Positions 1-43,799 of a DNA stretch of 43,799 bases are shown piece after piece. The number at the start of each line of letters is the position of its first letter. Position 1 is the stretch's first letter. The stretch comes from a virus (taxonomy: Duplodnaviria > Caudoviricetes). A program made the translations under genes and the position numbers. The DNA is taken from IMG/VR virus record IMGVR_UViG_3300048853_000016, positions 1 to 43,799 of that record; one strand, 5' to 3'. Below the pieces are notes generated by a model. It saw only the letters and a program-made list of their open reading frames with translations. It was not told where the DNA came from and did no database searches.

Positions 1-68
1 TGCAAGCAAAATGGCGCCTTGCCGGCCCTCCCAGCGCCGAATACCGACGCGTGACTGCTATATCGTCC

Positions 69-125
69 TGGTGCGGGTAGAGAGACTTGAACTCCCACGC
101 CTTGCGGCACCAGAACCTAAATCTG
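69..125 (-). pseudogene. 3' part of disrupted host tRNA-Leu(TAG)
   Basis: Minus strand CAGATTTAGGTTCTGGTGCCGCAAGGCGTGGGAGTTCAAGTCTCTCTACCCGCACCA; joins with 43674-43715 into a complete tRNA; upstream phage sequence supplies no D-arm or acceptor 5' strand. Confidence 0.93.
112..125. repeat. att core, left junction (AGAACCTAAATCTG)
   Basis: Exact 14-bp direct repeat with 43674-43687; covers the anticodon loop. Confidence 0.95.
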
Positions 126-160
126 ACTTCGGGGTTTTACTATTCCGGAAAACCCAACAA

Positions 161-173
161 AATCAAAGCCTTA
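161..173 (+). promoter_or_regulatory. IHF-type site in att arm
   Basis: AATCAAAGCCTTA matches WATCAANNNNTTR. Confidence 0.55.
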
Positions 174-202
174 CCACCCCTGCAAAGTACTATACTCCCC
201 AC

Positions 203-240
203 TGTGGCACGCGATTTTGGCACAATGTGCCATGTGTCAC
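203..240. repeat. Putative integrase arm-type sites (TGTGYCA cluster)
   Basis: Palindrome TGGCACA-A-TGTGCCA (218-232), TGTGTCAC (233-240) and TGGCAC (205-210) beside the att core. Confidence 0.45.
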
Positions 241-1259
241 GTGGGCATTTCGGTGCCCTGATACCCTGCAAGCTTGTTGATTGCAAGGCGCTTGCGCTCA
301 GCGGACGTGTGGGCATACCGCTGCGTCGTTTCGATGCGCTTGTGACCGAGCAGCTCCTGTGCCGTGCGAATGTCGGTGTGCAGGAGGATGTTCGTCGCGA
401 ACGTGTGACGCAGCACGTGAGGCACGTAGTTATGGTCGTCCGTCATGCCGAGGGCCGACTGCATCTTCCGCCAGTGCTCACGATACCACGCGGGCTTCTT
501 CTTAAAGAGCTTCGCGTCGGGATCATTGAGCGGCTTTGCCCTACGCTCCAGAACTTCCTTCGCCCTGGCCGTGAGCGGCACGTCGCGGTTCGGTCCCGCC
601 TTTGTGTCGTAGGTCCAGAGGTCAGCCATTCCGGCGTCACGCTTGGTGATCCTCAGCACTTCGCTCTGCCGGAAGCCGGTGTCGAGCGAAATGATGATGT
701 AGTCGCGCAGCTCATCCTCGGCGAACTCTTCGCACCACTTCAACATGGCCTCGATCTCGTCGTCCTCATAGAACCTGACGCGGGTCTCGCGCTCCTTGAT
801 CAGGCCCATGTCGAACAACTTGTCGAGTTTGCCAAGCTTGAACGCTTCCTTCGCCATGACAGAGAGCGTGGCAAGCTTGCGGTTGATCGTGGCATCCGAC
901 CGCTTCCAACCGGCGACCGTGGTCTTGATCGTCAGCGTGTCGGCATAGCAGAGCGACCGAACGTCCCGCATGGGGCCGAGGATGTCGACAACATGCTGAG
1001 AGTTGATGAGCGCTGTCTTTTCTCCCTTGGTGCCCTTCCAGCGCGTCTCAGCGACGAGATCGCGCAGCTCCTGCAGGGTCATCTTCTCCTCGACCTTCTT
1101 GGCCGTGGCATTGAGTTCGTACCTGCCCGAGAGAAGAGCGGCCTTGGTCTCAGCCTCCCATATCTCTGCATCCCGCCGGTTCGGGAAGTCCTTACGAAGC
1201 CTCTGTCCCTTGTAGGAAACAGAGGCTTGCCAAGATGTTCCTCGCTGTTTAATAGGCAT
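237..1259 (-). CDS. int: Tyrosine recombinase / phage integrase
   Basis: TGFRQSE (R), HVLRH (HxxR), LLGH..IETTQRY (H/Y); start MPIKQRG with AGAAGGAG RBS. Confidence 0.95.
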   Translation of the reverse strand: MPIKQRGTSWQASVSYKGQRLRKDFPNRRDAEIWEAETKAALLSGRYELNATAKKVEEKMTLQELRDLVAETRWKGTKGEKTALINSQHVVDILGPMRDVRSLCYADTLTIKTTVAGWKRSDATINRKLATLSVMAKEAFKLGKLDKLFDMGLIKERETRVRFYEDDEIEAMLKWCEEFAEDELRDYIIISLDTGFRQSEVLRITKRDAGMADLWTYDTKAGPNRDVPLTARAKEVLERRAKPLNDPDAKLFKKKPAWYREHWRKMQSALGMTDDHNYVPHVLRHTFATNILLHTDIRTAQELLGHKRIETTQRYAHTSAERKRLAINKLAGYQGTEMPT

Positions 1260-1274
1260 ACAGCTTCTCCTTCT

Positions 1275-1358
1275 GCCCAGTTGGTGAAACGGTAGACACA
1301 CGGGTTTTAGGTACCCGCGCCGAAAGGCATGGGGGTTCAAGTCCCTCACTGGGCACCA
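1275..1358 (+). tRNA. Phage-encoded tRNA-Leu, anticodon TAG (1308-1310)
   Basis: Acceptor GCCCAGT/ACTGGGC, D-loop GG, anticodon stem CGGGT/ACCCG with loop TTTAGGT, long variable arm, T-loop TTCAAGT, discriminator A, encoded CCA. Confidence 0.95.
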
Positions 1359-1369
1359 TTTTCCACGTG

Positions 1370-1531
1370 TTACTTTTTGGTGATTTCCGACCACTCAGGT
1401 GGCGGTTGGTTGGCCCCGGTTGTCAACCACAGGGCCATGTAGACGGCGGCCCCAGGTGGCCAGCCAGCTTGGACAAAGCGCTCCCTCCATGTTGCGGCGG
1501 ACAGGCCGAGAAAGAGCTTCTGCGTCTTCAT
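1370..1531 (-). CDS. Small hypothetical protein (53 aa, MKTQKLF...)
   Basis: TGATG overlap with the repressor stop codon. Confidence 0.4.
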   Translation of the reverse strand: MKTQKLFLGLSAATWRERFVQAGWPPGAAVYMALWLTTGANQPPPEWSEITKK

Positions 1532-1971
1532 CAGGCCCTCTTCGCCGCCGATTTTTCCGCAAGAGAACGCTGGTAAACGCCGTTCAGGTATTCCTTCGCG
1601 CTCGGGAAGCGGAAGTCCTCGACCACGGCGTTGGGGTCGATAGCTACGATGAGTTGGCGGGCGAGTTGCCTTCCCTTCGGGCTGAGGAACATGATCAGCC
1701 GACGCCCCTCGTTCGGATCGTTCGTGGCCTCGATAAGGCCATATCCCGGCTTTCCTAGGCGGTGCCACTCACCGAGCGCCGCGACGTTGCGCGAGCAAGA
1801 GGACTGCGACAGGCCCACCTCCTCCGCGAGCTGGGCCATTGTGATGCCCGGGCGAGCCATGACGACCAGAAAAACATGGGCCATCTGGATGGGCATCTGC
1901 TCGCCGCCTTTACGCAGCGTGCTGATCACCTGAAGGAGCTTCGAGAGGTTTGTGTTGAAAGGCATTGTCAT
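1531..1971 (-). CDS. MarR-family winged-helix regulator, probable prophage repressor
   Basis: PGITMAQLAEEVGLSQSSCSRNVAAL HTH and DPNEGRRLIMFLSPKG wing; next to integrase; start may be 1965. Confidence 0.85.
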   Translation of the reverse strand: MTMPFNTNLSKLLQVISTLRKGGEQMPIQMAHVFLVVMARPGITMAQLAEEVGLSQSSCSRNVAALGEWHRLGKPGYGLIEATNDPNEGRRLIMFLSPKGRQLARQLIVAIDPNAVVEDFRFPSAKEYLNGVYQRSLAEKSAAKRA

Positions 1972-2245
1972 TGTCCCCCGACCGGTAAATGTATTCTGCG
2001 TCATCAGATGTAGTCACAAGTGGTTTATAACGCCGATTGCGAAATACCTCAAGTGAGACCGTAACGTGAACATTCCCCAGCCACAGTTCGAGGTCTCTAG
2101 GGTGAAAACAGAGGTCTAAAAACCGTCTCCCGAACGTTGCAGCGGGATACTCGATGAACATGGAAATGGCAAGCAGGTCGAGGAAGACAGTTTTCATTTT
2201 TTGCAACCCCAGCAAACGTTTAGAGGGATAAATTTGGCAGGCCAT
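1910..2245 (-). CDS. Hypothetical protein upstream of repressor
   Basis: 111-aa ORF in phage orientation; start uncertain; overlaps the repressor 5' end. Confidence 0.35.
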   Translation of the reverse strand: MACQIYPSKRLLGLQKMKTVFLDLLAISMFIEYPAATFGRRFLDLCFHPRDLELWLGNVHVTVSLEVFRNRRYKPLVTTSDDAEYIYRSGDNDNAFQHKPLEAPSGDQHAA

Positions 2246-2308
2246 CCCCCCTTAGGCCTCACGCAGTACTAAAACAGGTTGTAAAAGTGACAACAAACCA
2301 ACCGGTTC

Positions 2309-2437
2309 TCAAGATCGGCCCTTTTTGGGTCGGCCTATCCTTGGTTTGGATATCACGCCATGTTGCAAGTGAGCAACATCCCGGTAGTGGATTTCAAATT
2401 TCAAGTCGTCTTCTTCACCTCCTTGGTTGTGAATCAT
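2309..2437 (-). CDS. Possible small basic protein (...KPRIGRPKKGRS)
   Basis: 42-aa ORF; internal AAGGAGGTG could serve a TTG start at 2404. Confidence 0.3.
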   Translation of the reverse strand: MIHNQGGEEDDLKFEIHYRDVAHLQHGVISKPRIGRPKKGRS

Positions 2438-2445
2438 GTGGATAA

Positions 2446-2511
2446 ATCCACGACCATCGAGGGCCGTGTTTGACCCTCTAGGTTTCGGCCTCCTGGCCTC
2501 TTCAGGTGGAT
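2446..2511 (-). ncRNA. Hammerhead ribozyme, type I
   Basis: Stem I AUCCAC/GUGGAU, core CUGAAGA, stem II GGCC-AGGA-GGCC, GAAA, stem III, GUC cleavage triplet at 2454-2452. Confidence 0.85.
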
Positions 2512-2672
2512 GCGATAGTGACTTTCCCGGCCCAGCCAGCGAGCAACCTTGCGACTGTCACAGCAGCGGCCTTTGTCGGATAGGTGTTCGGCAGCGGGTT
2601 GATCCATCGCGGCTGTAGGTGAGTGATCTGCCAAGCGCCCTTGGCCTTGCGGCTGACCTGATAGGTGCTCAT
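2502..2672 (-). CDS. Small early hypothetical protein (56 aa)
   Basis: GAGGA RBS and ATGA overlap with the upstream gene. Confidence 0.6.
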   Translation of the reverse strand: MSTYQVSRKAKGAWQITHLQPRWINPLPNTYPTKAAAVTVARLLAGWAGKVTIAST

Positions 2673-3037
2673 ACGCGGTCCTCGTTGCTGCACTGCATGA
2701 TGAAGTCTTCAAGCACGGCAGAGGCCTCGCGGGAGCGCTCGACGAGGGTCTCGCGGTCGCTGGATGGTGCACTCCCCGCGTCGAGAATGTCCCTAGCGTG
2801 GGCCATCGGAGCGAGAATGGCGTTCATGATCTGGAGCGCGGTGGCCTGATCAGTGAAATCGCCAATGGCCCTGACGTAAGACCCCGCGACCCCGTAGAGC
2901 GTCCAGAATGTCTCAAACTGGCGACCTTGTTCCTTCCAGTCATCACGGTCAGCCTCGAAGTCCTCATAGGTGCGATAGCTCACGCATGCCCCGTCGATCT
3001 CGATCACAGGACGAACTTCAAAGTACTGGAACTCCAT
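2669..3037 (-). CDS. Early hypothetical protein (122 aa)
   Basis: AAAGGA RBS before MEFQYFEV. Confidence 0.7.
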   Translation of the reverse strand: MEFQYFEVRPVIEIDGACVSYRTYEDFEADRDDWKEQGRQFETFWTLYGVAGSYVRAIGDFTDQATALQIMNAILAPMAHARDILDAGSAPSSDRETLVERSREASAVLEDFIMQCSNEDRV

Positions 3038-3054
3038 GTCTGTTCCTTTCGATT

Positions 3055-3120
3055 TGACAGCCATCATCAGGCGCGGGATGTCAGCCCGCACGACCGGCCC
3101 CTCCTGAGCCGGTTTCGGCA
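3055..3120 (-). ncRNA. Hammerhead ribozyme, type II with pseudoknot
   Basis: GCC-GAAA-CCGGCUC/GGGCCGG-UC, stem I GUGCGGG/CCCGCGC, CUGAUGA-U-GGC; loop UGACA pairs with 3' UGUCA; GUC at 3094-3092. Confidence 0.9.
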
Positions 3121-3125
3121 TTTGC

Positions 3126-3141
3126 TATGCACATGTGGATG
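3126..3141. promoter_or_regulatory. Operator-like 16-mer
   Basis: TATGCACATGTGGATG. Confidence 0.65.
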
Positions 3142-3196
3142 ATTGAGAGCGTGACTCGGCATTGCCCGCAGTCTGTCGCGCTGCTACTTGCCAAGT

Positions 3197-3610
3197 ATGG
3201 ACGCCAGATATGACATCGAGGGTGCGATTTTCATCCGTTTCGCGATGGTCGGTCGCCCCGTGCTCAACGGCCTCGCCGGGAAAGGGCAGCGACGAAAGCG
3301 TGATCCTCATTGCGCCACGCTATTCGCCCGCGACATCATCAATTCGATGCGGCGGGAAATCAGCTTCCGACAACAGGGTGAGACGGTGCAAGATGCTACC
3401 GTCGAGGAGTTCTTGGCCGGGGCTATCTGGGAAATCCCTATCGAGGATTTCGTGGTGCTTGTCGGCATCGACGCAACGCCGAGAGACGCGATGAAGCGGA
3501 GCATCTCAAAGCGGCTGGCCACGCGGCTAGAAGCGGAGTTCGAGCTCTTTTCCTCCCCTGCTTTCTACCACGGGCATAGCGGAACAGGTCCACTCGGCCC
3601 GAGGAAATAG
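3197..3610 (+). CDS. Hypothetical protein, counter-oriented moron
   Basis: 137-aa ORF filling the gap between two operator copies; TTGCCC-N17-TACTTG ends 6 nt before the ATG. Confidence 0.55.
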   Translation: MDARYDIEGAIFIRFAMVGRPVLNGLAGKGQRRKRDPHCATLFARDIINSMRREISFRQQGETVQDATVEEFLAGAIWEIPIEDFVVLVGIDATPRDAMKRSISKRLATRLEAEFELFSSPAFYHGHSGTGPLGPRK

Positions 3611-3618
3611 ACAGTTAC

Positions 3619-3634
3619 TATGCACATGTGGATA
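3619..3634. promoter_or_regulatory. Operator-like 16-mer
   Basis: TATGCACATGTGGATA. Confidence 0.7.
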
Positions 3635-3636
3635 AT

Positions 3637-4377
3637 TCAGCCCAACACAAAGCCCGAGCGGTCAGTCTTGGCCCTGCCCTTCGCATAAAGCCCAACGATC
3701 ACGCCCTTAGGGTCGAGGAAGCGCAGATCGGTTTCGTCACCGTCGATCACATCGCGGCAGGTTTCCCCGTACTGCGCCAGCTTGTCGACGAAATAGTCGC
3801 GAAGCTCCTTGGTCCGGTAGACGACAGCCATGTTAGCGCCGGTCTCTTTTGCAGCCGTGGTGACCGCATCGGCATAGGCCTTGTTCGCTTCCGAATAGGA
3901 CAGAACCAACGAGTAGTTGGTGGGAAGCTCACGATACACACGCTTGTAGATTTTCGTGTAATCGTAGAACTGCACCATCGGGAACGCTTCGAAGATCGAC
4001 TTGAAGCCATTCACAGGATGCGCGACCTCGAATTGAATGTCGCTGGTGCCGTTAAGTCGGACTGCAGGACGAACGCCCTTGCGCTCACAGTACCGAACGA
4101 ATGCAGCAATATCTGCAGCGAGATCGGTCATGAATGCAGTCCGATTGGCCAGATAACGCTTGGTCTTGTTGATGCGAGCGAGCTGGACGTTGTTGTAAGC
4201 GCCCCTGCCCGCAGTGTTCAGGCATCCTTGGACGCATCCAGCCGTTTCAGCCATCGGGCAGACGTTACCGCCAGCCAGATTGAACGGCGCGAGGTACATG
4301 ATGGCGGTCTCATACTCGCCATCACCTTTGACCGTCTTGGCATTGTTGCCGGAGCGGATGAGAGAACCTTTGAACAT
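3637..4377 (-). CDS. GP88-family phage protein (Cys cluster, radical-SAM-like)
   Basis: CPMAETAGCVQGC, VRLNGTSDI, FYDYTK and GDETDLRFLD motifs. Confidence 0.75.
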   Translation of the reverse strand: MFKGSLIRSGNNAKTVKGDGEYETAIMYLAPFNLAGGNVCPMAETAGCVQGCLNTAGRGAYNNVQLARINKTKRYLANRTAFMTDLAADIAAFVRYCERKGVRPAVRLNGTSDIQFEVAHPVNGFKSIFEAFPMVQFYDYTKIYKRVYRELPTNYSLVLSYSEANKAYADAVTTAAKETGANMAVVYRTKELRDYFVDKLAQYGETCRDVIDGDETDLRFLDPKGVIVGLYAKGRAKTDRSGFVLG

Positions 4378-4393
4378 GTCGAATGCCCTTTTC

Positions 4394-4409
4394 TATGCAC
4401 AGGTGGATA
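4394..4409. promoter_or_regulatory. Operator-like 16-mer
   Basis: TATGCACAGGTGGATA just upstream of the GP88 RBS. Confidence 0.7.
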
Positions 4410-4520
4410 GGACTAAGGACAGCTCGACTCGCGACAGCTGGTGATCCCAGCCCCCTGCCCTTAATGCTATCCACGTGGGATAGGCATGCGGATTACAAAG
4501 CCCTCCGCTGGTCTATTCGA

Positions 4521-4533
4521 TTGTCAAAGAACG
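4521..4533 (-). promoter_or_regulatory. boxA-like antitermination element of the early leader
   Basis: CGTTCTTTGACAA resembles rrn/lambda boxA (GCTCTTTAACA). Confidence 0.45.
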
Positions 4534-4588
4534 CAGCGCCTTCTTGCGTCGTTGCTGTTTGTGCATCCTTTGTGTCATATCGATTTGC

Positions 4589-4604
4589 TATGCACAAGTG
4601 GATA
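4589..4604. promoter_or_regulatory. Operator-like 16-mer at probable early host-RNAP promoter
   Basis: TATGCACAAGTGGATA upstream of the boxA-like element. Confidence 0.65.
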
Positions 4605-4671
4605 GTAACGAAAAACATCATCGATCTGCTAAGCGGTTGATTTTGATTCGATAAATTTTCCGCTGGCTGAA

Positions 4672-4860
4672 TCACCAATCGATTTGGTAGCCATGTATGG
4701 GAGCATCTACCGCACACCAATCACGTATGCGGGATATTGCGAAGCTCAGTTGATGCCCGCGATATAGCACCACCAAATCGTCTGCTTCGCGTCGCAAGGG
4801 CTGGGCAATGTAAGAGCGGAGTGCACCGCTCTCATCGACCACTTCAAAAACGAATCTCAT
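4672..4860 (-). CDS. Small hypothetical protein, possibly WYL-like
   Basis: 62-aa ORF; R..IAQP...LVVLY....SFAISRI pattern. Confidence 0.4.
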   Translation of the reverse strand: MRFVFEVVDESGALRSYIAQPLRREADDLVVLYRGHQLSFAISRIRDWCAVDAPIHGYQIDW

Positions 4861-5019
4861 AGCACTACCACTTAGAATTTAGGGGTATGTACGCGTGCGC
4901 TGCTTGAGCCAGCCTTGCGGCAATAGGGTGCCCCATTCAAGGGTGGCGTATTAACATAGCGAGGCGACCTCCGACCTCATCTAGCGCAATGCGGGGGCCT
5001 TTTAGTCGGTCGCTGAGGG

Positions 5020-5886
5020 CTACTCTTTCGGGAATGGCGGAGGGTCGAGCGGATAGACCAATCCCCTTGGCACATCGTCGGCCTTTTTTGGCGTGGGAAA
5101 TATGACAGGCCAAACCTGAAGAATTGCGGCCACCGCCAGTACGATCGTTAAGAGCACCATACTCCTTTGGATTCTTGTATTTTCGTTGTGCCGAGTGGTC
5201 TCTTGCTCTTCCTTGTCCAGAGTTGCGATCGCCTTAGGGGCCAGCCGGTATGCGATAGTGTTCTTACCCTGCACCAAATCGCCGGAGATCACTAGGGAGC
5301 TCAGCACGTAGCGATAATATGAGGAGAGATCATCTGCTTTCGGGTGAAGCGACCACCGGAGCCCGTACATAGCAGACATGATGCCAGTCGCCGAAGTCTC
5401 GTACTTGTGATCCTTGATTGTATTCTCCAGAATTATCTTAAGAACTGTGGTTCTGTCCTCTCGAGCAAAACTCCTCTTATTGTAAAAATACTGACATGTC
5501 TCGTTGATGTGGCGGTTAAAAAACGCATACTTGGTGTAATGACGTAATATAAACGAATGCGCAGGTAAGAAAAAGTAATCGTAGTCTTTATACCAGTGTC
5601 TAAACCTAAATGAATATTGATCAAAATACCTGAATGGAATGCTCGCTTCTGTGCCACCCCTTTTTTTCGATACTCCAACACCGGAGACGCCCTCCGGTTT
5701 CATCTCTCTCACGGCGAACATAGAGCCGGTCTTGTGTTCCAGGTAAGCGCCGTAATAGTCATTTTTTCTCGCCGCTTCTCCGGAGAGCGAGAATGGTCCC
5801 TTCGGCGGCGGCTTCTTTAACGCGATGCGTATTGCCCACTTCACTGCGGCCCGGCGAACCCAGCTTCTCACCAAACCATGACGCAT
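5020..5886 (-). CDS. AT-rich moron protein with wHTH-like region and C-terminal TM helix
   Basis: 288 aa; MVLLTIVLAVAAILQVWPVIF hydrophobic tail; visibly lower GC than core genes. Confidence 0.75.
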   Translation of the reverse strand: MRHGLVRSWVRRAAVKWAIRIALKKPPPKGPFSLSGEAARKNDYYGAYLEHKTGSMFAVREMKPEGVSGVGVSKKRGGTEASIPFRYFDQYSFRFRHWYKDYDYFFLPAHSFILRHYTKYAFFNRHINETCQYFYNKRSFAREDRTTVLKIILENTIKDHKYETSATGIMSAMYGLRWSLHPKADDLSSYYRYVLSSLVISGDLVQGKNTIAYRLAPKAIATLDKEEQETTRHNENTRIQRSMVLLTIVLAVAAILQVWPVIFPTPKKADDVPRGLVYPLDPPPFPKE

Positions 5887-6073
5887 AAGTACCCTCTACT
5901 GCGGTTGTGACTGCCACATATAACAACTCGAAAAAGCATTATCACCCCATGAAAGGCGAAGACCGAAACATAAACGAAATCACAATCGGTCCCGCGATCT
6001 TCGCGCTTTCATGTGGCCCACGCTAGATCAATCATCTGCTGCAGTGTAAAGGTAAATCAATCACTTAGACGGT

Positions 6074-6099
6074 CATGTGTCACGACCATGTGTCACGAC
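6074..6099. repeat. 13-bp tandem repeat CATGTGTCACGAC x2
   Basis: Exact copies at 6074-6086 and 6087-6099; CCATGTGTCACG also at 230-241. Confidence 0.85.
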
Positions 6100-6206
6100 T
6101 GGCACTGGAAGACCGACGAAAGCGTGAAATAGAGGGGGCACCGGGGGGAAGTCGCGGTTCTTCATATCTGATCTGTAGTCAGAAATTTTTGCAGCAAACA
6201 TTCCGG

Positions 6207-6410
6207 CTAGTGCGATGGGGGGTTCTGGTCGAGCAAGGCAAGAAGGTCTTTCCGGGTCAGGCGCCGATCCTGCATGAGGTCGAGTATCTTGAGGGCTGCG
6301 GCCTTGGCTTCCAGGCTGTTGGGACGACATCCGTGCCGAGAACACCAAGCCATCAGCACCGCCCGCATCACGAAAACGACATCCAAACGACCGTAACTTG
6401 GCTGAGCCAT
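6207..6410 (-). CDS. Small hypothetical protein (67 aa)
   Basis: AAGGGGAGG RBS before MAQPSYG. Confidence 0.55.
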   Translation of the reverse strand: MAQPSYGRLDVVFVMRAVLMAWCSRHGCRPNSLEAKAAALKILDLMQDRRLTRKDLLALLDQNPPSH

Positions 6411-6540
6411 AGCGTGCACCCTCCCCTTATAAACGGATAAATTGCGAGCATCAGCGGAAACAATCAAAGAAACGTTACTGGGCAACATTCCGCCCCTTCC
6501 GCGTTTACTCTTCCGGTGCACGAGGGCTGGGAGGTTCAGG

Positions 6541-6753
6541 ATGCCCAAGAAGAGCGAGCTTGAGATCGGTGACGAAGTGATCCTCCACGGGGAGATCGTC
6601 TGGATCGACGATGACTTCACCCCAAGGATACATGTCCAGGGCTGCGACTACCCCATCAGAGTCAGCGCATCGCTGGTGGAGGTGGTCGCAAAGGGGAAGA
6701 AGCCCAGGCACAGGATCAAGAAGCGGGAGGACTGGCTAGGACAGGGAGGTTAG
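6541..6753 (+). CDS. Small beta-barrel (KOW/SH3-like) hypothetical protein
   Basis: GGGAGG RBS; LEIGDEVILHGEIVWID pattern. Confidence 0.55.
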   Translation: MPKKSELEIGDEVILHGEIVWIDDDFTPRIHVQGCDYPIRVSASLVEVVAKGKKPRHRIKKREDWLGQGG

Positions 6754-6849
6754 GAACCCGTGAGCTAGGCCGATGACGATGATCGCGATGAAGATGTGCT
6801 TCTGATATTTGACGACGAACATGGTAGCCAGTGAGATGCTGATTGCCAT
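6736..6849 (-). CDS. Possible hydrophobic peptide (37 aa), positional analogue of T7 gp19.5
   Basis: MAISISLATMFVVKYQKHIFIAIIVIGLAHGFLTSLS downstream of the last phage promoter; no clear RBS. Confidence 0.3.
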   Translation of the reverse strand: MAISISLATMFVVKYQKHIFIAIIVIGLAHGFLTSLS

Positions 6850-6994
6850 TTAGGTTACCAAGAGGACACCGCTAGGTGGCCGATTGGTAACTATTGGTTT
6901 TACTCATCAATATCATTCTCATCAACAGCCTAAAGAGAAGTCGGAGGGGAGAGCGTATTCTCAGTTCCCCCCTCCTCCCCCTTTAGTCTCTCTC

Positions 6995-7011
6995 CATATA
7001 TCAGGGGTAAT
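6995..7011 (-). promoter_or_regulatory. Phage RNAP promoter after terL (phiOR-like)
   Basis: ATTACCCCTGATATATG, one of six near-identical copies. Confidence 0.85.
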
Positions 7012-7026
7012 CTCTGGTTGGTCTTC

Positions 7027-8721
7027 CTACCCGATGGAGAACCACCTCAGGTCGTTGCTGCCCTGGTCTCCCCCGATACCGAAGACGGTTTGGTGGAAGT
7101 TCTCCAGCTCTCGTCTCAGAAGCTCTGCCTTGTGGTCTTCCGCAGCCTTCTCGGTGTCTCGGGCCATCTGCTCGACCCAATAGCCGACAGCGATGGTCAG
7201 AGCGTCCAGACGGTCGTCGTGGACCAGAGCGCCCTTGTCGCGGGTGATGCGGGTAAGCTGGTAGAAGAGCTGGCGCTGCGGCTCAGATTCGAAGTCCTTC
7301 TTGAAAACCGAGGCGTCCACGATCAGGCGGTGCTGGTTCAGGACAGGTTCGAGCGTGTCGCAGATTCGGCGCTCCTTCTGGGTGGAGTGCTTGACCTCTT
7401 CGATGGTCACCGGATGGACGCGGGTGAAGACCGGCTTCAAGAGCTGCACGAACATGCCGTCGCCAAAGTTCGCCTCGACGATCACGCGGTTCACACCGTG
7501 CGTCTTGCCGAGCATGGCCAGCGATTTGAGGGTGTTCTCGGAGTAGCCCTCCCTGAAGCCACCGGAGGCGACGAGGAAGAGGTTGCCGTGCAGTATCTTG
7601 ACGATGGCATAAGCCGTCTCGTCCCCACCACGGCCCGAAGGGTCGATAGCCATGACACAGCCGGTGTACTCTGCCATTTCCCCTGCGACCCACATCGGGC
7701 GGTACAGCCGGTCGTTCTGAAGGCCCACGGTCGGGAGATCGGAGATCACCCTCTCGGGGTCGTTCGTCCAGACGATCTTGGCCGGTCCCATGCGGGGATC
7801 GAGGGTGGTGACCAGAAGGTCCGAGAGCTTGAGCGGGTATTTGTCTTGGTCGCTCAGCGAGGTATCGAGCATGAACTGCAAGGCGAAACCGGAGCGGCCA
7901 TAGGAGGCTTCGCGCTCGATCAGGTCCATCTCGCCGAAGCGAGCGGGATCGACGGGGTCTCGGGCCTTGGCACCATTGTCCATCAACCGGCCCACGTAAG
8001 GAGCCAGTCGGCCCTGGTAGCGCTCCGCATCGTTCGGGACGCGGGCGGGCCAGATTCGGATTTCGTAGCCGCGCTCGGGCAGTCGGTTATAGAGGCTCAT
8101 CTCGGTCTGGGGCGTGCCCAGGTAGATGATGCGGCTCGACGGCAGCGGCTTGAGGATAGCGTCGAACTCCTTCACGCGCTCGGAGAGCTGATCGCGCTGG
8201 AGTTGCGTCATGGAGTTATTCGGGACTTCCACGTCGTCGGCGATGATCACGTCTGCACGGGAACCGGCGAGCTGGCCGGTGATGCCGACCGATTTGACGG
8301 ATGGAGAGTGCGAGTTCGTGGCAGGACCAACGTCGAATGCGACCATCGAGTCACGCTGCCCTGGGCGGGGACGCAGATGAGCCAGGAGCGGCATCTCAGC
8401 GATCAAGCGCTTGGTAAACGAGGAGAACTGGTCGGCGCGGTCCTTGGACGCGGAGACGACGAGGATGTTGAGCTGCGGGTTGCAGTAGAGAAGCCAGACG
8501 ACGAAGGCCGAGGTGACGTAGGACTTGCCCACGCCTCGGAAGGCCTCGATCACGCAGCGCTTCGGGCCGTGCTGAAGGTACTGCGCAACGTCATACTGGA
8601 CGGGGGTCGGGTCGGGGAGATTCAGATGCTTCCAGACGACATAGAGGAAGTTCCTGAAATCCGCCTTGAGGGGGTCACTCGTTTGGAGATGAGTACCTGA
8701 ACGGAGTTGCTTGGTGGTCAT
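7027..8721 (-). CDS. terL: Terminase large subunit (T7 gp19-like)
   Basis: Walker A AFRGVGKS, IIADDVE, nuclease IDPSGRGGDE and HDDRLDAL. Confidence 0.96.
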   Translation of the reverse strand: MTTKQLRSGTHLQTSDPLKADFRNFLYVVWKHLNLPDPTPVQYDVAQYLQHGPKRCVIEAFRGVGKSYVTSAFVVWLLYCNPQLNILVVSASKDRADQFSSFTKRLIAEMPLLAHLRPRPGQRDSMVAFDVGPATNSHSPSVKSVGITGQLAGSRADVIIADDVEVPNNSMTQLQRDQLSERVKEFDAILKPLPSSRIIYLGTPQTEMSLYNRLPERGYEIRIWPARVPNDAERYQGRLAPYVGRLMDNGAKARDPVDPARFGEMDLIEREASYGRSGFALQFMLDTSLSDQDKYPLKLSDLLVTTLDPRMGPAKIVWTNDPERVISDLPTVGLQNDRLYRPMWVAGEMAEYTGCVMAIDPSGRGGDETAYAIVKILHGNLFLVASGGFREGYSENTLKSLAMLGKTHGVNRVIVEANFGDGMFVQLLKPVFTRVHPVTIEEVKHSTQKERRICDTLEPVLNQHRLIVDASVFKKDFESEPQRQLFYQLTRITRDKGALVHDDRLDALTIAVGYWVEQMARDTEKAAEDHKAELLRRELENFHQTVFGIGGDQGSNDLRWFSIG

Positions 8722-8722
8722 C

Positions 8723-8738
8723 TATCCACATATGCATA
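8723..8738. promoter_or_regulatory. Operator-like 16-mer over the terL RBS (inverted orientation)
   Basis: TATCCACATATGCATA. Confidence 0.6.
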
Positions 8739-8760
8739 GAAACGGCCATAGCGATTCATG

Positions 8761-8816
8761 GAGAGGCGTCAGATCTTCCGGCTAGGGTAGTACCAGCCAG
8801 GTCTCTGACGCCGCTC
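8761..8816. other. Long imperfect hairpin, possible RNase III site
   Basis: GGCGTCAGA...GGCT/AGCC...TCTGACGCC inverted repeat between terS and terL. Confidence 0.4.
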
Positions 8817-8847
8817 CTGAGTCAGTCCACACGCCGTTTTGACGGTT

Positions 8848-9075
8848 TTAATTGTAGAGGTTCGGCTCCTCTGCGGAGGTGAAGGGAAGCTCATCAGCCA
8901 GATTACCCAGCGGAGAGCCTTCCTTGGGGATTGCGTCGATGCCGTTATCCTTGAGGAACTGGCGAGCCACGTTCAGCTCTGCGGCAGTCACCTCACCACT
9001 ACGGACCTTTTCGAGCAGCACCTTCGCCATCTCGCCGTGGAGGAGCGAGAGGAGTTCATCAGTCTTGTTGCTCAT
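8848..9075 (-). CDS. terS: Terminase small subunit (T7 gp18-like)
   Basis: TAAELNVARQFLKDNGI motif; position before terL. Confidence 0.88.
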   Translation of the reverse strand: MSNKTDELLSLLHGEMAKVLLEKVRSGEVTAAELNVARQFLKDNGIDAIPKEGSPLGNLADELPFTSAEEPNLYN

Positions 9076-9326
9076 GGTTTGTAGCTCACATATGCGGTGA
9101 TAGCCGCGACAATGATCGCGAGCACCGCCATGATGTTGGTGAAGACGGACTGGTTGGTCGATTTCGACGACCGCATCGAGGCGATGTCCACCTCGACCTT
9201 CGATGTCCGTTGTTCGAGCGCGTCGATGCGCTGGCTCTGCGCGGAGGAGAGATTGATCAACGTATCAACCTTCCCCTCCAACCGGCCAAGCATCAGAAGC
9301 GTGTCCGATGCGTTGACCTGTTCCAT
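9072..9326 (-). CDS. Coiled-coil protein with C-terminal TM (holin/XhlA-like)
   Basis: LGRLEGKVD coiled coil and hydrophobic tail; at the T7 holin position. Confidence 0.6.
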   Translation of the reverse strand: MEQVNASDTLLMLGRLEGKVDTLINLSSAQSQRIDALEQRTSKVEVDIASMRSSKSTNQSVFTNIMAVLAIIVAAITAYVSYKP

Positions 9327-9718
9327 CAGAGACTAGCGCCCCAAAGCCAGAGATCATCGAGCTGCTCGGGCGGGATGCCGAGAGCAACCGCGAGGGACGC
9401 GATGTCAGGATGATCTCGCTCGAACGAGGTCGATTCCATCATCTCGATCTTCATCAGCTCTTTCTCGATGTCGGAGAGTGCGAGCGTGTCGATGGTGGCC
9501 GAGACGGATGTCTTGGTGATCCCGATGTTCGCTGCTGCCAGCCAGAACTGCCGGGAGGTCAGCGTCGGGAAGAATTTCGGGGGAGCGGTCCAGGCACCAT
9601 TCACCCACCTCTGAGAGGCGTGAAGGGGAGCGGACGGCACTTGAATGCCGCCCTCAGGTTCGGTCCCCATGAAGGTGCCGAGAAACCTGCCCTCCCCGTC
9701 TACGAAGAACTTTTCCAT
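9326..9718 (-). CDS. Tail-fibre-associated (chaperone-like) protein
   Basis: Directly follows the tail fibre; FERDHP...LGIPPEQLDDLW tail. Confidence 0.65.
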   Translation of the reverse strand: MEKFFVDGEGRFLGTFMGTEPEGGIQVPSAPLHASQRWVNGAWTAPPKFFPTLTSRQFWLAAANIGITKTSVSATIDTLALSDIEKELMKIEMMESTSFERDHPDIASLAVALGIPPEQLDDLWLWGASL

Positions 9719-11206
9719 TTACTTTCTCACCTTGATCTTCATGCGCCAGTTCGCCAACGTCGCGTAGAGGGCGTTACCGGTGTCCTGATTGAGGATGGCG
9801 GGGAACAGGTAGTTGCCGCTGTTCCCGTTCTGGACGCGGACGTAGACGTTCGTCGCATCGGCCCAGGCGATGTAACCAACCCACCGATCGGCATAGGTCG
9901 GGTAGTTGCTAAGCGGGCCAATCTCGTCATTCACCGCGTAGCCGTGCTCGGCGACCTTGCAGATCATGTACAGGTCGATCATCGACGGCTTGACGCCGAG
10001 GCCGTGCGCCCAGGTGATCAGACCAGCGAGCGTCGGCGTGAACTCGCCAGAGACGTTGGTCTCGACCTTGTCAGCCGTCATGATCGGGCCGAGGGTCGCA
10101 GCTACCTGCGCGAGCGTGGACGGGCGCATGTAGTTGTCCGTTCCGGTGTTCACCTGCGTCACGATGTAGCCGATGTTGCTATTCGTCGTATCGTATTCCG
10201 AGCGGAACAGGCGGGCGTTGATGTCGCCGTTGCTATCTCGCTGAGCGATGGTGTTGCCGGTAGACGCTGTCGCGGGGGCCGCTCCACGAAGGGTATCGCC
10301 GTCCAGCCCCGAGCCGTTGCCGTCAACAGTTTTGAGCTTCGTGAGCACGTCAGAGGCTGTGTAGGCAGAGGCATCGAGCTTCGCGCTGACGGTGGTCTTC
10401 GTGGCGAACGTCGCGTCGATCTGGGTCTTCGAATAGGTCTCCGTCTTTGTGTAGTAGCTCGACGGGTCGAACAAGGCAGCGTCCTGGGCGGACTGGGCAG
10501 CAGCCGCAGCAGAGGCCGCAGCATCCGCAGCCGAGTTCGCCGCGTTGGTCGCGGAGGTGGCCGCAGCGTTCTTCGACGAGAGTGCCGAGCTTGCAGAGTT
10601 GGCCGCGTTGGTTGCGGACGTAGCTGCTTCCGAGGCCTTCGTGGTTGCCGTGCTGGCTGAGTTCGCCGCATTCGTTGCCGAGGTCGCCGCTGCGTTCTTC
10701 GACGACAGAGCGTTGGACGCGGATGCCGAGGCCTCGTTCGCCTTCTGCGTGGCGATGTTCAGCTGCGAGGTCATACCGGTCTCGGCCCACCGCTTGTTCA
10801 CCGCATCCATGTCATTGACGGGATCAAGGATGTTCGAGATGCGCCGATTCAGCGCCGAGAAAGAGCCATCATCGGTTACGCCGAGCGAGGCTTCACCCAG
10901 ATCGAACGCTTCCTGGGCGAGGTAGAAGACCTGAATGGCCGACAGATCGAGATCGCTCTCAACCAGCGTGGAGCCATCAAGGAAGTCCACCAGAAGTTTA
11001 TCGCGAGGGGTCACACGCCGAACATCGACGATGCTGCCAGAGGGAGGCGCAGTCGTGAGCTTGACCTGGGTCGCGGAGTTCCAAGTGAACGCGACGAGGT
11101 TACCGTTCACCTTCACCTGAACGTGGTCTTTGTGGAGATATGGGAACGTCACGTTGAAGACGGTCGTGGTCCCGTTTCCAGGGTACTGTGCATACGCCAG
11201 AGCCAT
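9719..11206 (-). CDS. Tail fibre protein (T7 gp17-like N-terminal adaptor)
   Basis: GNGTTTVFNVTFPYL...RRVTP...LVDFLDGSTL adaptor and Ala/Ser/Thr/Asn stalk. Confidence 0.92.
   Translation of the reverse strand: MALAYAQYPGNGTTTVFNVTFPYLHKDHVQVKVNGNLVAFTWNSATQVKLTTAPPSGSIVDVRRVTPRDKLLVDFLDGSTLVESDLDLSAIQVFYLAQEAFDLGEASLGVTDDGSFSALNRRISNILDPVNDMDAVNKRWAETGMTSQLNIATQKANEASASASNALSSKNAAATSATNAANSASTATTKASEAATSATNAANSASSALSSKNAAATSATNAANSAADAAASAAAAAQSAQDAALFDPSSYYTKTETYSKTQIDATFATKTTVSAKLDASAYTASDVLTKLKTVDGNGSGLDGDTLRGAAPATASTGNTIAQRDSNGDINARLFRSEYDTTNSNIGYIVTQVNTGTDNYMRPSTLAQVAATLGPIMTADKVETNVSGEFTPTLAGLITWAHGLGVKPSMIDLYMICKVAEHGYAVNDEIGPLSNYPTYADRWVGYIAWADATNVYVRVQNGNSGNYLFPAILNQDTGNALYATLANWRMKIKVRK
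10496..10745 (-). repeat. Coding repeats in tail fibre stalk
   Basis: ALSSKNAAATSATNAANSA twice, AATSATNAANSA three times; bounds approximate. Confidence 0.8.
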
Positions 11207-11224
11207 GAAGTCTCTCTTTCATGT

Positions 11225-11263
11225 AAAAAAGAGACCCCCGGAAAGTACATTTCCGAGGGCCTC
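11225..11263 (-). terminator. Intrinsic terminator before the tail fibre gene
   Basis: GAGGCCCTCGGAAA...TTTCCGGGGGTCTC followed by T6. Confidence 0.8.
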
Positions 11264-11266
11264 GAG

Positions 11267-11282
11267 TATTCACAGGTGGATA
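11267..11282. promoter_or_regulatory. Operator-like 16-mer
   Basis: TATTCACAGGTGGATA between the gp16 stop and the terminator. Confidence 0.6.
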
Positions 11283-11285
11283 GGA

Positions 11286-14200
11286 TTAGTCACGCATCTC
11301 CCTTCTCGGGAGGCCTTGCGTGGCCCAGTTGAAGAACCACTGGAGGGGTAGCAGCCGCTGGAACGGTATGATGTCCATTGCGGCCTTCGCGTCGGGCCGG
11401 GAGTAGTCGTCACCAAATGCGCCCGTAATCGCGCCCGAGGTGGCCTTCGCGGCTTTGTCGAGCAGATCGAACGTTGGGTTGGCGAAGAGCACACCCGTCA
11501 GGCCGCTGGAGCGGTAATCGAGCGCGGTCTCGCCAGTCGTTAAGTAGGCCCCGGTGTCGAGCAACATCGGCAGCAGGGAGCTTTCCGACGAGCGCATGAT
11601 GCCCGCGATGCCGAGATTCTTCCACGATAGCCGCTCCTTGATCTTACGATCCCGGTCGGGGTCACCGACGAGCTGCATGTGCGTCTGGCCCCAGTAGACC
11701 AGAGCGCCTGTGATCGAGGCCAGCGTGACCTGAATACCCGCAGCCCAGTCCCGCTGGTTGATTCCCTGCAGGAGGCCGCGCGTCCAGGCACCGACCGCGA
11801 ACGAGCGGAACTGCAACAGCACCTTGCCGACAGGGCTGTTCATCCACTTGGCGAACTGGCCGACATCGTTCTCAAGGATCATATTGCGCACTGAACGGTT
11901 GAATGCGTCGGTGTAGGCCTTGCGGGCATCGGTCGGCCAATCGGCCACATTGAGCTTCGTCACCCGCTTGCCGTCAAAGACCGCGTGGTCGTTGTAGGCC
12001 TTCTTGATCAGGGCGATCTTCTCGTCGGTCAGGCCGAGCAGCTTCATCCGGTTCGGCGTCAGACGACCGGCCTTGGTACCCTTAGCGATCTGCCCGAACT
12101 TCTGAGCGAAGGCGCGAGCAGCCCACCGCTGGAGAGCGGTATTGATCGGGGCCATGCCCGACCCCAAAGCCACCGCTCGGTTGGCCGCATGGAGCCTCGG
12201 CTCGAGCCAGTCCATCGCCTTGCCGAGAGGCGTGGCGCTTCCGCTGGCGAGTGCCTGGGGAATACCGAAGGCGTCGGTCGGGATGTACGCGGCACCGATG
12301 TGGAAGTCACTTCCCGGCGCAACGAGATCGTCGATGTCATCCTGCAGCTCATCAACGAACTTCCCGCTCCGTGCCATGTTGATCAGGCGACGGAACTCAG
12401 GAAGTGCCATGTATGCGGTCTTGAAGCCCATCTGCGAGGGGATGCGAACCGCCTCCGGTATCTGTGAGAAGCCAACCTGCCCCATCAGGCGGGTGAAGTT
12501 GAAGTCGCGCAGGAGACGCATGAAACGCCCGAGATTGTTGTTCTCGTCCCAACGCGGGATGCCCATGATGGCGTCGTAGGCGAACCTGAGGTTCTTCTCG
12601 TCAGCGGCCGTATCGAGCCGTTTGTTGCCCCGCTTGCCCTCCTCCGAGGCCACGCCCTTCATCTTCTCGATCAGCACGTCCATGTCGGCGGAAGAGCGGA
12701 TGCCGTCCACCAGCAATTTGTCGGGATTGGTCGGGTCAGGAATCTTCACGCCCGCGAGCGCGATCTGACCGGACATGTTCCGGTTATAGAGGTGCATCAG
12801 CAGGTTGGCGTTGTTGACGTAGAAATCGGCGATCTTCACCTCGCGCACGGTCGTGCCCCACTCGTCGGAGAGGGTCATGGAGAAGTTCTCGTCCATGAGG
12901 ACGCGGTGCTTCAGCCTGGAGCTGCCACCCGCTTCCTTGTCGGACTGGGACTTGGTGCCCTTCAGGTTCTCGATGATTTCGTCAACCTCGGCCTCCGACA
13001 TCATGCTGCCACCGTCGAAGCGGGCATCGAGCAGCAGCTTGCGGAAATCGTCGAGGTCTTCGCCAGCCAGCGCACGGGACGCGCCAAGCTCCTGGCCGTG
13101 GCCAAGCTTGTACATCCGGTCGGCGATGGCATGGCCCATCTTCTCGGCGAGCTCGGGCTTGATGTTGGGCTGGTTCTTCTTGATCGCTTCGATGAACAGC
13201 CGGGAGACGCCGACATATTCGCCAGCGGAGTTCTTGCCGTAGCCAAAAGTGTTGATAAGGTCGATTGCGGCCTCGCGGTTGGTGATGCGCGGGACATAGT
13301 TCTCGACGCCCATCTCGGTGCGAGTGATGCCCAGGTCGCTTGCCTGTTTCCACCAGTCGCTCATCAAGGTGTTGAACTGAGCGCCCGCAGCCTGGACCTC
13401 CTTCGGGAACGCTTGCTTCGCCGCCAGGGTGTCAGCCCGCTGCCACGCGGTGATCATATCGGAAAACTTGTTCTGTTCCTCGACCGCGTTCCAGACGCTG
13501 ATCTTGTTGGCCTTACGGTAGGCCTGCCACTGCGCGTTGAAGGTCTTCGCCCAGGCATAGTTGGCTGACCGCTGGAGACGACGCTGGATTTCGGAGGCAG
13601 CGATCACGCTCGCTCGGTCCTTCAGGGCGTTACCGGCTGCGTCCTCGACGAGGTACTTTCCGATGCCACGGGTGAACGGGTTGGCGGACTTACCGAACTG
13701 TGCGGCGAGATCGAAGCGAACCTTGCCCCAGAACGTCTCGTACTCCTTGTCGAGTTCCTTCCAGGCCGCATGCTGGGCGGCTGCGTCCGACCGATACATC
13801 GGCTCGACGTAGTTGGTCTGGGCGGCGCCGACTGACTTAACACCGTAGATGGCCTTGGCTTCCTGCGTCATGGCGTGACCGACGTTCTCGATCACCTCGT
13901 TCTCCTCGGCGAGCGCCCGCGTCGGGTTGCGGTAGCCGTTGAAGATGCCACCCATGACGATGCCGGTCCCGATGGAATACATCAGGTCAGCCTTGGTCTT
14001 GGTCGGGTCAACGGCGTGAAGGGCACTGTCCACGGCCACGTTACCGGCTGCACCCTCCAGCGCACCGAGGGCGATCTTACCGACTCGCCCGAACCGAGCC
14101 GCCAGAGCTGCCGGGGCACCGAGGCCTCCGGTCGCCGCAGAGATGGCTGCGGTCGCCGCCCAGGCACCGGGGTCGGTCATGGCAGCAGCGATCTGCAGGG

Positions 14201-15143
14201 CAACGCCGGTACCTCCCATCTTGGTGAGCTTATCGTTCACCTCAAGCTGCCGCAGGATGCGGGCACGGATGGCATCGGCGTGTTCAGCGGAGACGGCATC
14301 CTCGAACTCCGAAAGAAGCTCGGTCGGGATGCCCTCCCCGACACGCTTGATCTCTGCTTCGTCCATGAAATAGGTCGTGTCGGGCGTGAAGTTGCCCAGC
14401 GCGCGCATCGGGGCGAGGATCGACCACTCGTTCTGGAGCGCGAGCTTGGCCCCTTCGATGATGCCGGGAGCATCCTCCTCGGCCTCCTCTTCAGCCTTCG
14501 TCTGCTCGATGCGCTCCGTCACGCTGTCGATGCTGCGATTAGTGTCCACCTCACTGAGCGTCACCGCTGTCTTGGTCGGGTCGATTCCGTCGTGGGCACG
14601 AAAGGAACTCGCCATATCGACCGAGCCAGTCACCTCACCCCCCGAATAGAGCTTCGGGGTGACCGAGGTATCGCCGAGTTTCTGCGCCCAGAGCTGCGCG
14701 AAGTCGCCAGCCGTGATGGTCATCGCCTCGCCTTTCCGGTCTGCCGGGAGATTGAGGGCGATAGCCTCGCTGCCGACGATCTGGTGCGCCGGGGTGTTGG
14801 GGTTCTTCAGGAACCTCAGAGCACCGCCCGCGCCCTGCTGGTGCGCCATGTAGATCTCACCGGCGGTCGGCTCACGACCAAGTCCACGGCGAAGGATGGT
14901 GCGGTTATCGCGGATGAGACGAACGCCAGCGTCAGCAGCGGCCTCGACATCGAACGGCGAGCGTCCGTTGCCGTACTGGCCCCAGGTCGAGGACAGGAAC
15001 TGGAACAGGCCCGAAGCGCTGGAATTGGGGTTTTTGGCGTTTGGATCGAGCTTGCTCTCCAGGTAGGCAATTCGGATGGCCGTATCGGGGTCTTCGCCGT
15101 AACGTCTCGCGGCGTTGGTGATGATAGCCTGGATGTCGGCCAT
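11286..15143 (-). CDS. Internal virion protein (gp16-like) with N-terminal lytic transglycosylase
   Basis: IAYLES...SASGLFQF..STW SLT motifs; 1285 aa; synteny. Confidence 0.9.
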   Translation of the reverse strand: MADIQAIITNAARRYGEDPDTAIRIAYLESKLDPNAKNPNSSASGLFQFLSSTWGQYGNGRSPFDVEAAADAGVRLIRDNRTILRRGLGREPTAGEIYMAHQQGAGGALRFLKNPNTPAHQIVGSEAIALNLPADRKGEAMTITAGDFAQLWAQKLGDTSVTPKLYSGGEVTGSVDMASSFRAHDGIDPTKTAVTLSEVDTNRSIDSVTERIEQTKAEEEAEEDAPGIIEGAKLALQNEWSILAPMRALGNFTPDTTYFMDEAEIKRVGEGIPTELLSEFEDAVSAEHADAIRARILRQLEVNDKLTKMGGTGVALQIAAAMTDPGAWAATAAISAATGGLGAPAALAARFGRVGKIALGALEGAAGNVAVDSALHAVDPTKTKADLMYSIGTGIVMGGIFNGYRNPTRALAEENEVIENVGHAMTQEAKAIYGVKSVGAAQTNYVEPMYRSDAAAQHAAWKELDKEYETFWGKVRFDLAAQFGKSANPFTRGIGKYLVEDAAGNALKDRASVIAASEIQRRLQRSANYAWAKTFNAQWQAYRKANKISVWNAVEEQNKFSDMITAWQRADTLAAKQAFPKEVQAAGAQFNTLMSDWWKQASDLGITRTEMGVENYVPRITNREAAIDLINTFGYGKNSAGEYVGVSRLFIEAIKKNQPNIKPELAEKMGHAIADRMYKLGHGQELGASRALAGEDLDDFRKLLLDARFDGGSMMSEAEVDEIIENLKGTKSQSDKEAGGSSRLKHRVLMDENFSMTLSDEWGTTVREVKIADFYVNNANLLMHLYNRNMSGQIALAGVKIPDPTNPDKLLVDGIRSSADMDVLIEKMKGVASEEGKRGNKRLDTAADEKNLRFAYDAIMGIPRWDENNNLGRFMRLLRDFNFTRLMGQVGFSQIPEAVRIPSQMGFKTAYMALPEFRRLINMARSGKFVDELQDDIDDLVAPGSDFHIGAAYIPTDAFGIPQALASGSATPLGKAMDWLEPRLHAANRAVALGSGMAPINTALQRWAARAFAQKFGQIAKGTKAGRLTPNRMKLLGLTDEKIALIKKAYNDHAVFDGKRVTKLNVADWPTDARKAYTDAFNRSVRNMILENDVGQFAKWMNSPVGKVLLQFRSFAVGAWTRGLLQGINQRDWAAGIQVTLASITGALVYWGQTHMQLVGDPDRDRKIKERLSWKNLGIAGIMRSSESSLLPMLLDTGAYLTTGETALDYRSSGLTGVLFANPTFDLLDKAAKATSGAITGAFGDDYSRPDAKAAMDIIPFQRLLPLQWFFNWATQGLPRREMRD

Positions 15144-15152
15144 TCACGTCTC

Positions 15153-17207
15153 CTATCGATTGTTCTGGTGGTTCTTGGTCACCTCCTGCTCAGCGGCCTC
15201 GCGTTCGCGGCGCTTCATATCCGCAAGACTAAGGTAGGTGATCTCTTGTCCAGGGAAGGTCCGGGCCGGGAGGTACTCGTTGGAGCTGCGGTTGTAGATG
15301 TACCAAACGCCCTGCGTGCTCCCGATCTGCTTGATGGTCAGATCGCTCTCCTCGATGCCAGCAGCTTCCAGCGCCGCCTTGTTGCGCTCGGCAAAGTCAT
15401 GGATGTACTGCTGCACAGCCTCTTGGAAGAACTCGGGCATACGCGGGTCGCGCTTAATGGCTTCGCCGTTAATGATGATGTGGTTCTTCAGGAACCGCGT
15501 CTGAGCCGCTTCAAGGGCCTTGTCCTCGCTGAGACCTTGGCCATCGCCCATGTAAATCTGGGCATAGCGGGCGATTTCTTCCTTGACGTACTGCTCGTTG
15601 ACAGGAGCGGCGTTGCCCCAGGTCGCGGGGTTCCACCAGCGCCAGCCGGTGTCGATACCGGAAATGGCATCGGCGACGGTATTCTGGAGCTTCTCCCGCT
15701 CAATCCTGCGGTTGCTCTGGCGCTCCTGGGAGCCGGGAGCGAGGTAGGCCGCAGCGTTCCGCATGGCAGCTTCCTTCGGCAGACCCATGTCCTGCTGAGC
15801 CACGCGGACCATCTCGTAGAAATCCGCGGCCTTCGCCTCGGTGTGCTTCGCGAGGTAGGCAGCGTTCTTACCGTGCAGCTTCAGATACATCTCGTAGCCC
15901 TCATCGAGCGCCGGGGGCAGTTCGCCCGTGGCCGCGAGGTTGGCAATCGAAGACGCCTGGAAACCGGCGTTGATGATCTGGAACCACGTGTTGTGCTTGG
16001 TGCCGTTCGAACCGAAGACAGCCAGTTCACGGTCGAACTGCTGCTCCTTTGTCTCGCCACGCTCAGCAGCGATCTGGTCGGACTTGGAGAGGTAGGTCTC
16101 TGCGGCCATCTTCTCCTGCTCCTCGGGGCTGATCTCCTTCGTGCCACCGGAGGCGGTCGGAACGATGATAGGGCTGGTCTCGCTGACGCGTCCCTTCAGG
16201 AACTTGTCGAGCATGTCCGAGCGGACCTGTTCCTCGGCAGTCGCGGCCTCTTCGGCCAGCATCTGCTTCCGCTGCTCAGTATCGATGCGGTCCATGATCT
16301 GGGATGCCTGGATGCCGAACTGAGCGTCCGTCATCAAGCTGCCCTTATACGGGCCACCCTTGCGTTCAAAGAGGAGAGCTTCACGAGCCAGATCGTACTC
16401 GCCAGCGGTGGCGAACTGATTGGCCATCTGAAGGACCATGCGCTGCTGGGTCTTGAAGTCCAGCCGGTTGTACTCTTGATTCTTCTGAAACTCACCGAAG
16501 ATGCCCGAGAATATTTCGTTCGGGGATTTGCCCTCGGCCTTTTCGAAACGGGCTTTGCTCATCCACTTCTCGAAGATGGTGCCCTCCGTGGCTTCCAGCT
16601 CAGCCGCCGCATGAAGCTCACCGGCCTTACCCTTCAGCTTGTCGACATAGGGAGCGATCTTCGTCGCGAACACGTTGCGGAAGAGCGGGTCGTTGCCGTA
16701 CCGCTCAAGCAGCGGCTGGGCGCGCTCGGCCACCCACTGATCGATGTTACCGGTGACAGGGTCGAAGCTGGTCGAGAACTCTTGATCCCACCTGTTCATC
16801 GTATCGTAGGCGATGCGCTCGGCTGCGGCCTCACGACCCGCCAAGCTCTTCAGACCTGGTACCCTGCCCTCGCGGATGGCCCTCTGACGCTCTTCAGGGC
16901 TGAGCGGGAGGAGAAAGGCATTCACCGCGTTAATGTCGACATCACCCCCCTTCGCTTCCTGGGCCTGGATTTCGAAGAACTGGTTGATCGAGGGTTGGAT
17001 GCCCGCGAGCGCCTTAGCCAGACTTTCCCAGCCGTTGGAGCCGACCGGGGCCTGTTCGGGGCGAACGTAGCTGTCAACCGGCGAAGCGACAGCCTGAAGC
17101 TGCTTCGGGCGGCTGACCCGTGTCTGGGTCTGAACACGTCCACTGTTCCGGCGCGTGGGATCATCGGGATGTTCGTCAAGCGGTCTCATGCCGGGGAGAC
17201 GTGCCAT
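15153..17207 (-). CDS. Internal virion protein (gp15-like)
   Basis: 684 aa helical protein between gp14-like and gp16-like genes. Confidence 0.8.
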   Translation of the reverse strand: MARLPGMRPLDEHPDDPTRRNSGRVQTQTRVSRPKQLQAVASPVDSYVRPEQAPVGSNGWESLAKALAGIQPSINQFFEIQAQEAKGGDVDINAVNAFLLPLSPEERQRAIREGRVPGLKSLAGREAAAERIAYDTMNRWDQEFSTSFDPVTGNIDQWVAERAQPLLERYGNDPLFRNVFATKIAPYVDKLKGKAGELHAAAELEATEGTIFEKWMSKARFEKAEGKSPNEIFSGIFGEFQKNQEYNRLDFKTQQRMVLQMANQFATAGEYDLAREALLFERKGGPYKGSLMTDAQFGIQASQIMDRIDTEQRKQMLAEEAATAEEQVRSDMLDKFLKGRVSETSPIIVPTASGGTKEISPEEQEKMAAETYLSKSDQIAAERGETKEQQFDRELAVFGSNGTKHNTWFQIINAGFQASSIANLAATGELPPALDEGYEMYLKLHGKNAAYLAKHTEAKAADFYEMVRVAQQDMGLPKEAAMRNAAAYLAPGSQERQSNRRIEREKLQNTVADAISGIDTGWRWWNPATWGNAAPVNEQYVKEEIARYAQIYMGDGQGLSEDKALEAAQTRFLKNHIIINGEAIKRDPRMPEFFQEAVQQYIHDFAERNKAALEAAGIEESDLTIKQIGSTQGVWYIYNRSSNEYLPARTFPGQEITYLSLADMKRREREAAEQEVTKNHQNNR

Positions 17208-17210
17208 AGA

Positions 17211-17744
17211 TTAATATCCTCTGTTCTTGCGGACCTTGTAGTCGTTGAAGGAGCTGAGTGCCGTCGAGCCGATTGCTAGGCCGGTGCTGACGAATGACGG
17301 GGCTGCTGACCGCTGGACGCCGTTGATTCGGTCCTGATTGCGCGTGCGGATTGCCCGCATCTCGCGATTGAGCTGGTTGAGCGACCATTCGGTCTGCTGA
17401 TCGACCCGGTCGATGGCGTTCGACTGCTGGGCCATGATGTCGCGCATCAAAGCATCGACGGAGACGCCCGATACACCAGCCTCACCGGCTGCAACCTCGG
17501 CTTTCGCCCTGGCTGCTCGGTGCTCCTTCATGATGTCGATCTTCTCGGCAGCGGCGGCTTCCTGCTCCTGCAGCATGCGCTGCTGAGTATCGAACTGCTC
17601 CTGCCGAGCTGCGGCGTTCGCGTTGGCTGCGTTCTGCCGGTAGTAGACGTTCTGCTGCTCAGCCGCTGCAGCCTCTGCTTGGTACCCGACGACCTGCGTG
17701 GCCGCACCGATGGCGAGGCCGATCATCGAGATGGGATCACACAT
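17211..17744 (-). CDS. Internal virion protein (gp14-like)
   Basis: MCDPIS start and GEAGVSGVSVD motif. Confidence 0.85.
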   Translation of the reverse strand: MCDPISMIGLAIGAATQVVGYQAEAAAAEQQNVYYRQNAANANAAARQEQFDTQQRMLQEQEAAAAEKIDIMKEHRAARAKAEVAAGEAGVSGVSVDALMRDIMAQQSNAIDRVDQQTEWSLNQLNREMRAIRTRNQDRINGVQRSAAPSFVSTGLAIGSTALSSFNDYKVRKNRGY

Positions 17745-18201
17745 GCTGTATCCTCGCAAATTCAATGAAGGGGAGACCTCCCGGCCCCTGCCCGCGCACT
17801 TCACGGAGGAAGGTGAACCCGAGCCAGCGCAGCCACTGAATGTGCAGCTCGTTGCGCTTATCGACGGAGTTGGTCAGGACGGGAAAATCAGATTGAAGCT
17901 TGTCCACCCACCGCTTGCAGTGGCGGAGGAACTTGATGGGTTCTTGGCTGATGGCTTCGCTGCCGAGGAGCCAGACGTACCCGATCTCCGGGGTTTCGCC
18001 GGGGACCACGCCAAACATGACCTGGGCGTTATCCCCGGCATCCACGAAAGAGAAGCACTCGCGGGAATAATCGAGACCATCCTGCAGGGCTTGCCGGGGG
18101 CCGGGAGAACCAGCCGCCAGCAGCTCACGCAGGTCGTCTTCTCGCAGGTGCGCGGAGAGATACGTCACGTCCCTCGGGAGAGAGGGGCGAACGAGTTTCA
18201 T
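17737..18201 (-). CDS. gp13-like protein (GNAT-like fold)
   Basis: LREDDLREL, VWLLGS, N..HIQWLRWLGF motifs; after the nozzle gene. Confidence 0.8.
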   Translation of the reverse strand: MKLVRPSLPRDVTYLSAHLREDDLRELLAAGSPGPRQALQDGLDYSRECFSFVDAGDNAQVMFGVVPGETPEIGYVWLLGSEAISQEPIKFLRHCKRWVDKLQSDFPVLTNSVDKRNELHIQWLRWLGFTFLREVRGQGPGGLPFIEFARIQHV

Positions 18202-20576
18202 TAGATCCTCTTGGAACGGATGACATAAAGGGCTTCCCATTCGGCACTGAGGAATGCCGAAGGCAGGTAGCTGTCGTTGATCAGATCGATGGTGACCTGA
18301 TCGTTCTTCGCCATGATGGGGAACGGGAACCGTCCAGCCTCGGTGGCCACCTGACCGATCACATTCTTGGACGAGCCGATGACGCGACCGGAGAACTTGT
18401 AGACGTAGGGGTCACGGCGGAACGGAGTCACCTCGACGTGGAAGTAGCCGCTCTCGTTGTAGGTGAGCGCCGCCTTGCGGAGCTGGATGCGCCCCTCGCC
18501 GACCGTGATCTCGCCACCGCCGACCGCCTCCTCCTTCAGGACGAAGGTCGAGAAGCGGTACCGCATGGTGTAGATCGTGCCGATGTAGAACCTTGTGAGG
18601 TTGCCCTTCACGACGAAGCTCTGACCGCTCCGCGTGTACGGAACCACCTCCCCGATCTTGCGCTTGGCGTCACCGGCTCGCACCACGATCTGGTAGGTCT
18701 CGCTGGCGTCGTAGGTCGTGTATGGGAGCGTGATCGTCGTCTGTTCGGTCGTGGCGTTGTAGCTCACCATGCAGTTCGCCTCTGTGACCTTGCGGTCGAG
18801 GTGAAGGCCGAAACTGAAATCCGCGTCCTTCACGCCGGGGTTCATCGGCATGCTCTCGATGAAGACGCCGTCGCCACGACGCATGATGACGTAAAGGGTG
18901 CTCTCGACGAACTCGACGGAGAGGATCGTCACGTTGCTCGGGAAGGTCCACTTCGACCATGACGACTGGAGCTTCTCATTTTGGTTCCAGTAGTACTTAT
19001 AGATGTAGACCGTCGATTTCTCCTGCGAGGAGATCAGGGCCAGCACGTCCTCTGCCGAGGAAGCCGTCATCTTGGTCACGTTCTTGGGAACGTAGGACGG
19101 CACGTGCGAGGTCACGTCCACCGCGTCATTCGTCTCGGTGTCGCCATCGACATAATACTCGCGGAGGCCGGAGTGGTCGCCACGGTTGAACACGAAGTAG
19201 ATGTTCTTACCGGCGCCGACAGGGCGGGCCAGGAGCGAGCAATCGAACTCAGTGGTCTGGTTAATTGAAACCGTCTCGGGCGTCAGCAGCTCGGCAGCGC
19301 CAAGCATGAACTGGGTCTGCTCGGAGAATAGCAACAGGCTCTCGTTGAACGGGATGGCGTGTTGCAGGATTGATACCTTGATGTGCGAGACCGCGATATC
19401 GATCGGGTCGGTATCGAGCACCTGCGTGGCAGAGCTGCGGAAGAAGTTGAAGAAGTCCCCTGCCCGCGAGAAACAGACGTTCTCATCGGCGATGAAGCCC
19501 AGCCGGTTACGATGGAAGAAGATGTCGTTGATCTTCTTCCCGACGAAGGACGGCATCGGGTTGCTGTCGCTGTCGCCAGTCAGCCGGTCGGCCCACGTCA
19601 CGTACTTAAAGGTGAACGTCCCGTTGGCCTCACGAACCAATGCGCAGGGCATCGTCGCCGCATCCAGGCGAATCTTCTCGCCACCCTTCTGACTCTCCAC
19701 CCAGACACCTGACTGGGCACTGCCGTTCGTCTTGAAGGTCACGTAGTAATTGTCGAACGAGGAGGACTGGTCGCCCGCGATCTCGACAGAGAAACCATCG
19801 AAGGCCTTGGCCGGGAGATCAGAGAACCGCTGGACGGAACCCTTTACCAGCCTCATGGCCTGATCGCCCTGGCTGTCCGAGACAGTGATTGTGAAGTCGG
19901 AGTTGTCCTTCTTCCTGATGCGGATTGTCGAGCCTTCGCGGTTAAACGTGTAGATCGCTTGGTTAGCGGTCGTGTTCATGGCCGTGATCAGGTCAGCGGC
20001 AATCTTGTCCGTCTGGATGTCATTAATGTGCGCTGCGGTCGAGCCGTCAGGTGTCGTCACGGTAAAGGCCGTGCCCGCCAGATTGACCGTGTATTTGGTC
20101 CCGTAGGCGCCTTGCTTGATCCAAACGAGGGCGTCTGGGTTTTGCGCTGGACTAAGCGTCGAAGCCTCGGCGATGGTCTTCGTCCGGTTCACGATGAACG
20201 TGTAGTCGGCGATGGTGACTGCCTTAAACGCGGTCGCGGGGTCGCTAGCCGAGAGGTAGGTCTTACCGTTCGGGAAGGCCACTGTCCTCTCCGTCCCGGT
20301 CACGAGATCGTAAACCTTGAGGTCGCCGTTCCCGACAAGGACGAGGTAGCGCTCGGTGCTGTCGCGGTTGATCACATGCGTGAAAAGGCTGCCAGCCGGG
20401 GCGGTGGTGAGCTTCGCTCGGTGGGTCGTTCCTGACCGCTTTCGAAGCCCCTCGACAACGGAGCTATATGCGTTCTCTTGAATCTCAGCCTGGGAGGCGA
20501 GACGGAGCGCGTATGGTTGCTGCGAAACGCCGTTGATCAAGTTCGGGATGGTGGTGGAAATCAGCGCCCCTGCCAT
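18201..20576 (-). CDS. Tail tubular protein B / nozzle (gp12-like)
   Basis: IPNLINGVSQQP, GLRKR, FFHRNRLGF, QSSWSKW motifs. Confidence 0.94.
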   Translation of the reverse strand: MAGALISTTIPNLINGVSQQPYALRLASQAEIQENAYSSVVEGLRKRSGTTHRAKLTTAPAGSLFTHVINRDSTERYLVLVGNGDLKVYDLVTGTERTVAFPNGKTYLSASDPATAFKAVTIADYTFIVNRTKTIAEASTLSPAQNPDALVWIKQGAYGTKYTVNLAGTAFTVTTPDGSTAAHINDIQTDKIAADLITAMNTTANQAIYTFNREGSTIRIRKKDNSDFTITVSDSQGDQAMRLVKGSVQRFSDLPAKAFDGFSVEIAGDQSSSFDNYYVTFKTNGSAQSGVWVESQKGGEKIRLDAATMPCALVREANGTFTFKYVTWADRLTGDSDSNPMPSFVGKKINDIFFHRNRLGFIADENVCFSRAGDFFNFFRSSATQVLDTDPIDIAVSHIKVSILQHAIPFNESLLLFSEQTQFMLGAAELLTPETVSINQTTEFDCSLLARPVGAGKNIYFVFNRGDHSGLREYYVDGDTETNDAVDVTSHVPSYVPKNVTKMTASSAEDVLALISSQEKSTVYIYKYYWNQNEKLQSSWSKWTFPSNVTILSVEFVESTLYVIMRRGDGVFIESMPMNPGVKDADFSFGLHLDRKVTEANCMVSYNATTEQTTITLPYTTYDASETYQIVVRAGDAKRKIGEVVPYTRSGQSFVVKGNLTRFYIGTIYTMRYRFSTFVLKEEAVGGGEITVGEGRIQLRKAALTYNESGYFHVEVTPFRRDPYVYKFSGRVIGSSKNVIGQVATEAGRFPFPIMAKNDQVTIDLINDSYLPSAFLSAEWEALYVIRSKRI

Positions 20577-21175
20577 CAGCCCCTCCCCGGCCTACGGTCG
20601 AGGACGGCAGCAACGGACGGGCTTTCGGTCAGGACGTTGAGATCGAGCGTCTCCGCCTCGGCGTTCTGGAGGTTGGCCCAGGCTTTCAGCTCGTCCCTGG
20701 AGTTGAACTGCCAGAGGGTCTCCGAGCCTACCATGCGCTCCTGAAAGGTGCGGGCAGCGCGGATGGCAATGTAGGAACGGGCCGCTTCCGGCAGCTCTTC
20801 AAACGGCAGGAAGAGGACGATTTCGACCTTCACGTCCCGCTTGACTTGGAACGTGTGGTTCTTCCGGTCGTAGAGGCGGTTGCCGCGCTGGACGAGATCG
20901 AGGTCCGCATCGCGGCCCGTGGTGTCCACCTTGAGGGTGTTCGGAGGAAGCAGCAGCTCCCCTTCTGGAAACGTCGGCGTGAGCGGGAAGTCGATTTCGG
21001 TGTTCCAGTGCCAGCCCACCACCTGCGTGTCGCGGCTGCACTGTGCAAGGATTTGGCGAGCCACTACCGCGTCAATCACTCCGGTGTCTTCCACCGTGTT
21101 GACGGGACTTTCACCGATCACCGAGAGCATCTGATTGATGGCTTCCAGCTCAGTGGTAGGTGTGAGGAAATTCAT
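20576..21175 (-). CDS. Tail tubular protein A / adaptor (gp11-like)
   Basis: TELEAINQMLSVIGESPV, GWHWNTE, FEELP motifs. Confidence 0.93.
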   Translation of the reverse strand: MNFLTPTTELEAINQMLSVIGESPVNTVEDTGVIDAVVARQILAQCSRDTQVVGWHWNTEIDFPLTPTFPEGELLLPPNTLKVDTTGRDADLDLVQRGNRLYDRKNHTFQVKRDVKVEIVLFLPFEELPEAARSYIAIRAARTFQERMVGSETLWQFNSRDELKAWANLQNAEAETLDLNVLTESPSVAAVLDRRPGRG

Positions 21176-21194
21176 CGATCACCTCGGAAAGCTG

Positions 21195-21230
21195 AAAAAA
21201 AAGGGGAGACCCCATTATGGAGCCTCCCCT
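21195..21230 (-). terminator. Tphi-like terminator after capsid gene
   Basis: AGGGGAGGCTCC-ATAAT-GGGGTCTCCCCT followed by a T-tract. Confidence 0.88.
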
Positions 21231-21247
21231 GTTGGATGGTGGATTAT

Positions 21248-21263
21248 TACCCACAAGTGGATG
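21248..21263. promoter_or_regulatory. Operator-like 16-mer
   Basis: TACCCACAAGTGGATG between the capsid stop and the terminator. Confidence 0.5.
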
Positions 21264-21265
21264 GA

Positions 21266-22237
21266 TCAGGCCGCAGCGTTACGGACTTCGACAGCAGCCT
21301 GAGGACGCAGAATGCCGTGGCCGACAGCGTACTTGGCAACCATCAGGTGGCCCTGACGGCGGATGTCGTAGGCCGACTCCATGCCCATATCGAGCAGCTT
21401 CACCGTGCCGACAGCCGACTTGTGCATGATAAGGGCCGAGACGTTGGCGAAGTCACCGCGATACTTGTTGCCGGTACCGGCTTCAACGCCGGTTGCAGCC
21501 GACAGGTCGGTCGTGGGAAGGTGGTTCGTCTTGACGATCTGGATGCCCGCGATCTTGACGATGTTGCCTTCCGCGTAGGAACCAGCGCCGCCCCAATCCT
21601 TGTTGAGGTTGTTTACCGCCTTGACAAGGTTGTAGTACTGCGCGGGCTTCACGAAGCAGACACGGTCCTCTTCCGGCACGTCCTTCTCGTCGAGCTTCTG
21701 CGCAGCCACGAAGATCGCAGCAGCGAGGTCGTCACCGCTCGTGTTGAAATTCGGAGAACCAGCGACATCGCTCGTCAGGATGACCGAACCACCCGGCTCG
21801 CCGGCGACCACGTTCGTGGCGCGAGCTGCGAGGACGCCGACCTGGAGCAGGTGCTTGTCCATCGTGCGGGCGAGGAAGCGGCCCATCTCGGTCGAGTAGA
21901 TCGAGCGGAGGTCGTAGTGCTGCTTGGCTTCGTCGATGTTCGCGATGAAGCCGTGCGAGATCAGCATGTCGTCGATTGTGATGACCGTTTCAGCCGAGTT
22001 CAGGGACAGACCCGTGATCTCGGTACCCGGAACATGGTATTCACCGCCGACCTTACCCGTCGCCGGGAACTGGGCGGACTTACCGCTGGAAATCGAGCGG
22101 ACCATCGTATGTTCGAGGGCGACGTTGGTTTCCTCGAAAGCCGTCAGGACTTCACCTGCGAAGGTCTTGAGGAAGAGTGCATCGACATCACCAGAACCGT
22201 TGATCTGGCCGATACGAGTTACGTTGGCGTTAGCCAT
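21266..22237 (-). CDS. Major capsid protein (gp10-like)
   Basis: ALFLKTFAGEVLTAF, GKSAQFP, YAVGHGILRP motifs. Confidence 0.96.
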   Translation of the reverse strand: MANANVTRIGQINGSGDVDALFLKTFAGEVLTAFEETNVALEHTMVRSISSGKSAQFPATGKVGGEYHVPGTEITGLSLNSAETVITIDDMLISHGFIANIDEAKQHYDLRSIYSTEMGRFLARTMDKHLLQVGVLAARATNVVAGEPGGSVILTSDVAGSPNFNTSGDDLAAAIFVAAQKLDEKDVPEEDRVCFVKPAQYYNLVKAVNNLNKDWGGAGSYAEGNIVKIAGIQIVKTNHLPTTDLSAATGVEAGTGNKYRGDFANVSALIMHKSAVGTVKLLDMGMESAYDIRRQGHLMVAKYAVGHGILRPQAAVEVRNAAA

Positions 22238-22588
22238 GTGGTGTATTCCTGTGAAGAGTTGAAAGTTGATCAGGCTTCCGAGACGTCTTCACTCGCGCAC
22301 ACAAAGTTATCCCGACGCATCGGGGCTAAGGTTTTGAGTGGTTGTTCTTGGAGATACCTTTTAGCAGCCGCGCATGACTTACGCAGCACTGCACGAACTT
22401 TCACAGGACTTAGGGCGTTTCGAAGGCTATTTGTAAAACAGGCTTTCTCGACCGCGACGGTCTAAACAATTTATTTGATTCACCTATTCTCTTCTCACTA
22501 CTCTTCATTGTATTTTATGAAGAATCATCAACAGCTGAGACTAACCGGTTGCGCGGTAGCAGCTGACGCTAATGCACGAGGAGCATCA

Positions 22589-23599
22589 ATGACGCAGGCC
22601 AGAATCGTTCGTTTTCCGCAGCGCCTCACGCCTGCTTCCGTCTCGAAGTTCGGCTGCGATCTTCATGCCATCGAGGAGTCGGGGGCGTTCGACTTTGACT
22701 GTGGGCCTACTCGCTGGTTTCCGCCCTTCTCGATGGTCCTTCTTGCCATGCACCTCAGACGCTTCAGAGAGCGACACTCGGGAGCCGAATGCTTTGTTTC
22801 CAATTTCGATAATCATGGCTATGCCGCTCACATGGGCTTCTTCAAAGCATTCGGGCTTGACCACGGCAATGCTCCAGGCGAGGCATCGGGCAGTTCGACG
22901 TACGTACCTATCCAAGCAGTGAACAGAAGTGAGCTTACAGAGAAGGCGTCAGAGCAGTTCGTCGAACTTGGCGTCGTCATCGAAGAGAAGGCGGCAGCTT
23001 TGTCGTCAATCCTGACACAGACGCGCTCAGGTGTTCTTCACGATACCTTGACCTACTCAATCCGTGAAATTCTGCGCAACGTCTTCGAACACAGCCAAGC
23101 GGAAGAGGTCTTCATATGTGCCCAGCACTGGCCGAGCCGACATGAAGTTGAGGTTGGGATCGTTGATGCCGGCAGAGGTATCCGCGCAGGGCTTTCTGAG
23201 AATCCTAGTTTCCGCTTCGAGACCGACCGGGAGAGCCTACATGCCGCGCTTATGCCGGGTGTGTCCGGGAACGTGTGGGCTGGGAAGGGCCACAACCCTT
23301 GGAGCAACACCGGTTACGGCTTGTATATGACGAATAGAATATGCCGAGCCGGAGGTTCTTTCTTTATTTGTAGCGGGAATGCTGGCCTATGGCTGGAAGG
23401 TCAACGTAAGCTTGATGTACCAGCCGATATGCAAGGAACCGCAGTACGCCTTTTTCTCGACACCTCGCAGCTCTCAGATTTGAGGGACAGATTAGCGGGC
23501 TTTCATCGCGATGGTGTCCGTGTCGCTCGGGAGATTAAAGGCGCGAATACATCCTATGCCTCTGCTGCATCACAAATGCTTGCTCGTGATTTTCAGTAA
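22589..23599 (+). CDS. STAS-like + HATPase_c (GHKL) protein, counter-oriented moron
   Basis: N-box EILRNVFEHS, G1 DAGRGI, G2 NTGYGL, GT box; GAGGAG RBS. Confidence 0.8.
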   Translation: MTQARIVRFPQRLTPASVSKFGCDLHAIEESGAFDFDCGPTRWFPPFSMVLLAMHLRRFRERHSGAECFVSNFDNHGYAAHMGFFKAFGLDHGNAPGEASGSSTYVPIQAVNRSELTEKASEQFVELGVVIEEKAAALSSILTQTRSGVLHDTLTYSIREILRNVFEHSQAEEVFICAQHWPSRHEVEVGIVDAGRGIRAGLSENPSFRFETDRESLHAALMPGVSGNVWAGKGHNPWSNTGYGLYMTNRICRAGGSFFICSGNAGLWLEGQRKLDVPADMQGTAVRLFLDTSQLSDLRDRLAGFHRDGVRVAREIKGANTSYASAASQMLARDFQ

Positions 23600-23621
23600 T
23601 TGATCGCGAATTTTATGCGCC

Positions 23622-23642
23622 CGCTCCTGACGGGCAGGAGCG
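23622..23642. terminator. Hairpin between convergent genes
   Basis: CGCTCCTG-ACGGG-CAGGAGCG; no strong T-tract. Confidence 0.45.
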
Positions 23643-23651
23643 AGCAGTTAA

Positions 23652-23870
23652 TCAATAAAGTCCTGGAGAAGTCGGAGCTTCCGGGAAATCCTTCCGCTTG
23701 ACGGACAGGAGCGAGGCGACCCTTTCAAGGATGGTCAGCACCTTCGCTGCGATAGCGTCATCCTTCGGCGTCGGAGTGAGGCGCACGATAGCGACAGCAG
23801 CCGCGTGGATCGCGAAGAAGACTGCGAAGATGTCGTCTATGTGCGCCCAGATGAGGGCGAGATATGCCAT
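23652..23870 (-). CDS. Small membrane protein, holin-like
   Basis: Hydrophobic N-terminal half followed by TPTPKDD. Confidence 0.6.
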   Translation of the reverse strand: MAYLALIWAHIDDIFAVFFAIHAAAVAIVRLTPTPKDDAIAAKVLTILERVASLLSVKRKDFPEAPTSPGLY

Positions 23871-23881
23871 GAAGTCTCCTG

Positions 23882-24661
23882 TTAGTAGATGTTGGAGCGG
23901 GCGAGCTTCGCCTGAACGTCAGCTCGGTAGGCGGGGTCTTTCTTGTAACGGGGGTCTTTCATCGCCGCCGTCAGCTCAGCGGTCGAGCGGAAGACATCAC
24001 CGCTATCACCGTTTGTGGCCCCGTTGAGGAGTTCCGGTTCGCTGCCGACAGCCGCGTCATACTTGGCCTTGAGGGCAGCGACTGCGAGCTTCGCCTTGGC
24101 GAGGTTGCCGCTATCGACGGTCTCGTTGAAGGCGTCGATCTCAGCGGGCGTGAGGTTCTGCGCGGCCCAGGCCGTGACCTCGGCGTAGGTCTCAGCGCCG
24201 CCCACCGTGCTCGTCACCTCATTGGCGAACTGAACGGCAATGGCTTTCTGCCCTTCGATGAAGGCATCGACCAGCTCGCGATGGAAACCCTTGGCTTCGA
24301 GACTGGCGTAGCTTTCCTGGGACAGAGCGCCGGTCGAGTTGAACTCTTCGCTGAGCGCGTCGAAGTCGAGACCAGCTCCGACGACAACGTCGCGAGCCTG
24401 TTCGACATCCCCCGTGCTCTGAGGAGCCGGGACCGGTTCCTGCTTGGTGCCTGAGGAGAGCTTCTTCTCCAGCTCGGTATAGGCAGCGGCCAAATCCTCC
24501 GGGGACTTGAATTTTTCGGGGAGCCAGCCAGGGCGCTCGCCGGTCGGCTGGACGGTCTCGTCGGTGTTGTCCTGGCTGTCGAATTTCTGAGCCATCAAGG
24601 CGTCATATTCGGGAGAGCCAGGAATGACGGATTGGGTTTCGGGAGAGACTTTAGGTTCCAT
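23882..24661 (-). CDS. Capsid scaffolding protein (gp9-like)
   Basis: RPGWLPEKF, AMKDPRYKKDPAYR motifs. Confidence 0.92.
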   Translation of the reverse strand: MEPKVSPETQSVIPGSPEYDALMAQKFDSQDNTDETVQPTGERPGWLPEKFKSPEDLAAAYTELEKKLSSGTKQEPVPAPQSTGDVEQARDVVVGAGLDFDALSEEFNSTGALSQESYASLEAKGFHRELVDAFIEGQKAIAVQFANEVTSTVGGAETYAEVTAWAAQNLTPAEIDAFNETVDSGNLAKAKLAVAALKAKYDAAVGSEPELLNGATNGDSGDVFRSTAELTAAMKDPRYKKDPAYRADVQAKLARSNIY

Positions 24662-24672
24662 GCTACCTCTTC

Positions 24673-24810
24673 TTAGAAATCGAGGCTGATTATGCCCCCG
24701 GCGTGTTCGGTCCTCTTCGGGCCTTTCGCCTCGGGCGTGGGGTTGGGAGCAGCCGCCGCTTCAGCGACTGCGGGTTCATTCGGCTGCTGGGGCCGGGGCT
24801 TGCGGGCCAC
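24673..24810 (-). CDS. Small protein between portal and scaffold (45 aa), not in ORF track
   Basis: GTG start with GGAGG RBS; stop abuts the scaffold RBS. Confidence 0.5.
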   Translation of the reverse strand: MARKPRPQQPNEPAVAEAAAAPNPTPEAKGPKRTEHAGGIISLDF

Positions 24811-26329
24811 TGGTTACCTCCGGTTTCATTTGGTCACGCAGGATGTCCATGCCCTTCGGGCCGAGCTTCTCCATCAACTGCATGAGCATTGCTTGCTGAT
24901 TGTCGGCAGCGAGTTCTTCGGCGGACTTCATCAGTCCAGCCATGTCGATGCCGAGGGATGTCCCGATGCGGGTCAGGAAGTCGGTCTTGTTGACCTCGGA
25001 CGGGAGCGCAGCAGCCTTCGAAGCAATGTCCGCGAACAGGTTGAGCTTGTTCATGTCATGGCCGCGACCGAGAGCTTCCAGGCCAGTCGTGATCGTCGGA
25101 CGGACGATGCCCTTCGGGAGCGACGGAATCTTGCGCTGACGCTCCATGCGGAACATCAGGACCGCAACGAGCGGTAGCTGGAACTCCTGGGAGAGAACCG
25201 AGTAGACACCGCCGAGAGCATCTTCCAGCTCACCGGCCATGTACCTGATCTCTTCAGCAGTCACGCGCTCGCCACCGCGCTGGATGGCAGTGTTGAGCAG
25301 GAAGGCGAAGGACAAGCGTTGCGTGATCTTCTCGACGGTCTCCGAGGCGGTACGGAAGTCAGCGAACTTGCCAACCTGAAGGACGGTCACGTCCTCGGCA
25401 TTGCCGGAGCGGACGGCACCGTTCGGGGCCTTCGACACATCGGTCATGCGGGTCGTTCCGTTCGGGTTCACCAGGAACAGAACCTTGGCCGCAGCGGCAG
25501 AGCCTTCGACGATGGACTGGGTCAGGCTTTCGAGGGAGAGAAGATCTCCGTAATATTCCTCGACGTGGCCTCGACCGTAATCTTCGCCGTCAATCTTGGT
25601 GAAGCGCAGCGGTATCCACGGGCATTTGTCGAGCGGGTACGAGCCACGGGAGCCAGGCACTTCGATGCCGTAGACTTCCTGGCAAATGACCCACTTGTCG
25701 CGGGTGCGCTTGATCTGGGTGTAGAGGGCGACGGACTTCTCGGTGGTGAGCCCCTTCTTCTTCGCCTTCTCGGCGACAGTCTGCGGGACCACATCCGGGG
25801 AGATGTCCTCCTTCGTGATGATCTCGATCACGTTGCCCATCGGGTCTCGCTTAACCACGTAGCGGTCGAGACGAAAGACCCTCATGCCTCCCGTCGTGGG
25901 AAGGTAGAGCAGGACGTTACCAGCCACCAGCAACTGCTTCAGCGCCTCGAAAGCGGAGACGCGAATGGCCGATGCCTCGATCTCGGTCATGAGGGCACGT
26001 TCGATCTTGTTCAGGCCCTTCTCGACCTCGGCCCGCATACCCTGACGCTTGGTCAGGTTTTCAAGGGTGAAGTCGTCGATGGCGAGACGGAAGAACGGGG
26101 AGTTCGGCGGGAGCAGTGCGAGGAGTAGTTTGGATGCGAGGTTGTTCACCCCGCGAGCGCCAATGCCTTGAAATGGGGTCGGCAGATCGGCGGTCTCTGT
26201 GTGGCCGTCAGGTGGCATGAGCGACGGGATGGTCAGCTTCGCCGCTGCCCGCGCTCGGTTCAGGACCGCAGTCCGCGCCCCTGTCAATTGCTGGTAACGA
26301 CCGGCTATCGATTTGCCGGTCTTGGTCAT
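24776..26329 (-). CDS. Portal / head-tail connector (gp8-like)
   Basis: GARGVNNLASKL, GEDYGRG, ERVTAEEIR motifs. Confidence 0.96.
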   Translation of the reverse strand: MTKTGKSIAGRYQQLTGARTAVLNRARAAAKLTIPSLMPPDGHTETADLPTPFQGIGARGVNNLASKLLLALLPPNSPFFRLAIDDFTLENLTKRQGMRAEVEKGLNKIERALMTEIEASAIRVSAFEALKQLLVAGNVLLYLPTTGGMRVFRLDRYVVKRDPMGNVIEIITKEDISPDVVPQTVAEKAKKKGLTTEKSVALYTQIKRTRDKWVICQEVYGIEVPGSRGSYPLDKCPWIPLRFTKIDGEDYGRGHVEEYYGDLLSLESLTQSIVEGSAAAAKVLFLVNPNGTTRMTDVSKAPNGAVRSGNAEDVTVLQVGKFADFRTASETVEKITQRLSFAFLLNTAIQRGGERVTAEEIRYMAGELEDALGGVYSVLSQEFQLPLVAVLMFRMERQRKIPSLPKGIVRPTITTGLEALGRGHDMNKLNLFADIASKAAALPSEVNKTDFLTRIGTSLGIDMAGLMKSAEELAADNQQAMLMQLMEKLGPKGMDILRDQMKPEVTSGPQAPAPAAE

Positions 26330-26338
26330 GTTTCTGGA

Positions 26339-26566
26339 TTAGCCCTTCGGAATGTTCAGGCCAGTGGCACCGCCACCAGTGTTGGCTTCGAGGTTGATGC
26401 GGAGAGCCGAGCGGCCTTTGCGCTTAGACCGCATCACGGCCTTCTCCGGTGCGACTTCGTCCGGGGTCTGCGGACCAGCCTGATTGACGGTGGCAGCGGG
26501 CTGTGCAGGAGGCGCTGCCTGGGCGACAGGCTCGACCTTCTCCTGCTTGATCTTAGGTTTGCACAT
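26339..26566 (-). CDS. Small virion assembly protein (gp7.3-like position)
   Basis: MCKPK start, KRKGRSALRI...GLNIP; directly before portal. Confidence 0.7.
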   Translation of the reverse strand: MCKPKIKQEKVEPVAQAAPPAQPAATVNQAGPQTPDEVAPEKAVMRSKRKGRSALRINLEANTGGGATGLNIPKG

Positions 26567-26766
26567 CAGAGAACCCTGGTGTTGATGATGGTTTCGTTCT
26601 GACGGTCGAACTGTTCGTTGAGAAATCTCACAACAGCTCTCCTTCCGCCGTAATCGCGGATTTCATCGATAGACATCGACAGAGATGGAGTTTTCTCAGG
26701 GAACCTCTCATTCAAAGCATCGAGGAGGTCTTTCGGGATGTGGGGAAAGTGCTCTTCTTGTTCCAT
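26566..26766 (-). CDS. Hypothetical protein, first late gene
   Basis: LLDALNERFP...GRRAVVRFL; coupled to the next gene; start may be 26778. Confidence 0.7.
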   Translation of the reverse strand: MEQEEHFPHIPKDLLDALNERFPEKTPSLSMSIDEIRDYGGRRAVVRFLNEQFDRQNETIINTRVL

Positions 26767-26775
26767 CGAATTATC

Positions 26776-26792
26776 CATATATCAGGGGTAAT
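26776..26792 (-). promoter_or_regulatory. Phage RNAP late promoter
   Basis: ATTACCCCTGATATATG at the head of the structural module. Confidence 0.85.
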
Positions 26793-26980
26793 TATTTGTG
26801 CGGGGTGCATCGCAAGTTGCGAGGATGGTGAGCTGGCGCTCCTCGCCAGGGCGATTGACGGCAATTCGCCAACAGCGGGCACGGTCTTTTATCGGGAGGA
26901 GCTTTCGGCCTTCCGGTCACAACCCTTACATGCGATAAGTGCGCTTCGACTCTGTAAAGCGGTTGTGCGAGAGGGCTGGC

Positions 26981-28138
26981 GTGGAAAGCAAACACCTTGA
27001 TAAAACAATCGAATTTAATCGCCCAACAAAATACAAGGTGCGGAAACGTCTCGGCTCGGGGGCGTGCGGGGAAACCGTGCTCCTCCATGACGAAAATATG
27101 GACTGTCTTTTTGTTGCCAAGAAATACAGACCGTTTTTTGCCCAGAGTGAATCGCCAGACGATTTCTCAGAATTACTAAGGCGCTTCAATTATGAGGCCC
27201 GTATCCTGTTTCGGTTGAATCATCCGAACATTGTTCGCGTCTACAGCTACTACGACTACAGTGAATTCGACACCGCATACATCTTGATGGAATATATTGA
27301 TGGTCAGAATATCGTCGATTTTTCTCGTCGTAACCCATCCATGCTGGACAATATATTTGAAAAAGTGATCGATGGATTTTCTCACCTTGAGGAAAAGAAT
27401 ATCTTGCATCGTGACATTCGGCAGGAGAATATCCTCGTCGACCAAATCGGAAACCCTAAAATAATCGACTTCGGATTTGGTAAAAGATTGGAAGATGTGC
27501 GCGAGGACGCTGAAAAAAGCATAACACTTAACTGGTGGTGCGAAACTCCTCCCGAGTTTGCGCGCTCAATTTATGATTTCCAGACGGAAGTTTACTTTGT
27601 AGGAAAATTGTTCGAGCTAATCATAACGGAGGAAGGCCTTTCCGGCTTCAAATACTCGAAGCTCGTTAAGACCATGTGCGAGCCAAACCGAGACAAACGC
27701 TTTAAAGCGTTTTCCGAAGTTAAGAATGCTGTAAATGCCGGGCAGTTCGTAGAGCTGTCATTCTCAAACGAAGAAATAACAGCTTATCGCAACTTCGCTG
27801 ACTGTCTTTCCTATATATTATCCTCCATAGACGCATCGTCAAAATACGAGCGGGAGCATGATAAAATCATCCCCGTCCTAGAGTCAATTTACAAACAGTC
27901 GATGCTTGAGGAACACGTCGCTGCGCCGAATAAAATCGCCTCAACATTTATTCGAGGACCTTTCAAGTACTGGAAAAATCGTCATTTTGAAACAGAAGTA
28001 CTTAGAGAGTTTCTAGCTACCCTCAAATCTTTACCGCCAGACAAGCAAAGCATCGTATTAGAGAACCTCTTAACCAGGCTTGACTCGGTTCAGCGGACAA
28101 CGCCGAAGTCGAGTTTGGACGACGATATCCCGTTCTGA
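26981..28138 (+). CDS. Hanks-type Ser/Thr protein kinase with DDDIPF C-terminus (moron)
   Basis: LGSGACG loop, VAKK, HRDIRQEN, DFG; GTG start after GAGAGGG (ORF open from 26939); AT-rich. Confidence 0.9.
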   Translation: MESKHLDKTIEFNRPTKYKVRKRLGSGACGETVLLHDENMDCLFVAKKYRPFFAQSESPDDFSELLRRFNYEARILFRLNHPNIVRVYSYYDYSEFDTAYILMEYIDGQNIVDFSRRNPSMLDNIFEKVIDGFSHLEEKNILHRDIRQENILVDQIGNPKIIDFGFGKRLEDVREDAEKSITLNWWCETPPEFARSIYDFQTEVYFVGKLFELIITEEGLSGFKYSKLVKTMCEPNRDKRFKAFSEVKNAVNAGQFVELSFSNEEITAYRNFADCLSYILSSIDASSKYEREHDKIIPVLESIYKQSMLEEHVAAPNKIASTFIRGPFKYWKNRHFETEVLREFLATLKSLPPDKQSIVLENLLTRLDSVQRTTPKSSLDDDIPF

Positions 28139-28192
28139 GCGCCAATCCGTCTCACCACTAACGATCCCGTGTAAGACAGCAAATAAACGGTA

Positions 28193-28696
28193 ATGATGGA
28201 CACGCTGATTGGCTTTCTGCAATCGATCCTCGGTCTGAAGGCTCGCCAAGGGTGGATATTTCTCTTCACCGGTGCAGCCATGCTGACACTCACCCACGCG
28301 GACATTCTCCCCGAAGGGGAATTGGCCGCTGGCTGGCTCGCGGCATTCTGGCTCTCTACTGTCTCGGGCGCAGCTATATTGGTCGTTTCAGGCGGCTATT
28401 CGATTTACAATCACGTCGAACATTGTTTCAAGCTCCGACAGAAAAAGGCGGAGCGGGAAAGGTTGGAAAAGGACGCTGTGAAAAGCGCCGAAATACTAAA
28501 AGGATACGTCGCTGGAGAGCTCCTGTCCGTGTTGAGGTCTGACAATCCGCGGTTTACATCATACGACCCCGGTAGGCTCCATTCGAAGCACATTATCCGT
28601 TCTGTTCAGCTTAACGTGTTCGAAGTGGTCGATCCTGTGTGGAGTGACAGGAGTCGCCTCATCAAGATTTTGGAAGCGCGTGTGCATCTTAGATAG
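28193..28696 (+). CDS. Two-TM membrane protein, SieB-like architecture
   Basis: Two N-terminal hydrophobic helices, charged coiled coil, small C-terminal domain. Confidence 0.6.
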   Translation: MMDTLIGFLQSILGLKARQGWIFLFTGAAMLTLTHADILPEGELAAGWLAAFWLSTVSGAAILVVSGGYSIYNHVEHCFKLRQKKAERERLEKDAVKSAEILKGYVAGELLSVLRSDNPRFTSYDPGRLHSKHIIRSVQLNVFEVVDPVWSDRSRLIKILEARVHLR

Positions 28697-28719
28697 GGGT
28701 GGCGATCAGACGCCGCCCC
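28696..28719. terminator. Hairpin between moron and nrdJ 3' ends
   Basis: GGGGTGGCG-ATCAGA-CGCCGCCCC. Confidence 0.5.
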
Positions 28720-28742
28720 CACCCACAACACAAGTGAATAAC

Positions 28743-30749
28743 TTACCTAATCGGACAAGCGCCGGTCGCGCAGCCGTTTTCAATCAGCTCGTCGAAGCTG
28801 TTCGTGCCATCGAGATTGACGGGACGTAGGGTCGCCACATAGGCGTCGTACTCTTCCTTGGTCACCACCTCCTGCGGCAGATACGGATAGCCCAAGTCTG
28901 CGGCAGTCTTGGTCGGGTCGGTGCGGTAAATGAACGAGACACCGACGTAGCTGTCCCAGTTTTCCATCAACCAGTCGATGATCGCGGGGATTTCCGACTG
29001 GTCGTAGTAGATGGTGATGGAGCAGTTGTGATCGACATAGTTGTCCATCAGCAACTTGTAGCGTTCGAGCTGATCAATGGCCGGTTCGAGGTTGACCTCT
29101 ACTTCGCGACCGTTGATCTCGACTTTGTCGAAGTCGATGTTTTCGAAGCTCACCGGAAAGCTAACAAGCTTAGTGTCATCGCTGTACGGGTCAGTGATAA
29201 CACGATAGCCCGCTTCGCTGAGTTTGGTAACAAGCGGATCATGAGCGGAGAACCTCACGTTGTTGATGATGTATTTTCCGAGCGGACGGTGAACGCCCTC
29301 GGAGGTGTCCATAATCTTCGACAGGGTGCCTGACGGTTTCACCGTGGTGACCGCCTTCGGGCGAGGAAGACCCAGCTCATCGGCCATCGAGAAGGCACCT
29401 TGGCGTGCGGCCTCACGAAGCCACCGGAAGGCTGAGCCATTCTTCGCGAACTCCCACCGGACAATGCCGGTGAGGCCAACACCGCAGAGGCGCAGGAACT
29501 CGTTCAGTTCATGCCACGACCGTTGCAGGACGCCATCGTCGAGGTTCACACAGGTCTGACGGTAATTCGCCCTGGCTGCGATGTAGATGGCTCGGTCCAG
29601 ACCATGACGGTCACCGTTGAACTTCCCGAGGTCCACTTCGACAAGGTTGCAGAAGCTCTTGTTTCCCAGGAGGATTTCAGCACACGGGTTGACCCCCTTG
29701 AACCACGGCGCACGCTTGAGCGCGGTCGAGGCGTTGAGGAACCCAGGCTCGGAACCACCGGCTGCGGTCATCAGATCGAAGATGTGCTGCAGCCTCTCGC
29801 GGCTCGGCTTGCTATAGAACAGGACCGAGTTGTTGGACTGCGAGCGCTGCGGGTTATCGACCCAGTGCTCCTTCTTGGCGACCATGAAGGCCTCAGCCTC
29901 CGGGTCGTTCTCAGGCAACACCGCGATCTCAGCCGACCGGCGCGAGGACAAGATCGTCCCCATCCAGTTCAAGATGTCGAGGATGTCGATACGGTTCAGG
30001 AGCTGACCGGCCTTGCGGTTCATGATCCCGCAGATCGCGACGAAGGCCTTGCTGATTTGGCTGTCACCGGAGCTGATCCAGCCGTAGCCTTTGAGGCGTT
30101 CACCGGCAGGACGGATTTCCGTGAAGTCGAGGACGATCTTATCGACCGGCTCTTTCATCGCGAGGAGCTTGCCGACCGCCTTGGCCCAGGCCTCAGCGCT
30201 GTCGCCGACACGCAGCCAGAAGATGCGTTCACCCTCGTAGGTGAAGATGTTGGAGAAGTTGTTCGGCTCACCCTTCCGCCAGCCTTCCGGCAGCTTGTCG
30301 CGCCTCGACCGCTCGACGACGACCTCGGCAGCTTTGGTGAAGCCATTCAGTGTACCGACGACTGGCTCAAAGCCGACGCCGCAGCCCTGCAGGAGGAGCC
30401 ACTGCGCGTCCACAACATCGTGGACGGTCTCGATGCGTCCGAAGGAGCAGTTAAATTGCGAGGCCTCGCGCTGCTTGGCCACTTCAGTCCCACCGAGCCA
30501 AAGGGTGCGACCGGAGACGGAGAGCTTGCGGTCAAGCATGAGTTGGCGAAGTTCAGCAAGTTCAGCCTCCTGTGCGAGATCGAGGGGGGTCTTCTGGGCA
30601 CGTTCCCAGAGCCAGCGTTGGTGGCCGATCACGCGGTCCACCGTCTGTTCCCAGGTCTCGAAAACAGAACCAGCCTCATCAAGAGGCCGGTTGTAAGTGC
30701 GTCTGGTGATGACCTGGGCGCGGGTAGAAGCTATTGAAATCACGGGCAT
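28743..30749 (-). CDS. nrdJ: Class II (B12-dependent) ribonucleotide reductase
   Basis: FNCSF, NPCAEI, TVKPSGT, C-terminal CATGACPIR; no beta-subunit gene present. Confidence 0.93.
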   Translation of the reverse strand: MPVISIASTRAQVITRRTYNRPLDEAGSVFETWEQTVDRVIGHQRWLWERAQKTPLDLAQEAELAELRQLMLDRKLSVSGRTLWLGGTEVAKQREASQFNCSFGRIETVHDVVDAQWLLLQGCGVGFEPVVGTLNGFTKAAEVVVERSRRDKLPEGWRKGEPNNFSNIFTYEGERIFWLRVGDSAEAWAKAVGKLLAMKEPVDKIVLDFTEIRPAGERLKGYGWISSGDSQISKAFVAICGIMNRKAGQLLNRIDILDILNWMGTILSSRRSAEIAVLPENDPEAEAFMVAKKEHWVDNPQRSQSNNSVLFYSKPSRERLQHIFDLMTAAGGSEPGFLNASTALKRAPWFKGVNPCAEILLGNKSFCNLVEVDLGKFNGDRHGLDRAIYIAARANYRQTCVNLDDGVLQRSWHELNEFLRLCGVGLTGIVRWEFAKNGSAFRWLREAARQGAFSMADELGLPRPKAVTTVKPSGTLSKIMDTSEGVHRPLGKYIINNVRFSAHDPLVTKLSEAGYRVITDPYSDDTKLVSFPVSFENIDFDKVEINGREVEVNLEPAIDQLERYKLLMDNYVDHNCSITIYYDQSEIPAIIDWLMENWDSYVGVSFIYRTDPTKTAADLGYPYLPQEVVTKEEYDAYVATLRPVNLDGTNSFDELIENGCATGACPIR

Positions 30750-30751
30750 TC

Positions 30752-31123
30752 TCAGTCGTCGTCACCCTCGATTGCGTCCTCGATCTGCTCGGCAAAGAAC
30801 CACGCCCAGAACCAGCTCATGGAGGACGAGCTAGACGTGGACGGAGCGGGTGCAGCCGGGACCGGCATCGGGGTATAGGTTGGGGTCTTGGTGACGGGCT
30901 TCGTGGTGACAGGAGGTGTCACCTTCGGAGCAGCAGGGGTCACCGGCTTGGTAGCGGAGGGCTTGATCGACGGGACCGAAGTTCTAGGGGCCGAGTAGGA
31001 GCGGCTGATCGAGGACGAGCGGAAGGAGCTGAAGCCCCCTCCCCGGAATTTCGCCTCAGCGATTCCGACAACGCCGACACACAGCGCCACGATGAGTGTG
31101 GCTATGAAATTTGCGAAACGCAT
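30752..31123 (-). CDS. Exported/membrane low-complexity protein
   Basis: Signal peptide ending AEA, G/S/R-rich then P/T-rich linker, WFWAWFF segment. Confidence 0.7.
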   Translation of the reverse strand: MRFANFIATLIVALCVGVVGIAEAKFRGGGFSSFRSSSISRSYSAPRTSVPSIKPSATKPVTPAAPKVTPPVTTKPVTKTPTYTPMPVPAAPAPSTSSSSSMSWFWAWFFAEQIEDAIEGDDD

Positions 31124-31124
31124 G

Positions 31125-31140
31125 TATGCACCTGTGGATA
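31125..31140. promoter_or_regulatory. Operator-like 16-mer over RBS
   Basis: TATGCACCTGTGGATA. Confidence 0.65.
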
Positions 31141-31147
31141 CGTCAGA

Positions 31148-31567
31148 TCAAGCGATGAGATCGTCGAGGACCGGCGGCTGGTAGTTCGGGCCTTTGAGAA
31201 CCTTACCGTCCTCCCGGCGCACCGGCTTGCCGTCGTGACCGAGCTTCGACATGTTTGAGGCATGGACGCGGTCGAAGGCTTCTTCCAGAACTTCCTGCCG
31301 GTCGAAGACATCGAGGAGCTCCATGACGGTCTCGGGGAAGATGCCGATACCAGCATCATCCAACAGCCGCTGGGCCTCCTCCTCACCGACGAGATTGACC
31401 AGACCGGCCTCCACGTAGGCGATGTCGCAAAGTTCCTTCAGGAGATGCGCTGCGGCCTCCTTGGCCTCCGTCAGTTCCTCGGCCACCAGCTTGACCCAGA
31501 GCTGCGGGTCTTTCGAGGTTTCGAAGGCGTCGTTGAACTCCTTCACCTGTGCGAGTTGCTTGTTCAT
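31148..31567 (-). CDS. MazG/PRA-PH-like nucleotide pyrophosphohydrolase
   Basis: EELTE, KELCD, VHASNMSK, REDGKVLKGPNY motifs. Confidence 0.88.
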   Translation of the reverse strand: MNKQLAQVKEFNDAFETSKDPQLWVKLVAEELTEAKEAAAHLLKELCDIAYVEAGLVNLVGEEEAQRLLDDAGIGIFPETVMELLDVFDRQEVLEEAFDRVHASNMSKLGHDGKPVRREDGKVLKGPNYQPPVLDDLIA

Positions 31568-31797
31568 AACTTGGCTCCGATCCGTTTCAGTTCGCGCTCC
31601 GCGAAGTAAATGATTTTCCTGAGGTCGTAGGCATCTTCGTTGCCGTCCTTCTGGCCGAGCCGATAAGCCGCCTTGAAGATGTTGCCGACGTTGAAGTTCA
31701 TGTTCTTGTGCTCGATCAGGTCGCCCAATTCGGTCGCGCCTTCGGGGAGCAGGTAGTAGCTCGTCGAACCACCGTCTGATTTCACCTTGGTTGCCAC
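31564..31797 (-). CDS. DUF3310-like (T7 gp1.7-related) protein
   Basis: SDGGSTSYY, FNVGNIFKAAYRLGQK, DLRKIIYF motifs. Confidence 0.75.
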   Translation of the reverse strand: MATKVKSDGGSTSYYLLPEGATELGDLIEHKNMNFNVGNIFKAAYRLGQKDGNEDAYDLRKIIYFAERELKRIGAKL

Positions 31798-32519
31798 AGG
31801 ATTGGTTCCTTCTTCTTGAAGTCGTAGTCAGACGCCCGCAGGATGCGAGCAACACGCGCCTGGACGAGAGCTTCGCTTTCGTTGAGACCGGCCTTTTCGA
31901 AGGTTCGAACGACGGCATCCCAGTTGGCCTCGCCGCCCAGGATGGTTTCAGCCTTCTTCGGGCCGATGCCTGGACAACCGGCATAGCCGTCCGTCGTGTC
32001 GCCGGTCAGGGTCTGGTAAAGGTGCCAGTAGTCGGCTTCCGCTTCGCTGATCTCGACAATGTGGCCATCGACCACATCGCGATAGAACAGGCCGGGGATC
32101 GTCTTCATGTCCTTGTCGATGGACACGATTACCTTGTCGCCCATCCCCTTCATGGTGGCGAGAATGCCCATGCAATCATCGCCTTCCAGGCCGGGGCGGA
32201 AATATGCGCCCAGCTCGTCGATCATCCATTGCTTAATGGACATCAGGACGAGGGGCTTCTTCACGTTGGCGCGGTTCCCCTTGTAGGTTGGGAGCACCTT
32301 CTTGCGGAAGTTGCCTTCGCTGTCCGTCAGACACAGCTTGTAGTCGGTACCCTGCAGGGTATCCATCAGCCGGTCGATACGGTCCTTGACCGCGCTCTTC
32401 ACTTCATTCTCGTCGCAGTGCCACGTCCAGTAGCCATCGCCCCAATGGGTGGCGACCTCGACCGAGGAAGCAGCCTCATAGGCCACCACGTCTGCGTCGA
32501 TCAGTAGCGTCGTTGTCAT
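31782..32519 (-). CDS. 5'-3' exonuclease (gp6-like)
   Basis: LIDAD, YKGNR, LEGDD, DKD, GDTTDGYAGCPGIG motifs. Confidence 0.93.
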   Translation of the reverse strand: MTTTLLIDADVVAYEAASSVEVATHWGDGYWTWHCDENEVKSAVKDRIDRLMDTLQGTDYKLCLTDSEGNFRKKVLPTYKGNRANVKKPLVLMSIKQWMIDELGAYFRPGLEGDDCMGILATMKGMGDKVIVSIDKDMKTIPGLFYRDVVDGHIVEISEAEADYWHLYQTLTGDTTDGYAGCPGIGPKKAETILGGEANWDAVVRTFEKAGLNESEALVQARVARILRASDYDFKKKEPILWQPR

Positions 32520-32677
32520 TCTGTCCTTTCCTTGAAGATGCGTTCCATCAGGAAGCGACCGCCCTCGGCGACAATCCGGCCTCCTTCCCACACCACTAAT
32601 CCTCGTGATTGCGGGCCTTGGTCAGCCGGAAGTTGCCTTGATGGGCGAGCACGATGAGTTCGGGAGACGGGACGTAG

Positions 32678-32926
32678 TCAGCGAGCATCGGGCAAAATCA
32701 CAGCCCTGGTCTCCTGATAACCGCCGACGAGCTGGCCATCGACGAACACCTGCGGGACGGTGGTCAGGCCCGAGGCTTGCAGGAAGGCGATCAGTTCGGG
32801 GCAGTCGATGATGTTGAAGTCGGCGAACGTCACGCCATAAGTGCGCAGGAGGTCTTTCACTCGCTCGCACCAGACGCAGTTCGACCTACCGAGAATGACC
32901 ACCTTCCGGGCGGCGAGATCAGTCAT
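32678..32926 (-). CDS. Glutaredoxin
   Basis: CVWC active site and TVPQVF..G..VGG. Confidence 0.88.
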   Translation of the reverse strand: MTDLAARKVVILGRSNCVWCERVKDLLRTYGVTFADFNIIDCPELIAFLQASGLTTVPQVFVDGQLVGGYQETRAVILPDAR

Positions 32927-33134
32927 TCTTACCTCCGGCGAGAAGAACCAGCTCGCCTTGCTGCTTGGGCAGCGAGATCGAGTGCAGCACCTTGTCCATC
33001 ATCGAGACGAGCATGGCGCGGGCGACGGGGTCGCGGGTGCGGTCGATCTGGTGGGCGAGACGGTTCATGCAGTCGGAGCGATCAATGATCGGGTCATTGG
33101 TCGGCATGACAATAAATTCTTCATCCTTGTCCAT
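32919..33134 (-). CDS. Hypothetical protein (71 aa)
   Basis: Overlaps both neighbours in the operon. Confidence 0.6.
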   Translation of the reverse strand: MDKDEEFIVMPTNDPIIDRSDCMNRLAHQIDRTRDPVARAMLVSMMDKVLHSISLPKQQGELVLLAGGKND

Positions 33135-33843
33135 CTGAGGTTAGGGCCTTCCATGAGTCTGGGAACAGCGGCTCGATCAGAGCGCCGATCTGGGTTGCGA
33201 GATCACGCACTTCCTTCTGCGCGTGAGGGTTCGTTCGTTGATTGAAGAAGCGGGCGTAAGCCGCGAGATTTCCTGTCCAAATCCATCGGACGAGGACGCC
33301 TTGGGGGAGGACGAAGCGGGCCTGTTCGGGGCAGACGCCGTTCTCGATCATGCTTTCGTAGAAGGTGATCGCCTCGGAGCAGAGGTCCACATAATGGGCC
33401 TTGAAGGTTTCACTCTCCGGGTGCTTCTCCCCGCTGCCCTGCTTGATCGAGCCTTCCGGTTTGCTTCGGAAGTACTCAGGGACAAACAGCTCGGGAGTCG
33501 AGGAGATGTACCTGCGGCTCTCCTCGTTCTCGACGAAGCCAGCCTTGTGCTTGAAGCACTGCGTCCTGATCGGCACCGGAGCGGAGACCCGTAGCTTGAT
33601 CGCCGTGTGGGCGAACGGTGTCCAGTGCTGGTGCCGAGCGAGGTACCGGATGAGCTTCTCGTCGGGCAGCTTCAGCACCTTTTCGAAGGAGCATCCGCCG
33701 TGGCTGCAGGGCCAGCCGAGACTGGGTTCGGCCTGACCGCAGCGGCAGACCGCATTCCAGGTGCTTTCCTTGTCGAACGAAACTCGGGCCGCGTTGACGA
33801 CTGAGAGATCATCGCCCATGTGGTCGAGCAGTTCAGCCTTCAT
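33121..33843 (-). CDS. thyX: Flavin-dependent thymidylate synthase
   Basis: VVNAARVSF, HWTPFAH, NEESRRY, EQARFVLP, HAQKE motifs. Confidence 0.93.
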   Translation of the reverse strand: MKAELLDHMGDDLSVVNAARVSFDKESTWNAVCRCGQAEPSLGWPCSHGGCSFEKVLKLPDEKLIRYLARHQHWTPFAHTAIKLRVSAPVPIRTQCFKHKAGFVENEESRRYISSTPELFVPEYFRSKPEGSIKQGSGEKHPESETFKAHYVDLCSEAITFYESMIENGVCPEQARFVLPQGVLVRWIWTGNLAAYARFFNQRTNPHAQKEVRDLATQIGALIEPLFPDSWKALTSDGQG

Positions 33844-34046
33844 TGATGATGGGTTCCTTTCAGGACGTAGAGATGCGAAAGCCCGAGCGGCGTCAGAACC
33901 CACTGGCGGGTGTATTGGCCGGGGGCGATCTTGGTGGTGATGAAGCCCTCGCTCGCGGCGGCTGCGATGAGGTCAGCGTTGTCGCGGGCGAAGTTCGATT
34001 TGGTTTTGAAGGGATGGTTGAGAGCGTGTTCGAGCACGTCCAGCAT
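33840..34046 (-). CDS. T7 gp5.7-like protein
   Basis: KSNFARDNADLIAAAASEGFI...W.LT..G parallels T7 gp5.7; follows DNA polymerase. Confidence 0.8.
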   Translation of the reverse strand: MLDVLEHALNHPFKTKSNFARDNADLIAAAASEGFITTKIAPGQYTRQWVLTPLGLSHLYVLKGTHHQ

Positions 34047-35878
34047 CAGTGGGTTTCCTTCCAGTTGCTGCCGATCTTGAACTCGCCGTCGATGGGGCAC
34101 TTGAAGCCGAAGAACTCCCCGGCATCGCGCATCGCCTGGACGACGATCTGACCCACCTCCTCCGCAATCGCGGGACGGCACTCGGTCTGGATTTCGTCGT
34201 GGATGTGGGCGACGAAGGCGTAATCCTTCCCGAATCGGTATCCACGGGCGGATAGATTCCGATACGCCAAGATCATCGCGACCTTGGAGATCAGCGCCCC
34301 GGCAGACTGCAGGAGCGTGTTGAGCGCCGAGTGTGTCGAGCGGATATGCAGATGTCTGCCGTCGAGACCGATGAGATAGCCTCGGGCGGCGGCTGCCTCG
34401 ACCTGCTCGCGGAGCTTCTTCAGCGCCGGGGTCTTCTTCAGGAAGGCCTTCTTCAGCTTCCTGCCGATGCGCTTCTGCTCTTCAGCGTCAGCGTTCGGCG
34501 CGACGATGCTGCCTATCTTCTGGTCGCCAGCTCCGTAGAGAAAGGCGTAAATGAAAGTCTTGGCATCATTTCGCGTCGGTAGCCCTGCGGCAAGCTGGTT
34601 GACCGTGTGGACATCGCCTTCGAGAACGATCTTTGCATACGCGCCGTCATCGTAGCGTGCCATGAAATGAGCCAGACAGCGCAGCTCAAGACCCGACAGG
34701 TCAGCACCAACCAGTACGAACCCAGGAGTGGTCGTGAATAGAGCACGGCTCTCAGCGCCGTAAGGACTACCTACGCGGGGAACCTGTGCCACATTAGGGT
34801 TGCTGTGCGTGCAACGCCCAGTGACAGCGCCGTTTGTATTAACTGATCCATGTATGCGTCCGTTCTTGACTAGCTTGAGCCATGCCTGATCGCCCTCGGC
34901 CAACTGCCCGATGCGCTTCTCAACGAGGAAGTGCTCGGCCAGGAGCTTTGCTTCGGGATAAGGCAGACCCTCAAGGACCGTTTCGTCCACCTTCGGCTGA
35001 CCGGAGGGGGTGAACTCCTGCGGCACCCAACCGAGATCGATCAGGCGCTCGGCGATCATCTGCCGGGAGGAAGGGTTGAACTCGACCATCCACCGCTTGG
35101 TGAACGGCTTGCCCTTCACGTAGCCCCGCGCCTTGTTGTTCACCTTGGGGATGAACACCTCGGTCTTCTCGACCGGAGGGAAGGCACGCTGCAGTTCCTC
35201 GGCCAGCTCGGAACGCCGCTTGACCAGCTGCGAGTAGAGCGTGACAGCGCCGGCCTCGTCGAAGGCGAAGCCGTGGCGCTCCTGCATGGCGATGATCTTG
35301 CAGAACTCGTGCTCGATCCACACAGCCTGTTCAGCCGGTGCCTTCTTCAGGATGCGCTCATGTAGCTCGTTGGTGACGCGAACGTCCTGCTCGCAGTACA
35401 CCTGCATTTCCCACGACCAGTCCTGCCAGTCGGTGGTCTCGCCGAAGTCGCCCTTCAACACGCCAAGCCTGAGGCCCCAGGCCTTCAGGGAGTGCGAGCC
35501 ATAGAGCTTGCCGGGGAACTTGCCGAGCTTGACGAGGCGGCTGTCGTAGAGGTCGCCGATATTGCCCCAGATGAGGCGGGCGAGAACGAGCGTGTCGGTG
35601 ATCTGCCCGTTCGGTTTGAACCAGGGGTAGACCTTCTGGATTGCCGGAATGTCGAACTTGATGATGTTATGGCCGATGATCTCCTCGGCCTCCATGAGCA
35701 TGCGAACGGCTTGCTCGATGGTGACGTCGGTCACGACCATCGGGTCGTTGGAACTGTAGGGGTTCTCGGTGCAGGAATAGTAGACGCCAGTGTCCACCTC
35801 CTGCAGAACCAGGCTGTGGACTTTGGTCAGCGTGTCGAGAAACCCGTTCGTCTCGCAGTCAAAGCGATAACGGGCCAT
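34046..35878 (-). CDS. Family A DNA polymerase (gp5-like) with 3'-5' exonuclease
   Basis: DCET, DLSGLELR, AKTFIYAFLYGAG, HDE motifs. Confidence 0.96.
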   Translation of the reverse strand: MARYRFDCETNGFLDTLTKVHSLVLQEVDTGVYYSCTENPYSSNDPMVVTDVTIEQAVRMLMEAEEIIGHNIIKFDIPAIQKVYPWFKPNGQITDTLVLARLIWGNIGDLYDSRLVKLGKFPGKLYGSHSLKAWGLRLGVLKGDFGETTDWQDWSWEMQVYCEQDVRVTNELHERILKKAPAEQAVWIEHEFCKIIAMQERHGFAFDEAGAVTLYSQLVKRRSELAEELQRAFPPVEKTEVFIPKVNNKARGYVKGKPFTKRWMVEFNPSSRQMIAERLIDLGWVPQEFTPSGQPKVDETVLEGLPYPEAKLLAEHFLVEKRIGQLAEGDQAWLKLVKNGRIHGSVNTNGAVTGRCTHSNPNVAQVPRVGSPYGAESRALFTTTPGFVLVGADLSGLELRCLAHFMARYDDGAYAKIVLEGDVHTVNQLAAGLPTRNDAKTFIYAFLYGAGDQKIGSIVAPNADAEEQKRIGRKLKKAFLKKTPALKKLREQVEAAAARGYLIGLDGRHLHIRSTHSALNTLLQSAGALISKVAMILAYRNLSARGYRFGKDYAFVAHIHDEIQTECRPAIAEEVGQIVVQAMRDAGEFFGFKCPIDGEFKIGSNWKETH

Positions 35879-35902
35879 GAATGTCCTCTCGCTGGAGAAA
35901 CG

Positions 35903-35918
35903 TATGCGGGGGTGGATA
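35903..35918. promoter_or_regulatory. Operator-like 16-mer (degenerate)
   Basis: TATGCGGGGGTGGATA between helicase and polymerase. Confidence 0.45.
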
Positions 35919-35925
35919 GGTCAGG

Positions 35926-37581
35926 TCAAAACGGAGGGTCGCCGTCCTGGGACAGCGTCTCGTCCTTGAAGCCCTGCTTGCTTGGCGGTTCGTCGATTGG
36001 GAGCAGACGCCCCGTCTCGCGGTCGTAGAGAATGAAGTCGGCCTCGCCCGTCTCGCCGAACTCTCGGCACTTCAGGACGCGGCTGATGGAAACGTCTCGG
36101 TTCTCGCCCTGCTGGTCCCGTTCGAGGGCGATCACGTTGTCGCTGAGCTGCTTCAAGGCACCGGAGCCACGGAGCTGGCTGAGCGTCACGCGCCCACCTT
36201 CTTCGTGCGGTTTCCCTTCAGGTTGCTTCAGATGGACGATGGCGATGATGCCAACGCCGGTCTCCTCGACCAGCGAGCGAAGCTTGGTCATGAGCTTGTC
36301 GATGTCTCGACGCTCACCCTCCCCGCTCCCTTCCGCGCCCGAGACCACGATGGAGATGTGATCGAGGACAATGAAGTTGCAGCCGAGCGCGACCCGCATG
36401 TACCTGATCTTGGCCAGCAGACTGTCCGCTTCCATCGAACCGAAATGGTCGTAGAAGAACATCCGCTGGTGGACCACGTCCTTGAGCGTCGAGGCCCAGG
36501 CTTCGGGCGTGATGAGATCAGGGTTCTTGCGGAGCTTGCCGAGCGGGACATCGTTGTGGATTGCAACGTAGCCTTGCGCGGTCTTCTTCAGGTTCTCCTC
36601 AAGATAGATGTTGCCGATCGTCAGGGTGTGATCCTGATGCAGACCGTAAGCGATCTCTCGAGCCAGAGTCGATTTGCCGACACCGGAGCCAGCCGTGAGC
36701 AAGGTCAGCTCCCCCTCGCGAAGGCCGCCGATCATTTCGTTCATCTTCGGATAGCGGATGGTGTACCCACTGATCGGTTCCTGCAGCTGATCGAGGGTGA
36801 TGTCGGCACCGTCGATGATTCCGTCTGGCCGATAGTCGCGGGCTTGCCAGATCGCGGTGACGACCTCCTCCCCCTTCCCCGCCAGCAACAGCTCGTTCGG
36901 GTCTTTCATCGGGAGGTGAGCGACCTTGCACTTCCCTGGAGGAAAAAGAGGTGCACATTCCGCGGTCGCCTGCCGTCCAGCGTCGTCCATATCGAACATG
37001 AGGATGACTTCCTCGAACGAGCAGAGCCATTCGAGCTGCTTGGACAGGGCCTTCTTCGCTGACTGCGCCCCATTCTGGATGGAGACGACAGGCCACTTAT
37101 TGCCCTGGAGCTGGCTGACCGTCATTGCGTCGATCTCACCCTCGGTGATCACGACCTTACGGCCCCCTGCTTTCCAGAGCTGCTGACCGAAGAGCAGCGA
37201 CTGTTTCATGTCGCCTGTCACGGTGAAGGTTTTGTCTTGGAACCGAACCTTCTGGGCGATTAGCTCCCCGCTCTCATTATAATAGGGAGCAAGGTGGACG
37301 AGCTGGTCCTTGAACCGTCCGATCTGGTAGCCGAACTTGCGGCAGGTTTCTTCGGTGATTCCGCGAGCCTTCAGCGCACGGTATTCACCACCGCTGATCA
37401 ATTCACGGGACATCGGTGATTTCTTTCTGGAGGTTGTACGTTCCGGGCCATCTCCCGGCTCGTAGTGGCCGCAGCCCTGCGTGAAGCAGAAGGCGTGGCC
37501 GTCCGAATAGCGGGCGAGATTGTCTCTCGACCCGCACGCGGGACATGGCTCCTTACGGATGAAGGAGCTGTCGGTTTCCAT
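35926..37581 (-). CDS. Primase/helicase (gp4-like)
   Basis: CPACGS zinc finger, TOPRIM TEGEIDA, Walker A GSGVGKS, LRGSG; possible gp4B-like internal start at 37413. Confidence 0.96.
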   Translation of the reverse strand: METDSSFIRKEPCPACGSRDNLARYSDGHAFCFTQGCGHYEPGDGPERTTSRKKSPMSRELISGGEYRALKARGITEETCRKFGYQIGRFKDQLVHLAPYYNESGELIAQKVRFQDKTFTVTGDMKQSLLFGQQLWKAGGRKVVITEGEIDAMTVSQLQGNKWPVVSIQNGAQSAKKALSKQLEWLCSFEEVILMFDMDDAGRQATAECAPLFPPGKCKVAHLPMKDPNELLLAGKGEEVVTAIWQARDYRPDGIIDGADITLDQLQEPISGYTIRYPKMNEMIGGLREGELTLLTAGSGVGKSTLAREIAYGLHQDHTLTIGNIYLEENLKKTAQGYVAIHNDVPLGKLRKNPDLITPEAWASTLKDVVHQRMFFYDHFGSMEADSLLAKIRYMRVALGCNFIVLDHISIVVSGAEGSGEGERRDIDKLMTKLRSLVEETGVGIIAIVHLKQPEGKPHEEGGRVTLSQLRGSGALKQLSDNVIALERDQQGENRDVSISRVLKCREFGETGEADFILYDRETGRLLPIDEPPSKQGFKDETLSQDGDPPF

Positions 37582-37589
37582 CTCGGGAG

Positions 37590-37811
37590 CTAGATTGACC
37601 TGAGGGTTTTCGCGGCGATGCCCTTCCAGAGGTACCACTCGGAGCACGGGATAGCGGTCCCGACCTCATTGAAGCGATAGCAGGAATAAGCAGAGGCGGC
37701 TTTCGGGTGGACGGGCGCAGGAGCTTCGGCGACCCGGATGGCGATGAAGATCAGGAGAGCGAACATGAGCGCGGTCCTGACCGTGGCCCAGACGCGCTGC
37801 TCGTAGGTCAT
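37590..37811 (-). CDS. Hypothetical membrane protein
   Basis: ATGA-coupled; N-terminal TM. Confidence 0.6.
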   Translation of the reverse strand: MTYEQRVWATVRTALMFALLIFIAIRVAEAPAPVHPKAASAYSCYRFNEVGTAIPCSEWYLWKGIAAKTLRSI

Positions 37812-38050
37812 GCAGCCACCCGACCGGCCTGACGTAGGAAGTATTCGGCGTAGACCTTGCCGTTGACGTCGGTGCGGTTCACCGACTTGATCTTGTGACC
37901 AGCCTGACGCAGCTCGCAGATGCGGGCAGCGAGACGCTCGGCACCAAACAGGGCGCGGGCCTTGATCGGCGTCAGCGTGTTGCCAGCCAGGAGGAAGTGA
38001 AGGATGCGACCCGACTGAGACTTCGGGCTGAAGGTCTTCTGGTTTGCCAT
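37808..38050 (-). CDS. Small winged HTH protein
   Basis: LTPIKARALFGAERLAARICELRQAGHKI. Confidence 0.8.
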   Translation of the reverse strand: MANQKTFSPKSQSGRILHFLLAGNTLTPIKARALFGAERLAARICELRQAGHKIKSVNRTDVNGKVYAEYFLRQAGRVAA

Positions 38051-38074
38051 TGTTCTCTCACAGATTGAGGTCGT

Positions 38075-38112
38075 AAAAACGAAAAGACCCCCACGGCAGG
38101 AACCGTGAGGGC
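38075..38112 (-). terminator. Intrinsic terminator after amidase
   Basis: GCCCTCACGG-TTCCTG-CCGTGGGGGT followed by CTTTTCGTTTTT. Confidence 0.75.
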
Positions 38113-38127
38113 TAGTTGGAGGTCATG

Positions 38128-38144
38128 CATATGTCAGGGGTAAT
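38128..38144 (-). promoter_or_regulatory. Phage RNAP promoter
   Basis: ATTACCCCTGACATATG. Confidence 0.85.
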
Positions 38145-38776
38145 CAGTCCGGCAGGCGGATGAGCTGCCCTAGTTTGAGCTGCGACGGATCAAGCAGCGG
38201 GTTCGCCCTGAGGAGCTGATCGACGGTGTAGCCGAACCGCTTCGCGAGGCTGAAGACAGTGGGATGTGCGTTCGTCACCTCGACGCAGCGGATGATCCTG
38301 TCTAGATCGGCTGTCTCGGGGGTGACTGCGGACGTGTCAAAGACGCCCGTCTCGTTGATCCACTTGCGGACATCGAACGAGGGGCATGCCTTCTTGACGT
38401 TCGGGAAATCTCGGTGACCCTGAACCTTGGCGTTCGGGTACTTGGCTTTCAGCCTGCAGAGCTTCTCAGCCAGGGCGGCATATTGTGCCGGGGTGAAATT
38501 GTCCTCGGGCTTGCCGGTCGCGTCGATACCGCCGACCATGCAGATTCCGATGGAGTTCGAGTTGAAGTTCTCGACGTGTGCGCCGACCACATTCTCAGGT
38601 CGACCGGCTTCGATGGTGCCATCACGTCGGATGACGAAGTGATAACCGATGTCGATCCAGCCCTTCTCACGATGCCACTGGCGGATTTCCTTCACACCAA
38701 CATTGGCCTTGGGCTGGGTGGCTGAGCAGTGGACGACGAGATAATCAGTCCGCTTGCGCGGGGTGAATAGGCTCAT
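38144..38776 (-). CDS. N-acetylmuramoyl-L-alanine amidase (gp3.5-like) with C-terminal LysM
   Basis: VVHCSAT, DIGYHF, GHRD, KACPSF; TVFSLAKRFG.TVDQLLRANP...L..GQ.I.LP. Confidence 0.93.
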   Translation of the reverse strand: MSLFTPRKRTDYLVVHCSATQPKANVGVKEIRQWHREKGWIDIGYHFVIRRDGTIEAGRPENVVGAHVENFNSNSIGICMVGGIDATGKPEDNFTPAQYAALAEKLCRLKAKYPNAKVQGHRDFPNVKKACPSFDVRKWINETGVFDTSAVTPETADLDRIIRCVEVTNAHPTVFSLAKRFGYTVDQLLRANPLLDPSQLKLGQLIRLPD

Positions 38777-39179
38777 CGATCCATTCCTGGGGGATTAACT
38801 TGGCCGCGTACTTGAAGCCGTACTGCTCACACCAGTCAGCGTAGGTGGTGAGCGAGGTCTTGGAGATACGCGCCTTCGGGTTGGAGAACACGAACCGGAT
38901 GTCGAGATGTGGATGCTGCTCCTTGATCAGCCTGTGCTTCTTCCGGTCCTTGGAGGTGAACCGCCCTTTGGTCTCGATGATGATCCCGTTGGGCAGTCTG
39001 AAGTCAGGGGTGTAGGTGGAATTGGTGGCCGGGACTAAGTACTTGATCTTGCACTCCTCGTAGCGCGGGTCGATGCCCTGCGCCCTGAGTTGTTCAGCGA
39101 CCTTGTCCTCAAGTCCCGACCGGAATCCTTCACGAATACCCACCTGCTTCAGTTTGGCGGCAGGTGTTCGAAAGCCCAT
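38745..39179 (-). CDS. Endonuclease I / Holliday junction resolvase (gp3-like)
   Basis: FRSGLE, YTPDF, IETKGRF motifs. Confidence 0.95.
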   Translation of the reverse strand: MGFRTPAAKLKQVGIREGFRSGLEDKVAEQLRAQGIDPRYEECKIKYLVPATNSTYTPDFRLPNGIIIETKGRFTSKDRKKHRLIKEQHPHLDIRFVFSNPKARISKTSLTTYADWCEQYGFKYAAKLIPQEWIDEPIHPAQAD

Positions 39180-39910
39180 TAGAACGGCACGTCCTCGTCA
39201 ATGTCCGAGGACTTCGAGCTGTTTCCGTCGGCGTCATCCTCATCCACCACGTCCGACTCGTCGTATTCGTAGCCGTCCTCTTCGCCGAAGCCGTAGCTCG
39301 ACGCCGAGCGCTGACCACCGGAGACGAGGTCGATAATCTGGACAGCCGAGAGTTTCAGCTTCAGACCAGCCGCGCCGGTACCAGGGATGAAGTAGCCAGG
39401 GCCACCGTCCTCGTTGAGGCCGATAGTGAACGCCACCTTGGCGACGGTGCCCGACCAAATCTGCGGCACCTTCTTCATGAGGCGACCCTTGGCATCGAAG
39501 ACTTGCGGAGCAGCGGTCCACTTCTCCTCGTTCTTCTTGCCCTTATTGCGGATGCCAGACGCGGGCATCGCGAACTTGAACCGAATGTCGCCGGTCGGTT
39601 CTTCGGTCTCGTTGTCGTAGACCGTGGCGAAGAGATCGTTGCGCGTCACGCTGCCGAGCTTCTTGCGCGTCTCAATCTTCAGTTCCTTGAACTTGCGTTC
39701 GGCCCACTCCATCGCCTCGTCGTAGAAGGGCATCAGCTCGCCGATGAACTTCTTCGCTTCGGGGGAATCGCCCTTGATCAGGGCCTGGGTGGAGTACTCA
39801 CCATCCGGCTTGGGGTACTTCTCGTTGCCGTAGTCCGGCTTGTCCAACTTCGGGAACAGGAGAGTGACCCGAGGGGTGATGAGCTTGGGCGCCTTCTTGC
39901 GATCTGCCAT
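39179..39910 (-). CDS. ssb: ssDNA-binding protein (gp2.5-like)
   Basis: LKLSAVQIIDL, GFGEEDGY, acidic tail ending DEDVPF. Confidence 0.92.
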   Translation of the reverse strand: MADRKKAPKLITPRVTLLFPKLDKPDYGNEKYPKPDGEYSTQALIKGDSPEAKKFIGELMPFYDEAMEWAERKFKELKIETRKKLGSVTRNDLFATVYDNETEEPTGDIRFKFAMPASGIRNKGKKNEEKWTAAPQVFDAKGRLMKKVPQIWSGTVAKVAFTIGLNEDGGPGYFIPGTGAAGLKLKLSAVQIIDLVSGGQRSASSYGFGEEDGYEYDESDVVDEDDADGNSSKSSDIDEDVPF

Positions 39911-39930
39911 GTGAAATCCTGTTGAAATAG

Positions 39931-39959
39931 AAAAAGCCCCCGGCGTGGACCGAGGGCTT
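39931..39959 (-). terminator. Intrinsic terminator before ssb (TE-like)
   Basis: AAGCCCTCGG-TCCACG-CCGGGGGCTTTTT. Confidence 0.8.
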
Positions 39960-39984
39960 GTGAGAGAGGGGTTCGGGTTGGGGG

Positions 39985-40092
39985 TTAGAGAGCCAGCCAG
40001 AGGCGCTCCCCTGGCGGCTGGTAGGACTGGCACCCTGAGAGGAGCACCAGCACAACCATGAGGATGGAGAAGACGAGCACCGCCCTGGGCAT
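39985..40092 (-). CDS. Mini-lipoprotein (35 aa), not in ORF track
   Basis: MPRAVLVFSILMVVLVLLSGCQSYQPPGERLWLAL; LSGC lipobox; TGATG coupling. Confidence 0.65.
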   Translation of the reverse strand: MPRAVLVFSILMVVLVLLSGCQSYQPPGERLWLAL

Positions 40093-40580
40093 CAGAGCGT
40101 CCGCGTCTTCACCGGAGGCACGACGACCTTCGGGCGGTCAGCTTCGAAGATGGCTTCGAGGACATGGAAGGTACCGCCGTGGACCTTGGCCAGACGCTCG
40201 GCCTCGGCCTTCGCCAGCTTCTCGGAGGTGTGGATGACCGGCTTCGCGCTCGGCTTGTAGACACCGTTTTCCAAGAGGCAGACGATGAACCGACCGGCAT
40301 CGTGATTGACCGGCTCGATCATCCGCAGGAACTCATCGGCGAACATGAGCGTCGGCATGGTGCCGCTGACGCGCTCGACCGGGAACATCGCGTTCAGGTG
40401 ATCGCGGAGCTGACGGGCCTCGACCGGCGAGATCGTCATGCTGTTGAATTTCACGCCATCCTCCAAGATCAGGTTGACGTGGGTGGCCTTATCGGTGGTG
40501 GCGAGCTTCACGCGACCCGAGCGGAAGGTGTTGCTGCGGGACGGCTTGACGTTGACGGTCGCGTAGTAGGACTTGGACAT
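40092..40580 (-). CDS. Hypothetical phage protein (162 aa)
   Basis: GGAAG RBS; H.SEKLAKAEAERLAK..G..F.VLE C-terminal region. Confidence 0.75.
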   Translation of the reverse strand: MSKSYYATVNVKPSRSNTFRSGRVKLATTDKATHVNLILEDGVKFNSMTISPVEARQLRDHLNAMFPVERVSGTMPTLMFADEFLRMIEPVNHDAGRFIVCLLENGVYKPSAKPVIHTSEKLAKAEAERLAKVHGGTFHVLEAIFEADRPKVVVPPVKTRTL

Positions 40581-40610
40581 GTGACGCTTCTTCCGAGTGA
40601 AGTGCTGAGA

Positions 40611-40769
40611 TCAGCGGGTCTTGAAGTGGCGGCGTTCGAGGGAGGCGAGGTCGTAGCCTTCCTGCAGAAGCTGAGTGGCGAGGGTCAGGGAGATGCGACG
40701 GCCCTGCGACCAGACGGCGATGGCCTTCGCGAGCGGAGTGGTGAACTCCACGGTGTCTTCGATAATCAT
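40611..40769 (-). CDS. Small hypothetical protein (52 aa)
   Basis: GGAG RBS after tandem phage promoters. Confidence 0.6.
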   Translation of the reverse strand: MIIEDTVEFTTPLAKAIAVWSQGRRISLTLATQLLQEGYDLASLERRHFKTR

Positions 40770-40795
40770 GTTGGGAAAGCTCCAGGCAGTTAGTG

Positions 40796-40812
40796 CAGAT
40801 GTCAGGGGTAAT
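40796..40812 (-). promoter_or_regulatory. Phage RNAP promoter (phi1.1B-like)
   Basis: ATTACCCCTGACATCTG. Confidence 0.8.
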
Positions 40813-40857
40813 TGCCTGACAGGTTGACCCAGCGATCTGGGCGTTTGGTGCGATATG

Positions 40858-40874
40858 CATATGTCAGGGGTAAT
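40858..40874 (-). promoter_or_regulatory. Phage RNAP promoter (phi1.1A-like)
   Basis: ATTACCCCTGACATATG. Confidence 0.85.
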
Positions 40875-40912
40875 CACCCGAGAGACCCGGATGATTGTTC
40901 TTCAATGTGCGT

Positions 40913-40934
40913 TATAACCCACATGTGGATATAT
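40913..40934. promoter_or_regulatory. Operator-containing 22-bp repeat
   Basis: TATAACCCACATGTGGATATAT, identical to 43568-43589. Confidence 0.7.
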
Positions 40935-43447
40935 CAGGCGAAGAAAAACTCAGACTCCAACACAAGGTTGAGATCGAGGTTGCCCTTCGGCGGTAGCTCA
41001 GGGATGGCAGTCGGGTCATTGACCTGCGCCTCAAGATCGGCCTTGAAGCGGGCCAACACATCCACCTGTGCATACATCTGGACAAACTCCTCCCTTAGGA
41101 AGCGAGCGAGCGCACAGGCGTTGCCAGCATGAGTGCCGTAGCTGTCGTGGATCATTGAGAACGAGCGGATGCCCTCCTTATGTGCGCGGTTGATGGTCTT
41201 CATAAGATGAGAGGCGTCGAGCGAGTGAACCCAGTTCGGGCTGATGCCTGACGCCTGACGGCGGCTGTCGATCTTCCCCTCGCCCACCTGATAGGTCGGC
41301 TGGATGCGGACCTTCTCGAACGTGGTGTCGAGCATCTTCACATCAGGGACGCGGTAGGCTTGCATGACGAGGAAGCCGGTCGGCGTGGTCCACATGACCG
41401 GCAGACCATCCTTCGCAGCCACGCGGGCAGCAGTCTGGAGCCAGTCCATAGCGGCGCGAGCGGCAATCACCACCTCGCCCACGCTCTCCCAGATGAGCTT
41501 GCCCAGGTACAGGCAAGCGTCACCCCCGAAGTCCTTCAGCTGGCCGTCCTCCCCCGTCTTGATGAACGGATAGGTCGAGGCGCTTTCCTGACGCCACGGC
41601 TTCACCGTGTCCTCCTCGATCTGCTTGACGAAGCCATACTGGCGGGCGCCGTAGGCCAGCGTCATGACCGGACGCTTGGTCACCTTGCGGGTGACATGAC
41701 CCAGCCAAGCAATGGCCAGCTCGTTGCCTTCGGCCACATCCTTCGCGATGCGACGGTTCACCACGTCGGCGACGATCTGGTAGATGTCCGAGGGCTTCTC
41801 GCCGGGAACGAGATTGACGGCAGCACCGCCCACCTCGTCGAGCAGCATGGCCGAGAAGTTCTGCAGACCGTTGCAGGTACCGTCCATCTGGATAGGCAGC
41901 GACGACATGAAGCCGAAGCCTTCCCGCTGGAAGTCGGCCCATTCGAAGCAGAACGCCAGGGCAGACCACGGCTTGTCCGCGTCGAGCCAGAAGCGGTTCT
42001 CGTAGGGATCATTCGCGCAAGCGATGATCTGGTCGGAGTGATCCTCGATCCACTGGGCGCGCTCGCCCATCGAGACCTTGTCCACACCCCACAGGTTAGC
42101 CCCGTGAATTGCAAGCCAACGTGCGTCCTCCACATCCGTGATCGGCACGGCATTGGCGAACGTCAGCAGACCACGCTGCAGATCGTTACCTTGCGGGTGC
42201 AGATACAGCGGAACGGGATAGGCACGGCCACGCCAGTCGAGCTGGTGCGGGAAGTAGATTTCCTCCTCGGCGCGGAACTTCTTGGCGACCCAGAGCATGC
42301 GCAGGAGGTGCAGACGACGGCCCTTCATGCGACCGTTGAAGGCGTGGATGTCAGCCGCCCTGGCTTTCCATTCACGCAGTTCGGTCTCCATCTCGGGAGT
42401 CATCTCTTCCTTCGGCACGCGCCGTTCGCCCATCATCCAGACGGGCTTCGGCGGCATCGGCATGTCCATTGCGCAGGGCAGATCGCCCACGTCAGCGCCG
42501 CTGTTCCAGAAGTGCTCCATCACGTCGAGCACGCGCTCGTTGATGCGCCACGCGGTTTCCTGCAGAGCGTTCACCGCCCCGTAAACCTCAGGCATCTCAC
42601 GACCGGACAGCTCTTCGAGGTAGCTCGGATTGTGGGTCTTGACCAGACGAAGCGAGCGAATGTGCCGCGTCCAGTATCCACCCCCGGATACATCAGTCCA
42701 CGGCTTGGGCGGGATGACGGTCGGCATGTAGACCGGGGCCATCCATTCGATACGACGGTTCTCCTCCTCGATCCACTTCAAGGTCTCTTCGGTGGCTTCG
42801 ACAACGTAGACGGTACCCTTCTCGGAGGGGACCATATGCATCTGGACCAGACCGGTCGCCTGGACGAACAGCTCGATGAGCTTCGTGCCGAGGAGAACGC
42901 GGTCGCGATGAGACCACTCCTCCAGCTCGACGCCGAGTAGCTTGGCCGGGAACAGCAGGTGAGAGCGACGACGACGAGCGAGGTTCTCTTCCTTCGCCCG
43001 CTCATGAAACTTCTTGTAGGCGGCTGGCATCGCTGCCTTGAAACGGCGGGAATTGATCTCGTCTTCGATCAGCCCGGAGATCGCCGACGCAGCAGCAGCC
43101 AACGTGGCCCGCTGAGAGACGCCATCGAGCAAAGAGCGGATGGTGAGGTGAGCGACCATCTCCACGTCATCCGCCATCTTGATGAACTTCAGGGCGACAT
43201 GCTTACGACCAGCCTTGCCGCTGTTGCTCTCGGCGATGAACCCTTCGATGGCCTCGACCATCTTGTCGTGAGCATGAGAGACGAGTCTCTGGACTGAGCG
43301 TCCCTTCGTTTCCTGACGATGTTCCTTGTTCTTCTCCAGGTTGGTCCTGAACCTCTCGATCCCCATCCCCCTCATCTCTTCTTCAAGCTGAACCTGACGG
43401 TCGTAGTTCGGGTGATTGATGATGGTGTCGATGTCGATGGTGGTCAT
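40934..43447 (-). CDS. Single-subunit DNA-directed RNA polymerase (T7 gp1-like)
   Basis: DWRGRAY, DGTCNGLQ, RKVTKRPVMTLAYG, PNWVHSLDA, IHDSYG, C-terminal FFFA; GAGGA RBS. Confidence 0.98.
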   Translation of the reverse strand: MTTIDIDTIINHPNYDRQVQLEEEMRGMGIERFRTNLEKNKEHRQETKGRSVQRLVSHAHDKMVEAIEGFIAESNSGKAGRKHVALKFIKMADDVEMVAHLTIRSLLDGVSQRATLAAAASAISGLIEDEINSRRFKAAMPAAYKKFHERAKEENLARRRRSHLLFPAKLLGVELEEWSHRDRVLLGTKLIELFVQATGLVQMHMVPSEKGTVYVVEATEETLKWIEEENRRIEWMAPVYMPTVIPPKPWTDVSGGGYWTRHIRSLRLVKTHNPSYLEELSGREMPEVYGAVNALQETAWRINERVLDVMEHFWNSGADVGDLPCAMDMPMPPKPVWMMGERRVPKEEMTPEMETELREWKARAADIHAFNGRMKGRRLHLLRMLWVAKKFRAEEEIYFPHQLDWRGRAYPVPLYLHPQGNDLQRGLLTFANAVPITDVEDARWLAIHGANLWGVDKVSMGERAQWIEDHSDQIIACANDPYENRFWLDADKPWSALAFCFEWADFQREGFGFMSSLPIQMDGTCNGLQNFSAMLLDEVGGAAVNLVPGEKPSDIYQIVADVVNRRIAKDVAEGNELAIAWLGHVTRKVTKRPVMTLAYGARQYGFVKQIEEDTVKPWRQESASTYPFIKTGEDGQLKDFGGDACLYLGKLIWESVGEVVIAARAAMDWLQTAARVAAKDGLPVMWTTPTGFLVMQAYRVPDVKMLDTTFEKVRIQPTYQVGEGKIDSRRQASGISPNWVHSLDASHLMKTINRAHKEGIRSFSMIHDSYGTHAGNACALARFLREEFVQMYAQVDVLARFKADLEAQVNDPTAIPELPPKGNLDLNLVLESEFFFA

Positions 43448-43498
43448 TCTCATTCCTCGTCTTGCGTGGAAAGCGGCCCCTTCCGGGGGCGGGCTGTG

Positions 43499-43515
43499 CA
43501 TATGTCAGGGGTAAT
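43499..43515 (-). promoter_or_regulatory. Phage RNAP promoter upstream of the RNAP gene
   Basis: ATTACCCCTGACATATG. Confidence 0.85.
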
Positions 43516-43567
43516 TGGCGGCTGTGCCGGGCACACGATGTGTCATTTCCGGTATGTAATACCGAAC

Positions 43568-43589
43568 TATAACCCACATGTGGATATAT
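43568..43589. promoter_or_regulatory. Operator-containing 22-bp repeat
   Basis: Identical to 40913-40934. Confidence 0.7.
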
Positions 43590-43598
43590 GACAGCCGG

Positions 43599-43623
43599 AA
43601 AAAACCCGCCGATTCCAGCGGGT
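43599..43623 (-). terminator. Intrinsic terminator between att core and RNAP gene
   Basis: ACCCGCTG-GAAT-CGGCGGG followed by T6. Confidence 0.85.
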
Positions 43624-43673
43624 CTAGACTATAGAATGGGAGTATATTGCAGGGGTGGATTTTGGAGGATGGT

Positions 43674-43715
<42 letters not shown>

Positions 43716-43799
43716 GTTCAGACGACCGCACCGCCCAATCGCATTCCTCACAAGATCTCATCAGCGGAATGCCGCGGATATTCTTGGGCCATGCGAAAG

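Follow-up and report, generated by a model that had tools for sequence, protein, structure and literature searches.

The window, i.e. the whole stretch of 43,799 nucleotides analysed here, contains a T7-like prophage inserted into a host tRNA-Leu(TAG) gene, together with a complete tRNA-Leu(TAG) gene carried by the prophage itself. The following features were identified:

69..125, minus strand: 3′ part of the host tRNA-Leu(TAG), located at the right junction (attR when read in tRNA orientation) and including the 14-bp core (comparison of both ends)
112..125, minus strand: 14-bp common core, with the anticodon loop, the probable crossover region, in its central 7 nt (121-115) (end comparison)
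126..43673, minus strand: T7-like prophage body with RNA polymerase, primase/helicase, DNA polymerase, capsid, tail and terminase genes (family profiles)
161..173, plus strand: IHF-binding consensus match within the attP arm, of presumed function (sequence)
204..240, no strand assigned: short repeats that closely follow int and have similar counterparts in relatives; predicted arm-type sites of the integrase (comparison with relatives)
237..1259, minus strand: open frame for a tyrosine integrase (int) of 340 aa (PHROG 1, E 2.5e-47; PF00589)
1227..1255, plus strand: predicted sigma-70-type promoter of the phage tRNA (TTGCCA, 17 nt, TAATAG), antisense in int codons 2-11 (conservation)
1275..1358, plus strand: phage tRNA-Leu(TAG), complete and with its CCA encoded, in antisense orientation between the int and regulator genes (ARAGORN, Rfam, compensatory changes in relatives)
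1531..1965, minus strand: MarR-type winged-helix regulator, predicted repressor (family profile matches)
40934..43447, minus strand: gene for the T7-like RNA polymerase, the first one beyond attL; approximate start (PHROG 414)
43523..43546, no strand assigned: second set of predicted arm-type repeats (repeat comparison)
43674..43715, minus strand: 5′ part of the host tRNA-Leu(TAG) at attL, with the core at 43674-43687 and the loop at 43683-43677

A host tRNA-Leu(TAG) gene split by a T7-like prophage

On the minus strand, the 5′ part of the host gene (43715-43674) and its 3′ part (125-69) share the 14-bp core CAGATTTAGGTTCT, which occurs at 43674-43687 and 112-125 and has no further copy in the window. 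No longer match exists between both ends, the next best being 8 bp, which confirms the preliminary description of a split host tRNA with nothing but a 14-bp core in common. Rejoined at the core, the pieces form an 85-nt tRNA-Leu(TAG) that is called by ARAGORN, and the 3′ part (69..125) matches the corresponding part of the Rhizobium tRNA at 100% in most of 173 genomes. The 43,562 bp that separate the two cores hold a T7-like set of genes.

At the default threshold of ARAGORN, no tRNA was called in attL, attR or attP. Once the threshold was lowered to 92% or less, attR was reported as a “possible pseudogene”, a weak cloverleaf without the GG of the D-loop. Shuffling the 60 phage bases that precede the core gave such a call at the relaxed threshold in 94 of 500 cases, so this call is at chance level and a rebuilt or decayed tRNA at attR was rejected. 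The earlier statement that no junction rebuilds a cloverleaf therefore holds: the prophage splits the host gene and neither junction restores it. The restoring design, in which attP supplies the missing tRNA half, was not found in the window. In two distant relatives, a 5′ half of tRNA-Leu that stops close to the anticodon arm comes after the integrase gene, at attP (L005 after 3984, TAG; L025 after 1317, CAG); these halves are the restoring design within the same integrase group.

The empty site exists as real DNA. Contigs of four sequencing runs were compared with positions 1-2600, X1 being the possible source run, and in contigs of X1, X3 and X7 the 3′ half runs straight into the 5′ half seen in the window. 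The loose ends of run X2 at 1-2600 differ from these empty-site ends. Prophage contigs cross the junctions by 30 letters (X1, X3 and X7 at attR, X1 and X4 at attL) and were not counted as bridges under the applied rule of 31 letters. An excised circle, visible as an attP-type loose end, was not present among the matches listed for contigs of X1, X2, X3, X4 and X7, five of 16 listed runs, and contigs drop rare forms.

In the integrase, R197, K220, H281, R284, H306 and Y315, which we take to be the catalytic residues, are invariant across five aligned homologues. A MarR gene is annotated at the same place as the window regulator in RHEph01, RHEph21 and LUZ100. A 22-nt repeat precedes minus-strand genes six times (6992, 26773, 38125, 40793, 40855 and 43496), and these repeats are likely promoters of the phage RNA polymerase. 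Near-palindromic repeats around CCACATGTGGA (3121, 3614, 4584, 21245, 31120, 40911 and 43568), two of them near predicted phage promoters, could be operators to which the MarR-type regulator binds. A weak match to the Rfam sucC motif at 2013-2068 (+), a short way upstream of the regulator gene, with 25.7 bits (cut-off 50, E 0.011), is probably due to chance.

The phage tRNA-Leu(TAG) and its predicted promoter

The gene at 1275-1358 (+) is the sole tRNA called in the window. ARAGORN identifies it as a complete Leu(TAG) and it scores 51.1 bits with Rfam RF00005 (cut-off 29), in agreement with the preliminary description. The changed anticodon stem was likewise verified by comparison, CGGGT/ACCCG in the phage tRNA versus CCAGA/TCTGG in the host tRNA. 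The claim that the phage tRNA lacks the att core is correct for the 14-bp core as a whole, but the central seven nucleotides of the core, the anticodon loop TTTAGGT, are retained.

All seven close loci first examined carry a tRNA-Leu(TAG) just upstream of int, and two distant loci carry none. In an alignment of ten copies with six distinct sequences, a small and related sample, 142 of 144 cells are paired (98.6%) and two-sided changes occur in 10 of 24 pairs, including four of the five pairs of the anticodon stem. None of 500 shuffles scored as high, although relatedness by itself can lift sequences above shuffles in such a comparison. Variation is greatest in the anticodon stem, which takes three different forms, each fully paired, while the phage tRNA is otherwise conserved, and the loop TTTAGGT is kept in every aligned copy. 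The compensatory changes indicate that the phage tRNA is under selection. Its anticodon tracks the attP loop: TAG in the clade of the window and in Lo5R7ANS, TAA with a matching attP loop in LUZ100 and at the loci L040/L041/L044 and L032/L043/L045, which include marine and freshwater-type contigs. No tRNA was called near int in L068, Pasto, BB8 and RsoP1EGY, where such an att loop is missing near int. One of these, L068 (2300-3800), is T7-like with a 51%-identical integrase and the same order int-attP-RNAP, and has neither the tRNA nor a TTTAGGT core. CUA accounts for 16 of 649 Leu codons over 12 large phage genes and does not occur in int; due to this rarity, codon compensation was rejected as the main role of the phage tRNA.

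The motif TTGCCA-17-TAAnnG lies antisense in int codons 2-11 at 13 of 13 tRNA-bearing loci, which represent perhaps four independent lineages and were set against one tRNA-less control, L068. The motif needs CAA as the Gln codon, whereas elsewhere in those int genes only 18 of the 127 Gln codons are CAA; in L068 the Gln codon is CAG and both promoter boxes are absent. Gene starts tend to be A/T-rich. Because of this tendency and the small number of about four lineages, and because a strict sigma-70 consensus scan of 1-2600 found no promoter and LUZ100 lacks the motif at the corresponding int position, the phage tRNA promoter inside the first codons of the integrase gene is put forward here as a prediction.

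Likely dependence of the lysogen on the phage tRNA and relation to known systems

The preliminary description had proposed a search for a second host Leu-TAG, and we carried it out on related lysogens. In G001, G002 and G003, draft assemblies in which all Rfam tRNA matches were listed and every long one was typed, the prophage copy is the only intact Leu-TAG (3/3); the other Leu genes have the anticodons CAG, GAG, CAA and TAA. By pattern search, the prophage copy is also the sole intact Leu-TAG in G485 and in G496, the latter with an unrelated integrase. In G496, which belongs to Rhizobium, tRNA-Leu(TAG) is split and an entire replacement gene immediately precedes attR (L179/L174); the integrase beside this replacement is only 26% identical to that of the window. 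The intact Leu-TAG pattern is single in 171 of 173 Rhizobium genomes, the genus of G002 (twice in G444, none in G523), and Leu-TAG is single-copy in 23 of 23 genomes of the genus nearest by tRNA flank. Across 301 genomes of the family, where the unpublished genome G083 counts among those with a single copy, it was found once in 256, twice in three and without a match in 42. A second pattern in G663 is not a tRNA; the second patterns in G406 and G328 are intact copies with no such integrase within 1.5 kb and are unrelated. The host tRNA of the window matches the Rhizobium tRNA and its flank is 80-87% like that of one other genus (23 genomes); the flank has no match in the 173 Rhizobium genomes and no near-identical match among 173, 23 and 81 genomes (overlapping sets). 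An integrase search across 401 family genomes gave G002 plus one weak match without a tRNA nearby.

According to standard wobble rules, CUA requires an anticodon with U34 and cannot be read by CAG or GAG anticodons. As Leu-TAG is single-copy in 171 of 173 Rhizobium genomes and U34 is needed for CUA, it is likely that the lysogen relies on the phage tRNA to decode CUA; the earlier inference of such a dependence is thus upheld as likely. It is very probable, in our judgement, that the T7-like prophage sits in the anticodon loop of tRNA-Leu(TAG), leaves the gene split and not rebuilt, and brings with its own Leu(TAG) what is likely the only CUA reader of the cell. The lambda-type tyrosine integrase would bind arm sites on both sides of attP, and strands would be exchanged across the 7-nt loop, with the stem arms of attB acting as loosely read core sites. 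Host RNA polymerase would transcribe the phage tRNA from the promoter antisense in the first codons of int; since this predicted promoter is one for the host enzyme, the tRNA could still be made under repression of the T7-like RNA polymerase. Through excision the host tRNA gene would become whole again, so that a clean exit of the prophage would be possible, and only a partial prophage loss that takes out the tRNA would be lethal.

The phage tRNA might instead serve mainly in lytic growth, by supplying codons or by replacing host tRNA cut by nucleases, with the dependence of the lysogen as a by-product. RHEph01 retains the tRNA though it formed no lysogens in the laboratory, the anti-nuclease idea for phage tRNAs is already in print (PMC10264068), and no helix varies more than the anticodon stem. 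Against such a role stand the rarity of CUA in the phage, the identity of the phage tRNA loop with that of the host, the fact that the anticodon follows the att target across lineages, and the missing tRNA call in the four phages or loci named above without the att loop near int. We consider a mainly lytic role unlikely. Still less credit, close to none, is given to the view that the phage tRNA is a functionless relic of imprecise excision and that a further gene copy, or a tRNA-like transcript made at attR, meets the need of the host. Such a reading was given for the LUZ100 tRNA in PMC10134795; full tRNAs abutting attP in Lo5R7ANS, L043 and G496 suggest an origin by capture from the junction, and attR does give a weak cloverleaf at relaxed thresholds. 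However, this cloverleaf is at chance level and misses the D-loop GG, the phage tRNA has undergone compensatory changes, and no other Leu-TAG exists in the three fully typed lysogens. We favor the reading that the phage copy replaces the split host gene in the lysogen.

The further proposal that this dependence protects the int/tRNA/repressor end from deletion found no support. The prophages of the four close lysogens G001, G002, G003 and G485 are about full length (~41-44 kb, with the polymerase gene beside attL), and the sole remnant, in G444, lacks int while the host tRNA is intact. A remnant with a split host gene and a kept int/tRNA end was not found among the lysogens examined, and Ford et al. 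2021 (PMC8631192) report no degraded prophage copies in 192 other strains. The G444 remnant (L181, 5056-8825) is a 3.8-kb Paadamvirus-like piece with the tRNA, the MarR gene and the early region, cut at the int start and located 0.5 kb upstream of the intact host tRNA-Leu(TAG). Its tRNA has one base deleted and one acceptor pair lost; as the host gene is intact there, this decay fits, in this one case, a copy that matters only when the host gene is split. The G001 prophage encodes a second tRNA, Asn(GTT), in its middle part (L102, 7239-7312).

The preliminary description knew of no such case in T7-like phages. This has to be corrected, since the arrangement is described in Ford et al. 2021 (PMC8631192), Zhao et al. 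2018 (bioRxiv 10.1101/410191) and PMC11476347, and the window prophage is a further example of what is already published for close relatives. According to Ford et al., each of their prophages is bounded on either side by a 12-bp motif, CAGATTTAGGTT, that belongs to tRNA-Leu. The motif is missing from the tRNA-Leu of the phage, for which they propose two roles, “presumably replacing function” and the prevention of “super-integration”; vTRX32-1 is inducible in R. leguminosarum. In common with vTRX32-1-like phages and RHEph01 (Paadamvirus and kin), the window prophage has CAGATTTAGGTT at both ends inside tRNA-Leu, a T7-like genome (42-45 kb in these phages, 43,562 bp in the window) with one phage tRNA-Leu without the motif, the order regulator-tRNA-int-attP-RNAP, and an integrase that is 75-76% identical to those of RHEph01, vTRX32-1 and RHEph21. 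In contrast, its RNA polymerase is only 57-58% identical to the Paadamvirus enzymes of the same three phages, its phage tRNA has the stem CGGGT/ACCCG versus CTTGG/CCAAG in theirs, and its host flank is unmatched in the 173 Rhizobium genomes and comes nearest, at 83-87%, to that of another genus. Paadamvirus is delimited by more than ~70% whole-genome similarity to RHEph01 (Supplementary Figure 1 legend, PMC8631192); judged on int (76%) and RNAP (57%), membership of the window prophage in this genus is doubtful.

Tests of tRNA-dependent lysogeny in mycobacteriophages, and the term itself, are found in Guerrero-Bustamante and Hatfull 2024 (PMC10865867). The window shares with these actinobacteriophages (Fionnbharth and others) the tyrosine integrase, an attB in a host tRNA that is not rebuilt, a short core (8-17 bp in theirs, 14 bp in the window) and a phage tRNA of the same isotype, here Leu(TAG). 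Whereas their cases are deletion-tested and mostly concern tRNA-Lys(TTT), the window prophage is T7-like, known from sequence alone and uses Leu(TAG), with its tRNA antisense directly upstream of int. For T7-like pelagiphages, Zhao et al. state that tRNA-Leu(TAG), Leu(TAA) or Cys is split and that a phage tRNA is “likely used instead”. HTVC025P, HTVC119P, HTVC200P and HTVC019P resemble the window prophage in splitting the host tRNA without complementation, HTVC119P and HTVC200P also in the tRNA upstream of int, but they infect SAR11 hosts and their integrases are ~28% identical to that of the window. Lo5R7ANS-like prophages of Sinorhizobium meliloti AK21 and RU11/001 split a single-copy tRNA-Leu(UAG) and carry a replacement, which the authors tie to tRNA-dependent lysogeny (PMC11476347); the same arrangement is given for S. 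meliloti in PMC12429752. Lo5R7ANS is a member of the Autographiviridae, but its tRNA abuts attP on the same strand and its integrase is 31% identical. Pseudomonas phage LUZ100 has the same order of MarR gene, antisense tRNA-Leu, int and RNAP, whereas the anticodon is TAA with a matching CTTAAAA loop after int (L142, 3075-3420); a LUZ100-related prophage is joined to a tRNA 3′ half at that loop (L151, 2575-2720). This loop is likely the attP of LUZ100, a term absent from the text of PMC10134795, where the tRNA is read as an excision relic.

An experimental test of dependence in a T7-like phage was not found in the literature examined, nor were deletion or expression data for the clade of the window. 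What remains of interest beyond the published cases is the probable dependence in T7-like phages, the doubt on self-avoidance, the predicted embedded promoter and a nested case. Integration vectors derived from these phages would need the tRNA included.

Crossover, self-targeting and nested integration

Classes of crossover in the anticodon loop are known for tRNA-targeting integrases. The Agrobacterium lysogen G001, whose integrase is 74% identical to that of the window, sets the crossover minimum at 7 bp: its attL and attR share only TTTAGGT, the 7-nt loop (L010 and L018), and give an intact tRNA when rejoined. The G001 integrase entered a host stem of the type TTGGT/ACCAA, although the attP of this phage is similar to the CCAGA type. 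In G001, attB has 13 contiguous bp in common with the phage tRNA and only 7 with attP. The genus of G001 is polymorphic for the anticodon stem, with TTGGT in 25 and CCAGA in 23 of 48 genomes.

These junctions bear on the proposal, made in the preliminary description and in Ford et al. 2021, that the changed anticodon stem exists to stop the phage integrase from targeting the phage tRNA, which we regard as possible but somewhat doubtful. In four of four lysogens the phage tRNA matches the phage's own attP at 1-2 of 10 stem positions, while attB does so at 5-8; the occurrence of three fully paired stems in a phage tRNA that is conserved in its other parts would agree with this purpose, and no self-integration was seen in the loci examined. 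On the other hand, the phage tRNA keeps the 7-nt crossover loop, and the G001 integrase used an attB that has 13 bp in common with the phage tRNA and 7 bp with attP. The stem seems to be read loosely, because both stem types are native in the genus of G001. The common phage stem CTTGG/CCAAG is also normal for single-copy tRNAs across much of the family, so it may simply have come with the donor tRNA. In G624, moreover, another element integrated into a phage replacement tRNA, though not by the phage's own integrase; as G624 is one metagenome contig and the integrase is that of the other element, it does not refute self-avoidance. Thus, of the claim that the changed stem prevents self-targeting, the difference from the phage's own attP stands, whereas the kept loop, the G001 crossover on the loop alone and the split in G624 speak against prevention. 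The different stem may lower self-integration, and the published anti-super-integration idea now faces natural counter-evidence.

In G624 (L164, 4566-17066), a 12.5-kb element split the tRNA-Leu(TAA) of a LUZ100-like prophage, a Pseudomonas T7-like one, at the 7-nt loop. The element encodes its own integrase and a complete tRNA-Leu(TAA) ~100 bp inside, which makes a third copy, as well as an NYN-domain gene, and most of its ORFs are without a family. Integrases that are 98% and 89% identical to that of the element sit in a different, presumably chromosomal, tRNA-Leu(TAA). G624 is the one case of such a nested chain of tRNA replacement, and integration into a phage tRNA had no match in a narrow literature search, which is weak evidence of being unreported.

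We speculate, holding it less likely than not, that the replacement tRNA is a portable attachment site and no shielded copy; integrases of the anticodon loop would require hardly more than the 7-nt loop in a paired stem, and a landing pad for further elements would lead to nested dependence, with the tRNA promoter embedded in int. Each incoming element would bring its own replacement tRNA, and chains of tRNA dependence would result. Loss of int would silence the essential tRNA, given a promoter antisense in the first codons of int, and transcription of the tRNA could dampen int. If the tRNA promoter truly overlaps int, maintenance of the integrase would be tied to the survival of the host. At a further locus (L166, 1-5600), the 3′ half of a tRNA-Leu(TAA) is followed by a satellite-like island with integrase, ATPase-like and capsid-like ORFs, as judged by eye.

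Follow-up and report, generated by a model that had tools for sequence, protein, structure and literature searches.

A pair of type II and type I hammerhead ribozymes in the early region of a temperate T7-like phage genome

The DNA analyzed here (the window) is the full 43,799 nt of IMG/VR record IMGVR_UViG_3300048853_000016, a complete 43.8-kb virus genome with most genes on the minus strand. The phage is temperate and T7-like (Autographiviridae), as seen from a single-subunit RNA polymerase, a T7 gene order and the presence of a MarR-like regulator together with an integrase. Among the genes identified are those for RNA polymerase (56-61% identity to its counterparts in related proviruses), primase/helicase, DNA polymerase, portal, capsid, tail and terminase, along with small ORFs. 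Each end of the record (about 70-140 and about 43665-43712) contains one half of a tRNA whose split falls at the anticodon arm, which indicates the integrated state; an intact tRNA copy is located between the regulator and integrase genes, where phage vB_RleA_TRX32-1 (TRX32-1) has a tRNA-Leu. Gene order, compared with that of Paadamvirus RHEph01, assigns positions 4900-2400 to the early region of the virion genome. Positions 1500-4500 were present in 10 DNA sequencing runs, which are soil and rhizosphere metagenomes. A scan for sigma-70 promoters returned two sites (3.9 expected). Two large genes run counter to the others, a serine-threonine kinase (phrog_2361, 26939-28138, plus strand) and a 374-aa gene (phrog_3364, 22475-23599, plus strand). 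Genes for ribonucleotide reductase, nucleotide pyrophosphohydrolase and thymidylate synthase at 28743-33903 (minus strand) are unannotated in RHEph01. The features of the early region and its surroundings are listed in Table 1.

Table 1. Features in and around the ribozyme locus of the window
Feature	Position	Strand	Remarks
Tyrosine integrase	237-1394	-	longest ORF; true start probably further inside
Intact tRNA copy	1275-1355	+	between MarR-like regulator and integrase
MarR-like regulator	1531-2004	-	downstream of the ribozyme pair
Hairpin GUGGA-UUUA-UCCAC	2438-2451	-	competes with type I stem I; would cap the 3' product
Type I hammerhead (predicted)	2446-2511	-	6-bp stem I, 4-bp stem II, extended stem III; descriptor scan, conserved in relatives
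56-aa ORF	2502-2672	-	45% identity to Rhizobium phage proteins
122-aa ORF	2669-3037	-	between type II and type I ribozymes
Shine-Dalgarno-like AAAGGA	3044-3049	-	5 nt past the pseudoknot strand, 6 nt ahead of AUG 3037
Type II hammerhead	3055-3119	-	sequence, Rfam RF02276, fold, covariation, similarity to a tested ribozyme
Operator-like palindrome	3126-3141	.	CAC-NN-GTG core; 5 nt from the type II ribozyme; 1 of 14 listed sites
140-aa gene, phrog_25064	3188-3610	+	reverse-oriented, between operator copies 3126-3141 and 3619-3634
Gp88 family (PF17338)	3637-4377	-	upstream early gene

The 122-aa protein had no Pfam or PHROG match, and an Atlas search returned no named family and no function; homologues were found at 88%, 47% and 36-37% identity, and a scan of metagenome contigs with it gave no matches. 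The UGA stop codon of the 56-aa ORF (2504-2502) is at the same time the UGA of the type I core, CUGAAGA. In TRX32-1 the stop codon is located about 35 nt upstream rather than inside that core. The reverse-oriented 140-aa gene is missing from close relatives, TRX32-1 among them, which have one operator copy, and in runs X3 and X7 a joint bypasses 3125-3619, leaving out this insertion.

The palindrome next to the type II ribozyme, at the 5-nt distance given in an earlier note on this DNA, belongs to a set of 14 listed sites (3140 to 43585); RHEph01 has 18. Many of the sites directly follow stop codons, at matching positions in the two phages, and their core is symmetric. Some are found inside the RNA and DNA polymerase genes, again at matching places in both. 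One is located just ahead of the post-capsid terminator, and none before the capsid gene. Distribution and symmetry fit a dimeric repressor, with the MarR-like protein as a candidate for binding, and by analogy we take the palindromes to resemble repressor sites of the roadblock type. A MarR-like repressor acting at such sites was proposed for temperate T7-like phages in the part of PMC10134795 consulted. A role as promoter of the phage RNA polymerase is less likely in view of the symmetric core, the copy before the post-capsid terminator and the lack of one before the capsid gene. Since the palindrome marks most gaps of the early region and is missing at the second type II ribozymes of three related loci (L124, L134 and L139), its closeness to the ribozyme points to no special link.

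Structure of the two hammerheads

The type II element starts with the 5' strand of a 3-bp stem II (GCC, 3119-3117), which pairs with GGC at 3062-3060. GAAA (3116-3113) and CUGAUGA (3070-3064) form the core and match the CUGANGA, GAAA and NUH requirements. Stem III has 8 bp (3113-3106/3100-3093) and stem I 7 bp (3091-3085/3077-3071), with loop I, CUGACAU, at 3084-3078. Loop I bases UGACA (3083-3079) and the 3' tail UGUCA (3059-3055) form a pseudoknot of 5 bp. Loops close both stem I and stem III, and stem II is open, which confirms the type II topology. Cleavage is predicted between C3092 and G3091, after GUC (3094-3092). The complete core, the pseudoknot and the cut were all placed here by the earlier note, and each of these readings was borne out; one extra U at 3063, between A9 and G10.1, had been overlooked. 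According to the consulted part of a review, a U at this place raised trans-cleavage by a viroid hammerhead 3-4-fold (PMC3705267).

Rfam family Hammerhead_II (RF02276, clan CL00010) matches 3052-3120 of the minus strand over its full model length with 38.9 bits, above the gathering score of 37 bits (E 3.6e-8 on the genome). The minimum-energy fold of the isolated element is the three-way junction, with an energy unremarkable against shuffled sequences (z -1.3). A descriptor scan of the window returned exactly two hammerheads, with scores of 16 and 13, and 60 order-3 Markov simulations of the window gave a single match, at score 11, and none above. The element is a genuine, complete hammerhead fold and very probably active as a self-cleaver. 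The predicted cut lies 54 nt ahead of the AUG of the 122-aa ORF, and most relatives have a purine-rich stretch at the Shine-Dalgarno place. In nested context folding models, stems I and III were stable in every local context (probability 0.84-0.99). Stem II, scored without a pseudoknot term as the models ignore pseudoknots, reached 0.23-0.60 if 5 nt of upstream sequence were included, and no more than 0.03 once this was extended to 25 nt or longer.

The type I hammerhead (2511-2446) has no match in Rfam, a point that the earlier note had missed. Its predicted cut, between C2452 and G2451, lies 640 nt downstream of the type II cut. The sequence that trails this cut can fold into the hairpin GUGGA-UUUA-UCCAC, which the earlier note had overlooked as well, and in all nine loci modeled the local hairpin outcompeted type I stem I. 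In the window, stem I has a modeled probability of 0.82-0.96 as long as no more than 4 nt past it have been transcribed; once 10 nt or more are present, the value is 0.03 or lower, because the hairpin forms in its place. Most relatives have a second CCAC or CAC repeat after the hairpin. The motif TTATCCACA, which also follows the type I cut and which we take to resemble a DnaA box, was discarded as such a box, as it is altered in L134, L135 and L139 while the hairpin is retained.

Judged by the folding models, type I cutting is probably partial or confined to a short window during transcription; alternatively, the hairpin may merely cap the product after a fast cut. The earlier note had expected the two ribozymes to release an RNA of about 640 nt with just the 122-aa and 56-aa ORFs. 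The spacing of the predicted cuts is indeed 640 nt and both ORFs lie inside, but with a conserved hairpin that outcompetes type I stem I in the models a discrete RNA of this size is less certain; it is plausible, not assured. No published account of a terminal type I ribozyme with a conserved competing hairpin was found in the literature consulted. Organism names looked up in Dataset S1 of PMC3088659 returned 0 hits.

Related loci and conservation

A distant BLAST search of positions 2300-3200 against 50,697 phage records gave three matches, TRX32-1 and two records of RHEph01, and the matched pieces coincide with the ribozymes. A survey of related phages for paired ribozymes, as the earlier note had suggested, located a type II ribozyme followed by a type I ribozyme in eight related loci: TRX32-1, RHEph01, L123, L124, L125, L134, L135 and L139. 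These loci contain two or three ribozymes each (a third copy in several), with 405-950 nt between the last pair. The predicted RNAs of RHEph01 and TRX32-1 are 526 nt and 760 nt long. All eight viral stretches with the type I pattern have an upstream partner, which is type II in seven. The genes between the ribozymes, and their order, vary among close phages.

Covariation was examined in 12 type II copies from the window and the eight related loci (22 pairs, 264 cells). Overall, 99.2% of the cells pair and eight of the 22 pairs changed on both sides, and the catalytic core is invariant while the stems vary in compensating pairs, which points to selection on RNA function. For the pseudoknot, 98.3% of the cells are paired; its central pair is A-U in the window and G-C in the other 11 copies, so that its one two-sided change is due to the window's copy alone. 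The covariation score was reached by none of 500 shuffles, a test inflated by relatedness among the sequences, and slid registers were 25-47% paired. Among the core changes listed for close soil relatives, only the free position N7 is affected.

L158 and L159, where 122-aa homologues stand in prophage context, gave no ribozyme, and neither did L152 (terminase-MarR-integrase) or L127-L130 (56-aa homologues); the ribozymes are dispensable in the wider group. Searches with the MarR-like protein added no ribozyme locus: a single-protein scan of viral contigs gave no matches, and a family-wide search matched eight of 400 genomes (G296 not scored). Five of seven stretches from the latter search have no nearby integrase and are probably not prophages; of the other two, L156 breaks off some 640 nt upstream of MarR, and L152, a prophage, has no hammerhead.

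An estimated 2300 or so stored viral stretches match a pattern written for this ribozyme variant, with at least 120 loci from four of 64 parts of the collection. The 120 matching loci yielded 154 distinct type II ribozymes. A Shine-Dalgarno sequence with a start codon follows within 60 nt in 82% of them, vs 23% for positions chosen at random, and 129 of the 154 can form a pseudoknot of 4 bp or longer, vs about 71 with swapped and 55 with shuffled tails. The extra U is common among the phage copies of this sample, a frequency biased by the pattern, which required the U.

Larger arrangements were also observed. One contig (IMGVR_UViG_3300033112_000310, contig 2308-17926, loci L026-L033) contains at least 18 type II hammerheads and one type III on one strand, mostly 300-1100 nt apart, with a short common motif, AAGCGGCAC, after many copies. 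Arrays of seven, eight, five and four type II hammerheads within 4-8 kb occur in L008, L065, L050 and L080, respectively. L135 has a triple of types III, II and I at 1876-4066, with an ArdA gene (PF07275) ahead of the type II copy. In RHEph01 a type III hammerhead (L002, 662-712) lies antisense within the annotated gp002 (469-714, minus strand), which may therefore not be a real gene.

Likely role of cleavage

The reading preferred here, with a probability of roughly 0.6, is that the type II hammerhead cuts the long early transcript co-transcriptionally between 3092 and 3091 and so gives rise to a separate, hairpin-capped message. The copy in the window would cut fast and constitutively, with the pseudoknot holding its weak 3-bp stem II. 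Hammerhead cleavage leaves 5'-OH and 2',3'-cyclic phosphate ends. The upstream product would accordingly end in stem III with a cyclic phosphate, and the downstream product would begin with a 5'-OH end, the first base of which forms a pair in the 7-bp stem I. The type II topology would place stem I at the 5' extreme of the downstream product, then the pseudoknot strand and, 5 nt later, the Shine-Dalgarno sequence. RNase E and RNase J both need an unpaired 5' end, and a paired end resists them. Such ends would make the stability and translation of the small genes independent of the upstream RNA and of host RNase III, most probably via 5' protection. As type I probably cuts only a fraction of the transcripts, the 640-nt RNA would occur side by side with longer read-through RNAs. 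That the early transcript is processed independently of the host, as the earlier note had also favored, is supported by homology to an Agrobacterium cluster that cleaves (see below), and the discrete 640-nt product is the weaker part of that proposal.

Cleavage might instead destabilize the RNA by creating an entry point for RNases, for a quick shut-off of early genes or limited read-through into the MarR-integrase module. RNase J (PF17770) is present in 120 of 121 genomes of the Rhizobiaceae family, so a 5'-OH end could speed decay, as described for glmS in the consulted part of PMC6765202; furthermore, in the mapped loci no further ribozyme lies between the type I copy and MarR. The type II topology, however, gives a paired hairpin at the new 5' end, and type II ribozymes systematically sit directly ahead of ribosome-binding sites. 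Destabilization is for these reasons unlikely, and protection is the most likely direction of the effect of a hairpin end with 5'-OH.

Less likely still is that the ribozymes serve as short repeats for DNA recombination, by which accessory genes are swapped while cutting is incidental. The differences in cargo genes, gene order, ribozyme number (two or three) and spacing between close phages would agree with this, as would the 122-aa homologue of L124 with its own ribozyme in front and the identical 3' halves of the first two ribozymes around an ArdA-like gene in L160. The invariant core and the compensating stem changes nevertheless argue for selection on RNA; the 122-aa gene is also found without a preceding ribozyme, and the single insertion mapped in the window has operators rather than ribozymes at its borders. 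That the copy is a relic, decayed or misfolding, with little cutting in vivo is improbable: stem II is weak in the context models, stem I is four bases short in two related soil runs (X3 and X5, where about 4 bp remain) and some relatives lack ribozymes, yet the core in the window is intact, its pseudoknot is the sole compensated variant among the 12 copies and a close counterpart is active.

Circularization of the 640-nt RNA, by RtcB or by the ribozyme parts themselves, is very improbable, and the earlier note's circularizable bicistronic RNA is not upheld. The chemistry of the two ends is compatible with joining, and a computed junction rebuilds a complete type II hammerhead in nine of nine loci; this hybrid junction, however, stems from the shared GCC-GAAA consensus and would re-open the circle. 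Pairing between the ends of the window's RNA amounts to 17.5 expected pairs, vs a maximum of 16.6 among 45 random 640-nt segments; against a better-matched control of 2183 genome windows, the end duplex is at the 6.6th percentile, the fold with the stem I hairpin is only 2.3 kcal/mol above the minimum and in four of eight relatives the end pairing is at most 0.6 pairs and so is not conserved. RtcB is found in eight of the 121 family genomes, which represent likely hosts (one of them, G083, is unpublished), compared with 120 for RNase J; it is missing from G005, the host of a related prophage. No RNA ligase was recognized among the 58 phage ORFs scanned. In retrozyme- and viroid-like elements one ribozyme is repeated at both ends, with conserved end pairing and an available ligase. 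The locus has two types with different stems I, a hybrid junction and neither of the latter traits. In the consulted portions of PMC3088659, circular or spliced products were sought in 2011 and none detected (data not shown). It is hardly credible, finally, that the excised two-gene RNA rebuilds the hybrid hammerhead as a reversible, protein-free circular mRNA, with the hairpin (here together with ribosomes stopping in the second core) gating release against read-through into the MarR-integrase lysogeny module. If true, either a circle or a lysis-lysogeny switch would be a novelty; both are unlikely.

Comparison with known ribozyme clusters

Perreault et al. (2011; PMC3088659, as far as consulted) described type II hammerheads with a pseudoknot between loop I and the tail, and prophage clusters that flank variable genes. 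They proposed processing into gene-length mRNAs and also raised circles and splicing. Three clusters cleaved in vitro in that study; all three ribozymes of the cluster in the Agrobacterium tumefaciens C58 prophage cut with the expected fragment sizes, and the cluster was also active in E. coli. A primer from Table S1 of the same source leads to a single viral record, L160, in which MarR, tRNA and integrase lie downstream of three type II ribozymes spaced at 940 and 486 nt; these spacings are the sizes labeled on the Agrobacterium gel of Fig S2. The third ribozyme of L160 is identical to the type II ribozyme of the window in 53 of 70 aligned bases, and both have the extra U, a 3-bp stem II, a 7-bp stem I and the pseudoknot. 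Both also share the MarR-tRNA-integrase context (MarR 45%, integrase 33% identical) with small genes between ribozymes, and the second ribozyme of L160 is preceded by the same operator-like motif as in the window. They differ in arrangement: L160 has three type II ribozymes around an ArdA gene and another gene, the window a type II and a type I ribozyme around two ORFs, and nothing in L160 corresponds to the terminal type I ribozyme. The first two L160 ribozymes (2549-3546) look as if a duplication had brought the gene that they flank.

Compared with RF02276, the window passes the gathering score with type II topology and pseudoknot and adds the U between A9 and G10.1. The Azorhizobium caulinodans prophage (L138) is a T7-like provirus with an RNA polymerase 44% identical to that of the window. 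The pair tested there is type III, 889 nt apart (PMC3088659 Fig S1), whereas that of the window is type II and type I. A counterpart to the type I ribozyme of the window is situated 1208 nt downstream, past the 665-nt end of the tested construct described in the consulted part of that source, and is without the competing hairpin. RHEph01 and TRX32-1 share the type II and type I pair, the operator, the 56-aa homologue and the MarR-integrase order with the window; their first cargo genes differ, and RHEph01 adds a third ribozyme, the one of type III. The ribozymes are unannotated in both records, and the word ribozyme is missing from the main texts, as consulted, of PMC8631192 (RHEph01 and TRX32-1) and PMC10134795.

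In T7, the early RNA is processed by RNase III, a host protein, which leaves a 5' phosphate, and RiboJ is an engineered ribozyme insulator. The likeness of the locus to these, a cut ahead of a ribosome-binding site by which a gene is uncoupled from the RNA upstream, is an analogy and not membership. The closer match is the cluster described in 2011: two same-strand hammerheads enclose two ORFs, and the genes that they flank differ from phage to phage. Both the arrangement and the two hypotheses, processing and circles, have been published since then, and the window adds an ordinary further example. What such ribozymes are for was still undefined in the consulted part of a 2019 review (PMC6765202), and the locus leaves that question unanswered. 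The cultured phages RHEph01 and TRX32-1 carry the unannotated pair, which makes the purpose testable by core mutation in a growing phage. The one detail for which the literature consulted gave no description is the type I ribozyme at the end of the pair, whose competing hairpin is conserved.
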